A stretch of 63,127 nucleotides of DNA, counting the filler, from Conidiobolus incongruus B7586 (taxonomy: Eukaryota): NCBI GenBank assembly GCA_000697335.1. It is 9 parts of 9 records of this genome, joined end to end, with 100 filler letters (N's around TTAATTAATTAA, not from the genome) between each part and the next. Parts side by side here need not be neighbours in the genome. Positions count along the whole stretch, not along the records: positions 52,821 to 54,221 come from JNEM01006021.1; positions 54,322 to 55,809 come from JNEM01006022.1; positions 55,910 to 57,428 come from JNEM01006023.1; positions 57,529 to 58,973 come from JNEM01006024.1; positions 59,074 to 61,494 come from JNEM01006026.1; positions 61,595 to 63,127 come from JNEM01006032.1; 3 more parts are not named here. One strand, given 5' to 3'. Under the pieces are notes generated by a model. The model had not been told where the DNA came from and searched no databases. It worked only from the letters and a program-made list of their open reading frames with translations. Of this stretch, positions 1 to 63,127 are shown in pieces (within the stretch, counting starts at the first letter, position 1; the number at the start of each line of letters is the position of its first letter). The position numbers and the translations under genes are program-made.

Positions 1-1
1 T

Positions 2-1021
2 TTTCTGTGGATTCGATAGCATTTCTTTGAGCATTCCTTTAATCTTATTGATGATGGGAATTAATTTGGTATTATATGATCCATCAGGAGAGGAATAGTA
101 CTTTTTGAAGTAGTTTTCTATAGCTGCAATATAGTCCCCAAGGTTTCGATTGGATACAAATGCCAATGCATCTATTAAACTCTTTTCATCATCATCTCTC
201 TTACCAGTTATGCCGGGCTGGAAATAAGCTGACGGTTTATTGGGATCAGGTGATGACAGCCGATTTAGTTCGTTGAAGAGAGTCTTATAACGCGTAACAA
301 TAGTGGGATCTTTGAGATTTATATCTGGAGCTTGAAGCAAACTAATTGCTTCATTGTATGGCGTATAAAGCACAGAGTCTATTGTGCCATCTCTATTCAA
401 GAAATACTGATTTAAGTATCGAGTGATAAAATCAACCACCAAATTCAGATTCTCTTCATCAACCGACTGGATAGCATATAAAACATTCTGCTCGTCAGTT
501 TGCTGATTACCAGTCAAAGTCAATTGGATACTTGAAGAAAAATTCAGCTTATCTTTTGCAAGTGATTCCAATTGGGTGAGATAGGCTTGGATTTGAGTGG
601 GAGTTGATGAAAGATTTGCGTCACAGTCCCTGGAGTTTAAAAAGTCAAACAGCTGGCCAATAACACTGGATATGTCCGGTCTGTATGTGCCGTCTTGGTT
701 AGCAAAGTGCCGATACACGAACAAATTAATCAAATCAATCACTTGTTTTTTCGACTCTGGCCTCATTGAATTTATAACCTGCAAAACATTATTTTTATCC
801 GATTCATAATTCTGTCTAATGAATGAGGAAGTTTGCGAACGTGATGCTAATACTCTTGGTTGGTCCAGAGCAATAGTATGAACACAAACTTCACAATTGT
901 CTATAAAATTAAGCGAATTACTGGATTCTGTAACCGTATTGAGCTGAGACTGAGGATTGGCTCCAATGCCCAGCACTTGGATTAAAGTCACTATAAATAT
1001 GCTCTGTGACCACTTCTTCAT
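2..1021 (-). CDS. Secreted ~105-aa tandem-repeat protein, N-terminal part (runs off window start)
   Basis: Hand translation from ATG at 1021 gives 340 open codons to the window edge: MKKWSQSIFIVTLIQVLGIGANP (signal-peptide-like), then about 3 repeats such as QPGITGKRDDDEKSLIDALAFVSNRNLGDYIAAIENYFKKYYSSPDGSYNTKLIP that match the repeats of 59075-61494. Absent from the ORF track because it has no stop in the window. Confidence 0.85.
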   Translation of the reverse strand, partial: MKKWSQSIFIVTLIQVLGIGANPQSQLNTVTESSNSLNFIDNCEVCVHTIALDQPRVLASRSQTSSFIRQNYESDKNNVLQVINSMRPESKKQVIDLINLFVYRHFANQDGTYRPDISSVIGQLFDFLNSRDCDANLSSTPTQIQAYLTQLESLAKDKLNFSSSIQLTLTGNQQTDEQNVLYAIQSVDEENLNLVVDFITRYLNQYFLNRDGTIDSVLYTPYNEAISLLQAPDINLKDPTIVTRYKTLFNELNRLSSPDPNKPSAYFQPGITGKRDDDEKSLIDALAFVSNRNLGDYIAAIENYFKKYYSSPDGSYNTKLIPIINKIKGMLKEMLSNPQK

Positions 1022-1867
1022 ATTAAACTATATAGAAACAAAGCCTAGTACCAGAATAAGCTTTGAGAAAAAGAAACATAAAATTGACATTACTAAGAGC
1101 AATACTTTGAATATAATAGCAAGTGGCTGAGTTGGAAAAGTGAAACTCATTGAAAATTCAAATAGCCAAGGTCAACAGAAAGAGTTTGAATTTAATAATG
1201 TTTCAAATATAATTTGTTTATATTAAAGAATTTTTTCCAATTAGTAGTCCCATTTGAATATATAGATATCTCAATATTAACTAATAAAGTAATTATTGAA
1301 TAATTAGATTATTATTGCTACATTATTTAATGAAATATCTAATCAATAATATTGTTTAAGATATTTGTATTTAAATGCCAGATCATTAGGATATAAGTTT
1401 TTTCAATCAAAGAATTGGATAAAAATTTATTATAATAATCTCAATTGAATTATTGATTATATAATCAACTTGAGAGTATATTTAATTATATTTTAAAGGA
1501 TATGATCTATATACTTCATTTTTTGTGATTCTATATTGCATAAAATATAATTCATTATCAAAATTTAATTATTTGTTTGGTTTATAATCATTAAAATGGC
1601 AAAAATTCAAAGTTTTAGTTATTATCGTTTCAGAATTGTATGGCTCAGCTTGTTTTAAATAATTAAATTTATAAAGAATAAATTATAAAAATAAATTTTT
1701 GTTAATGTATTATATGGAAATTAAAAATAAGTTACAATTTTTTCAAATTAGAAATTAAAAACCTATACTCACAAATGATTAAAAATGAAATACTGAAAAC
1801 TATATAATACATGTCCATAAATAAGGAAACAGTTAAAATGGATTAAATATTTTGTAGTAAAAATTAT

Positions 1868-2413
1868 TTAAAGATATTTTTCAATACTCTTGAGATCAGT
1901 GATGGTCAAACTGGTGTTATCAGGTTCAACTTCAAGAGCTGTAACTTTTCCATTTTCTAAAACCATGGCAAAACGCTTAGAACGAATACCCCCAAGAGCG
2001 GCAACTTCAAAATCCAAGTTTAACTTTTTGATAAATTCAGCAGTGGGATCAGCTAATAAGGTAACTTTGTTTTCAGCGCTAAGATGATCTTGAAAAGCTT
2101 TTAAGACAAAAGCATCGTTAACAGATACACAGGCAATTTCTTCAACCCCTTTGGATTTGAGAGTTTCATATTGTGCGATATAACCTGGTAAATGTCTGGA
2201 AGAGCAGACTGGAGTAAATGCTCCTGGGATTCCAATAAGAATAGCTTTCTTGAATTTTTTAAAATGCTCCAAAGCATTAATGGGAGTGGCTGGGGAATTG
2301 TGATGTAAATCAACGGAAGGAAGTTGATCACCTACCTTAATGAAGGAGGCAGCAGGGGCATGAAATCCTCTAACATTAGACAGTTTGAGATATCTGTATA
2401 AATTCAATTTCAT
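1868..2413 (-). CDS. Peroxiredoxin-5 / AHP1-like redoxin with probable mitochondrial presequence
   Basis: PGAFTPVCSSRHLPGY peroxidatic motif, VSVNDAFV and RSKRFAM. Likely start MKLNLYRYLKLSNVRGFH at 2413. Intronless. Confidence 0.93.
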   Translation of the reverse strand: MKLNLYRYLKLSNVRGFHAPAASFIKVGDQLPSVDLHHNSPATPINALEHFKKFKKAILIGIPGAFTPVCSSRHLPGYIAQYETLKSKGVEEIACVSVNDAFVLKAFQDHLSAENKVTLLADPTAEFIKKLNLDFEVAALGGIRSKRFAMVLENGKVTALEVEPDNTSLTITDLKSIEKYL

Positions 2414-3129
2414 TTTATCTAATAAAATAGAATGATCAAATGATGAAATCATTTACTTTAAAGTATTAATTATAATTTGTGGGAAATTCAGGCGATTTTA
2501 AAAACTCATTTACGTAAATAATCCTCTCTTTTGCAGAACCAATATGAAAACTGGATTTTTAATATAGTTAAATTGTATTAGTATCAATTCAGTTTACTTG
2601 ATTTGTAATGCAGTCATAATGATATCAAATTAAAAATATCTGACATATCATTTCTATGAGTATTCAAATATAAACCCAAAATAATGAGGAGAGTGACAAT
2701 CGTTTTGGAAAATCATGCCTTTTAGTATTCTGAAGTGTGATTGGTTATTCATTCGATAGAGCATGATCTGCTAAAAATTCAAGATGTTTGAGAAGACCAA
2801 ATACTATTACAAGCCATTATAATTTAGTCTCATGAAACAACAGAATATTAATTCCTTGCTATGAACTCTTGCCCTTACAAGTAAATGAATATTTGTCACC
2901 TGATTTTTCTTAGTATAAATAGACCACTGAGTTTACTCCAATCTATTTAACTTTCTATTTAAAGGCGTTTACAATCCTCATTATCACTTGCTTAATTTGT
3001 AGCTGGATTATAATTGATTTCAAACCTCCCATAATTAATTACTAAATTAAGCTTATTGAGTGATTTCATATATTAGAACTGTAATTGTCCATTTAGACCT
3101 TTGGAGTAAATTTATTTGTTTAATTTGAT

Positions 3130-4053
3130 ATGATACAAACAACCGAATGCCCTCGCAGGTAATATTGACATATTACACACTCCTTCTTTTACTAATTTGC
3201 AAACCCTAGTTTTTCTTCTATTCAAGAAGAATGCGAATACTGGAAGCAAGAGGCACGCTCCCGCCTTGCTGCCCAAATTGAATTACAACAAGAATATGAG
3301 CAATCTAATGAACAAGCTAGGATTTATGAACAAGAGTTGGAGCAGGAGCTCAATGCTACTACCTCTCAATATAATGAACTTTTGCGCAAATTTGAACTTG
3401 TCCAATCCCAATTCCAAGACCTTAAGGCTAAATATGTCCAGGATAGCAATCGCTTCAATCAAGAAGTAACTCAGTTGCAAGAAGCTAACCAAAAACTCAG
3501 CAAAGAAAAAGAGTCCCTCAGTATGTATGTTCGTGAGTTAGAACAAGTTTCCACTAATGCTACTGAAAACGAAAGAGCTCTCACTTGTACACTTGCTCAA
3601 AGAGAACAACATCTCTTACAAAGTATGCAACGTTGTTCGCAATTAGAAAGTCAAGTCAACTCTGCTCAACTTATTTTTACCGAAGTCTTGCAATTGAGAG
3701 AAGAAAATGTCAATTTGAAGGCTGATGTTGAATATTTCAAATCTAAATATGAATCTGGAGTCCAGGACCAACAAGCCAGAGCCTCCTTAGGAGTATTAGA
3801 TAGCAATATTCTCAATAATTTCAATCAAGATCTCTTCACTCGCCTTCAATCCATTGAAGCTCATGCTAACTCCTGCCAACAAGCCTTACTACCTACCAAA
3901 TCACAACACCAAATCCTCCACCCTTCCAATGACTCTCCTTCCATACATCAATCATCATTGCTTAAGCTTGGTAGCAGTAGATTAAGATTGTTACGTACTA
4001 AAAGCGAAAGGATTTCTCCTGCTAAAATCAGGACATTGAACCCTATTCACTAA
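3130..4053 (+). CDS. nudE: Nuclear distribution protein NudE / NDE1-like coiled-coil dynein regulator
   Basis: Exon 1 is 3130-3158 and the GT-AG intron is 3159-3209. Spliced product reads MIQTTECPRSFSSIQEECEYWKQ...YEQELEQEL...YVRELEQ, matching the NDEL1 pattern FSSxxEExxYWK and YVRELEQ. Confidence 0.8.
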
Positions 4054-5258
4054 TTTACTGAAATTGTTTGCCAGTCTCGTAATATTTATCAAACTTATTG
4101 CGGATCTTTCATTTTTGTGGCTAATCAATCCTATCAATTCGTTTCAATTCAATCGGAACATCTTTGATACTGTTCAAGTGGACTATCATTCTACTAATTG
4201 TTTTTCTTATTTTTACTACTCCCATTTAAATTTGAAAAAAACAAAAAAAATGATACCTATAAATTATGAATACTGTCTTTTTCCAAGGATTCTAATTCTA
4301 TCTAATTCTTTACATCCTATCATTTAATTTATTACTTAATTTAATATTCTATTACTTATTATCTAAATTCCCCTTTCCCTAAATTATTGACTTATCAATT
4401 AATATATTAAACTTTTCAAATATCATTATGAAATAATATTTAATTGTATTTCTCCTTTATATTAAACTTTATTTGAACAATATTATTGAACTAATTGATA
4501 TTTTAATTCACTTCAGATAGTATTATTTGGTTTAACTTTTGACATAGAAATGAGATAGATAGAGTAATAGATATTGGTTATCTTAGAATATAAATAATAC
4601 ATGATACATTTCGAATTTTGGCTATATATTTCAACGTTATCTAATAATTAAGTGTATTAAAGATACGATATTATTATCTAAAAATTACATGATCTAATTT
4701 TATTTTCTACTAAAATAATAAAAATTCACTAACAATGTCTTTTTAAATTGTTATATTACTTAATATCAAATCTTTTGCTTAAAGATTCGGATATTAAATT
4801 TGGTTTACCAAGCTTTTTGCCCATTTAACATTTTATTTGAATCATCAGCTATATATAAGTAATTTTATTTTATATCAAAATTGGGATTAGTTAATTGATT
4901 TTAGCATCTTTGTAATGATTTAGTAATGATTTAGTAATGATTTAATTATATTTAATATAAATAACTCAAAAAGAAGTTAACCAATTTTTTCATTTAAAAC
5001 AGTTATTTAATTTTTAATTTTATTATTGTTTTTATTCCGAAATTATTATAATCAAACACTTGCCTATTTTGAATTACATTGTATTAAATCAGTTATAAAT
5101 GATTAATTATTAGTGATTTTTATTTAAATTATTTATTTGTATCATTTAATAAATGAATAAAGTGACGTGGTTTTCCCATAATTTTTGATAAATAATGATT
5201 ATTTTTAATTCATTAATAATATTTAAACTGTCAGATCTGTTTCTATAAATAATCTAAA

Positions 5259-6296
5259 ATGTCCGCTGAGAGTGATGAATCAAAAATAAATTGGGCTCCA
5301 TTAGAAGGAAACCCTGAGGTACATCCAATATTTATTATTAATAAATCGCTATTTATACAATTCATTAAATTTTAGGTTTTTAATCAAGTACTCTAATTTG
5401 ACTATAAAAGAATATTATAAATATTAAATATAATATATAGTTTTATAAAGAATTAGGAGGAGACGATTCTTATGAATTTGTTGACGTTTGGGGTACTTTT
5501 AATTTTATGTTTTTTTTTGAATTTGAATTCTGATTCATTTTATTTTTAAAGGTTTAGAAGAGAATTTACTAAATTTTATACCTCAACCAGTAATAGCTGT
5601 CATATTTTTATTCCCAATTTCTGAAACTGTAATCATTAAATCAATAACTATCCAGAAAATAAATTAATATGTTCATTAGTATGAAAAGTTTAAACTTGAG
5701 GAGGATAAAAAGTTGGAAGGAAAAGAAAAAGTTAATAATTCCAAAGTATTTTTCATGAAACAGACGGTTGGAAATGCTTGCGGTACAGTCGCTTTACTTC
5801 ATGGTTTGATTAATAATATTGAAACTCTTAAATTAAGTAATTTCTGTATTTCAAATTATTATATAACATAATTAACAATATTTTATTATAGAAAATGAAA
5901 TTTTGGAAAATTTTATCAAAGATTGCAATGATTTGAATAGCTTAGAAAGGGGCAATAGACTGGGGGAAGACGCAAAATTAGCTCATATTCATTCAAATAT
6001 CGCTCAACAAGGCCAAACTGACGTATGAGGTTGCTTCAATAATTTTTAATTTCAAATATTAATTTAATTATTTATAGAGTATGGATCCTGATGCTGAATT
6101 AGATCTTCATTTCTTATGCTTTGTCGAAAAATATAATGAGCTATATGAACTTGATGGAAGAAAAAGGTCGGCTGTAAACCATGGCCAATGTGATGATTTA
6201 TTAAGAAACAGTATTAAAGTCATCAGAGAGTTCATCAATAGAGATTCCTCTCAGCTTAATTTCAGTGTTATGGCTTTAGCTGCCAAGCAATCATAA
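5259..6296 (+). CDS. YUH1: Ubiquitin C-terminal hydrolase (peptidase C12, UCH-L3/Yuh1 family), multi-exon
   Basis: WAPLEGNPE, FMKQTVGNACGTVALLH (catalytic Cys) and LHFLCFV...YELDGRK (His/Asp). Several short introns, including a 12-nt exon at 5376-5387. Confidence 0.92.
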
Positions 6297-6886
6297 ATTA
6301 TTTTATTTTAAATATCTTCATTTTTAATAATTTTTTTTGTAATATATGATTATAAAAAAATTTTTCAATCATTTAAAATGATGATTTTTTTTGAATCCAA
6401 AATTATTTTGATTTTAAATATATGCTCTTTAAATTCCATTATATTCAATGAGAGTTTCTAAAAGGATTCAAATCTATAATAATTTGATATTAATTTTGAA
6501 TGATATACAATTGGTCAATGTTTTCAAGAATCAAAATAATGTTACTATCTCTAAAAACTTTTGTTAATGTTGTGAATCAAATTAACAATATAAAACTTTG
6601 GCAAAAATGAAATATATTTGAACTAAATTCTACATAATTGGATAAAGAATTAAATTAATTGATATTTTTCTTTTAATTAAAAATTGAAGGTAAATTAGTG
6701 AATTAAAACTGAAATAAAATTAAAATATTATGAAAATAAAATATATCTCAAAAATTCTATTTATTTATGGATCTATAAATTTGTTAACAAATCTCTATAT
6801 AATAAATATATTGATAAGTAAATATTGATCTTAAATAGACTAAAGGTTTAAAGATAATTTGATAAATGCTCATTCGCCAAGGTTAA

Positions 6887-8149
6887 TTATTGAGATAATT
6901 TGGGTTTTTTAGAGGCATAAGTGGTGGCAATAGCTTGAGATGCCATTTCGAGAGCACCTTCATAAGTTTCATTTCCACCAATGAAACCACTAGCATGCAC
7001 GAAAACACATCCTGGAATCTTAGAGAGCACAGATAGTTGTTGATCTCTAATACCTCTCCATTCTTCGGGGAGGGGAAGTCTAGAGACAAAAGAATCGGGG
7101 GCAATGCTGACAGCTTGAATACGGAATTTACCAGATTCGTCTTTATAAATCACATACAAAATTTCCGGTTCAATGGTGAGTTCTTGTTCTAAAGTATGTA
7201 AATGATCTTTCCAATTGCAATGTTGCTCAAGATAAAGAACTTGTCCTGAAGGATGTATTTCATTTCTCTTTTTGAGAGCATTTTCAACAATTTCACGAGC
7301 TGGCATCCAAGCATGAGCCAAATATTGAATTCGATCATCAAGTTCACCTCCAGCAAGGTTTGAAGCTTTAATAAATCTTTCCATTTGATCGATGCCAGTT
7401 TGATTCCACCAAGGATTCAAATAACTTACTCTAGCTGCTAAATTTGTATTATCGGTGTATTTGGGCTTTAATTCAGTTTCATATTTGTTGACACCATTAT
7501 CAATGGCATCTAAAGCATGAATAAAATCTTCATAAATTTTGTGATATAATACATCTACTTTAAGGTCAGTAATTTCCCATCCAGTTTTGTTGGCAATAAG
7601 TTGAGGGCCATAATGTCTAGAATTTTGACATTAGATTTTGAATTAATAATTGCATCAAATTATAATACTTGTAAATTAAACCAGCACTACTCAATTTGGT
7701 GGAGTATTTATCATTAAAAGTTTCATTGAATTCTCTCTATTGTAATGGTTAAAATAAACTAATTTTATAAATTTGAATATAAAACCTGATGGTGATCATA
7801 TCTACGAGTATTATGGTCATAAACACCACCAACATCAACAACTACATCACATTTTTCTAATTCTTGAGGATCTCTTGTTCTGATAAGTTCTTTTGAAAAT
7901 TAGTAAAATATGGAATTTTGAAAAATTTGATAATATTTACCAGCATCTTTATATTCTTTAAGTTGTTTCAGAATGTATACGGCCAAAGCTTCGTCACTAC
8001 CATACAATTAGTTAAAAAAGCAATACCACAAAAAGAAGTTACGAACCAGTGAAAGGTGCCGTTATGAGTTCCAATCTATATAAATGATATATTTCTAAAT
8101 ATAAGCTTAACAAATGCTTAAATTTTATTTTATATATTACTTTAACCAT
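6887..8149 (-). CDS. MYG1: MYG1 family exonuclease (UPF0160), multi-exon
   Basis: Spliced [27 protein letters not shown]...[25 protein letters not shown] and [11 protein letters not shown]. Confidence 0.93.
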
Positions 8150-8619
8150 ATTGAATCTTCTAATTAAAGAGCTAAGAATTTGTAAAGTTAATTTAAAAAA
8201 ATATTATTGAAAATTACAAATGAACCGAATAACAAAAGGATGTTATTAATAAAATCAGGATATCAAATGGTGAATATTATTGAATTAAATATTATGGGTT
8301 AAAAAAGATGATTATTTTGAATTATTTTTTTTAATCAATTTTTATACTTTTTTATTGATGATTTATTATAAAATTAATTTGATCCATAAAATTATGTATT
8401 TAGTAAAATTCACTATTCGTCTAATTATATATTCAAAATAGTTAACGACTAATTAATATTTGTAATCATTATTTACTAATTATTAATATACTCTAAATTT
8501 GGTTGAAATTTTCTCATTATACCCATAAATTGAACTATAAATTTCTCGATATTAAGATTAGGTGGAACTAGAGAATTTCCATCAGTCTCATTTTGTGAAT
8601 GAAATTTATTAATATCACA

Positions 8620-9660
8620 ATGCCTCTCTTGCCCAGTGTCATTCGCCAAGCCGTAAGAACTCACCAAGCTACTGTCATCTTTCTCCATGGATTAGGTGAT
8701 TCTGGAGAGGGCTGGTAAGTACTTTTATATTTATTTTCCACATTTACTTATAACTTTCTAGGGCACCCGTTGGTGATCAACTTCGTCAACATTTGCCTAA
8801 TGTCAAATTTATCTTCCCTCATGCGTAAATTGATTTTTCTTTCTTTTGTTTAGCTTTTAATTAAATTTATTTAGACCAAATCAACCTGTAACTCTTAATA
8901 TGGGTATATCAATGCCTTCATGGTAATTTGTATTATTAATTGATATACACTTAGTTTATTCAATTATTTCAGGTATGATATCCCCTCTTTAACTGATTTT
9001 AGTCGCCAAGACGAAGCTGGTTTACTTCGCTCTGTCAACCAAGGTAAACACCTGATTATAATAAATTACCAAGTTAATATTAAAAAAATTGTTAAAATAG
9101 TCAAAGAGCTTATTCAACAAGAAATTGACTCTGGAATTCCTCCTGAAAAGATCGTTGTTGGAGGATTTTCTCAAGGTAAGCATTTGATATATTTCGCATT
9201 TGTAATATAATTAATCAAGTGTCATATAATAGGCTGCGTTGTGTCTTTATTGACTGCCTTAACTTTTAGAGAAAAATTAGCTGGTGTACTTGGCTTGAGT
9301 GGTTATGTCCCAATTCATGACAAATTTTTTAGCGTAATTATCATAAACATAGTTTAATGATAAAAAAATAATCTTTTTATAATATAGTTGACAACCGAAG
9401 CTAATCAAAATACACCAATCTTTTTTGGGCATGGTGATTCTGATGAGGTATTTAAATTAATCGATGAATGAAACACAGTTCTCTGACCACCGAAATAGGT
9501 TATTCATCCCTCTTTATCTGTTCGATCTGTTAATCTTTTGAAAGAAAAAGGTTATAATGTTGACCATAAAATCTATGAAGGAATGGGTCACTCCTGCTGT
9601 AATCAAGAAATTATTGATATGGCCATTTTCTTGAATAGAGTGTTAGGATTCGATGAATAA
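8620..9660 (+). CDS. Acyl-protein thioesterase 1 / lysophospholipase (alpha/beta hydrolase), multi-exon
   Basis: ATVIFLHGLGDSGEGW, FIFPHA, MPSWYDI, GGFSQG nucleophile motif, GHGDSD and GMGH. An alternative in-frame ATG lies at 8599. Confidence 0.92.
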
Positions 9661-10146
9661 TCATCTATACAGCTATAATATATTTTATTCTTCTATAAAT
9701 AATTGCATTTTTATATATTAAAATATTTAGTTTTATACTTAATCTTTGATAAATGATTTTGCAATTCCAATAATTCAATTAAACAATCAAAATATTGAAA
9801 ACACATGTTTAATTGAATTAATTAATTAATATATAGAAATTGAATACCAATCAGTCTATTTATCTTCTTTAACTCTTATTATTAAGTTAAATAAAGATGT
9901 ATCGGCTGATATAAAATATATCAAAGATCTATCAAGATATAATTTTTTAAAATAGTATTAAATCCTCTAATTTATAGCTCTTTAATTGAATATTTGCAAT
10001 AAAATTTATATTATATTTTAAAAAAATAAATACTTAAATACCAGAATATGCTATATTAAAAAATTAATAATTAATAAGATATTTATTAACTAGTCAATTA
10101 TTTGGTTATTTTTATATATTTATTATGTAAAATTAAATTAAAAACG

Positions 10147-11358
10147 TTATGGATTAGAATATAAAATATCATAGTGGCCTGGACGATAAAGTAAATAAAT
10201 AGGGGGTAGAATAGATGATTTATAATCGGGATCTGGGAAGTTGTACATATTAGCCATCATCAAAGATTCATCTTTATCGTCATTTCCTCCAGCGAAATTC
10301 GGTCTACCATCCAAATAAGCGACTGTGACTTGTAATTGGAGAGCCTTACTAATTGCAATGATATGAATTTCATCAGATTCTCTACCAATTGCTTCAACTT
10401 GACTCACACAGAATTGATCCATATTTTCATAACCATCAGATATGATAAAAGGAAGATAATGCTCGGAATTCACTTTCAAATACGCAGAGGTAATGAAACG
10501 CAAATAAGCAACAATAGCATTAGATTGGTAATCAGTCTGAAAAGTGGAGACCAATTCTGTTAAAGCAATAAGCTGGCCCGAATCCTGCTCTTGACTAGTA
10601 TTTCTCTTATCAGGATGGACTTTTTCAAGTTCTTCAACAAAAGTCTCATAAAAATCTTGAATAGCTATCCATTCAAACCCGGCTTCAATTAAAAGCTCTT
10701 TAGTTTGTTTCACAACTTCCATAAATTTGTTGTGAGTATTGGCATCTGCAGTTGAAAGATATTCAAATAAACTAAAACCAAAAGCTATATACAATAAAAA
10801 TAGCGGATTAAATAAGCGAATTAATTTACTATAAAGAAATGAGTAATACCTCTATAAAAACAATTGCCATCACCTCTACATCTTCTAAATCTAGGAAAGC
10901 TTTCAGATAGGTTCTGTTAATAGTTTAATAATTAGAACATATCAAATAGAATTGATTAGTTAATATACCTGAATTTTAATTAGAAAAACTGGATCTCCTT
11001 CAGCATATTCATTCAGCAACGCTGAAAGTGGTTCATCAAAATTCACAAGTGGAGATAAATTCGCTTCACTTTCTTTAATATGCTGTTCATAAGAAAGCAT
11101 TTCTTCATAGCTGAATTCAGGCTGTTGATTATTACTATCAGTAGGATTGGTGCTATTAGGTGAAAGGTTTGAATTATTTTGATTAGCAACGGGATCAGCA
11201 AAAGGATTAGATGATGGTGATGGAGAAGGCAGTCTTTCGTGTTTTTGATGATTGGGTGAAGTCTTGTTAAATATATTACTTTGTGATATACTATTAAAAA
11301 TGTTTTTAATTGGAGTGAGTAATTTTTTGGACTTTGAAGGAGAATCTGGTGTTGACAT
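10147..11358 (-). CDS. Otubain-type deubiquitinase (peptidase C65), 3 exons
   Basis: Middle exon reads RRCRGDGNCFYR (OTU Cys box) and the C-terminus has LLYRPGHYDILY. A Ser/Pro/Asn-rich N-terminal extension precedes them. Confidence 0.93.
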
Positions 11359-12471
11359 AACTTTTTAAAAATCAATTATTAAATTTATTGAATTACGTTG
11401 TAGGACTTGAGTTTGAAGAAATATTTATAGTCCAAACTTGATCATATAATTTTTTTAAATGGGTTATTAATGACGCAAATAAATGATATATATCGAAATA
11501 TTATTGGTCAAAATATTAAAAGCCAAGAGGAGTTAACACACATTTTTTCTACATATTTTCAATTGAGCTTTATCCGAGAATCAGTTTAATTGGCACTCGA
11601 CCATTGATACCTACTTCAAAAAAAGTCCTTTAGACTTAATGGGAAAATTCTTAAATACTAAAGTATCATCATTATAATTTATATGATTAATAATAGAATT
11701 ATCATTGTCAATTCAGAATATTTAATAAATTTATATCTTTTATTATTAGTTGCTGCGTATATATTTTAGATATAAAATAACGTAATTAGCCAAGATTTTA
11801 ATAAAATCATTAAAAAAGTTAAACATTATAATATTTTATAATTACATGACAAGTTCTATACATTATCCAAAAGCAGTGAATAAATCTAGATTATGTTTTC
11901 ATTATAATAGTCAAATTATAGTTCAAGTCTTGATAATGTGATATATCAGCTATATTTGATGTATAATCTATTAATTAACTGTTGGTTTCATCTCAAATGC
12001 CTCATTAATCCATCTATCACACACAATCTTAAATATAAAATAAATCCTACGTTCATTAAATTTTCAAATTTGAAATTCAATAAATTATGCAAAAATTTGA
12101 ATGAGTTAAATGTATGAAAAAATTACTAATTTAATGAAATTGTAGATAGTGAAAATAATATTAAAAATCTAAATTTTTTGGGTAGAAGGGTGTTTGATAC
12201 TTTATCTTTAAATACAGTTTATATATTATTAATATAAAAAGTTAAAAGTTGATAAAATAATATGAACATTGGATAAAAATATTTGAATAATAAAAATAGT
12301 TTGCAGTATATAATTTATACAGATCAGTAAAATTTCATTTTGATTTAAAAGTTTATCCTTTAACTTTTTCTGCTTAAATTTATTCAACTACTCAAAATAT
12401 TGAAATTGTAGATTTGTACATATGTTTGAATAACAGACAAGTATATAATGATATAAAGATATTGATAACTA

Positions 12472-13467
12472 CTAATGATGAAGATTTAAGTGTTCTAGTT
12501 TAACAATATTACAATTGTCAACTTCGTAATGATAATCTTCCACTTCTACTTTAATCAAATTGCAAGACCAAATGCGACTCCGTAAGACACACCCCAAATC
12601 ACAATGCTTCTGAGGATCTTTCCATCCAGCTTTGTAGTAAGTCCAATCTTCTTCAATCTCAAACAGAGGATTGATTGAACCATTTGAGAGATCTGGGTGA
12701 TTCAATGGCGCCCATAACCAGTGTGAAATGGTTTGAATAGGATAATCAGGATGGATTTTAGGTGTATCTGATTTAGGCAATTGTAAAGAACTGGGAGGCG
12801 AGTCTGGAAGAGATAGAGGATTTGGCTGTATTATGGAAAAGTGGGGCAATTCTTGGTTATCAGCAACAGTGTTCGTCCATCCATTCCACGCACTCCATTT
12901 TTGTCTCTCTATTACTGAGACTTTAACAACTTCAGTTACTTTTGGAATTGTATCAGGTAGTGGTATTTCAAACAATTTGGATGCTTCAGGACATGGGGAT
13001 CCCAAAGTAACTTCAGAGTCTACATCTGATACATTGTCTTCTGAATTATTTTCAATGTAAAAAGTTTCAACAGGGTTTTGATAAACATTTTCCGAAGATT
13101 TAGGAGATTGATTATATGCCACCAAGTCGTATGATTCAATGAAAGATGCGACAAGCAAAGCTAATGGGGTATAGTTTGGGAAGTATTTTAAAGTCAAAAA
13201 AATTCCACCCCATTCAAATATGATTTTGGTTATATTGGCTGAGTTGGAAAAAGATAACAATAATATAAAAATCACTCCAAAATGCTGGTCTTTGGAAATT
13301 TGGTTCGATATGGTCCAATTAGAGAAACCTAAAGCATGATAATAGATAATAAAGAGAACTGAGCCATAAATGAACTGAATCAATAGACTATCTAAATTTT
13401 GAAACCGCGAGATTTGCTTTGTATTGACTTTGGGTGTATCAGTTTTTAAACTATCCTTTAAGCTCAT
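12472..13467 (-). CDS. Membrane protein with C-terminal DysF-like motifs (Pex23/Pex24/Pex30-family-like), paralog A, 331 aa
   Basis: N-terminal hydrophobic segments, then VIERQKWSAWNGWT and EDWTYYKAGWKDP...RSRIW, which resemble the DysF ENQR..W..GW and GW.Y....W..P......RRRRW motifs. Confidence 0.6.
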   Translation of the reverse strand: MSLKDSLKTDTPKVNTKQISRFQNLDSLLIQFIYGSVLFIIYYHALGFSNWTISNQISKDQHFGVIFILLLSFSNSANITKIIFEWGGIFLTLKYFPNYTPLALLVASFIESYDLVAYNQSPKSSENVYQNPVETFYIENNSEDNVSDVDSEVTLGSPCPEASKLFEIPLPDTIPKVTEVVKVSVIERQKWSAWNGWTNTVADNQELPHFSIIQPNPLSLPDSPPSSLQLPKSDTPKIHPDYPIQTISHWLWAPLNHPDLSNGSINPLFEIEEDWTYYKAGWKDPQKHCDLGCVLRSRIWSCNLIKVEVEDYHYEVDNCNIVKLEHLNLHH

Positions 13468-15185
13468 TTTAAATTGTACGAACAACCATAAACTCCTCCT
13501 TTGTAAGAGAGCTCTGTGTATTTATAACATAAGAAGTATTTATAACATAAGAAAAGAGGTTTCATGTACATAAATTTCATCTTAAAGGCAATAAAAAATT
13601 GAATTTTTTTAGTTTTTGAAACATGTTTTTAAAAATTTTAATTGGTGATTTTTCAGTAATTGGCCTATCATTATGAATTTCCAAATGAATAATTAAGTAG
13701 AGCTATGACGATTTTGTTTGTAATTTATTTGAAACACGATAAACATATTGATGATATTAACCTTAATAAATTTGGAAATTTTGACTGAATATTTTGTACT
13801 TTTGATTATTTTGATTTTATTTCATATGTGTTTCCAAAAAATAACTTCAAATAACGCTTCATTAGTTTTTTTTCAAAAACTTGTCTTTAATTTTAGGTGT
13901 GATGTCAATGCCATTATTCAATATTAGAATGTTTTAATTTATAATTATTCTATTACACCAAAGATACGTTTTTAATTGTTTAGTGTTCGTATCTATGACT
14001 TACATTTTATTTTATTTATTCTTTCATCGATATAACTAAATGATTTACACACAATTTTGATGAATATTTTGGTTCAGGTTGGTAATATTGAATAATTACT
14101 TCGATAACATCACAACTTAGGATATTATCTGAAGAAAATATAAATTTTTCATTTATACAATGTAAAATTTAATATATACTCTAATAAATTATTTTACAAA
14201 AAATATTATAAAAAACAATTATTTATATTAATTGTGGAAAAAATATCAAGTATTTCATTACACATGTCATAAAAACTAATTCTATTGAAAGTATAATGAT
14301 ATTAACTGCTAAAATTATCTTATATACTCTTTTTTGAATGATTGAAAATAAATCGATACCTGGAGCACCTAATAGAAAGTATTTAGTTATAATTAAAAAA
14401 ATACATGATGAAAACTTTATAATATAATGTTTGATCTGATTATTATACCATTCAAAGATGAATACAAATATATAATAATAGACTAAGTTAAATTTGATGT
14501 AGTTAACATTTAATGTCAATAGAATTTCAAAATATGACATTAACAGCTTCAATCTGATATTATGTATATAAATAGATCAATTTTAGAATACATCTAATAA
14601 TTATCTATTTGATATTGACATATTATATGTGAAATATACATTTTATAATATATTAATACTTAGGTGTTTTTCAAATATGAGTTGATATTCTATGCATTTG
14701 TTTTAATATTTATTTTCAAACTTTGTTATATATATTTAACATTTGAACACATTATAAATATAATCGAGTGTTTGATTCATAATCTAGTAATATTCGATAT
14801 CTTCTTTATAATCTCTAAAATAAAAGAATTTTATGTTTAAATCTTGTGAATGAATTAAGCTGTAGAGAATAATCTCCAGATTTTTTTTAGTTAATCATGT
14901 AATTATAATGCTTTAGAATACTCGATCGTGAATTAATATCTTCAATTAATAATGTCTTGGTTCAAAAAGAAATAATTCATTTTGATATTATTCAACTAAG
15001 GATATCAAAATATTTGAATTTAATAATAATGATAGTATATTTCAAATCCTTGAATCATGAGTTTAAAGTGTTAGAATGCAATATATGAACATTCAACAAA
15101 GGAATGGGTTGTATGAATAATCTCGTAAATAAAAGATGAGCTTTTCTAAATATATGCGAGGATATAAAGATATTATTGACAACTG

Positions 15186-16181
15186 CTAATGATGAAGATT
15201 TAAGTGTTCTAGTTTAACAATATTACAATTGTCAACTTCGTAATGATAATCTTCCACTTCTACTTTAATCAAATTGCAAGACCAAATGCGACTCCGTAAG
15301 ACACACCCCAAATCACAATGCTTCTGAGGATCTTTCCATCCAGCTTTGTAGTAAGTCCAATCTTCTTCAATCTCAAACAGAGGATTGATTGAACCATTTG
15401 AGAGATCTGGGTGATTCAATGGCGCCCATAACCAGTGTGAAATGGTTTGAATAGGATAATCAGGATGGATTTTAGGTGTATCTGATTTAGGCAACTGTAG
15501 AGCATCCGGAGAGATCCCTGGCAGGGATAGAGGGTTTGGTTCCATTATGGAAAACGTGGGAGGATCTTTATTAAACATTTGGTTTATCCATCCGGAGAAT
15601 GGATACCACCTCTGTCTCTCTATTACTGAGACTTTAATAACTTCAGTTACTTTTGGTATTGTATTTGGGATTGGTATTTCACTAAATTTAGTACTTTGAA
15701 GACTAGGAGATCCTAGAGTAAGCTCAGAATCTACATCTGATACATCGTCTATTATGTCATTTTCGGCAACTGATGTTTTGTTAGAAGATATATAAGTATT
15801 TTCAAAGCTTTTAGCGGACTGGTTACATATCAATATGTCGCAAGATTCCATGATAGACGCAATGAATAAAGCTATAGGAGCATGATTGGGGAAATATTTG
15901 ACAGTTAATAAAATTCCTCCCGAATTAAGTATAATATTGGACAAGTTTGTTGAGTTCAAATGATATAATAATATTATAAAAATGACTCCAAAATGATGTT
16001 CTCCTGTATTTAGACAAGTTGTGTTTATCCAGTATGAGGATCCCAAAGAATAATAAGAGATGATAAAATGAATAGAGACATAGATGAAATGTATCAAATA
16101 ATTCTCGATATTTCTTAAGTAGATATATTTGTTTTCTGTCATTTCAAGAGCTTCAGACCTTTTGCCCTCTTTCCAGCCCAT
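15186..16181 (-). CDS. DysF-like membrane protein, tandem paralog B, 331 aa
   Basis: Same architecture and length as 12472-13467 when started at MGWKEG (16181). The last 309 nt are identical to paralog A. Confidence 0.6.
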   Translation of the reverse strand: MGWKEGKRSEALEMTENKYIYLRNIENYLIHFIYVSIHFIISYYSLGSSYWINTTCLNTGEHHFGVIFIILLYHLNSTNLSNIILNSGGILLTVKYFPNHAPIALFIASIMESCDILICNQSAKSFENTYISSNKTSVAENDIIDDVSDVDSELTLGSPSLQSTKFSEIPIPNTIPKVTEVIKVSVIERQRWYPFSGWINQMFNKDPPTFSIMEPNPLSLPGISPDALQLPKSDTPKIHPDYPIQTISHWLWAPLNHPDLSNGSINPLFEIEEDWTYYKAGWKDPQKHCDLGCVLRSRIWSCNLIKVEVEDYHYEVDNCNIVKLEHLNLHH

Positions 16182-17039
16182 ATAAAATAGCTTAAACAAT
16201 AGACAAACGAAATTAGTTTTTAGAAAAAGGATTTTGGATTGAAAGAGAGCATCAATATTTAAACATTTGATGGTGAGATTTGGTTTGATATACATCTAGT
16301 CTAATTTCAACACCATCAGATTCTTAATTTCATTAGTCTCTTTTAAGACATGCACATGATGCAATTGATTAGAATTATCTATTGTAATTGGCCAATCACG
16401 TCAATTGCTTACCTATCAAAACAATTTCAATCGAAAATGAATGACGATTTTAATTACATTTTAATTGGAGACAAATTAATGTATAGCCATCATTATAAAC
16501 TTCAACTAGCTGTTTTCGTTTGTTTCATTTGTCGTGAAAATTAGAAATTCAATAGATAACTTCTTCATAATATTTTATTTATTATTTATTTAATCATAAA
16601 ATTTAAGTGCTAAATATTGAAAAAAAATTGTGAGACTTCATGATGAATTTGAGTTTTTATTAGAATTTTAAATGATTTTTTGATTCCAAATAGAGTTGAT
16701 ACAATTAATATTCAATATTCAGAGAAGTAGTTAAGGTGGATGGGAAATGAGAGGTGGAAAACTTGATAATATTTATTTATAGGTGATGAGAGTGAAAATT
16801 CGAAATCTTGTATTAAATCATTTGATTATAGCTTCGTATTAGTATAATGTATAACGTTGATGATGGGAATACTATTAAATTTGAATTTATTTTGCCTTAT
16901 TAAGGAGGATAGGAACCAATAGATTTAATTTAAAAATGATGAATATTCAGGTCATTGTGTTATAGTTGATGATTCAAAATCTAAAATTCGAATAAAATAA
17001 TTTAAGTGGTGAGGATATGAATTGTTTACTCATGATAAT

Positions 17040-18470
17040 TACCTGTAAGTAGGCTTTCCACTTGAAGGATTGATGATTTTGACTTGGGGATTTGGCTTGG
17101 TGATTGATTGATGAAACTGGATTCATTCAGTTGAAAAAAATTTTTTCGAAGGAGGTTTATTATGCCTACAGTCAAAAGTATTGGTGACAAAGCTCCAAAC
17201 TTGATGTAATGGAACTATAGTTTTTTTCTTCGATCCTGTTATTGATGTATTAATAATGATTATAAATTCAAAGTGTAAAATTCAATACAATAATCAAAGC
17301 AGTTAAACCAAAAGTTAATAAATATTTATATGTGCTGATGAAGTCTTCTAATTAAATATCAAATTAAAATTGTTTGATTAATTATTTTCTAAATTAAAGT
17401 GATAAACATAATGCCAATATTGGAGTAATAAATTATTTATTAATTTTGCTGTATCTAGTATTTTGCTCTTTACAAGAGCTTATCTCATTAGTAAAGTGTA
17501 CATTTTGAAAGCTGTAATTTTTGATATTTAAATGATGATATACTTCTTCAACACTAGTAATAGTATTTTTCGAATCCTATCAATTATTTAAAATTTGAAT
17601 TGGTTTTTATAAATTTTACAATAAAACTATCATTATATACATTATCTAGTTGATTTAATAGATTTGTTTTAGCCAACACTTTCTCCATATTAAATCAATA
17701 TAAATTTAGTGTAATAATATTTCATTCAGGTTCTATATTGTGTCCTTTAATAGTGAAATCTTGAAATTAATCAAAATCCTCTTCCCAAATCGTAGATTTT
17801 TTAGACTTTGATGCTGCTGTTGCTTGTTGTCAAAGGGTTAAGTACTTTGAGAATAAAAATCGAACGCTTTTAACTTGATAGAAATACATTCCATTTGTGA
17901 TTTAGAAAAGTCTTGGAATTCATCTTCTAAAAACATTTCAATATTGAAATTATTATCATTCATGACTATTTTGGCTCTGGTTTTCACTTGAATGATGTTA
18001 TCTAAATCGAATTTTGGCAAAGTGTGACCTTCTGTGGAAGTTATCTGGATATTTTGATTGCTATTACCTTCATTCACTTTAGTAAAGCTATCATGTGTTC
18101 CAAGTGATTGATTCGGTTTTATTGACCTAACAATATTATTCGTGGTTTGATAATAGCTAGACTGTAATAAATCTACAGCTGGTGGTGTAGTATGCGAACT
18201 CCAAACATTAGAGGTGTCATCTTCAAAGGTAATTTTAGTGGGTGGAAGATCAGACCATACATTATGTGTTAGACTAAGATTTAAATTATATTTACTATAG
18301 GTTTGGAAAAAGTCCAGGTCAGAGAGATTATTGTTTGCATTTGGTGCCTTGAGAGAATAATCGGAAAAATCGCCCCAATCATTTTCTGTAGAGTAATCAC
18401 TACTATTATTGAAAGTATTATTTCAATCAAAAATCTGGTAATCAGTAGCTTTTTTATCAATTCCTCATAT
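17040..18470 (-). pseudogene. Probable decayed gene for a disordered protein with WGDF/EFQDF acidic-aromatic motifs
   Basis: A 195-codon open frame (18422-17838) with DWGDF and LEDEFQDF is bounded by stops and has no ATG at its 5' end. It continues in a shifted frame as WEEDFD*FQDF with further stops. Confidence 0.4.
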
Positions 18471-18807
18471 AAATGAAGTGTCTATAATACGACTATTATA
18501 TATTCAAAGTTTCAAGAATTATGAATGAATTAAAATAATATTGAGTTTTAAAAGTAAATAAATCTCACATCCACTAATTTTTTTTCGATAATTTCGGGAA
18601 AAATAAACTGAAAATCAAGAGTAAAGTGTTAATATCGGTGTGGCAAATTTAATTGGATCTTGTAAAAATTTTGTATCTATATATTCATTTGAATAGTACT
18701 AATAATATTTTAATTATACCTATAATGGTAAATAATTGATAGTTTATAAGTGTCTATATTTAAATTATAATAGTTTATATATCATTGATGTTTATTGAAA
18801 ATTAAAA

Positions 18808-19647
18808 TTATTCAGATTTCTTATAAAGTATATAGCCTAATCCTAATGAAACTATAAACAACACCAAAGTCACCAAAGATTGTAATCCCAATAATCGAGA
18901 TGATAATTGACTCGCTGATTTGATTAAATTCAAACAAGGCTTATCATATCCAAATAATTCACTCTTTAAGCATGCATCTTTCGAGCTTTTTGGAATAGCA
19001 TTGTCTTGAACATCGGTCAATCCACAGCATTCATACTATATCAATGAATACATTAGATTATATTTCACTAAAATATATCAGTTATTTACTTTTTGTTGGA
19101 TATATTGCAGAGTTCTTGGATTGTTCGCATAGCTATCATTCCAGTTTGATTGGATACTAGATTCAACCTATAAATTGTTTTATATTATATAGATAAACTT
19201 TAAATTCTATCGACTTACTTTACTATCTCCTACAAATGTAATAATAGCCAATATTAAAAGATATACCGCCATAATAAACGATAGTATTAAAAACTATTAA
19301 ATCACATATAAATAAGAATCAATTAATATGAATTAATTAATATTACAATTTTCTGAATTTTCACATTGGACTTCGATGAAGCAAAAAATCCAAACAAAGA
19401 GTTAATGACAGTTAAAAATCCGCCGACAATATAGGCTATTGGCATTCCTATACCATAGAGCTGTTCTTGAGATTGAATTAAAACATATATACCAAAGGCC
19501 ATGAGAATTAAACCAGCTAACTAAATCAAACATTATTATATATTTTGTAGTGGTATTTGAATATTTTATTACACTCGTCAAACTATGAAATACATAAGCA
19601 AAGAATTTCAAGGTTTTAATTCCAATTTTTTCATAATCAATAGCCAT
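18808..19647 (-). CDS. Tetraspanin (4 introns)
   Basis: Spliced product has 4 TM segments, FGFF in TM2, and the EC2 loop WNDSYANNPRTLQYIQQKYECCG...AIP...C...FGYDKPC. Confidence 0.85.
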
Positions 19648-21354
19648 TTTGTGAATGAATAAAAAATAAAAAATAAAAAAGAATAGAGGAAATGGCTCTT
19701 TAATTAGTTTTTATATGATTCATTTTGAAATTTCAACCACTAAAATCTCAATTTCAATTAGGCTAAAAAAATCACTTGAAACCTCCGTATTAATTGATCT
19801 GTTAACAATCTGATCACTTCTATCGGAATAAAGATCATTGTTTTTTAGAGACTAATAAACTTGAACTATATTTATTGATTAAACGTATAAATAAACTATT
19901 TGATTGATTGAACATTAAATTGAAAAATATACAGTTTTGGAAAGTTTTGAGACGATTTGTTAATGCCTCACTTTAATAAAACAATCTCAAAGATGACGTA
20001 AAATGATATCATATATCATGATATTATAAACTATTTAGTATAAAATCAAATAAATTGTTACAGTATACCCCCATTCAACCTATATTTGCGTCTATTCGAT
20101 TGATTACATATCACGTGCCATTATTTGTCATATTAAGCATACTTGTTTTATTCTAATATAAACAATGAATTCCAAACGAAAGTGGCCAATGAATATTCAC
20201 GTGATCAATTACTATATATAGTGTAAGAAGTTATAGACTTACCGGGTAACACTGTATTTGAAATATAAAAATAATAAAAATTATTTCAATATTGTTTAAT
20301 ATTAGACTATTTTTTAGTTTTTCCAAGTATAAATCATGATTTCAAATCATTTATTAATAATGAATGTTTTAACTCTATCAACGTAAACTAATGATAGTTA
20401 GTCTAAATTAACAGCTAAAAAATCTATTTTTTATTATAATTTAATATACTTAAATAATGAAGACAATTATTTTGATTATTTATTCTAATTGCAAAGTGAA
20501 AAATATAATAAAAATTCAATTAGATTCAAAATGTATATATCAAGAATAAATTTTGTCAATATTAGTGTATCAAAATTACGATAATAAACGACTATTGAGA
20601 CTGATTGAGAGATTATCACGAATTAGTTATTTTCTATCATATTTTCCAAATTCTATATTTCGATAAAATATATTAAAATCAACTATATTTTTATACATAC
20701 TGTGTGGACAAAAAATTCAAAAAATTATAAAACTCAAATCTAATTTTTATATGATATTTTGAAATTTCAAAAATACTTTATTTTATTTGTGATCTTGATT
20801 TCAATCTTGATATTCTTGAATAATTAAAAAGTCAAAAAAATAATACCAACTACATAATTCATGCAAGGAAATTTAATAATATTGATTCTCTTATGTTTAC
20901 TGATTGAATTGATACCAAAGAAATTGAATCATACCATGTTTCATTGATTAGTCAGGCAATTTTTGTATTGTCTATAATAATGTGATAAGAATTACATCAT
21001 CAACGAATTATTAAGAATATTTCAAGTGTAAGCTTACTTTGCACATTAAATGATTCAAAATATGAATGCAATGAAAGTAATGGGAGCTATTATTAAAAGA
21101 AGGTTCGGAACAAAATTTTACTTAATAATATTTCAGAAAAGGAAATTAAATTTAATCTATTCATTTATTTACTTGGTATTGATTGGATAATGGATGAGAC
21201 AATTAAAAGATTCAAGAGTTGTTATTCAGAGTGAGTAAAAATTAGGTCATTTTAGCTTAAATAAAATGACATCAAAATGACCAAATTATTTCAAATGAAG
21301 GGTATATAAATACATCTCCAAAAACCAATATAACTATTCAATTCTTACTTAATC

Positions 21355-22053
21355 ATGTCTCATCATACAGAATACGGTTCTTCAGGTTATAACACCTTAA
21401 AAGTTTTCCTAATTATTGTCAACTTTATTTCTAGCTTATCTGGTCTTGCTTTAGTCGGTGTCGCAATTTATGGAGCTGTCACTGATGGAGTTGCTCGGTA
21501 TCATTGGTCGCTACCACTATTCACTGGATTTTTGGGAGTCATGATCTTTTTCGTGTCTTTCTTAGGCTGTTTTGGTGCTGGAGCAGAAAGCAAACGAGTA
21601 CTTGCTTCTTATTTGGCTGGCCTAATTGTTTTATTTGTTGCCCAGCTAATTGTTTTATTATTAGGATATATGTACTCAAATAATATTGATAAGACCTTGG
21701 ATAAATTCTGGCAAAATGCATATGACAATCATCCAAGAGTTGTGAAAAAGATTGAACACCAGTTCCAATGTTGTGGATTCCGTAATTTGCTTGACCGCCC
21801 TATTCCCAATGGTGTGACTGACACTTGTTCTATTAATAAGAAGTTCGGTTATGATGAACCATGCTATGATGCTCTCTTGGAAACTTACAATAACTCTGCC
21901 TACATCTTTGCAACTACAGGTCTCGTTGTTGCTATTATTCAATTAATCGCGTTGATTGCTTCTGGAATTTTAGTTAAAGAAACTCCTCAAAGTTCTGACC
22001 GTTCAAATGCATTGTTAAATGAACATTCCCGCCTGCTCAATTCTCGTGCTTAA
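21355..22053 (+). CDS. Tetraspanin (intronless)
   Basis: 4 TM segments, SFLGCFGA, and EC2 FQCCGFRNLLDRPIP...C...FGYDEPC. Confidence 0.92.
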   Translation: MSHHTEYGSSGYNTLKVFLIIVNFISSLSGLALVGVAIYGAVTDGVARYHWSLPLFTGFLGVMIFFVSFLGCFGAGAESKRVLASYLAGLIVLFVAQLIVLLLGYMYSNNIDKTLDKFWQNAYDNHPRVVKKIEHQFQCCGFRNLLDRPIPNGVTDTCSINKKFGYDEPCYDALLETYNNSAYIFATTGLVVAIIQLIALIASGILVKETPQSSDRSNALLNEHSRLLNSRA

Positions 22054-22763
22054 ATAGTCTAACTGTCCATTATATTACTCTTAGATTGAGTTGACAGTTT
22101 GATTAGTAATTTTTTTTGCTATTCTATATTTTCAAATCCGATTAAAATATTACAAATGTATATTGAATTATTTTAAGGTATATATTAGTTGTTAACCCTG
22201 TTTTTATTACAATTTATATTTATTCATATTTGTTTGATTTTATTGAAAATGTAATTCCAAAATTTGACATAAAATTAGAAAATAGAACTCTAATAAGTAG
22301 TAATGATATATATATATATATATATATTTAATAGCTTGAAATAATAATTCATCTTATTATATTTTTTGATTGGAGATGGTTAATGTACATTTTAAGTATT
22401 CTTACTATCAATATTTCCGACCACTAAGAATTTAGATATTGACTCAATATTAGTAAATTACACTCAATTTGAGCAAAAAATAAAATTTTGAATTGGTATA
22501 TATGATTGTTTATCGTTTTTACAACATATCAAGATATTAACTCATTTTATAAATATATTCAGGTTATAATTTAAATAATTTCTGTAAACACAAAATGAAA
22601 ATGGAAGTATATCAGGAATAGTTGGAGATTTTATTAATTATAAAAACAAACTTGATTTTTCAATATAAAAACTATTTTATAATATATTCGAATTATAATT
22701 ATATATATCAAAATAATAAAAACTGATTGAAGATTGTTATTGGTATTAGTTTGAGTTATGATT

Positions 22764-23546
22764 TCATGAAAAAGTTGTAATTTTGGAATCATAGTCGTGA
22801 TAGGTGTTAAATTTTGAAAAATCAACCATCAGATATAAAGATCCGAAAATTATAATAGCAAGCAGCAAGGTAATCGAATAACTAATGCCAATCAAATCTA
22901 ATATATACATGTGTTCCAAAAATGTAGTAGTACTCAATGATTCGTTTGAGAAAATTGGAAAAAAGTGATAAAATTTCAATGATGATATGGGTTGAAATTG
23001 AGTATGAAAAAGAGGATAGTCCAGCTGACAGGCGTATTTTGGTAAATAGGAGGATATATGAAATAATTTGGCAGGCATAGAAGAGGATTCAGCTTCGCAC
23101 ATGACTCGAACTTGATTAACGAGCAGATGATCTACAAATACTACGCGATTATAAGTAAACAAATTAATTAAAATGAACTGGAATAATAGAAATAGAGCCA
23201 TCGTTGGAAGAAGATTCCAATGATTGCCAGTGCGGAAACTCTTCACCCAGTTGAGTATACAAATAGGAAGAATCACAAAGGATCCCAACCGATTCACATT
23301 TCCAATGATCTTAGTGGCATGAAACAGTTCTGGAATTATAGCTAATTCACGGTTATTGATATTAGAAATGACCATCAGCGCTAAACTGGCCATACTCATA
23401 CTAAAAAATATATAAAAAGTGAAGCACAGAATCTTATGCTGTCTATTATTCTCAGCATCGGTATTCTGATATATATCATCTTTCTTAAACGTTAATAAAT
23501 CCAATCTATCCGCTCTAATATGCAGTAAACCATCTTTTCCCATCAT
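22764..23546 (-). CDS. Hypothetical 4-TM membrane protein with tetraspan-like topology, no CCG
   Basis: Four hydrophobic segments, with a ~85-aa loop containing two Cys between TM3 and TM4. Intronless 260-aa ORF. Confidence 0.65.
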   Translation of the reverse strand: MMGKDGLLHIRADRLDLLTFKKDDIYQNTDAENNRQHKILCFTFYIFFSMSMASLALMVISNINNRELAIIPELFHATKIIGNVNRLGSFVILPICILNWVKSFRTGNHWNLLPTMALFLLFQFILINLFTYNRVVFVDHLLVNQVRVMCEAESSSMPAKLFHISSYLPKYACQLDYPLFHTQFQPISSLKFYHFFPIFSNESLSTTTFLEHMYILDLIGISYSITLLLAIIIFGSLYLMVDFSKFNTYHDYDSKITTFS

Positions 23547-24766
23547 ATTTATCTATACTTAATTTGATGAATTTTGAAATTGGAATGGGAACAGATGTGT
23601 ATTTATATTAGCAATAAAACGAAGATTGGCTATAAGTGAGTTTGAAATTAATTACGTTTAGTTGAAGATACTTGAATTTGATTAATTTCCCCATTGATGC
23701 CAGTTCCCCTACCATGGATTATATCAATTGGACTCAATCTCAACTATTCCCCACAATCTTTGCTTGGAATTTGACCAACGTTGCTCCAAACTGCATAATT
23801 GGCGAATGAAATATCCTCGATTGACTTCAGACAGAGTACTGAGTGACCCCTGATTTAACTCGAATTCTGATTACCGTTTCATCTTTCTGAATTTGGATAA
23901 AACTATATTTTGAAACTTTCCATCATCTCCACAAGATTTAAAGATGATTTGCTATACTCTACCCCTTTTCCATCTTTGATCTAAAAGTAACAACTAACTT
24001 ACTTTAAAATTATACGACTATGCTAGCTTACATTTTTTTAAACTCATTTCATATCTTTCATTCGTTATGTTTATAATTTTAGTCAAACTTTTTCGAAAAT
24101 ATACAATAATATCACTAAATTTTAATCTTCTAATTATTTATACTAACCGTAGCGTATATCATTACGTAATGATATTAATAATGAATTCAATTAATCTTGC
24201 AAAGTTATATTTATTTTTTGATCTAATTAATCAATATTTTTATTTATAAATTGATGAATATTTAAATATTCCAAATTAATTTCAAATTTAATAAATATTA
24301 AAATACAATAGGATATTGAAGGATTTATCATCTATTAATCAAAAATGACATACTATTATTTTAATTAATACTTTAGAATTCAAATAATGAGAATTTTTTG
24401 AGATTGAAAATAAATAAAGATTTTGATAAATGATATAAAATCAATACTCTCTTTTAATCTTAATAGCTTTTTATTAAACACCTGGCAAACTGTTACCACT
24501 TAAAAAACAGGTTTTTATTATATAAAAAGCTGATATTTTATAAACCAATTAAATTTTTTATAAAATTTTCTTTTTTATAATTTGATTTTTAATTACTTAT
24601 AGAAATGAAAATTATATAAGTTATAATTTAATATATTTAATATATTTAATATATTAGATTTTTTAAATTAAAAATAATTAGAAAAATTTTTATATATTAT
24701 ATATTTCACAATAATAATGTAAAATAATAGATAATATTAAATTATAATAAGAATATCAAATAATAA

Positions 24767-24866
24767 NNNNNNNNNNNNNNNNNNNNNNNNNNNNNNNNNN
24801 NNNNNNNNNNTTAATTAATTAANNNNNNNNNNNNNNNNNNNNNNNNNNNNNNNNNNNNNNNNNNNN
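24767..24866. other. Artificial contig linker
   Basis: 44 N + TTAATTAATTAA (stops in all six frames) + 44 N. Confidence 0.99.
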
Positions 24867-25590
24867 TAACAATCACAGAGGCCGCGGCGGAAGTAATGAT
24901 GACGAAGTTAGTGTGAGTCAAACCGTAAAAGTAGATGAAGAAGACGGCCATGGGGGTCATCATGGAACCAATAATGATGAAGTTAGTGTGAGTCAAACCG
25001 TAAAAGTAGATGATGAGGATAACAATCACAGAGGCCGCGGCGGAAGTAATGATGACGAAGTTAGTGTGAGTCAAACCGTAAAAGTAGATGAAGAAGACGG
25101 CCATGGGGGTCATCATGGAACCAATAATGATGAAGTGACTGTTAGCCAAACCGTAAAAGTAGATGATGAGGATAACAATCACAGAGGCCGCGGCGGAAGT
25201 AATGATGACGAAGTTAGTGTGAGTCAAACCGTAAAAGTAGATGAAGAAGACGGCCATGGGGGTCATCATGGAACCAATAATGATGAAGTGACTGTTAGCC
25301 AAACCGTAAAAGTAGATGATGAGGATAACAATCACAGAGGCCGCGGCGGAAGTAATGATGACGAAGTTAGTGTGAGTCAAACCGTAAAAGTAGATGAAGA
25401 AGACGGCCATGGGGGTCATCATGGAACCAATAATGATGAAGTGACTGTTAGCCAAACCGTAAAAGTAGATGATGAGGATAACAATCACAGAGGCCGCGGC
25501 GGAAGTAATGATGACGAAGTTAGTGTGAGTCAAACCGTAAAAGTAGACGAAGAAGACGGCCATGGAGGTCATCATGGAGCCGATGATGAT
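24867..25590 (+). repeat. Coding minisatellite, 153-nt period (75+78 nt dimer), about 4.7 copies
   Basis: aacaatcacagaggccgcggcgg recurs at 24868, 25021, 25174, 25327 and 25480. Confidence 0.95.
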
Positions 25591-26058
25591 GAAGTAACCA
25601 TAAATCAAAAAGTAAAAATAGATGAAGAAAGTGGTCATGGAGGCCATTCCAGATCAGATGACGATGAAGATGAAGTTAGCGTAACCCAAAGCGTTAAAAT
25701 AGATGAAGAGGATAACAATCATCATGATGCCAAAGAAGATACTGTTATAAGTCAAAAAGTCAAAGTGGATGAAGAGGACCACAAACGGGGAAAACCAGAT
25801 CTGGTCGAAAGCCATAGTAAGCGACTTAATGAGGAGTTGAAAAAGATTGATGAAGAGCTAAAAGCTATGAGGCATTCCGGTTTGAAGACTAGGAAGAAAC
25901 CTAATAAGCATCGCGATTGCAACAAGTCACACCCTAAACATAAAAATAAGGAAGATATCGAAGTGAGTCAGAAAGTGAGTGCTGATGAGAATAATCATCA
26001 TGGAAATGCTTCTGATGAAGATGATACTTCCGTTAGCCAAAGTGTCAAAATTGAATAA
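24868..26058 (+). CDS. His/Asp/Gly-rich tandem-repeat protein, 5' truncated
   Basis: Frame is open from the contig start. Alternating units VSVSQTVKVDEEDGHGGHHGTNNDE and VTVSQTVKVDDEDNNHRGRGGSNDDE, with degenerate units near the C-terminus. Confidence 0.85.
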   Translation, partial: NNHRGRGGSNDDEVSVSQTVKVDEEDGHGGHHGTNNDEVSVSQTVKVDDEDNNHRGRGGSNDDEVSVSQTVKVDEEDGHGGHHGTNNDEVTVSQTVKVDDEDNNHRGRGGSNDDEVSVSQTVKVDEEDGHGGHHGTNNDEVTVSQTVKVDDEDNNHRGRGGSNDDEVSVSQTVKVDEEDGHGGHHGTNNDEVTVSQTVKVDDEDNNHRGRGGSNDDEVSVSQTVKVDEEDGHGGHHGADDDEVTINQKVKIDEESGHGGHSRSDDDEDEVSVTQSVKIDEEDNNHHDAKEDTVISQKVKVDEEDHKRGKPDLVESHSKRLNEELKKIDEELKAMRHSGLKTRKKPNKHRDCNKSHPKHKNKEDIEVSQKVSADENNHHGNASDEDDTSVSQSVKIE

Positions 26059-26771
26059 TTTTCATAGTCAAATCTCTTATAAGTAATTCCTTTTATGTTC
26101 GTTGGTCGACGTCTATCACATCTATAATTTTTCATTTTATATAATTTAATATATTATAATAACATTAAATATATATTAATTAAAATATTGCTTAAAAACT
26201 TTCTTTGTAATAATACATATATTTTATTAATTTTTCAATTTTCATATTATTTATTGATATTGAAATCAATTTCAAGACTTGAAAACTAATAAAACATTAA
26301 TTATTTTCTAATATTTTCACTTATAAAAATTTTGAATTCAATACACTATTCTGCTAAAAATTATTCAAATTCTCAAAATAATTTTTTATAAAATAGGATA
26401 TAATAATAATAGTTTTGAAAATGTATAATATCACTATTGTAATATTCAATCGAAAATTTGACTAAGATTTGCAAAAATTATTTCTTATGCTGAAATCTTT
26501 GTCATTAAAGTAGTCAAGTAATTGATATATATATATATATTGAAATTAGTTAGCGAATATAGAATCTTAATATAAAATGATAAATAATCTTTCGAAACAA
26601 TTATAAAAAAATAATTATAAATTTATATATAAATTCAAAATCATTTTAATATAACTTTAACATTTGTAAAAATTCTAAATTCATATAATAGTTAAAAAAT
26701 TGTACAATATATCAGCTATTATATATATACATATATATAACACCAAAAAATCTTGATAAACTCACCAAAAA

Positions 26772-27164
26772 CTAAGAATTGATAGAGTATTTGTAACCAC
26801 ACTTAACACAGGAATAGAACACAGTTTGACCTTCATCAGCGGATCTCAATTGCATGGTATGGAAACTCATTTCGGGTGCACCACATTTGGGACACTTTTC
26901 GTCAATTGTGGCGGAAGCTTCTTGGGAAGCGACGTTGGTTTGGACGAGTTCACGCTTGGATTTTAAAGCTGATACGAATGTGTTGGGTCTTGATTTTGTT
27001 ACGACGGTGTATCCAGAAGGTGGAGCAAAGGTGCTCTGGCAGCAATTGCAGGATATGGACATTTGGGAAGTGATCTGATCTAGAAGGTTACCGCAAGTAG
27101 GGCAGAATAATAATGAACCGACTTTGTATGCGTGTTGTTGGGGATTTGAATCTGTATATAACAT
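26772..27164 (-). CDS. RPA12: RNA polymerase I subunit A12
   Basis: GSLLFCPTCGNLL zinc ribbon and the TFIIS-like C-terminus CPKCG...QLRSADEGQTVFYSCVKCGY. Confidence 0.96.
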   Translation of the reverse strand: MLYTDSNPQQHAYKVGSLLFCPTCGNLLDQITSQMSISCNCCQSTFAPPSGYTVVTKSRPNTFVSALKSKRELVQTNVASQEASATIDEKCPKCGAPEMSFHTMQLRSADEGQTVFYSCVKCGYKYSINS

Positions 27165-27358
27165 TTTATCTATCTAATTAATTATTTTTCTATTTGGATA
27201 TAATTTGTAATTTTTATAATTGCCAAAAATTACATCGATTTAAATTAAACGATGAAATAGAAAAATTATGGGAATAATAATACATTTAGTTTCATTTAAT
27301 ATTTTTAATTAAAAAAATATTATTTCGTCATTATTCTCAAAATAACAATCAATACAAA

Positions 27359-29135
27359 ATGTGTAAGAAACTAAAAATAAATAGAATATATAAGATATCT
27401 AAAGTTAACTAATTAATGAAATAGTCGGTGCTGGCAGTAATACATTCAATAATCCCAATAATTTAGAAACTGCCAAAGTTGAAAACTTTCAAGAGAATGA
27501 AATACTTGGAAGGTCGCCAATTAATAAATGTGGTAATATCACGTATTTATCGTAAGAAGAGTAATTTTAATTTGAAGAACATTTAATTTATTTTAAAATT
27601 TAGTAAAGAAAATATAGAAAGGGATATGTCCAATACCCCGAGATGGAAACTTTCTGTTTATGGTCCAGTTTACGATCAAGATAATGTTATTTCGGATGTT
27701 GAATACTCTCCAGAAGAAGTGAGATTTGGTTTTTATGAAGAAATGCAAAACTCGGGCCAAACTACCAATTCTGTAAATGATATTAATTTATTCAAATTTG
27801 AAACTTGATTAATTAGTTATTATAGATGAAAATGGTACAAGATTTACAGCAAAATGCTATTAGACAGCTAGAAGCAGTTCGTCAAGATCCTAATAAAGTT
27901 ATCCTTCAGTATAGACAGGCTACTGGGTATCAGGGACCTATTTTACCAATGGAAGCACCTCCACAATGTATCAGTACAGATAAGACTTTTGGCCAAGCAC
28001 TTCAGCAAGCTTTACAGAGAAGGATGCAGAATCAAAATAGTTTTGGCGGTGGTAATTTTATCACTTTTAATATCAATATTTATACTGACATTTTATAGGG
28101 TTTGGATCAAATATTTTCAAGAAGAGCACCGATGTTACAGGAAGTCAGGAATCTGCAGCCTTTTGGGGAAATACTTTCTCTAGCGGTAATTCTGCTTTTG
28201 GAGGTGGTAATAATAATACGCAATCTAGTACTTTTGGTAGTGGCACCAGTGCTTTTGGTAGTGGCTCAGGCGCTTTTGGTAGTGGAACTGGTGCTTTTGG
28301 TAGTGGTTCCAGTGCTTTTGGCGGTGGCAATTCTGGAGGTTGGTCAGCATTCAGTCAGCCTCAGTCTACGGGAACTCAAAGTGCTTTTGGTGGATCATCT
28401 ACATCAGCTTTTGGATCCAGTACTGCACTTGCTAATGGGGGTGGATTTGCACAATTCGCTAACTCCAATGCTGGATTCGGCTCTGTCGCAGCCTCTGGAG
28501 GGACAAACCAATCTATTTTCGACCAAAGTTCAACTTCTAATGCTAATACTCAATCTTCACCATTTACTACATCTGCCTTCATGAGTTCTGCGAAACCTTC
28601 CTTATTGTCTGGAAATAACACTACTACTTCAGCATTTGGCGCTGGATCTCAGTCCACAGGTTTTGGTGGATCCGCATTTGGAGCAGGCAGCAATACTTCG
28701 AACATATTTGGACAAAACAACCAGGCTACATCTGCATTTGGCGGAGGTCAGCAATCCAGTACTGTATGGGGTGGAAATGCTCCAAGCGTATCGACAGGAT
28801 TCGGCAACGATACAATGGATGTCGACTCACCCACCGCTGCATTCTCAATCAGTGCTCCCAGCACTGGCACAAACGTCACTGCAGGCTCCTCAACCATCAA
28901 TCTCAAGTTCTCACAATGTAAAACTCCCGTGGTTAAACTTTCTAACAACGAAACTGAACACAAAATGAGCAAGGGTTTTGAATTCGAAACCGACGCCACC
29001 AAAGAACAAAAAGAATCTTTTGCTAAAGAATTAGGGTTAACCATTGAGCAATTTGAAGCTTTCTGTCTAGATAGTTTTGAAATTGGTAAGATTCCATTGG
29101 TACCACCTCCCCCTTTGTTGATTAGGCAAATTTAA
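27359..29135 (+). CDS. FG nucleoporin Nup42/Amo1/NUPL2-like, multi-exon
   Basis: WKLSVYGP...EYSPEEVRF conserved block, SAFG/FG repeats in the last exon, and the C-terminal Gle1-binding-type motif AF...FEIGKIPLVPPP. The start codon is inferred. Confidence 0.82.
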
Positions 29136-30832
29136 TTGTATTAGATCGTTGGAATATATATTCATTCTTAATTAACATTTGTTCATTTGTAATCTTTGTA
29201 ATAAAATATTTATAAAACATTTGATCAACTATTAACCATATAATAATTGGAATTTATATAATAATCTATTTTGGTTGTATTAAATTTCCATCTATATACG
29301 AAGCACTGATTAATTCAATTTTATATTTACCAATATATAACAACTTAACAACTTAGATTTATATATTCTAATAACCCTTTTAAAGTGATATTATCAAATT
29401 TCAATATCTTACTTTGATCTCTATTTTTGCTGATATTTATTATATACTATATATTAACCATAAATACTGATTGCTTTTGTATTATTTAATTAGTTGATGA
29501 TACATCACAAATGAATTATAAATCGAATTCCACTATAACTTGGAATTTAATAATTTTGTGATATTTCATATCTGAACCAAAATAAAAATCATTGCTTAAA
29601 AGTGTTAATAACTGAAAAATTTAAAAAATTATCAATTAAACCATTTTAAAAACCTAAATAAACATAAACTATTGATCAAATTTTATATTTGAAGGTTTGT
29701 ATATATGCAATAAATAAATTGAAATTCATTTTTTGTTATTAATATTGCAATATGTATATTTTAAGGTTATTAAGATTTTTGGAAAATAATTTGTATATGA
29801 CCCAGTCTCTTGATATAATTCAATTGTCATCTCAATCTTTTTACTAATTTTAAGGTTCCATAAGTTTTGAGTAAATTTAATGTATTATTAGATTTGTTGT
29901 ATTTTTATATTAAGTTTTATAAATATAGGTTGTAGTTAGAAAAGTACTCAAAATATGATTTAGTAAATTATTTATTAATCCTGCTCTTTAACGTATTGGG
30001 ACTGTAGGTTTGAAAACTTACTGTTGAGGTGTCGTAGCAGAATATCCAAAAGAAAAACTTACCCTTCTATCTTTATCACTTTTGGGTTTAAATAGTTGCT
30101 TAAATGAATGCTATGTGATTTGAATATAATCTAACAAAGAAAACAAAGTGAACAAAGAGTATCCTTCAATTATAGACTGACAAAGCCAGCTTAAATTAGA
30201 ATTAATATTGGTTGAACTATCACAATGGAATAAATGATTAAAATACAACAGATTAATAATTTATTATAGAAACTTGACATTTCTAAAATAATAATAATAA
30301 TAATAATAATAATCAATACTAAATTATAAAAATTAAATAATACAATATGCTGAATATTTTTAATATTCAAAAGTAATAATATATAAATGTTTGTTGGCTA
30401 TTATTCCTTTTCAATAATATTGAAAATCTTGTATCGATATAAAACTGTTTTATGCTTAAATCAAGTTTAAATCGATCTAAAAGTAAAGTTCAAATTTTTG
30501 CAATTTTTTCATAATAATATACATTTTATAAATTGGAATTGCAATCTTAGTTGTGTATCCCAAATTTCAGTACTTACTCAAAAAATACTATATACCATTA
30601 TCACTTAAAAAAAATCCATCCCAAATAAGTAACCATATATTTTTATTCCTATTTATTTTATGATTAAATCACGAAACTACAAAAATAATCCAAATTCTTA
30701 ACATTTCTTCTGGAACAATTTCCTGATATTGGATGGGAAAGTCGTGTGACATCATCTCCTAATCTGGTCATATAAATCCATCATGAATTTCTTCAATTAC
30801 TTACTACTTTTTAATATTAAGTATTAGTAATA

Positions 30833-32601
<1,769 letters not shown>

Positions 32602-33006
32602 ATTAATTTTTTATTGAATATCTATTTTGAAATAAAAATCAAATTGAATATAATTACCAAAAATTTTATAATATTAATAATATATATTGTGATTAATATA
32701 ATTGTACAAATACCCAGCTAATACTTTTACTCATTTGTTATTATCTTATTATTTTAAAATTTTTCCAAATATTTTAGGTCTGAATTTTAATCAAGATTGA
32801 TTTCTATTTGAAATTTATATTAAATTGAAATTATCAAACTAACCAATTCTAAAATTTATATTAGAATTAATGAAATATCATAAACAATGTATTTAATATA
32901 GTTTATTCAAACAAATTATTCATACCAAATAATTATCAATATTAGATTATTTTGAATATTTGGTAAATTTAGAAAAATAAATTTTTGAGACATGAAAAAG
33001 AATTGA

Positions 33007-33079
33007 TGGAGAATCGGGGTATCGATCCCCGTGCCTCTCGCATGCTAAGCGAGCGCTCTACCATTTGAGCTAATTCCCC
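33007..33079 (-). tRNA. tRNA-Ala(AGC)
   Basis: Reverse complement GGGGAATTAGCTCAAATGGTAGAGCGCTCGCTTAGCATGCGAGAGGCACGGGGATCGATACCCCGATTCTCCA folds as a cloverleaf with anticodon AGC and a G3:U70 pair. Confidence 0.96.
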
Positions 33080-33563
33080 TTAATATGGAGTATATTGATT
33101 GAATTAATTTTAATATTATTCTTATAATTTTTAATTTTTTGTTGAAATATTATTTCTTTTTTTGATACCTCTTTAATCTCTCATAACCCAAAATATATTG
33201 AGCAATATTATAATTTTTTATATACAATTGATTCTTAACTTTATATATTCATCAAATGCATAATAAATAAACTGACAATTGAAATATCGGAAACAAATAT
33301 TATACTCGATTTGCTTTAAATTTTTTTGTTATTCAGTAACAAAATTATAATAGATGTTAATAAATAGTCAGATTTATAATGCTTTTAACTGTATATTGTG
33401 CAGAAATTAATGATTGAACACAAGTTTTCTGTATTAATTCTAAATGCTGTTGTAAGTATATGAGATATTGATATACAATATATTATCATTAATAATGCAA
33501 AGTTTAATATCAAAATTAAGTTATACTAAAAATTGAACTGAATTTATTTCAAATTTAATATAA

Positions 33564-34552
33564 TTAAGCAGACAAAGCTTGTTCAAAAACTTCACCAGCG
33601 TTACCAGCGGCGACGGCAGCAGTAATCTTGGTCTTGAAGTTAGTGTAGTCAGCGGAAGAGTCGAACTTTTCGAACAATTGATCCAACTTGGAGAGCTGGG
33701 CTTCAAGTTGATCGGGTTGGACATCACCGGAGAGGAAGTAGTTGGCTTCGACCATGATTTCCTTAATGGCCTTCTTTTCCTTACGAATGAGTTTCTTTTC
33801 CTTTTCCTTGTCCTTCTTGGCGGCGGCAGCTTGTTCCTTGGCTTCCTTTTCGGCCTTTTCACGGGCAATACGTTCTTCTTCTTCCTTGCGAGCCTTTTCT
33901 TCAGCAGCAGCCTTTTCTTCAGCTTCCTTGGCCAAACGCTTAGCGTTACGTCTGGCACGTTCTTCTTGCTTGAAGCGTTGGATACGGTGATCGCGTTCCA
34001 TGGCGGTTTCAACCAACTTGCGGAGACGGGCATTGTCTTCCTTCTTTCTACGGGCTCTTTCGGCCTTGTTCTTACGATCCAAGTAACGCTTGTCATCTCT
34101 GTTGTCAACACCTTCAGTGTCCTTTTCGTCGAGATATTCGAAAGTTCTCCATGAGTCCAAGTTGAAGAAGAAATCGTAGAAGTGCTCAACTTCTTCACGA
34201 GTGCTGTTGTCGTCACCTAAGGAAGGGACGGGTTGAATCTTGGAGAAACGGCCTTCTCTTTCGAAGACGGGGGCCCAGAGTTCGAAGAAGGTACCTTCAG
34301 CCTTGGCACTGGGAATAGTATCAGGGATTTCGGGATCGACAGAATCGAATTGGCGACGTTTTTCGGGGTTGGTCAAGATTTCATAGGCCTTTTGGACACA
34401 CTTGAAGAAGGAGTCATCATTGGCATTACCGCTGGAAGCCTTCTTATCAGGATGATGCTTCAAAACCTTCTTACGGAAAGCACGGTGGATCTGATCTTCA
34501 GTAGCCTTGTAACGGTACTTGGACAAACCCATGACAGCATAGTGATCTTGAT
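33564..34552 (-). CDS. ZUO1: Zuotin (ribosome-associated J-protein), 5' truncated by linker
   Basis: QDHYAVMGLSKYRYKAT, KHHPDKK J-domain, FESWRTFEYLDE-like ZHD motif (here LDSWRTFEYLDE) and charged RAC-head helix. Confidence 0.96.
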
Positions 34553-34652
34553 NNNNNNNNNNNNNNNNNNNNNNNNNNNNNNNNNNNNNNNNNNNNTTAA
34601 TTAATTAANNNNNNNNNNNNNNNNNNNNNNNNNNNNNNNNNNNNNNNNNNNN
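34553..34652. other. Artificial contig linker
   Basis: 44N-TTAATTAATTAA-44N. Confidence 0.99.
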
Positions 34653-36078
34653 GTAGCAATATCACGCACTTGAGCAGTCAAATTGGAAGCCATTAAATTG
34701 ACATTATTGGTCAAATCTTTCCAAGTACCACCTACATCCTTAACAATGGCCTGACCTCCCAATTTTCCTTCTGTTCCTACTTCAAGAGATACACGAGTTA
34801 CTTCAGTAGCAAAAGTTTGTAATTGGTCAACCATAGTGTTAATGGTGTCTTTAAGGTCACGAATTTCACCTTTGACATCAACCGTTACTTTTTTAGACAA
34901 ATCACCACGAGCCACAGCTTTACTAACATCAGCAATATCACGTACTTGAGCAGTAAGATTAGAAGCCATTGTATTTACATTATCTGTTAATAATTTCCAG
35001 GTACCGCCGACACCTTCGACCTGAGCCTGTACACCTAACTTTCCTTCTGTACCGACTTCGTGAGCGACACGCGTAACTTCAGAAGCAAAAGAATTCAATT
35101 GGTCTACCATCGTGTTAAGAGTATTTTTCAAAATTAAGGTTTCTCCTTTGGCATTAATAGTGATCTTCTTACTCAAATCACCATTAGCGACAGCTGTACT
35201 GATCTCAGCAATGGCTCTGACTTGCTCTGAATGATTTGAGGACATTAGATTGACATTGTAAACCATTTGATACCAAGCTCCATGCATATCTTTCATATTG
35301 GCTAGAATACCTAATTTCCCTTCAGCACCAGTTTGACGCACAACATGATTGACTTCTGAGGTGAAACGTTCTAATTTACAGGCCATGGTATTCACAGCGG
35401 TTTTAAAATTCAGCAATGGTCCTTCTGAAACATCGCAATGTACTCTGCGTGAGAGATCCCCCTGCTCAATAGCCTTAACAACTTGGGTACACTCATCCAA
35501 GACATCAACCCATTGTTGACTAATTGGAGGCTCTTGAATTTTCTTTATTGTCGTTTTGCTATTAGAATCGGAATTTGAATTGGATGAAGAATCCGGTATC
35601 TTGATGGTACAAGAATTTTTGGTAATTTCCTTATTAGGATCATTGCAAGTATTATTGGAAAATAAAGTATGATTATTATTCTTCTATTTGATGATAAAAA
35701 GTATATTATTAGTCATGTTATTAGTCATATTATATACAATTTTTATATTGTAAATGAAAATTGGTTAGATATTTAATAAAATGATAAATATACTATCTGG
35801 TGAAATTAATAATATATGTATCAAAATGACAAGCATTTAAAGACGACTGTGAGCAATTTATTACGGATATTTAAATAACTTACCTTGTAATTTTCTAATT
35901 CTTCTTGAAGTTGTGTTTGTCTGGTCCAAATTTGATTTATTAGTCTATCAATGTGTTTGGTTTGTAGAGTGTGCTGGCCTTCAAAAACTGGGGGGAGTTG
36001 AATCGGTTTATGGAAATCGAGCTGAAAATTCACTATGAATTCCAATTGTCGCTCCACACAGTTCAAATAATCTATCAT
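34653..36078 (-). CDS. NIK1: Group III hybrid histidine kinase (NIK1/OS-1 type), N-terminal poly-HAMP part, 3' truncated
   Basis: Repeated ~92-aa HAMP units ([53 protein letters not shown]). The probable first exon starts at 36078 with an intron at about 35686-35883. Confidence 0.9.
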
Positions 36079-38766
36079 TTAAACTTGAATATATTTATTA
36101 TGAAATTAATATTAAATAATAAGAAACAAAAAGTGAGTATATTAGAATGAATATGAAGACGCTGCCTAAAAATAATCCAATCTGATATAAATGAAAGTAG
36201 GTTAGTTTCTTTTTAATAAAGGTAATAATTATTAAGAAACAGCTAGTCTATAAAACTCAATTAATAATCATCCATTAGTTTTCATTTGAGAATCACTGGA
36301 CGGATCGCAATAAACTATGGGATCTCAGCAGATTCGATTCTTTCATAGTGCATAAAAATTAATTAAATTTAATTATCCCAAGAAAATGGGGAATTGGATG
36401 ATTTCATATTGAATTTCAACTTCTCAAACTCCTTTGTCAATCACCTTCAAAATCTTGTCATTAAAATTATTTGAACCTTTCTATCCAATCAACTTCAGCC
36501 CTCCTCCCAATTTGGCAAATCTCCCAACTTGCTATGATGTAATCAATGTGACTCAATTTAAACATAAGTGATACAATAATTTAAAGCTCAATTCAAAATG
36601 CTCTATATTCCCTGACTGCAAAATTGCATTAGTTCCAATAAATTATAGCTTTATTCCGAAAATCAACTTGATTCTAGTGTATCTATCTGATATCCTAAGC
36701 ATTCCTTTACCTGTCTTGACACATATATAAATAAGTCAAAGCATCAGAGTTTAATAAGAAAACTCAACTGGTGGATCATATTAAGGAATAGTAAATCAAT
36801 TAAATGGATACAATTGAAGGATGATGCACTTGTGTACTTGAATATGTGAAAAACTTGATCGAGTGTAATAATCAATTTAATTTATTCTCTTATTAACTAT
36901 TACAGAATACTTTATCTTCTGAACAATAATAAAATCTTTGTTTAATTATTATAACTATAATTATTATTTTCAGTTTATCCAATCTCTAATAACACTATAA
37001 TTACTCTATTTCGATGCAAAAATTAAATTCAATATAAACAAATTCAGGTATCACTGTTTATAAAAATAATGTTCAACTATCAATTTATAGTCCGATAGCT
37101 TAGTTACTATCAAATAATGCCACCATTCCAACCATTATCCATCTTGTTCTAATAGAATATAATTGTATTCTCTCACAATCAGGACTATATTACCCAAATT
37201 ATCCAAATATCGACCATTAATCTTATCTTAATAACCAATATCAATTTATTATGCACATTTCCAATAAACCCTCAAAATTGTTAGAACCTGACTCAATTTG
37301 GTATATTCTAATACTAGGAAATATCTCAATTTTTTATCCATTTTTCTTTCCGGAACTCAAAGCTTGATGAAGGAAAAAGATTTGGGACTTGAGGATATTG
37401 TAATTCTTATATTTAGATACAATAGCTTTTTTAATGATTTAGATTATAATGATTAATATTATCAATTTTATACTTCAATCATAATATTTATTTTTAATAC
37501 CATAAATTTAAAAATTTCGAATATTCCGTTAATTATCATGATAAAAGATGACAAATATTTTCAAGTTATTAGTCGAAATTTATCAAGTATATTTTATTAA
37601 CCCAATAACTGATCAGATATTAGATAGGAATGTGATTATGAAACTTAATTTAATATAATGGCTAGTAATGAGTATTTGTGCCAAGCATATGACCCTTAAT
37701 TTAGCTATGTTTAAAATAAAAAGTTTAAACCTTGTTGATATATGTGGTTATGTTAAGTTTTCTTTTTGAATTACAAGGGATTTTTTATTTGAATTATTTC
37801 TCTATGCTAAACTTAAAGATTATATAAATTAATCTATAGAGAGAACAAATTAGAAATTTTCATCCTATAAAAATGTAAAATAGGTATTGAATTTTTTGCA
37901 ATCTGGTGCTTTAAAGTTCTGAAATATAAATAATAATCATTTTATTGCTTGATTTGATAATTCTAAATCTCAATCAGTAAAAGTATTTGATGGATTTCCA
38001 AAATTCTAAATTGTTACGAAAATTTTAATTTTGCATTATTTTAACATCCAAAAAATATTAATTGTTAGAAATTTCATAATCACCTCAATTAACAAATAGT
38101 TTGGAAATTGATATTAACTTTCTCTAAAACAATTATTTTTACAAGTTTTTGTCACAAAGCTTTAAATACAATAATCACTAATAAAAAAATAGTCTAAACT
38201 GATTTTTAAATTAATATTAATTTTATTTCACTGTTACCATTTTATTAATGATTTAAAATTTTTGAAATTTCAAATTGTTTTCTAATTCTAAATATTGATT
38301 TATATAACAGAAAAAGTTCAAATTACTAAAAAGAATTATTAATAGCATTATATTTTTAAATATTTTGGCAAGCACTAATCAAATCAAACAGTTTAATTTT
38401 GCATTGTATATTTAGTTATTATTTTATTGAAATAAGTTTGAATTAATTCAATATAATAATTAAAATTCAATAGTTTATTAGATATGTGAAATATTTAAAC
38501 ATTATCAACATATAGTTTATATTATTTCTATTATATTATCTAAAAAATTTGTTCGACTCGATATTCAATTTTTCATTAATATAAATTCAGAAATTCTCTT
38601 CATTGTAATTCATTATAAAACTAATTTATATTAATCACAATACAAGAAAATAAATTGTGACAATGATTAATCCCATAGTTTCAAATTCTTCCAATTATTA
38701 TAAATTTCGTGATTGAAAATTTCAAATTAACTGAACAAATTAATTCAATAATTTAACAAAATTGAG

Positions 38767-41700
38767 ATGAATAATTCTAAAGATCAAGTTGACGAATTAT
38801 CAAAATGTAAAAATTAAATAAAATTAAAACAACTATTGGCTAATTGAAATTTAGTAACTTCAACTGATAAATTTGTTGCAGTTTTGAAAACATTACCTCC
38901 AGTAATATCTTATTATCAAAGAATATAATTATTTTACTAATATTGTTAGTGTGACGAAGATACATTTAGGATATTCGAAAGACATAATAAAGTGATATAT
39001 ATTAGATACTGCGAAACTATATATGAATAACTTTTAATTAGGAGTTTTACAGTATGCATTTCGAAACTGCTAAATGGGCAAGTATGCTAATTTATAAAAC
39101 TACAAATGTTCTCAAATATTTGGGAGGTAAATATCTTCATAATTGTATGAATTTAGTGCTGATTTAAGCTTAGGCGATAGTCAGACAGGGATCCCTACCC
39201 TGAATTTAACACCTGCCATTGCTGAAAATTTTATGAGGGATCAAATTAAATTGAAGAAGATCGAATTGTGGGGGTCCACTTCGAAGAATGCGACACAGTT
39301 TGGTATTATTAAAAAGGCTAGTAGTTGTAATTTCATCTAAATATCATAAATCTAATATTCTGCCATTAGACTTCACCTGGTAATTATCAAGAGATGGAAG
39401 ATATGCTCTTTGGCGAAGTTGAAATCACATCGTCTCCAATTGTAATGGCTGTGAAATTACAGGCGACTGGAGGCAGCAAAGTATTCAACTTGCTTCAATT
39501 TAAATTTCAATCTAACTTTATTCCCATATAGAAAATTGGCGTCTGTTTCTGTGATTCTACCATGCAAAATCTCCAAGTTCTCGAATTTTTAGATAATGAC
39601 ATCTTTTCCAATTTCGAGTCTTTAATCATTCAAATTGGTGTTAATGAATGTGTGATCAATTTATCTGAAAAGAATTATGATCATATCAAATTGCAAGAGA
39701 TCTTAACAAGATGCGAAGTTATGATCACTAAAGCTCAATCAAGTAATTTATTGAATTCAATCAATAATTTATTGGCTAATCTTGTATAGACCAATTTGAT
39801 TCCAGTTCAATTTCTCAAGATTTGTGCAGATTACTAAAATCTTCCATCAATGTTGAAACTTTAACTGAACTGAATCTTCCTATCGCTATGGGATCCACCT
39901 CATGCTTAATTAGATATCTCCAGCTATTAGACTATCCCGACAATTTGAACAGTTATACCATTGCAACTTACAATCTATCCCAGTATGTTAGGTTAGACGG
40001 CTCTGCATTCAAAGCTTTGAATCTGATGCCAGGGCCCAAAGACTCCAACAAATATTCCAGCTTATTTGGATTGCTGAATCATTGCAAAACATCTCAAGGA
40101 TCTCGTTTATTGTCTCAGTGGCTTAAACAACCTCTCACAAATCCCCAAGACATACAAGAGCGCCTTGACCTAGTACAAATATTTCTAGAAGACTACCAAT
40201 TAAAGAATAGATTCCACAACGAATTACTCAAGTCAATCCCTGATCTCTGTAGAATTTGTAATAGGGTGAAACGAGGCAAAAGCCATTTACAAGATGTGAT
40301 TCGTTTATACCAAGTGGTCATAAAACTTCCAGAATTTATCCAAGCCCTCGATGAGAGTCAGTATTGTGAAAAATTAGATTCAGTGTACACTAAATTCTTG
40401 AAGGAATATACGGAATCACTCCAAAAGCTTCAAGAGATGGTTGAAACCACGGTTGATTTGAAGGCTGCCGACAGTCACCAATATAAGATCAAGCCTGAAT
40501 TTGACCCCAAGTTGAAGGAACTCGATCGCCAACTCGATCAAATTTTATCCGATATCACCCCATTACACGAGCAGATGGGTCGCAACCTGGAGCTAGAACT
40601 TGATAAAAAATTAAAGTTGGAGCGTTCCACTAATTATGGCTACTGCTTTCGTGTCACACGTACCGATGCAAGTCGTCTACGCGGCGATTCATCTATTATC
40701 GAACTCGCAGTCCAGAAGACGGGAACTTACTTCACCACCAGAAAATTGAAGCAACTCGCCGAGGAGTATGAAGATTTGACAGAAAACTACAAGAAGGTGC
40801 AATCAGAACTCGTTGCTGAAATCTTGAAAATTACTTCAACATACTGCTCCATCCTCGAATCGCTCAATGGACTAATCGCTCACTTGGATATTATTGTTAG
40901 TTTCGCACGAGCTGCTGAATCTGCTCCTTGTACTTATGTCAAACCAACTATTCTAACTGGCGACAATGACAAACTCCAACTGAGGGGGGCTAGACATCCC
41001 TGTCTGGAGCGTCAAGATGACGTCTCGTTCATTCCTAATGACCTTTATATGGAAAGAGACAAGAAAGAATTTTTGATTATTACTGGTCCCAATATGGGAG
41101 GCAAATCTACCTATATCCGTCAAACTGCTATCATCGTCCTTATGGCCCAAATTGGATCCTTCGTACCTTGTACGGAGGCCAACATCTGTATTTTCGACGG
41201 TATTTTGGCACGTGTTGGGGCTGGCGACAGTCAATTGAAAGGTATTTCAACGTTCATGGCAGAAATGCTAGAAACTGCTAACATTATCAAATCTGCTACG
41301 TCCAAAACACTTATTGTAATTGACGAATTGGGACGAGGTACCAGCACATACGATGGTTTCGGTCTTGCATGGTCCATCTCGGAGCATATTTCTACTCAAA
41401 TTAAAGCATTCTGCTTATTTGCTACTCATTTCCATGAACTCACAACACTTAAGGATAAGGTACCAACTGTCCACAACTTGCATGCTACAGCTCATGTGGA
41501 TTCTTTCAATCGCAAAATGGCTCTATTGTACGAAATTCGCGAAGGCGTCTGCGACCAAAGTTTTGGTATTCACGTAGCAGAAATTGCCAACTGTCCCAAC
41601 GCAGTGGTCAAATTGGCCAAGCGCAAGGTGGAACAGCTGGAAGCTCAAGAACAACATACTGATCAAAATCTCGAATTGAGTTCCGGTGAGATTGAAGAAG

Positions 41701-41831
41701 GATTAAGAAAGATGAAACAGTTTAAAGAATTTGTTAATAGGTCGGATAAGTCGCAATTAGATGAGTTAAAAACTAAAGCTAAGGAACTCTCACAGGATCC
41801 TTATATTAAAAAGATTTTGGAGCAATTCTAA
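38767..41831 (+). CDS. MSH2: DNA mismatch repair protein MSH2, intron-rich 5' part
   Basis: TGPNMGGKSTYIRQ Walker A, RVGAGDSQLKGISTFMAEMLE, DELGRGTSTYDGFGLAW and FATHFHELT. 5' exons carry SPGNYQEMEDMLF and EFLDNDIFSNFESLIIQIG. Confidence 0.96.
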
Positions 41832-41892
41832 TCTTAAATACATATACCATTGATTCATTTTTTATGATAAAATAAAATTTATTAATAAATAA

Positions 41893-42883
41893 TTAATTTT
41901 TTTTAAGAGCTTCAAACCTCTGCATTAGTTCCTCAAAATTGGGAATGGAACTATTGGTGATAATTGAGGGCTTTGGCAACGATGTTTCAATGGATTTTTG
42001 AGGTGGATCTGGAAACAGATTGATCTCACTATCGTTTTTGGGTGCATTGGTTGCTTGAGATATAGCATTGGTCTTAGCTGATGCAGGGTCTATTTCAGAT
42101 TCTATTTCGTTTTCATCAATTCCCAAATCCTGAATAATAATATTAGTCATTGCATATCCAATATGAATAATAATACATTTACCAACAAAGGATCGCTCGA
42201 CAGATTAGGTAATTTGATATTGTACATCTTGGCAATTTCTTTCAAATATTGCTCGACCAAGAAAGGGTCTGGGGTTTGCACAGTCAATTTGTGTACCAAT
42301 CTGGGATTGACAATATTTTCCTTATTTTCAATGCTGTTCATCACGAATTCTTTCCCGTATTTGTATGTTAATTGCTCTCTGATCTAATTGAATATTTAGT
42401 TAAAAATATATCAAATATAATATTACACAATTTACCAATGTTAACTCCTTGACCTCTGCACACCTTGGCGAAGCGTATAAAATGGATTGAATAGCTTCTT
42501 TGAGCCCTTCATCACAAGTTCTGAAATATAAGAGATAAATATCTATATTTTAGTAATAAATGCATCATATTATACCTCATCTGATCTAAAATTCCAAACC
42601 TAGCCAATACCAACTCCACATACAATTGTAACATATCCAAAGCTTCAATAGCGTAATCTTCCCTAATGATATGCTCTACCTAAATTACAATTAATACCAT
42701 ATATTAAATAATAACTAACAAAAATACTCTAATCTTAGCACTCTCCAACTGCTGCTGCTCCAGCATGGTAGCAATTGCCCTACGCTGGTGCTCATTTTGC
42801 GACCTCTTTTTCGCTTTGAGATGGTTGAGACGATTTACACTCAATTTGAGTTGGACTTTGAGGCGATTAGAATTGAATACCAT
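41893..42883 (-). CDS. IST1: ESCRT-III-associated Ist1, multi-exon
   Basis: FNSNRLKVQLKLSVNRL, ESAKIRVEHIIRED, YASPR, and a C-terminal MIM1 motif FEELMQRFEALKK. Confidence 0.92.
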
Positions 42884-44170
42884 TCTAGTTTATCTTTTAA
42901 TAAAATAATTGCTTTGGTTTGGTGGTGAATATTATGTAGATTTTGATAATAAATGATGACTTGATTCAATATAAAATTTAAATTTAATAATATTTTAAGT
43001 GATGATTATGGGACAGTAAGTTCTTATTGGTTAATATTGGTAATAATTTTAAGATAATTTAGATATCAAATCAATATTTCTTGGAATTGGATTAGAATTA
43101 TTATAATAAGTATTATCAATACATTGTGATATATATATCATTTATTTTAGCTTTAATTTTTTCCGATGTTTTTTAAAAATTGTTCAGATTTTGCCATATT
43201 ACTTTAATTCATTAATCAATTACAAGTTGTACTTGTCTCGAATTATTCCCAAGTAGATATAATGTTATTCATATTTTACAATGAATATCATTACTAAATT
43301 GAAATTTTTTATTTTCAGATAGCTAATATACTTAAATAAATTAATATATTTTAATTATATAGATATTATTCCAAATTTTTTGATATTATAGCACTAAATT
43401 ATGGATATTCAAGAAATTGAATAATATAGAGTAATTGGTCACAAAATCAAATTTTATTAATTGATGTATTGATCAATAATAGTAATATGGTTAATTGATA
43501 ATATTATTATCAGCTATTTAATTAATATAATATATATTTTATTTTTGAACTAGTTATAATTTAAAGCAAATAATTTCTGAAATAAATTTTCTTAAAATTT
43601 CAATATAAATTTAACAATAATTTAATGTGAAAATTTGACTCAAATATTAATTTCAATAATAATACAGTATCATTGTCTTTGGCAAATTTTATATTATCAA
43701 TTCCATAAAATAAATTCATATTAAGAAATTGTTCCGAACTATTGTTTATATCATTTATTTTCATCTTAATCATTTCTTAATCAAATTTTTTTCTTATAAT
43801 TAATAATTTTTTAAAAAAATTTAAGGTCAAAGAAATGAGCATTTATTATCATCTTACTTAAATTTTTTAGCTTGAGATAAAAACATTAACAGTTAGCCAA
43901 GTTTTTATTTTCATTATATATCAAATGATTTTAATTTAGCTATCATTTGATATAGATAACAGTATATAAACTCATGATTATTAAGAAAATGATTTTAAAC
44001 TTCACAACCCTACAGATAATAAATGTGATATAGAAAATTTATAATGATTTAATAAGAGTAAATATAAATGACAATATAATATAAATAATAAAAAGGTTAT
44101 GAACTATTGAAAATATTTTTGAAATTTATAGATATTGATTTAAGCTTATCATTTAATTTAATCCAAGGGT

Positions 44171-45719
44171 TTAGTATCTGTTCCAAGCCATGCCACCACG
44201 GATACGGTTGTAGTCAGGAAGACATTCGACGGGACCGTAACCAACAACGGCAACTTCACGGTCCCAGAGGTTTTCACCAGCAACGCGACGAACATCGGCG
44301 GCAGTGATTCGATCGATCAAGGCAGCGGCTTCGGTGGGGGCAACACGCTTACCAGTGGTAACCAATTGGCGACCAATGTCTTCGGCGATGGGAGTGGTAC
44401 CATCTAAAGAGAAGAGGAGATTGGCTTTGAGTTGTTGCTTGGCACGTTCGACTTCACCTTCAGTAACGGAGGTGGTGAGTCTAGACCATTCACCGGTGAC
44501 ATTGTTGATCAAGTCATCAATGCAGTCCTTGTTTTCGGTGATGAGGTAAATACCCCATAAACCGGTATCAGAGTAAGAGGTATTGAAGGACATGAAGGAG
44601 TTAGCCAAGTTGTGCTTTTGAACGACTTGGGACAAACGGGAGGACATGAAGTTGTTGGAACCAAGAGAGCGATCCCAGTTACCAATCAAAGAGCTCATTA
44701 ATAACATGGTGTAGTAATCAGGGGAGTTCCAGCTGACACCTTCAACAGCGAGAGCAATGTGGGCAGCGGGGATATCATCATAGCGGATACGAACTTCAGA
44801 ACCAGTGAAGTTGGGCTTTTGCTTGTTGACAACAGAGGGGGTGCTGTTAGCTCCGGGAAGATTGGAGAAATGCTTGGAAGCCAATTCAACTAATTCTTCG
44901 TGGTTAACACTTCCGGAACCAACTAAAACAGTGTTATGAGGGTTGTAGTGTTGTTCAATGTAAGAGCGGAGATCTTGGGAATTGATAGATTTGATGTTTT
45001 CCTTAGGTCCCAAAATAGTACGGCCCAAAGCGTGGCCTTGGAAGGCAGTAGCGTGAAGGTGATCAAAAACAACTTCTTCGATCTTTTTTTCGACTTCGAT
45101 CTGTTCAGTCAAAATGACATCTCTTTCACGTTCAATAGCTTTGTGATCAAAAGTAGAGTTTTGAAGAATGTCAGCAAGGATATCAACAGATTTATCAACA
45201 TCAGATTTGAAACATTTGGCATAGTAGACAGTTTGTTCTCGAGAAGTGTAAGCGTTAAGATGACCACCCATATTTTCAATAGCTAATTCTAAATCTAATT
45301 GGCTACGAGTTTTGGTACCCTATATAAAAGATTAGCTATGAAATTAAAGCTCCTGACATTAATATATACCTTGAAGGCCATATGTTCTAAAAAGTGAGCA
45401 GTACCGTTATTTTGGGCGTTTTCAGCACGGCTACCAGCATCGATCCAAACACCAACGGTGGCAGTTTGGGCTTCAGGATGAGTTTCAGTAGCAACGGTCA
45501 AACCTGAAGGAAGAACAGTGACCTTGGTGGAAGGTAAGGAGTAAGAAGATTGAGCATGGGAGGCCAGAGAAGCGGTGGCATTTCTCCAAATGGGTTGTAA
45601 ATTCTAAATGAAAATATTAATCAATTGGTTCGATTCTAAAGACTAGCTGAAGAAACTGGAAGGCGCAATTATACCTTATTGAATTTGGAGATATTTCTAG
45701 ATAAAAGTCTGGAGGCCAT
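44171..45719 (-). CDS. MAS1: Mitochondrial processing peptidase beta subunit (M16), 3 exons
   Basis: Presequence [39 protein letters not shown] (HxxEH), [13 protein letters not shown] and SYSDTGLWG. Confidence 0.95.
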
Positions 45720-46951
45720 GGTAATGTTGATTAATTTGGATTGAAACCAAGTTTACGCAACAAGATTACTAGTAGATATAATTAAGTATTAAAATCTACA
45801 ATATTTAGCATTAGTTTGTGGTATAAAAATTTCACATATTTCACTCATATTTACTGACCAATCAAATCTTCTATTATTCTGATCAATTCAAAGATTAGAT
45901 TATCTATAGCCTAAAAATTGTTATATATAATCATTCAAGTGCAATGGATTGTTATTTTATATTTTTATTAACAAATATAAGTTTTCAATATTTTTATAAT
46001 TTATTTTTATTATTACTTATTGATAATTCCTTTAATTTTAACAAATAATATTTGATTTATTATAAAAATCCATTACAATTAATAATGAAATGGAAATTTA
46101 AGTTAGATATTAATATAATTCAACTCATTTAAACTATTATATAATATTCAATAGATAATATATAATTAAAAGTGTAAAAATGAAATTTTACATAATAATC
46201 TTATTGAATTTAATTTTTTTATTTCAATTATAAATATATTTCGTTTCAATACTTTTATTGTTTCATATAATTAAAAAATGATCTGAATAATAGTTTGAAA
46301 ATATAATGTTTTTAATAGAATCATTTATGAAATAACAAATCATCCATTATGATGATAACTATGATATTGTATTGTAACTATGTTATAATAAAATTTAAAA
46401 TATCAGGCATTAATTATTGATATCATCTAACTGATAAGATGATCTATCCAAATAATTTTTCACTAAGAATAAATATATTCAAAATTAAATATTCATAATA
46501 CAAATATCATATTCAATATAATTGTATAGTTTTTATCGATTCAAATACCAAATAATTTAATTAGCTGAATATAAAATAAATATGTATTATCAGACCATGT
46601 CATTATCTGATAAATATAGTAAAAGATATTGTTATATAAATCTAATTTGCTTTCTATATCTTAATTTTTAACAATTATTATAAACATAATTAAACAAAAT
46701 TTGAAATTAGGACGTTGATCCATTTTTAAGATCGAATATAATACATAAAATTAAATTATCACATTGTTATTGTTTTAAATTAGGCATTATAATCGATGGT
46801 TGTTATATTAAATTTTATATATTCATAAAAAAACCCATTCACAGGTTTCAAGGATTGATTTAATATACAACTATTATAAAAGATTCATAATAATGTAACA
46901 AGAAATTAAAAAATGAAGTAAAATATCTGTTTAATATAGCAAATATAAGTT

Positions 46952-48398
46952 TTAATTTGATTTAATTAAAATACCAAATAAAATAAAGCACAAGCAAATA
47001 CTGAAAACCAAAATGTGGTAGAATATTCTTCGGTATTGGGTTTAACCTCACTCAAATTAACATTTTTGACAAATTTAAAATTCAATAGCTTAGATATACT
47101 ATCCACTGGATTAAAGGATGCCGATGGAGTCTGTATTATAGGCTATAATGTATATTAATAAAATGAAGATAATGTCAAGTATTTAAAATTACATCTTGAG
47201 TAAAGGAATCCAAACTATCAAAACTAATTTCTTCATCGAGTTGAATGGATTTGAATTCTTTGGTAGTTAATTCATCAACACGACATTGCTGGACATTTCC
47301 AAAAAAGTCGGTAATCAAAGTCTATAAAATATAATATTAGTAATGATATATTGAAAATTTAATTAAATGAATTACTTCTGATAATGGTCTGGAAAAATGC
47401 TCTTCACTAATACCTGGCTCGGAGAGAATATCGGCTGGATTGTAACTATTAAACTAAGTTGGAATAAGATTAGTATAGAAATCTAAAATTTAATGTAATG
47501 GCTTACTAAGTCAGCTAAAGTAAGATTAGAATCTTTTTGAACATTTTCCAGAAATTCCAAATTATAATAAGTAAATCTATCAATAACAGTAACACCAATA
47601 TCTTCATCTAAATGATGAGAGTATGATTTTTTATCAAGGGGTGAAGAGCCGACGGATAAGACATTGGGTGAATAAATTTGAGAATACATAGTGTTAGCTT
47701 CACAAGTATCAATCATGAATAAAATTTCCTTATATCTCTTCTTTTGCCACATTTGTTCAATAGCGTCACCAAAATCTTGTGCTGTAATTTCATGATTATC
47801 TTGAAATTTAAGGAATTTATTACCACCATGACCTGTCATATAAATGAGAATATTAGAGCTGTCATCAGATTGCAGTCTCTTATACTTGGGGGTTGATTCA
47901 GGCAATCTTCCTATATTATTGAGAAATATTATATATATATTATTAAAGTATTAATACAATAAATAGGTAAGTAAATAATACCAGTTAATAATCTAATAAA
48001 AGTCTCTGCAGTGACATCATAACCTCTGTAATCAACTTGAACATCCTGACCATATAATTCTAAACGGTGGTCTCTATTATTGAATACTTTTCCAGGATAA
48101 ACGTTTCTTGGGTTACAAGCAATATCATCAGCTAACATTAAAATAATATTGGAGTCGGGTATACCCAAACGCTTTACAGTTCGATAAATACTTAAAGCAT
48201 TTGCCATGTGACGATAATTAAACCAATATCTTGAAGTACTGACCTAAATAAGATAATTAATTATAATTTTAAAAGTCATGTTGAATGAATAAATACAATA
48301 ACTGCCCAGTTATTGGTATGAGAATGTTTAATTAAATTTGAAGCATTTAAATTCAGAATACAATAAATGTAATAGATAATAATATTTAATATATTCAT
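46952..48398 (-). CDS. GPI8: GPI-anchor transamidase catalytic subunit (peptidase C13), multi-exon
   Basis: [29 protein letters not shown] (His), IDTCEA (Cys), VIDRFTYY, and a C-terminal TM segment. Confidence 0.95.
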
Positions 48399-49104
48399 TA
48401 TTAAATTATTACTTATTATGTCATCATATTTGATTGGACTTGGTGTTTTTAAAATAAAATACTAATCATAATGATTTCAAAATATGGGATTACTAAATAA
48501 ACCGTACCTAAACCATAATTTATATTTTTATTAAAACAGTTTAAATTCTAATTATTGAGCATTAAATATGTATCCGAATCCAATTTTAATTATTCTTCAT
48601 AATATTAGTGATATCAATATATATTAATATCTATTTTACTTTTCATCATAATTTATACCATTATTACTATTATTTATTGAGCTTTGTTTTTAGTATACAT
48701 TCAAATATCTAGGTACATATACCACCATATTACAATCTACAATTTAATATTTATTAAAATTCTGTGCAATCTATAGATTTTTATTAAACAGAGCATTATA
48801 TTGTGATATATCGAATCTCTTCAGTGGTAAGATATTTTATACATTAAACCATAGCTCGAAAATTTTTTGTTTAATTTTTTTGATTTAATTCATAATGATT
48901 TTCACTGATTTATTCATCTAAATATTTTTCGATTTTTGAGTCATTATATAGAATTAATTTCATATTTTAATATCTCTTAATTACTGAATTTTTATTAGAA
49001 TTTTTTGTCCGGAAACTCATATTATTCCAACCTTAAAAATTGTTGAACTAATTTACCCCAACGAATATTATTAGATAAAATATAGTATAAATTATTGATT
49101 TGAA

Positions 49105-51011
49105 ATGGCTCAAAACTCTTTAAACATCGAAGAATTAACATACTCAGAGAAAATTGATCTTATTAGAAAATATTGGCAATTCGCAGCAATTTGTCAATTT
49201 TTTTTAACTTTTCAAGCTGCATATAACTTTTCTGAACCCTTTGAAACTGAAGTAATTAATTATTATGATATAATAATTATTGTATTTAATTTTATTTAGC
49301 AATTGGAAACTGCTTTGGCAAAAAATGATAAAAGTTATATAGAACCAATTTTATTAAATTTGATGAAAAACTTACCTGGTCAAAGATTTATTCAGTAATG
49401 AAAACTGATTAAACTTATCATTAAAATGCAGATTATTAATTGATTATCAATATTATAGTTTGCCAGTGTTGGAGGTCCAAATGAAAAAGGAATGCCAAAA
49501 ACGTGGATTTTCTAGCCCTTTTTTAGAAGAAAATCACCCTGGCTTCTTTAGTTTACAAATTCCTGATCAGGTAATAATTAAGTTATTATTCAATAATATG
49601 GATTATTAAGTTTTAATTCTAGATTAAACTAATTCATGCTTTGACAGAATGGCAGATGGAAGATTTTGAGAGGGTGAGAGCCAAAGTAGATGAAGAAGAT
49701 GATTGTGATGAATGGGTATATACTCTATAATTATTGGCTTCGATTTTTGTTCATTTAATAGCATTTTAATTTATTATTAGAGAATTGAATCTATAGGGCG
49801 AGATAAAAAATATAACACTTATTGGCTATTTGATGGTATTTAGTGTGATTGCTAAACTATAAAACTAAGCATCTAATCAATGATTCTTCAGATAATCGAC
49901 TTTATAAGCAAAAATATCAAGCACCTAAAAAATCCAAATCTGTCAAAAAATCTAAAAAGAATAATGGTCAAGAGCAGGTCTCCTCGGTTCCAACAGATTG
50001 GGAATTAGTAATACATCAATGAATTTATTATTTTCAAAGTATTTAATAATTTCTCTACAGGTTTGTTCTACTGCTCATGAATGGGAACAATTTCCTAGAC
50101 AATTCGAAAATAGTAGAAATTTAGATGAGCAATATTTGAGAGATTTCTTAATTGAACACGTACTTCCCAAAGTTTTACCCGCTATCAAATCGAAAGAAAG
50201 ACAAAAGAAGAAAGAGGAACTAAATATGACTTTCCAACCCAAGAGGTCATCAAGACTACAAGCTAAAGAGCTGTACAGGAAAGAGCTTGAAGAACAGCAA
50301 AGAAAGATGGAATTACTAGAAGCTATGGAAGCTAGAGAGAAGAACTTCAAGGATTCTAAATCCGAAGCAGTTATTCAGAATATTCCAAATTTAAATACAA
50401 GAGAAATGAGAGCAAAGCGCAGAGCTTTACTTAATGAAGGTCGTTTGGAAGAAGTGTTACAGCTGGAGCGTGATGGGGTTATGAGATCTGTGTTCAATGT
50501 ATCTGACGCCCAAGCTAAAATAAAGCCTAAAGAGGAAGAGACTACAAATGAAAACATTGAAAATGGCGATCATGCGAATGAAGATTCTGAAGAAGAATGG
50601 TATTTTAAATGTGTTTGTGGTGCTGAAGGCAAAAACCGTGATGATGGCCTAATGATGATAGCGTGTGAGCGTTGCGGGATTTGGCAACATGTTCAATGCC
50701 AAGATTTCTACGCTGATAATCCTCAAAATCTTGATTTATCATCAATATTCTTTTTGTGTCAAGATTGTTTAATGAATAAGCCATCTGGTGCGGCATTGGC
50801 CACCAATTTATCCAACCAATTGGATGAATCTTCTGAACGTACTACCTCCGATAATAACACGCCATCAAACCGTACTGACATTACTCGAGAATCCTCTCAA
50901 TCTGTAGCTCAAACTTTAGGCTATCCACTTGCTGCTCTCAACTTAAATGGAACTGATCCTAACTCACCCATGAGTTTAGATGTAAGATCTATTGATTCTA
51001 ATCCAGAATAA
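49105..51011 (+). CDS. Chromatin protein with DDT/WHIM-like N-terminus and C-terminal PHD finger (RSF1/CECR2-like), multi-exon
   Basis: WQFAAICQFF, RIESIGRDKKYNTYWLFDDNRLY and VCSTAHEWEQF. PHD finger FKCVCG...MIACERCGIWQHVQC...FLCQDC. Confidence 0.8.
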
Positions 51012-52256
51012 AATATAATATTATTTTAATAATTTTTAGTGTCTAATTACAATGAAATCTCTCTTATATCCAAACATTTACTCTAGATACTGTAGCAACA
51101 GACTATCCCCTTTTTCTGTATAAATTAATATGACTTTAATGTATTATTTTAACCAATCCAAGTTCATACTTTATTGAAATAATATATTTTCAACTTTTTA
51201 TTAAATCGAAAAATGTCTCGAATTAGAGATTTTAATTAGTTAACAAACATTGATGTTTTTTGAAATTTTTTTCTATGATATTTTGAATTTGTAATTTTAT
51301 ATATTAAGGACACTGTAAAACGATTAGATATTAATCAATTTATTTTATTTGCATTGTATATTTTGAAACAAAGTATCGATTATTAGAAAAACCTTTATCA
51401 TATTTTAACAATATCGAAGACAATATTATTTTATATTGCGAATTATATTATAGCACAGTTATAAACAAATCATTTATTCTTTCGATATTAATGCTTAATG
51501 ACTTGAATATAATAAAAATTAACTTTAACTGGTTTAAGTAGAAATTAAGGATAGTTATTTTCATTTGTTAGTATTCATTATGTTTACTTATATAATAAAA
51601 AATAGAGCTGCATAATATTATATAATTATTAATTGAATAAAATACTTACAAATTTCGAAATATAGCAACTTTAACTAAAATATTAGACCTTGGATGAAAC
51701 ATTTAAACTGATGCTAACTATTAAGATAATTAATATTTCAAAATAAATAATAATTATTTTTTGAATTGAATATACATAATTTTTCAATATTTGAAAACTA
51801 AGTCAAAAATATTAATTATTTTTTCAAGATAATAATGATTTGTATAAATTTTCAATCAATTTTTCATTAATAAATTATAGTTGGAATTTAGAAAACTTAG
51901 AGTTTTAAATGGATATATATATAGGAAATACCTTGACCTTATATATGAACAAAATTAATATTCAAATCATAAAATTTTTTATTCACAATTTTTTTGTTGA
52001 AATATTACCAATATAATACATTCAAAATTAGAATTTACCAATATTAATAATAATTATTGAATTTTAATCAATTAATATTTGAAGATAAAAAAACAATATA
52101 ATTAATATTATTGATATTAAAATTAATGATAATTACAATTATATATAATTATTACTATAGAATTAAAGAAATAGGAAATTTTTTAATTTCTGATTTTTCA
52201 AATATATTATTAGTTTCAAATAAAAAAATATATACAAAACAAATAGTTTTGAATTA

Positions 52257-52283
52257 GATATATATATATATATATATATATAT
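52257..52283. repeat. (TA)n microsatellite; similar tracts at ~22306-22327 and ~26526-26540, and (AAT)n at ~30288-30313
   Basis: Direct reading of the sequence. Confidence 0.85.
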
Positions 52284-52720
52284 AATAAATTTTTTGATTA
52301 AAAAAATAATTTTTTAAAATTAGTTGTTTAATTTAATTATGTTTAAATTAAATAGTAACTATCAAAAGTTTTTTATTTTAGTATTAATAAAACTTAACTA
52401 TAAACCCTTTAAAATCATTTAAAATTTATAAACAATTTTTAATAATAAAGTATTATCTAAATTAACAATTTATTGCTAGGTAAATTACTTTAAAGTTAAA
52501 AAAAACTACTTAAAACTTGTTAAAATTTAAAAGATTAATTTTAACTATTATTCTTTTAATTGTTAATAAAGTAAAAAAATATATTAAAAAGTACCTTTTT
52601 ATTTTAATTAAAGAATTATTAAAATACTTTAATATTAGTTACATAAGTATATTATATATATTAAAGTTTAAATTAAAATTAATTAATAAAAATATAAAAT
52701 AAATACTTTATAATTTAACT

Positions 52721-52820
52721 NNNNNNNNNNNNNNNNNNNNNNNNNNNNNNNNNNNNNNNNNNNNTTAATTAATTAANNNNNNNNNNNNNNNNNNNNNNNN
52801 NNNNNNNNNNNNNNNNNNNN
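52721..52820. other. Artificial contig linker (identical linkers at 54222-54321, 55810-55909, 57429-57528, 58974-59073 and 61495-61594)
   Basis: 44N-TTAATTAATTAA-44N. Confidence 0.99.
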
Positions 52821-54221
52821 CAAAAACTATATATTATTAAATTATAATCAATTTAATGCTGTTATAAATATAATAATAAAAGATTACTGATATAATATAA
52901 AGGAAGACCTAATATAGAGATAGTGTGGCATAAAATATAGTAATATATTATGGGATATAATGTGAATATATAAACAAAGTTTAATTAAGCTTTAAATTAG
53001 GATAAGTCATTGATATATTAAAATTTATATTAGGTAGTATTAATACACTGTAATATTGATAGAACATAGTTTCAATTTTAAAAATAATGAAAAAAATAAA
53101 AAATAATAAGAATAAAGAAAAAAAACCTAATATATTAAATAGTTTAATACTTTTTATATAATTAATTTAACTATAAAAGTATAATTTAATTATATAATTT
53201 ATAATTAATTAAATTATAAAGAAATATATAAAAGAGTTTAAAAAACTAGTTTTTTAATATTTTTTTAATAAATTTCTTAAAAGAAACATACTCCTTAAAT
53301 TTTTACAAATAAGTATAATAAGTTAAGATATTCTTAATGTTTTTTAAGGTTTTTTATATAATTTATTTAATAAGATAACCTATTTAATTTATATAAAAAT
53401 AAAGCTTATTCTTAATAGATTTAAATTTAATTATATAATAAATATAATATTTTTCTTCTCTATCTTAAATAATAATTTAATCTAGTTTTAAAGCTTTTAA
53501 TTAATTAAGAAATATATTAAAATCTTTAAAATTAGGTTTGATTTTAGATATATAAAAGGTAAAGCTAATCTTTACAATTAAAAATAATTCTAAAATAATA
53601 TTTTCAAAATTTAAATCATCAGATTAAATCTTATAGGTATTATAATATAATAATAAATATTTTGGATTTAAACTAAATTTAAGTAAGATAAATTTAAAAG
53701 CAAATTATTCTAAGTATATAAACATATTAGTTTTATATTTAAAAAGATTTTTAAATAACTTAAAATCTTATTATTGATAATCTTTTAATTTTCTTTTAAG
53801 TTAAATTTAATAAGGGAGTTAATCTATTTAATATGAAATTAAAATTTAATAATATCTAAAGATAAGTTGATTTAAAGTTTTAAAACAATTATTAAATTAA
53901 GATATTTATTATAATTGATAAAATAAAAATTAAAACTTATTAATTTAATCAATAAAAATATCAAATAAATATTAAAGTTGGAAGATATAGGCATTTTAAT
54001 TTAAATGATTAATGTTAATATAAGTTTTAATCATTTACTTTAAGGTTTTAATAGTTTTTTCAATAAGTTTATTAATTTAATAGTGATTAATAGTAAACAT
54101 AACTAGATTAATCTTAAAGGAAAAAGTTAGTAACTTATAGAATTAAAAGTTAAATTATATATTTCTATTAAATACAATAGTTTATAAAATTTTATAATAG
54201 GTAAAAATATTAGGGAATAAT
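52821..54221 (-). mobile_element. Hypermutated Ty3/Gypsy LTR-retrotransposon relic (integrase core, GPF/Y module, probable chromodomain)
   Basis: Minus frame from 54220 reads TAT TAT AAA ATT TTA TAA ACT ATT GTA TTT AAT AGA AAT ATA TAA TTT, which back-transitions to HHGIPQTIVSDRDTQF. This is followed by MSTANHxQTDGLAERTI with D-35-E spacing and, near 53535-53565, SPTFHVSKIKP. Confidence 0.8.
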
Positions 54222-54321
54222 NNNNNNNNNNNNNNNNNNNNNNNNNNNNNNNNNNNNNNNNNNNNTTAATTAATTAANNNNNNNNNNNNNNNNNNNNNNN
54301 NNNNNNNNNNNNNNNNNNNNN

Positions 54322-55804
54322 TTATTTAATTAAAATCTATTATACTTATTAATAATATATAATATTAAATGATAATATTTAGTTATTAATTGGTTAAAAT
54401 ATAAATCTTTAAATTTTACCTAATATAAGTTATAAATTTATAGGTTTTTGATAATAGAACAAATTAAAACTTAGTATATCTATCTTTAATTTTTCTAACT
54501 TCTTAAAGTTTATAAGGTATAGAATCAATTAACTTCTTATATTAAAAAAGGTTAATTTTGTTTTCTATTTTTTAAACATATTTTTAAAGATAATTTGAAT
54601 TTTTTATTAAAAGGAAAACTTTAATAACTTTTTTTAACTATTCCTAAAGATATTTAATTAGGTTAAAATTAAAAAATTAAAGAAGCTACTTTATAATTAT
54701 TATCTTGTTATTTTTAAGTTATTTAGTAATAGAAGCTGTAGTATAAAAAAAGGTATTAATTTACTAAAAAATAATATTAGATTTGTTTAACCTATACTAT
54801 TTAATATTTTTTTTAATTTATTATTTAAAATATTTTAATATATCTTAATATTAATTCCTTTATTAACTTTATAAAAATATCTTATACTTAAAGATAATAT
54901 ATATCCTTAAATAATAATTAACCTATTATTATATTTTTAGATAAAATTAACATAATAGTTATAAAGTAATTCTATATCTTTTCTGAAATATCTAGTTTTT
55001 TTTCAAATTTACTAAAATATATTTTTGTTTTTTTAAATTAAATAACCTTACTCTAATTAGTTTTAATTTAATATTAATAGTGATATTTAAACTCTTGCTT
55101 AACTTTATAATAAGATTTCTTTAGTTGGGGGTGTTATTTCTTAAAATATAAGTGATATCTATATTAATATAAATTATATATAATAATATTAGTATTAACT
55201 AATATTCTTATATAATTTTATAATTCTGGTTATATTTCTATAATAATATTATATTTACCTATATTAATTAACCTATAGATATATTTCTTATTATATTTAT
55301 TTATAATCTTCACACACTTAAGTTTAAGTTTAAATATGTTTTTATTACTATTATTAATAACTTTTACTATAGTAAACTAGTTAAAATTAATAATTCTAGC
55401 AATATTATAAGTTAATTTATTTTTTTTATAAAGTTAATTAATACACAAGTAAATTTTTTTAGAGAGGGATTTAAGTATAATGATATTAATAAAGAAATTA
55501 GTATATTTATAAAATATTATATAAAATAATAACAAAGAGAGAAGAAAGATATAGTTATATATTGTTAAATATATCCTTTTATCTCAAAAACCTGTAAATT
55601 TATAACTCATCTTAATTAAATATTAGTGGTTAATTTTTTTGCTAATAGTTTACTAAATATATCTAAATATATTTATCTATTATCAAATAATATATCTTAA
55701 TTATATATTATAGTTTGAAATAATTTAATATATATAATTGTTTTAGTTATTAATTAATATATATATATTTTTGATTTTAAAACTTACTTTTATAAGTTAG
55801 TATA
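54322..55804 (-). mobile_element. Hypermutated Tc1/mariner DD34E transposon, copy A (transposase relic 54464-55478; left TIR ~55767-55802 then TA)
   Basis: Colinear with 61595-63127 and the reverse complement of 55910-57355. Differences are overwhelmingly C/T and G/A. Confidence 0.9.
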
Positions 55805-55909
55805 ATAATNNNNNNNNNNNNNNNNNNNNNNNNNNNNNNNNNNNNNNNNNNNNTTAATTAATTAANNNNNNNNNNNNNNNNNNNNNNNNNNNNNNNNNNN
55901 NNNNNNNNN

Positions 55910-57355
55910 AATAAATATATTTAAATATATATAGTAAACTATTAGCAAAAATATTAACCCTTAATATTTAACTAAAGTGAGTTATAAATTTACAAGTTTT
56001 TAAGATAAAGGGATATATTTAACAATATATAACCATATTTTTTTTCTCTCTTTGTTATTATTATATATTATATTTTATAAATATACTAAATTTTTTTATT
56101 AATATTATTATACCTAAATCCCTCTCTAAAAAAATCTATTTGTATATTAATTAACTTTATAAAAAAAATAAATTAACTTGTGATATTGTTAGAATTACTA
56201 GTGTTAGCTAGTTTACTATAGTTAAAATTGTTAAGAATAACAATAAAGAAATATTTAAACTTAAACTTAAGCATGATAAAATTATAGATAAATATAATAA
56301 GAAGTATATTTATAAGTTAGTTAATATAGGTAAATATAATACTACTCTAGAAATACAACAGGAACTATAAAACTATATAGGAATATTAGTTAGCATTAAT
56401 ATTATTATATGTGTTTTATATTAATATAGATACCATTTATACTTTAAAACAAACACTTTTAATTAAAGAAATCCCATTATAAAATTAAATAAGAAGTTAA
56501 ATGTCATTATTAATATTGAATTAAAACTAATTAGAGTAAGGTTATTTAGTTTAATAAAACAAAAATATATTTTAGTAGATTTAATAAAAAACTAGATGCT
56601 TTAAAAAAAATACAAAATTACTTTGTGACTATCATGTTAATTTTACCCAAAAGTATAATAATAGGTTAATTATTATTTAAGAATATATATTGTTTTTAGG
56701 TATAAGGTATTTTTATAAAGTTAATAAAGGAATTAATATTGAGATATACTAAAATATTTTAAACAATGAATTAAAATAAACCATTGAATAATATAGGTTA
56801 AATAAATCTAATATTATTTTCTAGTAAGATAATACCTTTTGTTATACTATAGCTTTTACTACCAAATAGCTTAAAAATAACAAGATAATAGTTATAAAGT
56901 GGTTTTTTTAATCTTTTAACTTTAATTTAATTAAATACCTTTAAGATTAATTAAAAAAAACTATTAAAGTTTTCCCTATAGCTAAAAATTTAAATCAACT
57001 TTAAAAATATATTTAAGAAATATAGAATAAGATTAACCTTTTTTAGTATAAGAGGTTAATTGATTCTATATCCTATAAACTTAAAGAAGTTAGAAAAACT
57101 AAAGATAGATACACTATGTTTTAATTTTTTTTATTACCAAAAAACTATAAATTTATAACTCACCCTAGGTAAAATTTAAAGGTTTATATTTTAGTCAATT
57201 AATAGCTAAATATCATTATTTAATGATATATATAATTAATAAATATAATAGATTTTAATTATTTAATTTAGATTTATTTCATTAAATATTAATTAAGCTA
57301 TTAGTAAAAATATAAGTGTTTTTGATTTTATAACTCACTTTTGCAGGTTAGTGTA
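55910..57355 (+). mobile_element. Hypermutated Tc1/mariner DD34E transposon, copy B (transposase relic 56110-57124; right TIR ~57316-57353 then TA)
   Basis: Back-transition gives DWSKVIWSDETKI...KHGGGSIIIWGC...FQQDNAPCHT...KWPPQSPDLNPIEHLW...DSMP.RLKEVRKTKGGYT, with 34 residues between the second D and the E. The end reads ...taactcacttttgcaggttagtg|TA. Confidence 0.92.
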
Positions 57356-58613
57356 TAAAAGTTTTTAAAACTATTATAAATAGTTAATTTATTTTTAAAA
57401 ATTCTAAAAAGGTAATTTAATATGTTAANNNNNNNNNNNNNNNNNNNNNNNNNNNNNNNNNNNNNNNNNNNNTTAATTAATTAANNNNNNNNNNNNNNNN
57501 NNNNNNNNNNNNNNNNNNNNNNNNNNNNCTGTAGAGTAATATTACAAATTAATGGATCAAAAATTTGGTGGAAAAATCATTATATATTATAGGAATGATG
57601 TAGGCACTTGAAAGTAATAATTCTGTTACATATGTTTATTCAATAATTGGATTTACAAATAAATATCCTGATTGTTCTTACAATCATTGTGTTTACTATA
57701 AATGGTACCAACAATTATATTAGAATATCTAAATTTCTTTCAGGTTACTGATTTTGTGTAAATTTAGAATATTTTTTGATACTGTACAAATTAGAAAGAT
57801 CAGTCGTTTTCTTAATAAGTCTTTGAATATGTATATTAGACAATCAACTACTGCATTTGATACATCATCAAAAAATTAAGAAAATGATATATTAAAGCCA
57901 ACCTTGATACATATAAAATTTGTCCTATATGCTTTTCAAAATAGAACTTACTTTCATTTGGATATATTCAATTAATTTTATTTTAGGCTTAGTTTATAAT
58001 TGGAACAATACTAATCAAAAAATATAATTAATAACAAATGTTTTCTAATAGGTTTAGATTAAACCATTTTTAGGGGATAACCTTTTTCCATTAGCTTCTA
58101 AAATTAGTTATAACAATTTTAAGCCAGATCAAAATATTCCAAACTTCTTCAATTGAAATATTTTCTTAGGTATATATTGATATATTTTAGAGTATTGAAT
58201 TTTAAATTTCATGCTTATCAATCATTTTAATTAATATATACCATGTAATAAAATTTATAACGTTTGAATATAATATAATAGTTGCTTTTACAAATTCTTG
58301 ATAATTGAATCATGGCTGTTATAATTTTATTCTGGTTTGAAAACAAAAAAAAACAAGATTTTAGGTCAAAATTCATGGAAAAAGTTGTCCTCTCAAAAAT
58401 GGTTTTTATTATTAAAATAAAATTTGTGATAATTTTTTTCTAAAACAAGTAATATTTAGATGTATACATCATTATAAATATATCCAGTATATAATTTGAA
58501 AAATACTATTAAAGATGCATTTCAAATATGAATATCATAATAAAAACTTCAATATATACATGTTATTAATTTGTAAAATATAATATTAAATATTTATTAA
58601 ATAATACTAAAAT

Positions 58614-58973
58614 TTAGCGATAGAATTTCTTGTTTATCAATCGCAATAATAAATTAACATTCAGTTTGACTTCACCATCAAACAGAGCCATGATACGAAC
58701 ATTGTCAAATTGGTACTGGAGTAGTTCTTCTAGTTCGAGCTCTGTTGTTGCTCCAGGCAAAGGTACTTTCAAATAATGCGCTGTGATTTGAAATTTACCT
58801 ATTTCCTTGCAGCTAATGATCACATCAATATGAGGGTACTGTTTGGGAGTAAATTCATTCATTGACACTAATACTCCTTTGTTGTGCAAGCGTTCAGCAG
58901 TGTATAAGAATGATCCAAATTTAGCAGAATGACCCATATTGGAAAGCTGCTTGCACTGGAAGTAATTCTTGGT
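58614..58973 (-). CDS. IQGAP (Iqg1/Rng2-like) RasGAP C-terminal fragment, 5' truncated
   Basis: KFGSFLYTAERLHNKGVL...LEELLQYQFDNV..MALFDGEVKLNVNLLLRLINKKFY is the typical IQGAP C-terminus. Confidence 0.88.
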   Translation of the reverse strand, partial: TKNYFQCKQLSNMGHSAKFGSFLYTAERLHNKGVLVSMNEFTPKQYPHIDVIISCKEIGKFQITAHYLKVPLPGATTELELEELLQYQFDNVRIMALFDGEVKLNVNLLLRLINKKFYR

Positions 58974-59074
58974 NNNNNNNNNNNNNNNNNNNNNNNNNNN
59001 NNNNNNNNNNNNNNNNNTTAATTAATTAANNNNNNNNNNNNNNNNNNNNNNNNNNNNNNNNNNNNNNNNNNNNG

Positions 59075-61494
59075 GAAGCCTACTCTGAGTTAAGCAGACT
59101 ATTAAGTTATTACTATAAAACCTCGGGCGATGGAGCTGACATGAAGATTTTCCCACTTATAGCCAATACTTTGGAATTGCTCAAGGCTGATAAATTCGAT
59201 GGTAGCGCCCCTAATATAAGAGCTGAATTTGAAACTAAGTTCCATAAGCTGGACGAAGCTTTGAAGAAACTTGAAGAGACTGCTCCTAAAGCTCAGTTAT
59301 ACGAACACCCTCAGCTTACTACCAATTTCGAAAGTGACCTCAACAAATTGATTGAATCATTTAAAACAGTAACCAAAGACAACATAGATGAAGCCAGGAA
59401 ATTTATAAGACTCTTCTTAGTAACTTATGTAGGAGATCCAAATGGCAACTTCAATGTCCATATTGCGCCAGGAGCGGCAGAAATTACTAAGTTTGTATCT
59501 AGTGATCATTTCGATTTCCATAACCATGATGATTTGAACAAATTGTCGAATATGATTACCGAATTATACAAACTCTGGTCTCAAGGCTCGGATCAGAGTG
59601 CAAATTACTATCATGCACCCCGAGTGAGTGGGAACAGGGAAATAGATGCCAATGCACTTATCGAGTCATTTGCTAATGTAGATCGTGACAATAAGCAAGA
59701 TGCGATCAAGGCACTTGAAGCTTATCTCAAGCATCACTACAGCACTGATAAAAATGGCAGCTACAATCTTAAAATCTTCAAACTTGTTAGCGATTTGACC
59801 AATCTAGTGACAAAACCCGGATTTGATCTCAGTTCCAAGGAGAACCAAGCACAAATTTCATTATATTTCAGCCAATTGAATTTCCTTAAGGATGAATTGG
59901 ACAAGACTGGAAGCATCGAAAAAACTTGTAATTTACCCAAGATATCTGGTGATAAATCACAGGATAAAAAGGCTATTTCAGAACAGTTCCCCAAATTAGA
60001 CATTTCATGTAAGAAAGAAGCTGCCGAATTTATCGATAGTTTTGTCAATAATTACTATCATAATGACCAAAATACAATTGATTTCACCCTGATTCCTCTT
60101 ATTAGCAAGATAATGAGTAATATTGAAAGCAGTTCCTTTGATTTCCACAATCGTGAATCCATATTTGAAATTCTGGTCAAGTTGGACCAACTTGAGGATG
60201 CATTCAAGCAGGCCAGTAAGCATCACCAGAATGAACAACCATTCAATCCACCGCCAATCTCATATGATAGGAAGGAATTTATTCGAGAATTACTCGAATC
60301 TTTGAGACATGTCACGCCTGAGACCAAAGTTAGTGCCATCAATTATTTGATTAGCTTTACTAGACAATACTACAGTAGAAATGGAGGTGGTTTGGATCAT
60401 CATTATTTCGACATTATAAATGAACTCACCGAGTTACTAAAAGCGAAAGATTTCGATTTTAGCAATCCCATTTCTATATCCAAGATCAAAGAGATCTTCG
60501 ACAAATTAGAAGCGGTTGGAGAGTATTACAGCTCTGAAACAGAGGAGCATATCGAATACAAAGGTGTTGAAATTACCGGTGACATTCAATCCGATTTCGT
60601 CAGATTTATCGAAAGTTTGTACAATGTGAGCGAAGCTAATCGTCCTGAGATCAATAACTTTTTAATGCACTTTGTAGAATATTACTTTATTCCACCCGGT
60701 GAAAGGGATTACCCCAAAGAAATTTTCTCAATAGTTGTCGAACTGAAAAACCTCATCACTAGCCACGATTTCAACTATGTTACTAGAGAAAATCTTGAAA
60801 ATTTAAGACTGGTCTTCGAGAAGTTGATCATGACAAAAGAGGCTTTGGATCATCCTACAGAGGCTCCCAAATACTTCCTCCCTCCAACTCTGACCGGCAA
60901 TAAGGTAGAAGATGAGAAGCTCATGTTCGAATCACTTAGAGATGTGACTCTGTTCAACAAGCAACAGGCTGTTGAATTCATTAACTTTTACCTTAAGGTG
61001 CATTATGCTGACTCTAATGGAAACTTCCTCCCTAGTATCGCCAAACTTGTAAATGACTTATTATCCATGATCAGTGTACCTAGTTTTGATTTAGCTGATA
61101 CTAATGGAGCTAAAATGATCAGGTTATATTTGACTAAGATCGAGCAAGAGCTCAAGAGGATTCAAGACCAGAAAGCTAATCGACCTGGTTACAAAGAGCC
61201 CGAGCTTTCTGATAATCGACAGATCAATATGCAGCTCGTGATTGCCAGTTTCAAAACGGTCACCCCAGATACAAAGATAAAGGCGGTGAACTTTGTTAAC
61301 AAATATTTAACGGTGGTATATGGTGAACCCAACGGTTATTTCGATTTGGATCTCATCAAATATGTAAATGATGTGTTCGCTGTGGTTTCAGACCCTAACT
61401 TCGAATTCAATAGAGATTCAGATGTCCTTCGATTCCAAAAGCTCCTGCTCAAATTGGATGCCGAGTATGACAGAGTAAAAGCGCCAACGCCCAA
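59075..61494 (+). CDS. Large ~105-aa tandem helical-repeat protein, internal fragment truncated at both ends
   Basis: The whole 2.4-kb contig is one intronless open frame with about 7.5 diverged repeats starting PQLTTN, PRVSGN, PKISGD, PPISYD, VEITGD, PTLTGN and PELSDN. Confidence 0.9.
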
Positions 61495-61594
61495 NNNNNN
61501 NNNNNNNNNNNNNNNNNNNNNNNNNNNNNNNNNNNNNNTTAATTAATTAANNNNNNNNNNNNNNNNNNNNNNNNNNNNNNNNNNNNNNNNNNNN

Positions 61595-63127
61595 TATAAG
61601 TTATAAAATCAAAAACACTTATATTTTTACTAATAACTTGATTAATATTTAATAAAATAAACTTAAATTAAATAATTAAAATCTATTATATTTATTAATA
61701 ATATATATTATTATATAATGATATTTAGCTATTAATTGGTTAAAATATAAATACTTAAATTTTACCTAAGGTGAATCATAAATTTGTAGGTTTTTAGTGA
61801 TAAAAAAAAATTAAAACTTAGTGTATTTACCTTTAGCTTTTCTAACTTCTTTAAGTTTATAGGGTATAGAATCAATTAACTTCTTATATTAAAAATAGTT
61901 AATCTTGTTCTATACTTCTTAAATATATTTTTAAAGTTCATCTAAATTTTTTACTAGGGGGAAAGCTTTAATAACTTTTTTTAACTAATCTTAAAGATAT
62001 TTAATTAAGTTTAAGTTAAAAAATTAAAGAAGCTACTTTATAACTATTATCTTGTTATTTTTAAGCTATTTGGTAATAGAAGCTATAATATAATAAAAGG
62101 TATTATCTTACTAGAAAATAACATTAGATTTGTTTAACCTATATTATTCAATAGTTTTTTTCAATTTATTATTTAAAATACTTTAGTATATTTTAATATT
62201 AATTCCCCTATTAACTTTATAAAGATATTTTACACTTAAAAACAATATATATCCTTAAATAATAATTAACCTATTATTATACTTTTAGGTAAAATTAACA
62301 TGATAGTTATAAAATAGTTCTACATTTTTTTTAAAGTATCTAGCTTTTTTATTAAATTTACTAAAGTATATTTTTGTTTTATTAGATTAAATAACTTTAA
62401 TTAGTTTTAGTTTAATATTAATAATGACATTTAAACTCCCACCTAGTTTTATAATAGGATTTCTTTAATTAGGGGTGTTTTTTCTTAAAGTGTAAGTAGT
62501 ATCTATGTTAATATAAAATATATATAATAGTATTAGTGTTAACTAATATTCTTATATAGTTTTATAGTTTTTGTTGTATTTCTACAATAGTATTATATTT
62601 GCCTATATTAACTAACCTACAGATATACTTCTCATCATATTTATTTATAATTCTAACACACTTAAGTTTAAGTTTAAATGTGTTTTTATTGTTATTTTTA
62701 ACAACCCTAACTATAATAAACTAGCTAACACTAGTAATTCTAGCAATATCACAAGTTGATTTACTTTCTTTATAAAGTTAATTAATACACAAATAAATTT
62801 TTTTAGAGAGGGATTTAAGTATAATAATACTAATAAAAAAAATTTAATATATTTGTAAAATATTATATAAAATAATAATAAAGAGAGAAAAAAGATATAG
62901 TTATATATTGTTAAATATATCCCTTTATCTTAAAAACCCACAAATTTATAACTCACCTTAGTTAAATATTAAAGGTTAATATTTTTGCTAATAGTTTACT
63001 AAATATATCTAAATATATTTATTTATAGTTAAATAATATACTTTAATTATATATTATAATTTCAAGTAAATTAATATATACAATTGTTTTAGTTATTAAT
63101 TAAAATATATATATTTTTGATTTTATG
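61595..63127 (-). mobile_element. Hypermutated Tc1/mariner DD34E transposon, copy C (transposase relic 61811-62822), nearly full length
   Basis: Starts inside the right TIR (ttataaaatcaaaaacac) and ends inside the left TIR (tttttgattttatg). Colinear with copies A and B. Confidence 0.9.

What the first reader, a model, noticed from the sequence alone, without database searches (positions are those of the whole stretch)
2..1021. Hidden secreted protein missed by the ORF track, in the same repeat family as the 59-kb ORF
The minus strand encodes a signal-peptide-like N-terminus, a CxxC (NCEVC), then ~100-aa repeats: LTGNQQTDEQNVLYAIQSVDEENLNLVVDFITRYLNQYFLNRDGTID and ITGKRDDDEKSLIDALAFVSNRNLGDYIAAIENYFKKYYSSPDGSYN. 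These align motif by motif with the 59-kb repeats (e.g. LTGNKVEDEKLMFESLRDVTLFNKQQAVEFINFYLKVHYADSNGNF). Inference: either the 5' end of the same giant gene split across contigs, or a paralog. It suggests the family is secreted.
Basis: partly seen in the sequence, partly recalled or inferred. Interest (0 to 1): 0.72.

Follow-up and report, generated by a model that had tools for sequence, protein, structure and literature searches.

The report
Giant secreted four-helix-bundle chain proteins
This is the front end of a real gene of a Conidiobolus-like fungus, one of at least two related genes for very large, likely secreted proteins built from a long string of ~105-residue units predicted to fold as four-helix bundles; the family is undescribed and likely forms an extracellular fibre or coat.

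Summary
Window 2-1021 (minus strand) encodes the first 340 residues of a real gene: a hydrophobic signal-like N-terminus, a CxxC, an LxxR motif, then 2.7 repeats of about 102 residues. A profile built only from the 59-kb repeats scores it at 123.6 bits (best of 2000 shuffles 11.9). It is not hidden: it runs off the window edge, and a public contig continues 8.4 kb further. The 'same gene' idea is unlikely. A search of 1.84 billion representatives gave two relatives. ORF A shares its leader (33 of 61 residues) with Conidiobolus coronatus KXN71855.1 (partial, 19 repeats). The 59-kb piece instead matches, 8 of 8 repeats in order, a 3746-residue, 33-repeat protein (P0004) with another leader. So they are paralogs; their presence in one window comes from artificial contig joins. 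Each repeat is predicted to be a four-helix bundle (pLDDT 95) with loose linkers; no Pfam, PDB or Atlas match. No transmembrane or GPI-type tail in the full-length relative. Best guess (40%): a secreted, pro-domain-processed beads-on-a-string matrix or adhesion fibre. Expression and function are untested.

The parts
2..1021 (-). ORF A: first 340 codons of a giant repeat-protein gene; continues beyond window position 1
   Evidence: in-frame TAG 9 bases upstream of the ATG and Met1 aligns with Met1 of P0005; a contig of run X1 extends 8420 bases past position 1, one of X3 5453 bases; 12 of 16 listed allelic changes are at third codon positions, 10 of 16 silent
959..1021 (-). Predicted signal peptide, aa 1-21 (basic start, hydrophobic core aa 8-20); cleavage point inferred
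   Evidence: 12 of 21 residues identical in P0005
839..958 (-). Conserved leader / putative pro-domain, aa 22-61, ending in LxxR (LASR, aa 58-61, bases 839-850)
   Evidence: 21 of 40 residues identical in P0005; LxxR at the same place in P0005 and at aa 50-53 of P0004; pLDDT under 50 over aa 36-70
884..895 (-). CxxC (Cys43, Cys46) inside the leader
   Evidence: present in ORF A and P0005, absent from P0004's first 104 residues
530..835 (-). Repeat A1 (aa 63-164), predicted four-helix bundle
227..538 (-). Repeat A2 (aa 162-265), predicted four-helix bundle
5..235 (-). Repeat A3 (aa 263-339), cut by the window edge
59075..61494 (+). ORF B: internal 806-aa piece (7.7 repeats) of a second, paralogous gene; fills its contig, open at both ends; the ATG at 59141 is not a start
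   Evidence: matches P0004 aa 2085-2883 in register, 35% identity, 561 bits against 206 for the next register
58974..59073 (.). Artificial contig linker (N-TTAATTAATTAA-N) before ORF B; one of 8 in the window
61495..61594 (.). Artificial contig linker after ORF B
1868..2452 (-). Upstream neighbour: redoxin (peroxiredoxin-5 type); used only to place the organism
   Evidence: Pfam Redoxin E 7.6e-30; best of 698 hits is Neoconidiobolus thromboides, 56%

Best explanation
ORF A is the 5' end of one of at least two paralogous genes of a Conidiobolus-like fungus for giant proteins made of ~105-residue tandem repeats; the protein is likely secreted, likely loses a 60-residue leader at an LxxR site, is predicted to be a loose chain of four-helix bundles, and most likely works outside the cell as a long fibre of a surface coat or adhesive matrix. 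Shown: the gene, the repeats, the two relatives, the paralogy pattern, the conserved leader. Predicted: the fold of each unit and the lack of fixed packing between units. Inferred: entry into the secretory pathway; Kex2-type cleavage after aa 61, which would remove the CxxC or leave it as a disulfide-tethered or assembly-controlling piece; release without a membrane or GPI anchor; a contour length of order 130-200 nm for 33 units (my arithmetic from a 26-residue longest helix plus 13-16-residue linkers); the structural role itself.
For: Real coding gene: 12 of 16 listed allelic changes at third positions (p 0.0008), 10 of 16 silent against 4.9 expected (p 0.007). Relatives: only P0004 (3746 aa, 33 repeats, about 428 kDa) and P0005 = KXN71855.1 (2003 aa partial, 19 repeats) among 1.84 billion representatives. 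Signal-like N-terminus in 3 of 3 leaders, no transmembrane stretch, polar acidic C-terminus in P0004. LxxR just before repeat 1 in 3 of 3 leaders, whereas the four sequences hold only 11 LxxR in 6896 residues and ORF B none; LxxR after a disordered N-terminal stretch is the in-silico mark of Kex2-processed pro-domains in PMC8528282 (passages). Single repeat: four helices, pLDDT 95.3, pTM 0.86. Three repeats: units pLDDT about 76-90, linkers under 50, pTM 0.34. Repeats differ strongly within one protein (16-22% identity) yet keep their position between P0004 and ORF B (35%, 8 of 8), and their spacing is regular (mostly 100-108 aa): an old, fixed array whose length and order are kept, as in structural bundle chains (general knowledge). 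Conserved columns are core hydrophobics and turn residues (Pro, Thr/Ser, Asp, Asn, Gly, Phe), not a catalytic set.
Against: No expression, localisation or phenotype data. No SignalP run. Low pTM of the three-repeat model may come from an alignment of only 5 rows, some of them patchwork, so rigid packing is not excluded. ORF A's repeats are no closer to P0005's in register (16-23%) than background, so ORF A may be a third paralog and its repeats evolve fast, which fits a host-facing role as well. Known fungal surface adhesins are mostly Ser/Thr-rich and GPI-anchored (general knowledge); this family is neither. ORF A's own C-terminus was not seen, so its lack of an anchor is borrowed from P0004. 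LxxR enrichment was noticed after the fact and ORF A and P0005 are not independent.
Confidence: 0.4

Rival explanations
1. A secreted multi-unit carrier or sink: each bundle, or pair of bundles, binds a lipid or other hydrophobic ligand, as in nematode polyprotein allergens, fungal Mp1p/HsbA proteins or the cockroach Bla g 1 repeats (names recalled).
For: All-helical ~105-aa units in tandem with a signal-like N-terminus; diverged units could have different specificities; the organisms live on insect cuticle and haemolymph lipids (titles).
Against: No unit-by-unit cleavage motif: 0 LxxR and 1 KR in the 806 aa of ORF B. Core columns are mostly large residues (Phe, Tyr, Leu, Ile), which suggests a filled core. 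No Pfam hit above cut-off in 4 of 4 proteins.
Confidence: 0.2
2. A host-directed factor: a secreted repeat scaffold that binds insect or vertebrate proteins (immune evasion or decoy), comparable in logic to tandem helical WY/LWY effectors of oomycetes or albumin/antibody-binding helical repeats of bacteria (names recalled).
For: Leader far more conserved (54%) than the repeats behind it (16-23%) between ORF A and P0005, a pattern common in secreted weapons; LxxR pro-domains occur in about 30% of 120 plant-pathogen effectors (PMC8528282 passage); named relative is a broad-host pathogen (PMC12387763 passages).
Against: Size of over 200-430 kDa is far above typical fungal effectors; ORF B keeps 35% identity position by position with P0004; allelic changes in ORF A are mostly silent (10 of 16), not a sign of diversifying selection; no hit in the proteomes of other insect pathogens that the collection holds.
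Confidence: 0.17
3. A storage or reserve protein routed through the secretory pathway to vacuoles or spores and cut up on germination.
For: Very large, soluble-looking, acidic, no catalytic motif, pro-domain-like leader.
Against: Ordinary globular composition without Gln/Arg enrichment; position-specific conservation of repeats is not needed for storage.
Confidence: 0.1
4. ORF A and ORF B are two pieces of one gene split in the assembly.
For: Same repeat family; ORF B's contig is open at both ends; at least 8.4 kb of unseen DNA follows ORF A; similar codon GC (0.37 and 0.41 at third positions).
Against: In the one register shared by P0005 and P0004 (z 3.4), ORF B is 27-43% identical to P0004 but 11-28% to P0005, whereas ORF A is 12-17% identical to the P0004 repeats in its position and has P0005's leader. 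One gene would need a recombination between the two lineages. Co-occurrence in the window is due to artificial joins.
Confidence: 0.05

Closest known systems
KXN71855.1 / CONCODRAFT_5379, hypothetical protein, partial, Conidiobolus coronatus NRRL 28638 (P0005)
   Same: Leader aligns without gaps from Met1 (33 of 61 identical), same CxxC and LxxR, same repeats; best BLASTP match of ORF A (aa 1-310, 127 bits)
   Different: Repeats only 16-23% identical in register; annotated as hypothetical and partial; orthology not proven (synteny test failed because the C. coronatus redoxin was not among the 120 listed hits)
P0004 / P0006 (unnamed, 3746 aa, hypothetical)
   Same: Same repeat; ORF B matches aa 2085-2883 in order; signal-like N-terminus and LxxR before repeat 1
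   Different: Leader unrelated to ORF A's, no CxxC; about 930 extra N-terminal residues relative to P0005's register
Vinculin / alpha-catenin / talin-type chains of helical bundles
   Same: Tandem four-helix bundles; metavinculin 7ktt_A Z 8.5 (rmsd 16.4, 232 aligned) for the three-repeat model, Z 6.5 (rmsd 3.5, 89 aligned) for one repeat
   Different: Scores are within the range the tool gives for any helical bundle; 12% identity; those proteins are cytosolic, this one has a signal-like N-terminus. Analogy only
Nematode polyprotein allergens, Mp1p/HsbA and Bla g 1 lipid-binding helical repeats (recalled)
   Same: Secreted, all-helical, tandem units of 100-150 residues
   Different: No regular cleavage sites between units; no Pfam or structure match
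Kex2-processed pro-domain (K2PP) secreted proteins of fungi (PMC8528282)
   Same: Signal-like peptide, low-confidence leader, LxxR
   Different: Described members are small effectors of plant pathogens; this is a giant repeat protein of an early-diverging fungus; cleavage untested

Membership tests
Repeat family of ORF B / P0004 / P0005 (defined here) | Significant match to a profile built without ORF A | tested here: met
   123.6 bits, 3 domains; best of 2000 shuffles 11.9
Same gene as ORF B | Both pieces match one full-length relative in a consistent register | tested here: not met
   ORF B 35% to P0004 in register; ORF A 12-17% to the matching P0004 repeats and leader shared with P0005
Same gene as ORF B | Physical linkage on one contig or read | not testable with these tools
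   No genome held; no contig data obtained for ORF B; the 8.4 kb beyond position 1 could not be read
Classically secreted protein | N-terminal hydrophobic signal segment, no transmembrane helix | tested here: met
   Hydropathy only: 3 of 3 leaders 2.5-2.9 over 11 residues, 0 of 219 internal windows reach 2.52; best internal 19-mer 1.19
Classically secreted protein | SignalP call, expression, presence in the secretome | not testable with these tools
K2PP (Kex2-processed pro-domain) proteins | LxxR/KR/RR after a disordered N-terminal region | tested here: met
   LxxR at aa 58 (ORF A, P0005) and 50 (P0004); pLDDT under 50 at aa 36-70; criterion from PMC8528282 passage
K2PP (Kex2-processed pro-domain) proteins | Leader absent from the mature protein | not testable with these tools
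   Needs N-terminal sequencing
Nematode polyprotein allergen-type lipid carriers (recalled definition) | Basic cleavage motif between every unit | tested here: not met
   0 LxxR and 1 KR/RR over 7.7 units of ORF B; 6 LxxR over 33 units of P0004
HsbA / Mp1p / Bla g 1 / spectrin / WY-LWY repeat families | Pfam profile match above curated cut-off | tested here: not met
   0 of 4 proteins reach any Pfam cut-off at E up to 1
HsbA / Mp1p / Bla g 1 / spectrin / WY-LWY / vinculin-talin folds | Distinct structural match of the unit | tested here: inconclusive
   Foldseek PDB and viral: none at E 0.001; VIA best Z 7.6 (one repeat) and 9.0 (three repeats), generic bundles
GPI-anchored fungal adhesins (general knowledge) | Hydrophobic C-terminal GPI signal and Ser/Thr-rich stalk | tested here: not met
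   Tested on P0004 only: C-terminus polar and acidic; Ser+Thr 12-16% in ORFs A and B. ORF A's own C-terminus unseen
Thioredoxin-type CxxC redox proteins | CxxC at the start of a helix in a thioredoxin fold | tested here: not met
   CxxC lies in a low-confidence coil before an all-helical array; no Pfam hit

The most novel reading that the evidence does not exclude
Conidiobolus-type fungi make a family of 200-430 kDa secreted chains of up to 33 or more four-helix bundles, an extracellular counterpart of talin/vinculin-like bundle strings, whose conserved CxxC-bearing pro-domain controls assembly in the secretory pathway; the chains form an extensible, unanchored glue or coat on spores or hyphal bodies, a type of fungal adhesin material unlike the Ser/Thr-rich GPI adhesins and hydrophobins.
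Probability: 0.2. Interest if true: 0.75.

Novelty: new variant of a known kind. Interest (0 to 1): 0.48.

Why it matters
Giant secreted proteins of tandem domains are a known kind, but this repeat has no Pfam family, no solved relative and only two database clusters, both unnamed or hypothetical. It gives a defined, well-folding ~105-residue domain and a two-subfamily architecture in a fungal group that infects insects and at times people and livestock, and whose surface and adhesive materials are little known (for the related Entomophthora the adhesive is described as undetermined in PMC8588673, passages; the family was not found in that genus). If the fibre or coat reading holds, it would supply a lineage-specific surface antigen and a new kind of fungal adhesive; if not, it remains a new domain family worth a Pfam entry. 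The 'hidden gene' and 'split giant gene' aspects that raised the first score are artefacts of windowing and contig joining.

Tried and rejected
Word-index homolog searches with ORF A (596-2000 aa) and ORF B (1412-4030 aa) found nothing; they are insensitive (P0004 was in range and was missed). No whole genome is held. No RNA holder listed: no evidence either way on expression. Metagenome contig scan with P0006: 49 pattern matches, 0 confirmed, so no neighbourhood for the relatives. Synteny test through the redoxin neighbour failed: no C. coronatus entry among the 120 listed of 698 hits. PDB sequence search: 0 hits for ORF B at E 10; profile A2 best E 0.012 to designed four-helix bundles. Foldseek PDB and viral libraries: none at E 0.001; VIA lists showed only generic bundles and did not list HsbA/Mp1p, Bla g 1, spectrin or WY proteins, which does not exclude them. 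ESM Atlas: no usable hit for ORF B or one repeat. Earlier findings of this scan: none. Alignment A1 of overlapping stretches was useless and dropped. Literature: no paper holds KXN71855, CONCODRAFT_5379 or CONCODRAFT; searches gave no description of such a protein in their listings; supplements of PMC9391592 (11 files, one cut) and PMC12387763 (1 file) do not mention it; subscription papers and bioRxiv supplements were not searched. Considered and rejected: frame artefact or antisense shadow (silent-site bias in this frame); a redox CxxC enzyme; coronatin toxins (recalled as 14-36 kDa proteins; no sequence compared, so only the size argues against); viral or bacterial origin (no such hit). No complex prediction was sent, as no binding claim is made.

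Full report
What the window is. The window is not one stretch of chromosome: nine segments are joined by eight identical 100-base linkers (N-TTAATTAATTAA-N). The genes are eukaryotic and fungal in type (redoxin, tetraspanin, MutS, peptidase M16, zuotin). The redoxin next to the finding has its best of 698 hits in Neoconidiobolus thromboides (56%) and the only named relative of the repeat protein is from Conidiobolus coronatus, so the organism is most likely an entomophthoralean, Conidiobolus-like fungus. No whole genome is held.

The observation. ORF A (2..1021, minus) has 340 codons and no stop before the window edge; that is the only reason an ORF track would skip it. An in-frame stop lies 9 bases upstream of the ATG. 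In four public DNA runs of one sample, a contig of 8829 bases covers positions 1-409 with its last 409 bases, so at least 8420 bases follow beyond the window; I could not read them. The same runs show two haplotypes at about half depth each (18 differences in 252 bases at 380-631). Of the differences listed inside ORF A (16; the tool hid 48 further rows over the whole 2600 bases), 12 are at third codon positions (p 0.0008) and 10 are silent against 4.9 expected (p 0.007). The frame is therefore under purifying selection. ORF B (59075-61494, plus) fills a 2421-base contig and is open at both ends; its ATG at 59141 is internal.

The repeat match. A profile of seven ORF B repeats finds three domains in ORF A (total 123.6 bits, E 1.6e-40); 2000 shuffles reach at most 11.9 bits; no other of 789 six-frame segments exceeds 8 bits. 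Mean identity between A and B repeats is 18%, the same as between repeats within one protein (16-22%).

Relatives. phmmer with ORF B over 1.84 billion representatives gave 2 hits at E 0.001: P0004 (3746 aa, unnamed; near-identical member P0006, 'hypothetical protein') and P0005 (KXN71855.1, C. coronatus CONCODRAFT_5379, partial, 2003 aa). A control at the same library size shows that this search detects 17 of 17 two-repeat windows and 3 of 18 single repeats of P0005, and ORF A at E 8e-14. Proteins of N. thromboides, Entomophthora muscae, Basidiobolus and Syncephalis are in the collection, so the family seems confined to a narrow group, or is unannotated elsewhere; giant genes are easily missed in draft annotations. 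An iterated profile finds 33 repeats in P0004, 19 in P0005, 8 in ORF B and 3 in ORF A, mostly 100-108 residues apart.

One gene or two. ORF B matches P0004 aa 2085-2883 at 35% and 561 bits against 206 for the next register; 8 of 8 repeats choose consecutive P0004 repeats. ORF A matches P0005 from Met1: 33 of the first 61 residues are identical, including the CxxC and the LxxR. P0005 and P0004 share one weak ancestral register (z 3.4). In it, ORF B is 27-43% identical to P0004 and 11-28% to P0005; ORF A is 12-17% identical to the P0004 repeats it would correspond to. If A and B were one gene, A should resemble P0004 as B does; it does not, and P0004 has another leader without a CxxC. The simplest reading is two paralogs: a CxxC-leader type (ORF A, P0005) and a P0004 type (ORF B). 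Against full certainty: physical linkage was not tested, and ORF A's repeats are not measurably closer to P0005's than background (16-23%), so ORF A may be a further paralog of P0005.

Secretion and leader. In ORF A, P0005 and P0004 the most hydrophobic 11-residue stretch lies at aa 6-18 (2.5-2.9); 0 of 219 internal windows reach 2.52; there is no transmembrane-like 19-mer; P0004 ends in a polar acidic tail. All three leaders have an LxxR just before repeat 1, while the four sequences hold 11 LxxR in 6896 residues. PMC8528282 (passages) uses KR, RR or LxxR after a disorder-prone N-terminal stretch as the in-silico mark of Kex2-processed pro-domains. The model of ORF A gives pLDDT under 50 for aa 36-70. 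So the CxxC sits in a likely pro-domain. SignalP was not available, and there are no expression data.

Structure. One repeat, folded with an 11-row alignment of window repeats, gives four helices (13-24, 32-47, 56-69, 79-104), pLDDT 95.3, pTM 0.86. ORF A as a whole gives three confident units, low-confidence linkers and pTM 0.34: beads on a string, with the caveat of a 5-row alignment. Conserved columns are hydrophobic core and turn residues, with no catalytic-looking set. Pfam: no family above cut-off in 4 of 4 proteins. Foldseek: none at E 0.001 in PDB or viral libraries. VIA: best Z 7.6 (rmsd 3.4, 86 aligned; designed repeat protein BRIC2) for one unit and 9.0 (rmsd 15.8) for three, followed by vinculin, HPt, hemerythrin and other bundles, all in the range that the tool calls common for helical bundles. 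The fold class is ordinary; the sequence family is new.

How it likely works. Shown: gene, repeats, relatives, leader conservation, paralogy pattern. Predicted: fold, flexible linkers. Inferred: secretion, leader removal, no anchor, function. An old array of diverged units whose order is kept between species, with no enzyme motif, no regular cleavage sites and a calculated length of order 130-200 nm, fits best an extracellular structural or adhesive fibre (0.40). Rivals: multi-unit lipid carrier (0.20), host-directed binder (0.17), storage protein (0.10), one split gene (0.05, a separate question); the rest is unassigned.

Literature. Seen: passages of PMC8528282, PMC12387763 (1316 predicted secreted proteins, no mention of such a family in the passages), PMC8778642, PMC8588673; supplement searches of PMC9391592 and PMC12387763; search listings. 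None describes this protein. Names of nematode polyprotein allergens, Mp1p/HsbA, Bla g 1, WY/LWY, GPI adhesins and coronatin sizes are recalled, not from calls.

Verdict. New variant of a known kind; interest 0.48.

Noticed in passing
window 24868-26058 (+): ORF open at the 5' linker, made of alternating ~25-residue acidic repeats with a Val/Ser/Thr/Gln strand-like core and His/Gly- or Arg/Gly-rich spacers, near-identical at the DNA level; no Pfam hit. Could be a metal-binding or beta-solenoid surface protein.
   Followed up: partly
window 12472-13467 and 15186-16295 (-): Two tandem paralogs with weak Pex24p-like scores (22.3 and 25.4 bits, cut-off 26.8) whose last ~105 residues are identical while the fronts differ: recent gene conversion or an assembly collapse.
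   Followed up: no
window 52821-57428 and 61595-63127: Four short contigs of 13-16% G+C with raised TpA and depleted CpA/TpG, like repeats decayed by C-to-T mutation (RIP-like or methylation-driven), which would be notable in an early-diverging fungus.
   Followed up: partly
window 1-2600: Two haplotypes at about equal depth, differing by 18 of 252 bases at 380-631 and by 34 bases plus 8 gaps in 405 at 1049-1451: high heterozygosity in a group described as mostly haploid and multinucleate (PMC12387763 passage); it likely explains the fragmented assembly.
   Followed up: partly
window 34653-35500 (-): Fragment with tandem HAMP-like repeats resembling a group III hybrid histidine kinase (recalled resemblance, not searched), cut by a linker.
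   Followed up: no
window 58614-58937 (-): C-terminal fragment with a weak RasGAP_C score (22.8 bits, cut-off 26), cut by the linker before ORF B; unrelated to the repeat family.
   Followed up: partly
P0004 aa 369-587: A 220-residue stretch between repeats 3 and 4 that the profile does not call; by eye two decayed repeats plus an acidic Ser-rich linker.
   Followed up: no

What the first reader, a model, noticed from the sequence alone, without database searches (positions are those of the whole stretch)
52821..63127. RIP-like C>T hypermutation of two unrelated transposon classes in an apparently early-diverging fungus
Seen in sequence: three Tc1 copies and a Gypsy integrase relic keep their reading frames almost without indels, yet most C and G have become T and A on both strands (TGG>TAG/TAA, CAA>TAA, CCT>TTT, CAT GGT GGT>TAT AAT AAT). 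The copies differ from each other at independent C/T and G/A positions. By eye I found no CpG, few CpA/TpG, abundant TpA, and surviving C mostly in CpT or CpC. Established knowledge: this is the hallmark of repeat-induced point mutation (RID/DIM-2 dependent), described in Ascomycota with RIP-like cases in some Basidiomycota. Inference: if the host is a zoopagomycete or mucoromycete, as the genes suggest, this would be an undescribed repeat-targeted mutational defence, either true RIP or very heavy non-CpG 5mC deamination.
Basis: partly seen in the sequence, partly recalled or inferred. Interest (0 to 1): 0.92.

Follow-up and report, generated by a model that had tools for sequence, protein, structure and literature searches.

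The report
RIP-like transposon mutation in Conidiobolus fungus
In a Conidiobolus fungus, far outside the group known for repeat-induced point mutation, transposon copies have lost about two-thirds of their conserved C:G pairs to C-to-T changes on both strands, above all at CA sites, while host genes are spared, which likely reflects a transposon-targeted mutator.

Summary
Three Tc1 copies and a Ty3/Gypsy integrase relic hold 0 CpG in 5,941 bases (shuffle mean 32). At sites invariant in four intact Tc1 relatives, 438 of 652 C/G site-copies read C>T or G>A, against 3 of 557 reverse changes, equally on both strands. The order is CpA 96%, CpT 57%, direct CpC 19%; no CpG survives. Host DNA of similar GC lacks the signature. 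The host is Entomophthoromycotina, 92.7% identical in MPP-beta to Conidiobolus coronatus, not an ascomycete. The same sample holds the Tc1 family at very high depth, and a repeat with the same signature ends a host-gene contig, so contamination is unlikely. It works like RIP, but RIP membership is unproven: RID, timing and homology sensing could not be tested, and a linked 309-bp perfect host duplication is unmutated. The best reading is a transposon-targeted, methyltransferase-linked CpA mutator (0.6). 'Undescribed' is overstated: a 2024 paper reported RIP indices in other Entomophthorales. What is new is polarised, context-resolved evidence in Conidiobolus, against a 2025 survey that found such signatures only in ascomycetes.

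The parts
52821..54221 (-). Ty3/Gypsy integrase relic; frame read from 54220 downwards; all 22 stops in the first 240 codons are TAA; GC 0.131, no CpG
   Evidence: Gapless 87-residue match to Ty3-G Gag-Pol residues 1219-1305, PDB 7q5b, E 1.3e-5; codons; composition
54322..55809 (-). Tc1 copy, most decayed (GC 0.133); transposase relic about 55484-54467, 25 stops, two 1-bp deletions; one terminal repeat near 55585-55804
55910..57428 (+). Tc1 copy (GC 0.160); transposase relic about 56104-57121, 24 stops, two 1-bp deletions; terminal repeat ends near 57355, followed by AT-rich flank
61595..63127 (-). Tc1 copy (GC 0.164); transposase relic about 62828-61814, 24 stops, one 5-bp deletion; imperfect inverted repeats of about 200 bp at both ends
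   Evidence: Pfam HTH_Tnp_Tc3_2 E 4.4e-4, below the curated cut-off; intact relative P0142 at 107.6 bits with DDE_3 and HTH_Tnp_Tc3_2; inverted repeats; 30,423 contigs of run X1 laid on it
52150..52720 (.).
57529..58973 (-). Host DNA, not hypermutated: end of a RasGAP_C gene and its flank (internal control)
59074..61494 (+). Host ORF fragment of 806 codons, GC 0.382, 63 CpG, not hypermutated (internal control)
12472..12780 (-). 309-bp perfect direct repeat, second copy 15186-15494, in a host gene pair 2.7 kb apart; keeps 4 CpG and 47 CpA/TpG (control for homology sensing)
44174..45280 (-). MPP-beta exon used to place the host
   Evidence: 342 of 369 residues identical to C. coronatus P0312; tree
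39780..41828 (+). MSH2 exon used to exclude Ascomycota

Best explanation
Tc1 copies in this Conidiobolus genome have lost about two thirds of their conserved C:G pairs by C>T changes on both strands, above all at CpA, and the likely cause is a transposon-targeted mutator tied to a cytosine methyltransferase. Shown: direction, both strands, the order CpA > CpT > CpC with complete CpG loss, copy-specific mutation, and sparing of host DNA; the Gypsy relic and a third repeat share the composition. Inferred: repeats are marked as silent chromatin, a DIM-2-type or lineage-specific methyltransferase acts on their cytosines in CpA and CpT as well as CpG, and these are fixed as T over many rounds. It would act after insertion and too slowly to stop the family from amplifying first. 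It would not need RID or a dikaryotic premeiotic stage, as with the Dim2 mitotic mutator of Zymoseptoria. A weak hint suggests two phases: CpA mutation earlier, CpG decay continuing later.
For: Direction: 161 of 204 conserved codons are reachable in all three copies by C>T/G>A alone, against a mean of 33 and a maximum of 50 in 1,000 shuffles; the reverse direction explains 62, of which 56 are unchanged. DNA level: C>T 181 of 266, G>A 257 of 386, A>G 0 of 291, T>C 3 of 266; held-out intact relatives show no such bias. Context: native CpA/TpG to TpA 102 of 106, CpT 29 of 51, direct CpC 4 of 21; private transversions 8 of 1,212 site-copies. Specificity: 35 host windows of 300 bp at GC 0.174 have CpA O/E 1.19 and CpG 0.66, against 0.57 and 0 in the relics; the signature changes at the repeat edge near 52150 (Fisher p 0.00095). 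Family-wide: 368 of 400 variable places on the Tc1 copy are transitions (run X1). Precedent: Dim2-dependent mitotic CA>TA mutation (PMC8016269); Dim-2 reported in early-diverging fungi (PMC7862722); PF00145 genes in all fungi of the Entomophthorales set (PMC11105155); RID/Masc1 not found outside Dikarya apart from one bacterial-like chytrid enzyme (PMC5751038).
Against: No enzyme, methylation map or timing was observed; no genome is held for this window. The CpA-first order is exactly that of RIP. The Zymoseptoria mutator spares CG, whereas here no CpG survives. Zoopagomycota are described as poor in 5mC (PMC11258239). Context counts pool three copies over the same sites, so they are not independent; the CpR-over-CpY contrast also holds per copy (p 4e-8 to 4e-6). 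Ancestral states come from relatives, not from an intact source copy. The spared host duplication may be recent or an assembly artefact. The two-phase hint rests on 7 strict CpG sites.
Confidence: 0.6

Rival explanations
1. Canonical RIP: homology pairing of any duplicated DNA before meiosis, with a RID-type enzyme mutating CpA.
For: CpA preference, both strands, near saturation, and a change of signature at the repeat edge. Different copies resolve the same site differently: 8 of 20 shared stop positions differ in codon, and one CpG became TG in two copies and CA in the third. [quoted passage not shown]
Against: A 309-bp perfect duplication 2.7 kb apart and a 153-bp tandem array with 609 bp of perfect self-match are unmutated, whereas 155-220 bp of closely positioned homology triggers RIP in Neurospora (PMC4858203). 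The RID-like proteins are only 12-14% identical to RID and their authors decline to call them homologues. The family reached very high depth. These fungi lack the ascomycete dikaryotic stage (own knowledge).
Confidence: 0.2
2. Passive hydrolytic deamination of 5mC in repeats methylated in all contexts over a long time, with no dedicated mutator.
For: CpG is entirely gone. Phycomyces methylates transposons in CG and CHH (PMC11258239).
Against: CpA is hit at least as hard as CpG: native CpA went to TpA in 102 of 106 cases, CpG-derived CpA/TpG in only 11 of 18; in the relaxed set 153 of 169 against 45 of 63. Constant-rate models predicted 79-95% for the CpG-derived class. The CpA hazard of 3.3 compares with 0.007 private transversions per site.
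Confidence: 0.12
3. A free-standing cytidine deaminase (APOBEC/AID-like) edits transposon DNA.
For: Dense C>T with few other changes.
Against: Preference lies 3' of the C (CpR 0.88 against CpY 0.51), with little 5' effect (0.63 against 0.73) and equal strands (0.69 against 0.70), in a DNA transposon. Such deaminases are recalled to prefer 5' contexts and single strands (own knowledge).
Confidence: 0.04
4. Neutral AT-biased decay in a low-GC genome, or contigs from an ascomycete contaminant.
For: The large host contigs are only 27-33% GC. All runs that hold the host stretch come from one sample. The four small contigs are not physically joined to host genes.
Against: Host DNA of the same GC lacks the signature; the host duplicate pair has Ti/Tv 1.05; reverse transitions are 3 of 557. 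Runs found with host genes hold the Tc1 family at summed depth 8,914-152,438 against 12-86 on unique flank (X1), and a repeat with the same signature continues a host-gene contig.
Confidence: 0.04

Closest known systems
Repeat-induced point mutation (RIP) of Neurospora and other Pezizomycotina
   Same: C:G to T:A on both strands, restricted to repeats, CpA dominant with CpT second (PMC2621366).
   Different: Host outside Dikarya; CpG fully lost; short linked host duplications unmutated; RID, premeiotic timing and homology sensing not shown.
Dim2-dependent mitotic CA>TA mutator of Zymoseptoria tritici (PMC8016269)
   Same: CpA-preferring C>T in transposons.
   Different: There more than 98% of C>T changes fall at CA and CG is spared; here CpT (57%) and CpG (all) are also hit, and the enzyme is unidentified.
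RIP-index signal in Zoophthora radicans and other Entomophthorales (PMC11105155)
   Same: Same order of fungi; positive composite RIP index in part of the genome.
   Different: That result was a window index with no alignment, direction or context; N. thromboides and C. coronatus were not in the RIP analysis.
TpCpG hypermutation of Pucciniomycotina transposons (PMC3318451)
   Same: C>T excess in transposons outside Ascomycota.
   Different: Its target is TpCpG; here CpA is the top target and 5' context is weak.
Aspergillus nidulans MATE repeats (dual CpG and CpA preference)
   Same: Both CpG and CpA are lost (PMC2621366).
   Different: There CpG exceeds CpA; here CpA is at least as strong, and the host is not an ascomycete.

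Membership tests
RIP (Neurospora type) | C:G to T:A transitions on both strands of repeats | tested here: met
   438 of 652 forward, 3 of 557 reverse; strands 0.69 and 0.70
RIP (Neurospora type) | CpA as preferred target | tested here: met
   CpA 102 of 106, CpT 29 of 51, direct CpC 4 of 21
RIP (Neurospora type) | Restricted to repeated DNA | tested here: met
   Host windows of matched GC lack it; it changes at the repeat edge; one window only
RIP (Neurospora type) | Copies mutated independently after duplication | tested here: met
   All six partial sharing patterns occur (7-15 sites each) and one CpG is resolved in opposite ways; 108 sites mutated in all three could be saturation or shared history
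RIP (Neurospora type) | Any duplication is recognised by homology, genes included | tested here: inconclusive
   A 309-bp linked perfect duplication and a 153-bp array are unmutated, but they may be recent or assembly artefacts
RIP (Neurospora type) | Requires RID/Masc1 | not testable with these tools
   No genome held
RIP (Neurospora type) | Acts between fertilisation and karyogamy | not testable with these tools
   Needs parent-progeny sequencing
Dim2 mitotic mutator (Zymoseptoria type) | CA mutated while CG is spared | tested here: not met
   0 CpG left in 5,941 bp; intact relatives L001-L004 carry 46-86 CpG per ORF
Dim2 mitotic mutator (Zymoseptoria type) | Dim2-dependent and active in mitosis | not testable with these tools
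   No proteome or evolution lines
CpG or TpCpG deamination (basidiomycete type) | Excess confined to CpG | tested here: not met
   CpA 96%, CpT 57%
Tc1 transposons | HTH plus DDE transposase between terminal inverted repeats | tested here: met
   Colinear over 338 residues with P0142, which carries DDE_3 and HTH_Tnp_Tc3_2; inverted repeats of about 200 bp, 72% identical
Ty3/Gypsy retrotransposons | Integrase related to Ty3 | tested here: met
   7q5b E 1.3e-5 over 87 residues; Pfam found nothing in the six frames; LTRs and RT are not on this contig

The most novel reading that the evidence does not exclude
Entomophthoralean fungi have a dedicated repeat-recognising CpA mutator that is either an independent, RID-free invention or proof that RIP predates the split of Zoopagomycota from Dikarya, and it works without a dikaryotic premeiotic stage.
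Probability: 0.3. Interest if true: 0.9.

Novelty: new variant of a known kind. Interest (0 to 1): 0.62.

Why it matters
RIP-type mutation is treated as an ascomycete trait: a 2025 survey of 1,239 genomes found ascomycetes unique in it (PMC12543289), and the one report in Entomophthorales rests on an index that AT-rich DNA can inflate. Polarised, context-resolved evidence in Conidiobolus makes the question directly testable in a culturable genus with small genomes (about 40-44 Mb for C. coronatus). It bears on when repeat-directed mutation arose, whether it needs RID or meiosis, and why sister lineages have gigabase genomes. It also warns that heavily mutated transposons on short contigs escape profile searches and scaffold-size filters.

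Tried and rejected
Whole-genome search for RID, DIM-2, DNMT1/5 or deaminases: no genome held. Pfam on the raw relics: 1 weak hit among 10 translations. Word-based homologue search for the Gypsy relic: 135 candidates, none scored, so its direction of change has no count. No RNA holder listed. Comparing left and right terminal repeats as a mutation clock: differences are mostly A/T transversions (Ti/Tv 0.53), so it was dropped. Context from a three-copy consensus alone is biased, because sites mutated in all copies are invisible; it was replaced by outgroup analyses. Context of the top listed variants: the direction agrees but the rows are a selected few (32 of 40 shown, 381 not shown; 18 of 40 shown, 146 not shown), so it was not used. 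Whether intact copies remain could not be seen, as they would likely fall below the 80% laying threshold. The careful MSH2 tree did not finish; the quick tree is cited. Bewick et al. 2019 is not held. Earlier findings of this scan: none.
Full report
Layout. The window is nine contigs joined by N spacers. No whole genome is held, so the work rests on the window, on public contigs of one sample (runs X1-X4) and on homologues.

Composition. The four relics have GC 0.131-0.164, CpA O/E 0.47-0.61, CpT O/E 1.39-1.54 and composite RIP index +0.44 to +0.81; the five other contigs score -0.40 to -0.73. They hold 0 CpG in 5,941 bp, against a mean of 32.2 and a minimum of 14 in 2,000 shuffles. Low GC alone does not explain this: 35 host windows of 300 bp with GC under 0.20 (mean 0.174) have CpA O/E 1.19, CpG 0.66 and CpT 0.84, against 0.57, 0 and 1.44 in the relics.

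Identity. A profile of the broken DDE region found 215 proteins at E up to 0.001; the best, P0142 (338 aa, 107.6 bits), carries DDE_3 and HTH_Tnp_Tc3_2 and is colinear with the copies. Each copy has 24-25 stops and one or two small deletions. The ends are imperfect inverted repeats of about 200 bp. The fourth contig matches the Ty3-G integrase without gaps over 87 residues (E 1.3e-5). All 22 stops in its first 240 codons are TAA. By eye many mismatches to Ty3 fit C>T/G>A, but this was not counted.

Direction. At 204 positions where two intact relatives agree, 89-96 codons per copy are explained by C>T/G>A alone and 3-5 by the reverse alone. In 161 of 204 all three copies are reachable from the conserved residue by C>T/G>A; shuffling residues gives a mean of 33 and a maximum of 50. 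A metagenome scan gave 60 loci; the four closest (L001-L004, 59-65% to P0142, GC 46-57%) served as DNA outgroup, three more were used for composition only, and 53 were not used. At 404 sites invariant in the four, the copies show C>T 181 of 266, G>A 257 of 386, A>G 0 of 291, T>C 3 of 266, and 20 transversions among the 652 C/G site-copies; held-out intact relatives show no such bias.

Context. At residue-forced sites CpR is mutated in 199 of 225 and CpY in 122 of 238, significant in each copy separately; strands are equal (0.69, 0.70) and the 5' effect is weak (0.63, 0.73). With DNA outgroups, native CpA/TpG became TpA in 102 of 106 (transversion states set aside), CpT 29 of 51, direct CpC 4 of 21, and CpC after its neighbour mutated 53 of 96. 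Private transversions are 8 in 1,212 site-copies. CpG-derived CpA/TpG went on to TpA less often (11 of 18; relaxed set 45 of 63 against 153 of 169), below the 79-95% of constant-rate models. This hints that CpA mutation came earlier and CpG decay continued, but it rests on 7 strict sites. The process is therefore not CpG decay alone.

Independence. Pairwise differences are similar (144, 144 and 137 transitions). All six partial sharing patterns occur, 8 of 20 shared stop positions differ in codon, and one CpG was resolved to TG in two copies and CA in the third. The 108 sites mutated in all three fit saturation, but shared history is not excluded.

Host and linkage. MPP-beta is 342 of 369 identical to C. 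coronatus and 281 of 369 to Neoconidiobolus thromboides, and groups with Neoconidiobolus and Massospora at SH-aLRT 99 (22 rows). MSH2 lies outside the 14-row ascomycete clade (support 100, quick tree, 23 rows chosen from 120 listed hits, long-branch warning). The host is a close relative of C. coronatus; the species was not determined. Runs found with host genes lay 30,397-39,626 contigs on one Tc1 copy; in X1, 368 of 400 variable places are transitions. Summed depth is 8,914-152,438 there against 12-86 on unique flank; the tool warns that this is no copy number. The contig carrying MSH2 and MPP-beta ends in a repeat (52150-52720) with the same signature and depth 12,661-131,267; 150 of 184 variable places on 50200-52720 are transitions, host allelic differences included. 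One public contig spans 50984-52179 without differences, reaching only about 30 bases into the repeat, which is borderline as a bridge. All four runs are one sample and may be the window's source, so they are not independent support.

Controls against homology sensing. A host gene pair 2.7 kb apart shares 309 bp perfectly, with 4 CpG and 47 CpA/TpG, and has Ti/Tv 1.05 over 929 aligned bases; a 153-bp array has 609 bp of perfect self-match. In Neurospora 155-220 bp of closely positioned homology suffices (PMC4858203, passages). These repeats may be recent or assembly artefacts, so the test is inconclusive.

Mechanism. Shown: direction, strands, context, specificity. Inferred: a methyltransferase-linked mutator acting on silenced transposons (0.6), ahead of canonical RIP (0.2), passive deamination (0.12), a free deaminase (0.04) and neutral decay or contamination (0.04). 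The precedent is the Dim2 mitotic CA mutator (PMC8016269, passages), which however spares CG. RID/Masc1 was found only in Dikarya apart from one bacterial-like chytrid enzyme (PMC5751038, passages and supplement rows). Dim-2 is reported in early-diverging fungi (PMC7862722, passages; PMC13297926, passages). Zoopagomycota are called 5mC-poor (PMC11258239, passages), which counts against.

Prior art. PMC11105155 (passages and supplement rows) reports RIP indices of 24.2% in Z. radicans and 2.4-5.7% in three relatives, with stated caveats, and did not include Conidiobolus in that analysis. PMC12543289 (abstract, passages, two result sections, 12 of 19 supplements) finds ascomycetes unique, used scaffolds over 50 kb, and lists C. 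coronatus with 6.4% repeats. bioRxiv 2025.06.16.659975 (passages; supplements not seen and may bear on this) finds RIP-proficient taxa almost only in ascomycetes. PMC12387763 (passages) does not mention RIP in C. coronatus. PMC3318451 and PMC2621366 (passages) give the basidiomycete and Aspergillus contexts. Searches listed no alignment-based report for Conidiobolus; subscription papers, including Bewick 2019, were not searchable.

Verdict. A real, strong, RIP-like mutational signature in a zoopagomycete. It works like RIP; membership is unproven. New variant of a known kind, interest 0.62.

Noticed in passing
window 50306-50544 and 50583-50867: Host coding DNA is present in the sample as two versions at similar depth, differing at 13 of 239 and 21 of 285 bases; the 20 listed differences are 15 transitions in both directions and 5 transversions. 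This suggests a hybrid, diploid or duplicated genome whose duplicates are not hypermutated.
   Followed up: partly
window 52150-52720: A second very high-copy AT-rich repeat family with a sharp left end near 52148-52150 joined to many different flanks; class unknown.
   Followed up: partly
window 24867-25784: A 153-bp tandem array encoding a His/Asp/Val-rich repeat protein, with 609 bp of perfect self-match and CpG retained; may be collapsed by the assembler.
   Followed up: partly
window 2-1027 and 59075-61492: Two helical-looking repeat proteins of apparently similar style; the second has no Pfam family above cut-off, the first was not scanned and looks secreted by eye.
   Followed up: no
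L005:138-1127, L007:477-1457, L010:590-1549: Intact Tc1 ORFs from metagenomes with 5, 9 and 0 CpG at 46-49% GC but normal CpA: CpG-only depletion in other hosts, a useful contrast to the window's pattern.
   Followed up: no
window 54995 and 56592: Two Tc1 copies share a 1-bp deletion in an A-run although they are no closer to each other than to the third copy; recurrent slippage or recombination between copies.
   Followed up: partly

What the first reader, a model, noticed from the sequence alone, without database searches (positions are those of the whole stretch)
59075..61494. Unrecognised ~105-aa helical tandem-repeat domain in a very large intronless protein
At least 7.5 highly diverged repeats share a consensus of roughly P-x-[ILV]-[ST]-G-[ND]-x3-D-x3-hh-ES-[FL]-x2-V-x3-[NT]-x3-A-x2-[FY]-h-x2-[FY]-h-x2-[YH]-Y-x3-NG-x-[FY]-[ND]-x2-h...FD[FL]...h-x2-h. 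They form amphipathic helices with Pro/Tyr linkers and almost no Cys. I recognise no Pfam family. The repeats are diverged at DNA level, so they are old and probably selected. Beads-on-a-string helical bundles in a probably secreted protein suggest a ligand or lipid-binding polyprotein, an adhesin or a host-directed effector (speculation).
Basis: partly seen in the sequence, partly recalled or inferred. Interest (0 to 1): 0.72.

Follow-up and report, generated by a model that had tools for sequence, protein, structure and literature searches.

The report
Giant secreted fungal four-helix-bead protein fragment
This stretch is an internal fragment of a gene for a giant fungal protein built only of about 103-residue repeats from a family that no database names; each repeat is predicted to fold as a four-helix bundle, and the protein is predicted to be secreted and likely forms a long flexible surface or matrix fibre, though its function is untested.

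Summary
Window 59075-61492 (+) is one open frame of 806 codons holding 7 whole units and one partial unit of 101-106 residues. The units are about 22% identical to each other and show no repeat at DNA level. The stretch is a whole small contig, joined to its neighbours by artificial N/TTAATTAATTAA linkers, so it is a gene fragment. Contigs of public runs extend at least 1.2 kb and 1.4 kb beyond its ends. Only three relatives turned up among billions of proteins. The first has 3,746 aa, 35 units and a signal-peptide-like start, and is collinear with the fragment at 35% identity. The second has 2,789 aa and 26 units. The third is a partial "hypothetical protein" of Conidiobolus coronatus. A second family gene starts at window 1021 (-) with a signal-peptide-like start. 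No Pfam family, solved-structure sequence or Foldseek match was found. AlphaFold2 predicts a four-helix bundle per unit (pLDDT 91) with low-confidence junctions. No regularly spaced basic cleavage motifs exist, which argues against a cleaved lipid-binding polyprotein. Variants within the sample give pN/pS of about 0.17. The best reading is a new, lineage-restricted family of giant secreted bead-chain proteins, likely structural or adhesive. The function is untested.

The parts
59075..61492 (+). Open frame of 806 codons, open at both ends. It is an internal fragment of an A-type family gene and corresponds to residues 2085-2883 of the 3,746-aa relative P0003.
59075..59299 (+). Unit R0, partial: the last 75 residues (helices 2-4) of a unit cut by the contig end.
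59300..59608 (+). Unit R1 (aa 76-178)
59609..59926 (+). Unit R2 (aa 179-284). This is the unit folded alone: a four-helix bundle with pLDDT 91.
59927..60241 (+). Unit R3 (aa 285-389)
60242..60556 (+). Unit R4 (aa 390-494)
60557..60874 (+). Unit R5 (aa 495-600)
60875..61189 (+). Unit R6 (aa 601-705). It is the unit most like its counterpart in P0003 (44% identity).
61190..61492 (+). Unit R7 (aa 706-806), cut a few residues short by the contig end.
58974..59073 (.). Artificial join (N44-TTAATTAATTAA-N44) between two contigs. It is not biology.
61495..61594 (.). Artificial join (N44-TTAATTAATTAA-N44) between two contigs. It is not biology.
2..1021 (-). 5' end of a second, B-type family gene that runs off the window's left edge. 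It holds a signal-peptide-like start (1021-959), a roughly 45-aa N-terminal piece with a CxxC pair, and units at 530-829, 236-529 and 2-235.

Best explanation
The 2,421-bp piece is an internal fragment (7 whole units and 1 partial unit) of a gene whose closest relative encodes a 3,746-residue protein of 35 tandem units of about 103 residues. Each unit is predicted to fold as a four-helix bundle. The protein is predicted to be secreted, and it likely acts as a long, flexible extracellular chain (a structural or adhesive fibre of the cell surface or matrix) rather than as an enzyme or a cleaved polyprotein.

Shown: the repeats, their divergence, the family's architecture, the absence of any known family, the collinearity with P0003, and purifying selection.

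Predicted: the four-helix fold, the loose junctions, and secretion.

Inferred:
- The conserved residues serve the fold. They are core hydrophobics plus a polar residue just before each helix.
- The surfaces differ from unit to unit but are kept between collinear units of two organisms, so each bead would have its own role along a fixed array, as in talin or spectrin.
- 35 beads of about 4 nm would span roughly 100-140 nm if extended. This is my estimate from a 27-residue last helix at 1.5 A per residue.
For: Architecture. Relatives are units from end to end. P0002 has 26 units covering residues 72-2789 with gaps of 0-3 aa. P0003 has 35 units covering 71-3726 plus a 20-aa tail. No other domain was found in them by Pfam.

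Secretion. The only hydrophobic stretch of P0002 is its N-terminus. P0002, P0003, P0004 and window ORF 2-1021(-) all start with a signal-peptide-like segment.

Fold. A single unit modelled with 11 aligned window units gives pLDDT 91.0 and pTM 0.81, with helices at 10-23, 29-44, 54-67 and 77-103. The whole fragment gives 31 helices, four per whole unit. pLDDT is under 50 at the junctions 171-178, 279-284, 486-492, 594-598 and 700-704, and pTM is 0.27.

Conservation. 27 of 103 columns carry at least 2 bits. 19 of them are hydrophobic, aromatic, Ala or Pro. The conserved polar columns 9, 28, 52 and 75 fall on the residue just before each helix (the mapping is mine).

Fixed old array. The fragment is collinear with P0003 2085-2883 at 35% identity with 9 gaps, against 21% out of register. 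Identity per unit is 26-44%.

Real gene under selection. The 30 variant sites in contigs of runs X1-X4 split into 18 synonymous and 12 non-synonymous, so pN/pS is 0.17. GC is 38%, like neighbouring genes.

Not a polyprotein. [KR]x[KR]R occurs 0 times in P0001-P0004.
Against: No RNA, protein or localisation evidence was obtained.

No retention signal was seen. There is no second hydrophobic stretch and no hydrophobic C-terminal tail, so attachment to the surface is unexplained.

The low pTM of the long model may reflect only its 4-row alignment rather than real flexibility.

The fold is a generic four-helix bundle, so it says nothing about function. The best VIA Z is 8.6, below the 13 or so that the tool asks for helical bundles.

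Unit-specific, fast-changing surfaces fit a host- or ligand-binding role as well as a structural one.

Secretion was judged without a signal-peptide predictor.
Confidence: 0.45

Rival explanations
1. Host- or prey-directed binding protein. The chain would be a secreted array of many different four-helix beads, each binding a different host (insect) or environmental molecule. It would act as an immune-masking coat, a decoy, or a multivalent binder or effector.
For: The only named relative comes from an insect-pathogenic fungus. Surfaces differ between units and change fast: 35% identity between collinear relatives and 28% for the B-type N-terminus. Each unit nevertheless keeps its own identity. 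The family is confined to a narrow lineage: 2 clusters among 1.84 billion representatives.
Against: No host-related motif or known effector fold was found. A chain of 320-430 kDa is far larger than typical translocated effectors (general knowledge). pN/pS of 0.17 shows purifying rather than diversifying selection overall. The lifestyle of the window's organism is not known.
Confidence: 0.2
2. Tandemly repetitive polyprotein. The precursor would be cut between units into about 12-kDa four-helix proteins that carry lipids or other small ligands, as in nematode polyprotein allergens.
For: It is a secreted, intron-free tandem array of small helical units. Nematode polyproteins also have few or no introns and helix-bundle units (PMC3079579, passages read).
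Against: [quoted passage not shown] That motif occurs 0 times in 4 family proteins. KR/RR pairs number 1, 4, 7 and 1 and do not sit at unit borders. Units are 22% alike and position-specific, unlike copies with the same activity. Another protease could still cut at the [YF]xxP junctions, and that was not testable.
Confidence: 0.1
3. The open frame is not a functional gene. It would be a chance frame, a pseudogene fragment or an assembly artefact.
For: It is an isolated 2.4-kb contig with no start or stop. No RNA holder is listed for it.
Against: An 806-codon open frame lies in DNA of 38% GC. It matches full-length relatives at E 8e-276 and 7.5e-127. pN/pS is 0.17. Four runs of one sample hold it, with contigs that continue beyond both ends.
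Confidence: 0.02

Closest known systems
Giant staphylococcal surface proteins Ebh / Embp (FIVAR-GA helical-bundle repeats)
   Same: Both are very large exported proteins made almost wholly of tens of tandem small alpha-helical bundles that form a long chain. Embp is about 1 MDa with 10 F- and 40 FG-repeats, each of two helical bundles (PMC7587433, abstract seen in the listing). Its role is adhesive or matrix-binding.
   Different: Those are bacterial, built of three-helix modules (recalled) and belong to Pfam families FIVAR and GA. No such Pfam hit was found here. This protein is eukaryotic, has four helices per unit, and shows no wall-anchor signal.
Talin rod / vinculin / alpha-catenin type chains of four- and five-helix bundles
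   Same: Both are strings of diverged four-helix bundles with position-specific identity kept between species. Vinculin tail and metavinculin are among the top structural rows (Z 8.1 and 7.8).
   Different: Those proteins are cytoplasmic, animal or amoebozoan, and bind actin or integrin (recalled). The Z values are within the background for helical bundles, and there is no sequence or Pfam relation. This family has a signal-peptide-like start.
Spectrin repeat (about 106 aa)
   Same: The unit length is nearly the same, the units are diverged, and the tandem helical array is ancient.
   Different: A spectrin unit is a three-helix bundle whose last helix runs on into the next unit (recalled). Here there are four helices and a Pro-containing, non-helical junction. 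The only spectrin-like Pfam row is 14.4 bits against a cut-off of 27.
Nematode polyprotein allergens (ABA-1 type)
   Same: Both are secreted tandem arrays of small helix-rich units encoded with few or no introns (PMC3079579).
   Different: NPA units are seven-helix and about 15 kDa, are cut at regular basic motifs, and bind fatty acids and retinol (PMC3079579). Here no such motif exists and lipid binding is untested.

Membership tests
Any Pfam-A family | Profile match at or above the family's gathering score | tested here: not met
   P0001 gives 5 rows at E 0.056-0.24 and 12.4-14.4 bits, all under their cut-offs of 23-37. P0002 and window ORF 2-1027(-) give 0 families at E <= 0.001.
Spectrin repeat | Three-helix bundle with a continuous helix linking neighbouring units, plus a PF00435-type profile match | tested here: not met
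   The model has four helices per unit and non-helical junctions with Pro. No spectrin profile lies above its cut-off.
Nematode polyprotein allergen-type tandemly repetitive polyprotein | [quoted passage not shown] | tested here: not met
   The motif occurs 0 times in P0001, P0002, P0003 and P0004. Dibasic pairs are not concentrated at unit borders.
Nematode polyprotein allergen-type tandemly repetitive polyprotein | Units bind fatty acids or retinol | not testable with these tools
   This needs recombinant units and ligand-binding assays.
Ebh/Embp-type FIVAR-GA repeat adhesins | FIVAR and GA module profile matches; bacterial wall or membrane anchoring | tested here: not met
   No FIVAR or GA row appears in the Pfam scans. 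The gene sits in a eukaryotic (fungal-type) context.
Talin/vinculin-type helical-bundle rods | Structural match standing clearly above other helical bundles, and a sequence-profile relation | tested here: inconclusive
   Vinculin tail gives Z 8.1 (rmsd 3.2, 93 aligned) and metavinculin Z 7.8. Unrelated bundles score alike (Der f 21 8.6, CheA P1 8.1), and the tool warns that Z under about 13 is common for helical bundles. Foldseek gives nothing at E <= 0.001.
Secreted protein (classical signal peptide) | N-terminal signal peptide and no other membrane span | tested here: inconclusive
   The fragment lacks its N-terminus. P0002, P0003, P0004 and window ORF 2-1021(-) start with a charged residue followed by a 12-15-residue hydrophobic segment and a small-residue site. 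The top hydropathy windows of P0002 are all at residues 1-27. No signal-peptide predictor was available.
The new family itself (P0002/P0006, P0003/P0005, P0004 = KXN71855.1) | Tandem units of about 103 aa matching the unit profile, in register | tested here: met
   A profile from P0002 alone finds 8 units in the fragment, 477.9 bits against 7.4 for the best of 200 shuffles. phmmer gives E 8e-276 and 7.5e-127. The fragment is collinear with P0003 at 35% identity.

The most novel reading that the evidence does not exclude
A fungal extracellular counterpart of the talin/spectrin/titin kind of mechanical chain: a protein of about 430 kDa made of 35 individually conserved four-helix beads. It would form the elastic or adhesive coat of hyphae or forcibly discharged conidia in Conidiobolus-type fungi. 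The domain is found nowhere else and each bead would offer a distinct binding face.
Probability: 0.2. Interest if true: 0.75.

Novelty: new variant of a known kind. Interest (0 to 1): 0.55.

Why it matters
The family would add a new protein domain with no detectable relative in Pfam, in solved structures or among 1.84 billion representative proteins, apart from two clusters. It would also be an unusual case for fungi: a secreted protein of 300-430 kDa made only of helical bundles, where known fungal surface proteins are mostly Ser/Thr-rich, beta-rich or Cys-rich (recalled).

Its only named relative is in an insect-pathogenic, occasionally mammal-infecting fungus whose surface and adhesion molecules are little known. 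My paper searches found nothing on this protein. It is therefore a concrete candidate for localisation and knock-out work, and small stable four-helix units of this kind are easy targets for structural study.

Tried and rejected
Searches and steps that gave nothing or were dropped:
- Whole-genome search: no genome is held for this window, so copy number could not be counted.
- The search for homologous proteins, near lengths: none.
- Profile of 11 window units against proteins of 187-2000 aa: none. This is weak evidence, because the search needs shared exact words.
- ESM Atlas, with the whole fragment and with unit R2: no usable hit.
- Sequence search of solved structures: 0 at E <= 10.
- Foldseek against PDB: best is Psb27 at E 0.9 and TMq 0.47.
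- Foldseek against viral models: best E 0.85.
- VIA wide search: only generic bundles.
- JGI metagenome scans with P0003 and with alignment A4: no relative.
- Sequencing runs: 4 holders, all from one sample and one study, and no RNA holder listed.
- Earlier findings of this scan: nothing for this genome, for this sequence or by words.
- Alignment A1 (overlapping unit pairs) came out of register and was dropped.
- Alignment A3 (3 units against whole long proteins) scattered the first 50 residues and was not folded.
- Positional orthology of the fragment with P0002: none. A-type against B-type arrays show only weak collinearity: offset 9 gives a mean of 27.6 bits against 15.9 overall.
- Papers: no paper holds CONCODRAFT_5379. 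No paper holds Conidiobolus + 'helix bundle' + repeats. The 2025 C. coronatus genome paper has no passage on such a protein; only its passages for repeat/adhesi/helical/largest/unknown function were seen. Supplements were not read and may list the gene.

Full report
WHAT THE WINDOW IS. The window is not one continuous piece of genome. It holds eight 100-nt joins of the form N44-TTAATTAATTAA-N44, which chain nine contigs: 1-24766, 24867-34552, 34653-52720, 52821-54221, 54322-55809, 55910-57428, 57529-58973, 59074-61494 and 61595-63127. The finding (59075-61494) is exactly one whole small contig. Its neighbours in the window therefore say nothing about its genomic context. No whole genome is held. 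The other contigs carry eukaryotic, fungal-type genes: MYG1, otubain, two Pex24p-like genes, a tetraspanin, zuotin, a HAMP-repeat kinase, MSH2, an M16 peptidase, a PHD protein and a RasGAP C-terminus. Composition is very AT-rich, with coding DNA at about 37-45% GC and some non-coding contigs at 11-17%.

THE OBSERVATION. Frame 59075-61492 (+) is open for 806 codons and open at both ends. ES[FL]-type anchors recur at residues 94, 197, 303, 408, 513, 619 and 724. That gives 7 whole units of 101-106 residues plus the last 75 residues of an eighth. The units are 14-30% identical pairwise, mean 22%. At DNA level no tandem or direct repeat with the 315-nt period is detectable. As an independent test of chance, a profile made only from the 26 units of another protein (P0002) finds all 8 units. 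They score 18.8-82.5 bits each and 477.9 bits in all, against 7.4 bits for the best of 200 shuffles. Cys is 2 of 806 residues and the fragment is acidic (pI 5.26).

IS IT A REAL, LARGE GENE? Contigs of four public runs hold the stretch. All four come from one sample and one study, which may be the source of the assembly, so they are not independent. The contigs continue at least 1,239 nt before 59075 and at least 1,419 nt after 61494. They differ from the window at 30 places. Of these, 18 are synonymous and 12 non-synonymous, so pN/pS is 0.17. That is the signature of a translated frame under purifying selection. GC and GC3 match neighbouring genes. No RNA run was listed, so expression is untested.

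RELATIVES. An exhaustive HMMER pass over 1.84 billion representative proteins found only two clusters. P0003 (3,746 aa) scored E 8e-276 and P0004 (2,003 aa) scored E 7.5e-127. The word-indexed search added P0002 (2,789 aa, E 4e-166), which is 82% identical to P0004. P0004 is KXN71855.1, 'hypothetical protein CONCODRAFT_5379, partial [Conidiobolus coronatus NRRL 28638]'. P0002/P0006 and P0003/P0005 are unnamed 'hypothetical protein' records. Further searches found nothing more: near-length proteins, a unit profile against proteins of 187-2000 aa, two scans of JGI metagenomes and the ESM Atlas. The family is therefore very narrowly distributed as far as these collections show. I infer that the window's organism is an entomophthoralean relative of Conidiobolus. 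This rests only on the one named relative and on the matching low GC (27.65% for C. coronatus; PMC12387763, passages seen).

ARCHITECTURE OF THE FAMILY. The unit profile tiles P0002 with 26 units from residue 72 to the last residue, with gaps of 0-3 aa. It tiles P0003 with 35 units from 71 to 3726, of which the first five are degenerate, leaving a 20-aa tail. The truncated P0004 holds 19 units. Unit length is held at 101-105 aa almost throughout. No other Pfam domain is present. All three proteins begin with a signal-peptide-like segment. The only strongly hydrophobic stretch of P0002 is that N-terminus, so no membrane span or GPI-type tail is seen. Predicted masses are 321 and 428 kDa, with pI about 5.4-5.6.

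TWO PARALOGUES IN THE WINDOW. The fragment is collinear with P0003 residues 2085-2883 at 35% identity, with only 9 gaps over 806 residues. Out-of-register alignments of the same two proteins give 21% (MAFFT confirms this). Identity per unit is 26-44% to P0003 and 16-30% to P0002. The fragment thus corresponds to about units 20-27 of an A-type gene, and each unit has kept its own identity since the two organisms split. Separately, the ORF at window 2-1021 (-) starts with a signal-peptide-like segment and an N-terminal piece with a CxxC pair. Both closely resemble the N-termini of P0002 and P0004. Three units follow before the window ends. This is the 5' end of a B-type paralogue. A-type and B-type arrays show only weak collinearity, so the split between them is old.

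FOLD. One unit (R2), modelled with an alignment of the 11 window units, gives a confident AlphaFold2 model. Mean pLDDT is 91.0 and pTM 0.81. An extended N-terminal segment is followed by four helices at 10-23, 29-44, 54-67 and 77-103. Of the 27 columns with at least 2 bits, 19 are hydrophobic, aromatic, Ala or Pro. The conserved polar columns 9, 28, 52 and 75 map to the residue just before each helix, which are helix-capping positions (the mapping is mine). So what is conserved among units builds the fold, not a shared active or binding site. The whole fragment was modelled with a 4-row alignment. It shows 31 helices, four per whole unit, and pLDDT under 50 at five unit junctions. Mean pLDDT is 76.6 and pTM 0.27. 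This fits independently folding beads with no fixed mutual orientation, but the shallow alignment may also explain the low pTM.

COMPARISON WITH KNOWN FOLDS AND FAMILIES.
- Pfam gives nothing above cut-off.
- Sequences of solved structures give nothing at E <= 10.
- Foldseek gives nothing at E <= 0.001 in PDB or BFVD.
- The exhaustive structural search gives a flat list of unrelated four-helix bundles: Der f 21 at Z 8.6, a designed repeat at 8.5, and CheA P1 and vinculin tail at 8.1. All are below the level the tool asks for helical bundles.

The unit is therefore a generic up-and-down four-helix bundle with no demonstrable relative.

HOW IT MOST LIKELY WORKS. The protein is predicted to be secreted, is made of nothing but beads, and has no catalytic domain. 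Its conserved positions are fold-only, its unit length is strictly kept and its junctions are short. The most economical reading is a long extracellular chain with a structural or adhesive role, roughly 100-140 nm if extended. That length is my estimate from a 27-residue helix at 1.5 A per residue. In general design it resembles the staphylococcal giants Ebh and Embp (PMC7587433, abstract in the listing). Its position-specific units resemble talin or spectrin chains (recalled). The unit-specific conservation argues against a mere spacer and for distinct roles of individual beads. I put this reading at 0.45.

RIVALS.
- A host- or ligand-binding coat or effector (0.2). It fits the fast-changing, unit-specific surfaces and the insect-pathogen relative, but it has no direct support.
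- A cleaved lipid-binding polyprotein like the nematode allergens (0.1). It fails the defining test. [quoted passage not shown] That motif is absent from all four family proteins, and the few KR/RR pairs are not at unit borders.
- A non-functional frame (0.02). It is nearly excluded by the homology and by pN/pS.
- The remainder is 'something else'.

NOVELTY AND LIMITS. No paper in the searched library names the one annotated member. None combines Conidiobolus with helix-bundle repeats. Supplements were not read. The family is a new repeat domain in a known general kind of protein, the giant secreted tandem helical-bundle chain. Still open are expression, location, processing, anchoring, the complete gene and copy number in this organism, and any ligand. 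No signal-peptide predictor, no AlphaFold DB library and no genomic context of the relatives were available.

Noticed in passing
window 24767-24866, 34553-34652, 52721-52820, 54222-54321, 55810-55909, 57429-57528, 58974-59073, 61495-61594: Eight artificial joins (N44-TTAATTAATTAA-N44) chain nine separate contigs into the window. Adjacency across them is not genomic, and frames seem to 'run into' them as X runs.
   Followed up: yes
window 24867-25595 (ORF 24867-26058, +): A near-perfect tandem repeat of 153 nt x 4.8 copies (98% matches) lies at a contig start. In the + frame it encodes an acidic, His/Gly-rich 51-aa repeat (...DDEVSVSQTVKVDEEDGHGGHHG...). In contrast to the finding, it is young at DNA level.
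   Followed up: partly
window 12472-13521 (-) and 15186-16295 (-): Two neighbouring Pex24p-like ORFs (E 1.7e-4 and 8.7e-6, just under the Pfam cut-off) have final ~100 residues that are identical as printed. This looks like a recent tandem duplication or gene conversion.
   Followed up: no
window 52821-58973: Five small contigs of about 1.4-1.6 kb fall in windows of only 11-17% GC. Four hold no ORF of 100 aa or more. The exception is the last one (57529-58973), which carries a RasGAP C-terminal fragment at 58614-58973 (-).
   Followed up: no
window 34655-35683 (-): A kinase fragment with repeated HAMP domains (276-nt repeat x 2.0, 75% matches), cut by a contig end. It is of the fungal HAMP-repeat histidine-kinase type (recalled).
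   Followed up: no
window 59075-61494: 30 variant sites (about 1.2%) separate the window from contigs of runs X1-X4. The contigs break near the variants, which suggests two alleles or nuclei, or two near-identical copies, in the sequenced sample.
   Followed up: partly
P0003 residues about 147-188; P0001, P0002: P0003 has a Ser/Thr-rich stretch (a run of Thr) between its degenerate first units. N-x-S/T sequons are few: 2 in 806 aa and 17 in 2,789 aa. That is about half or less of what the Asn and Ser/Thr content would give by my rough estimate.
   Followed up: no
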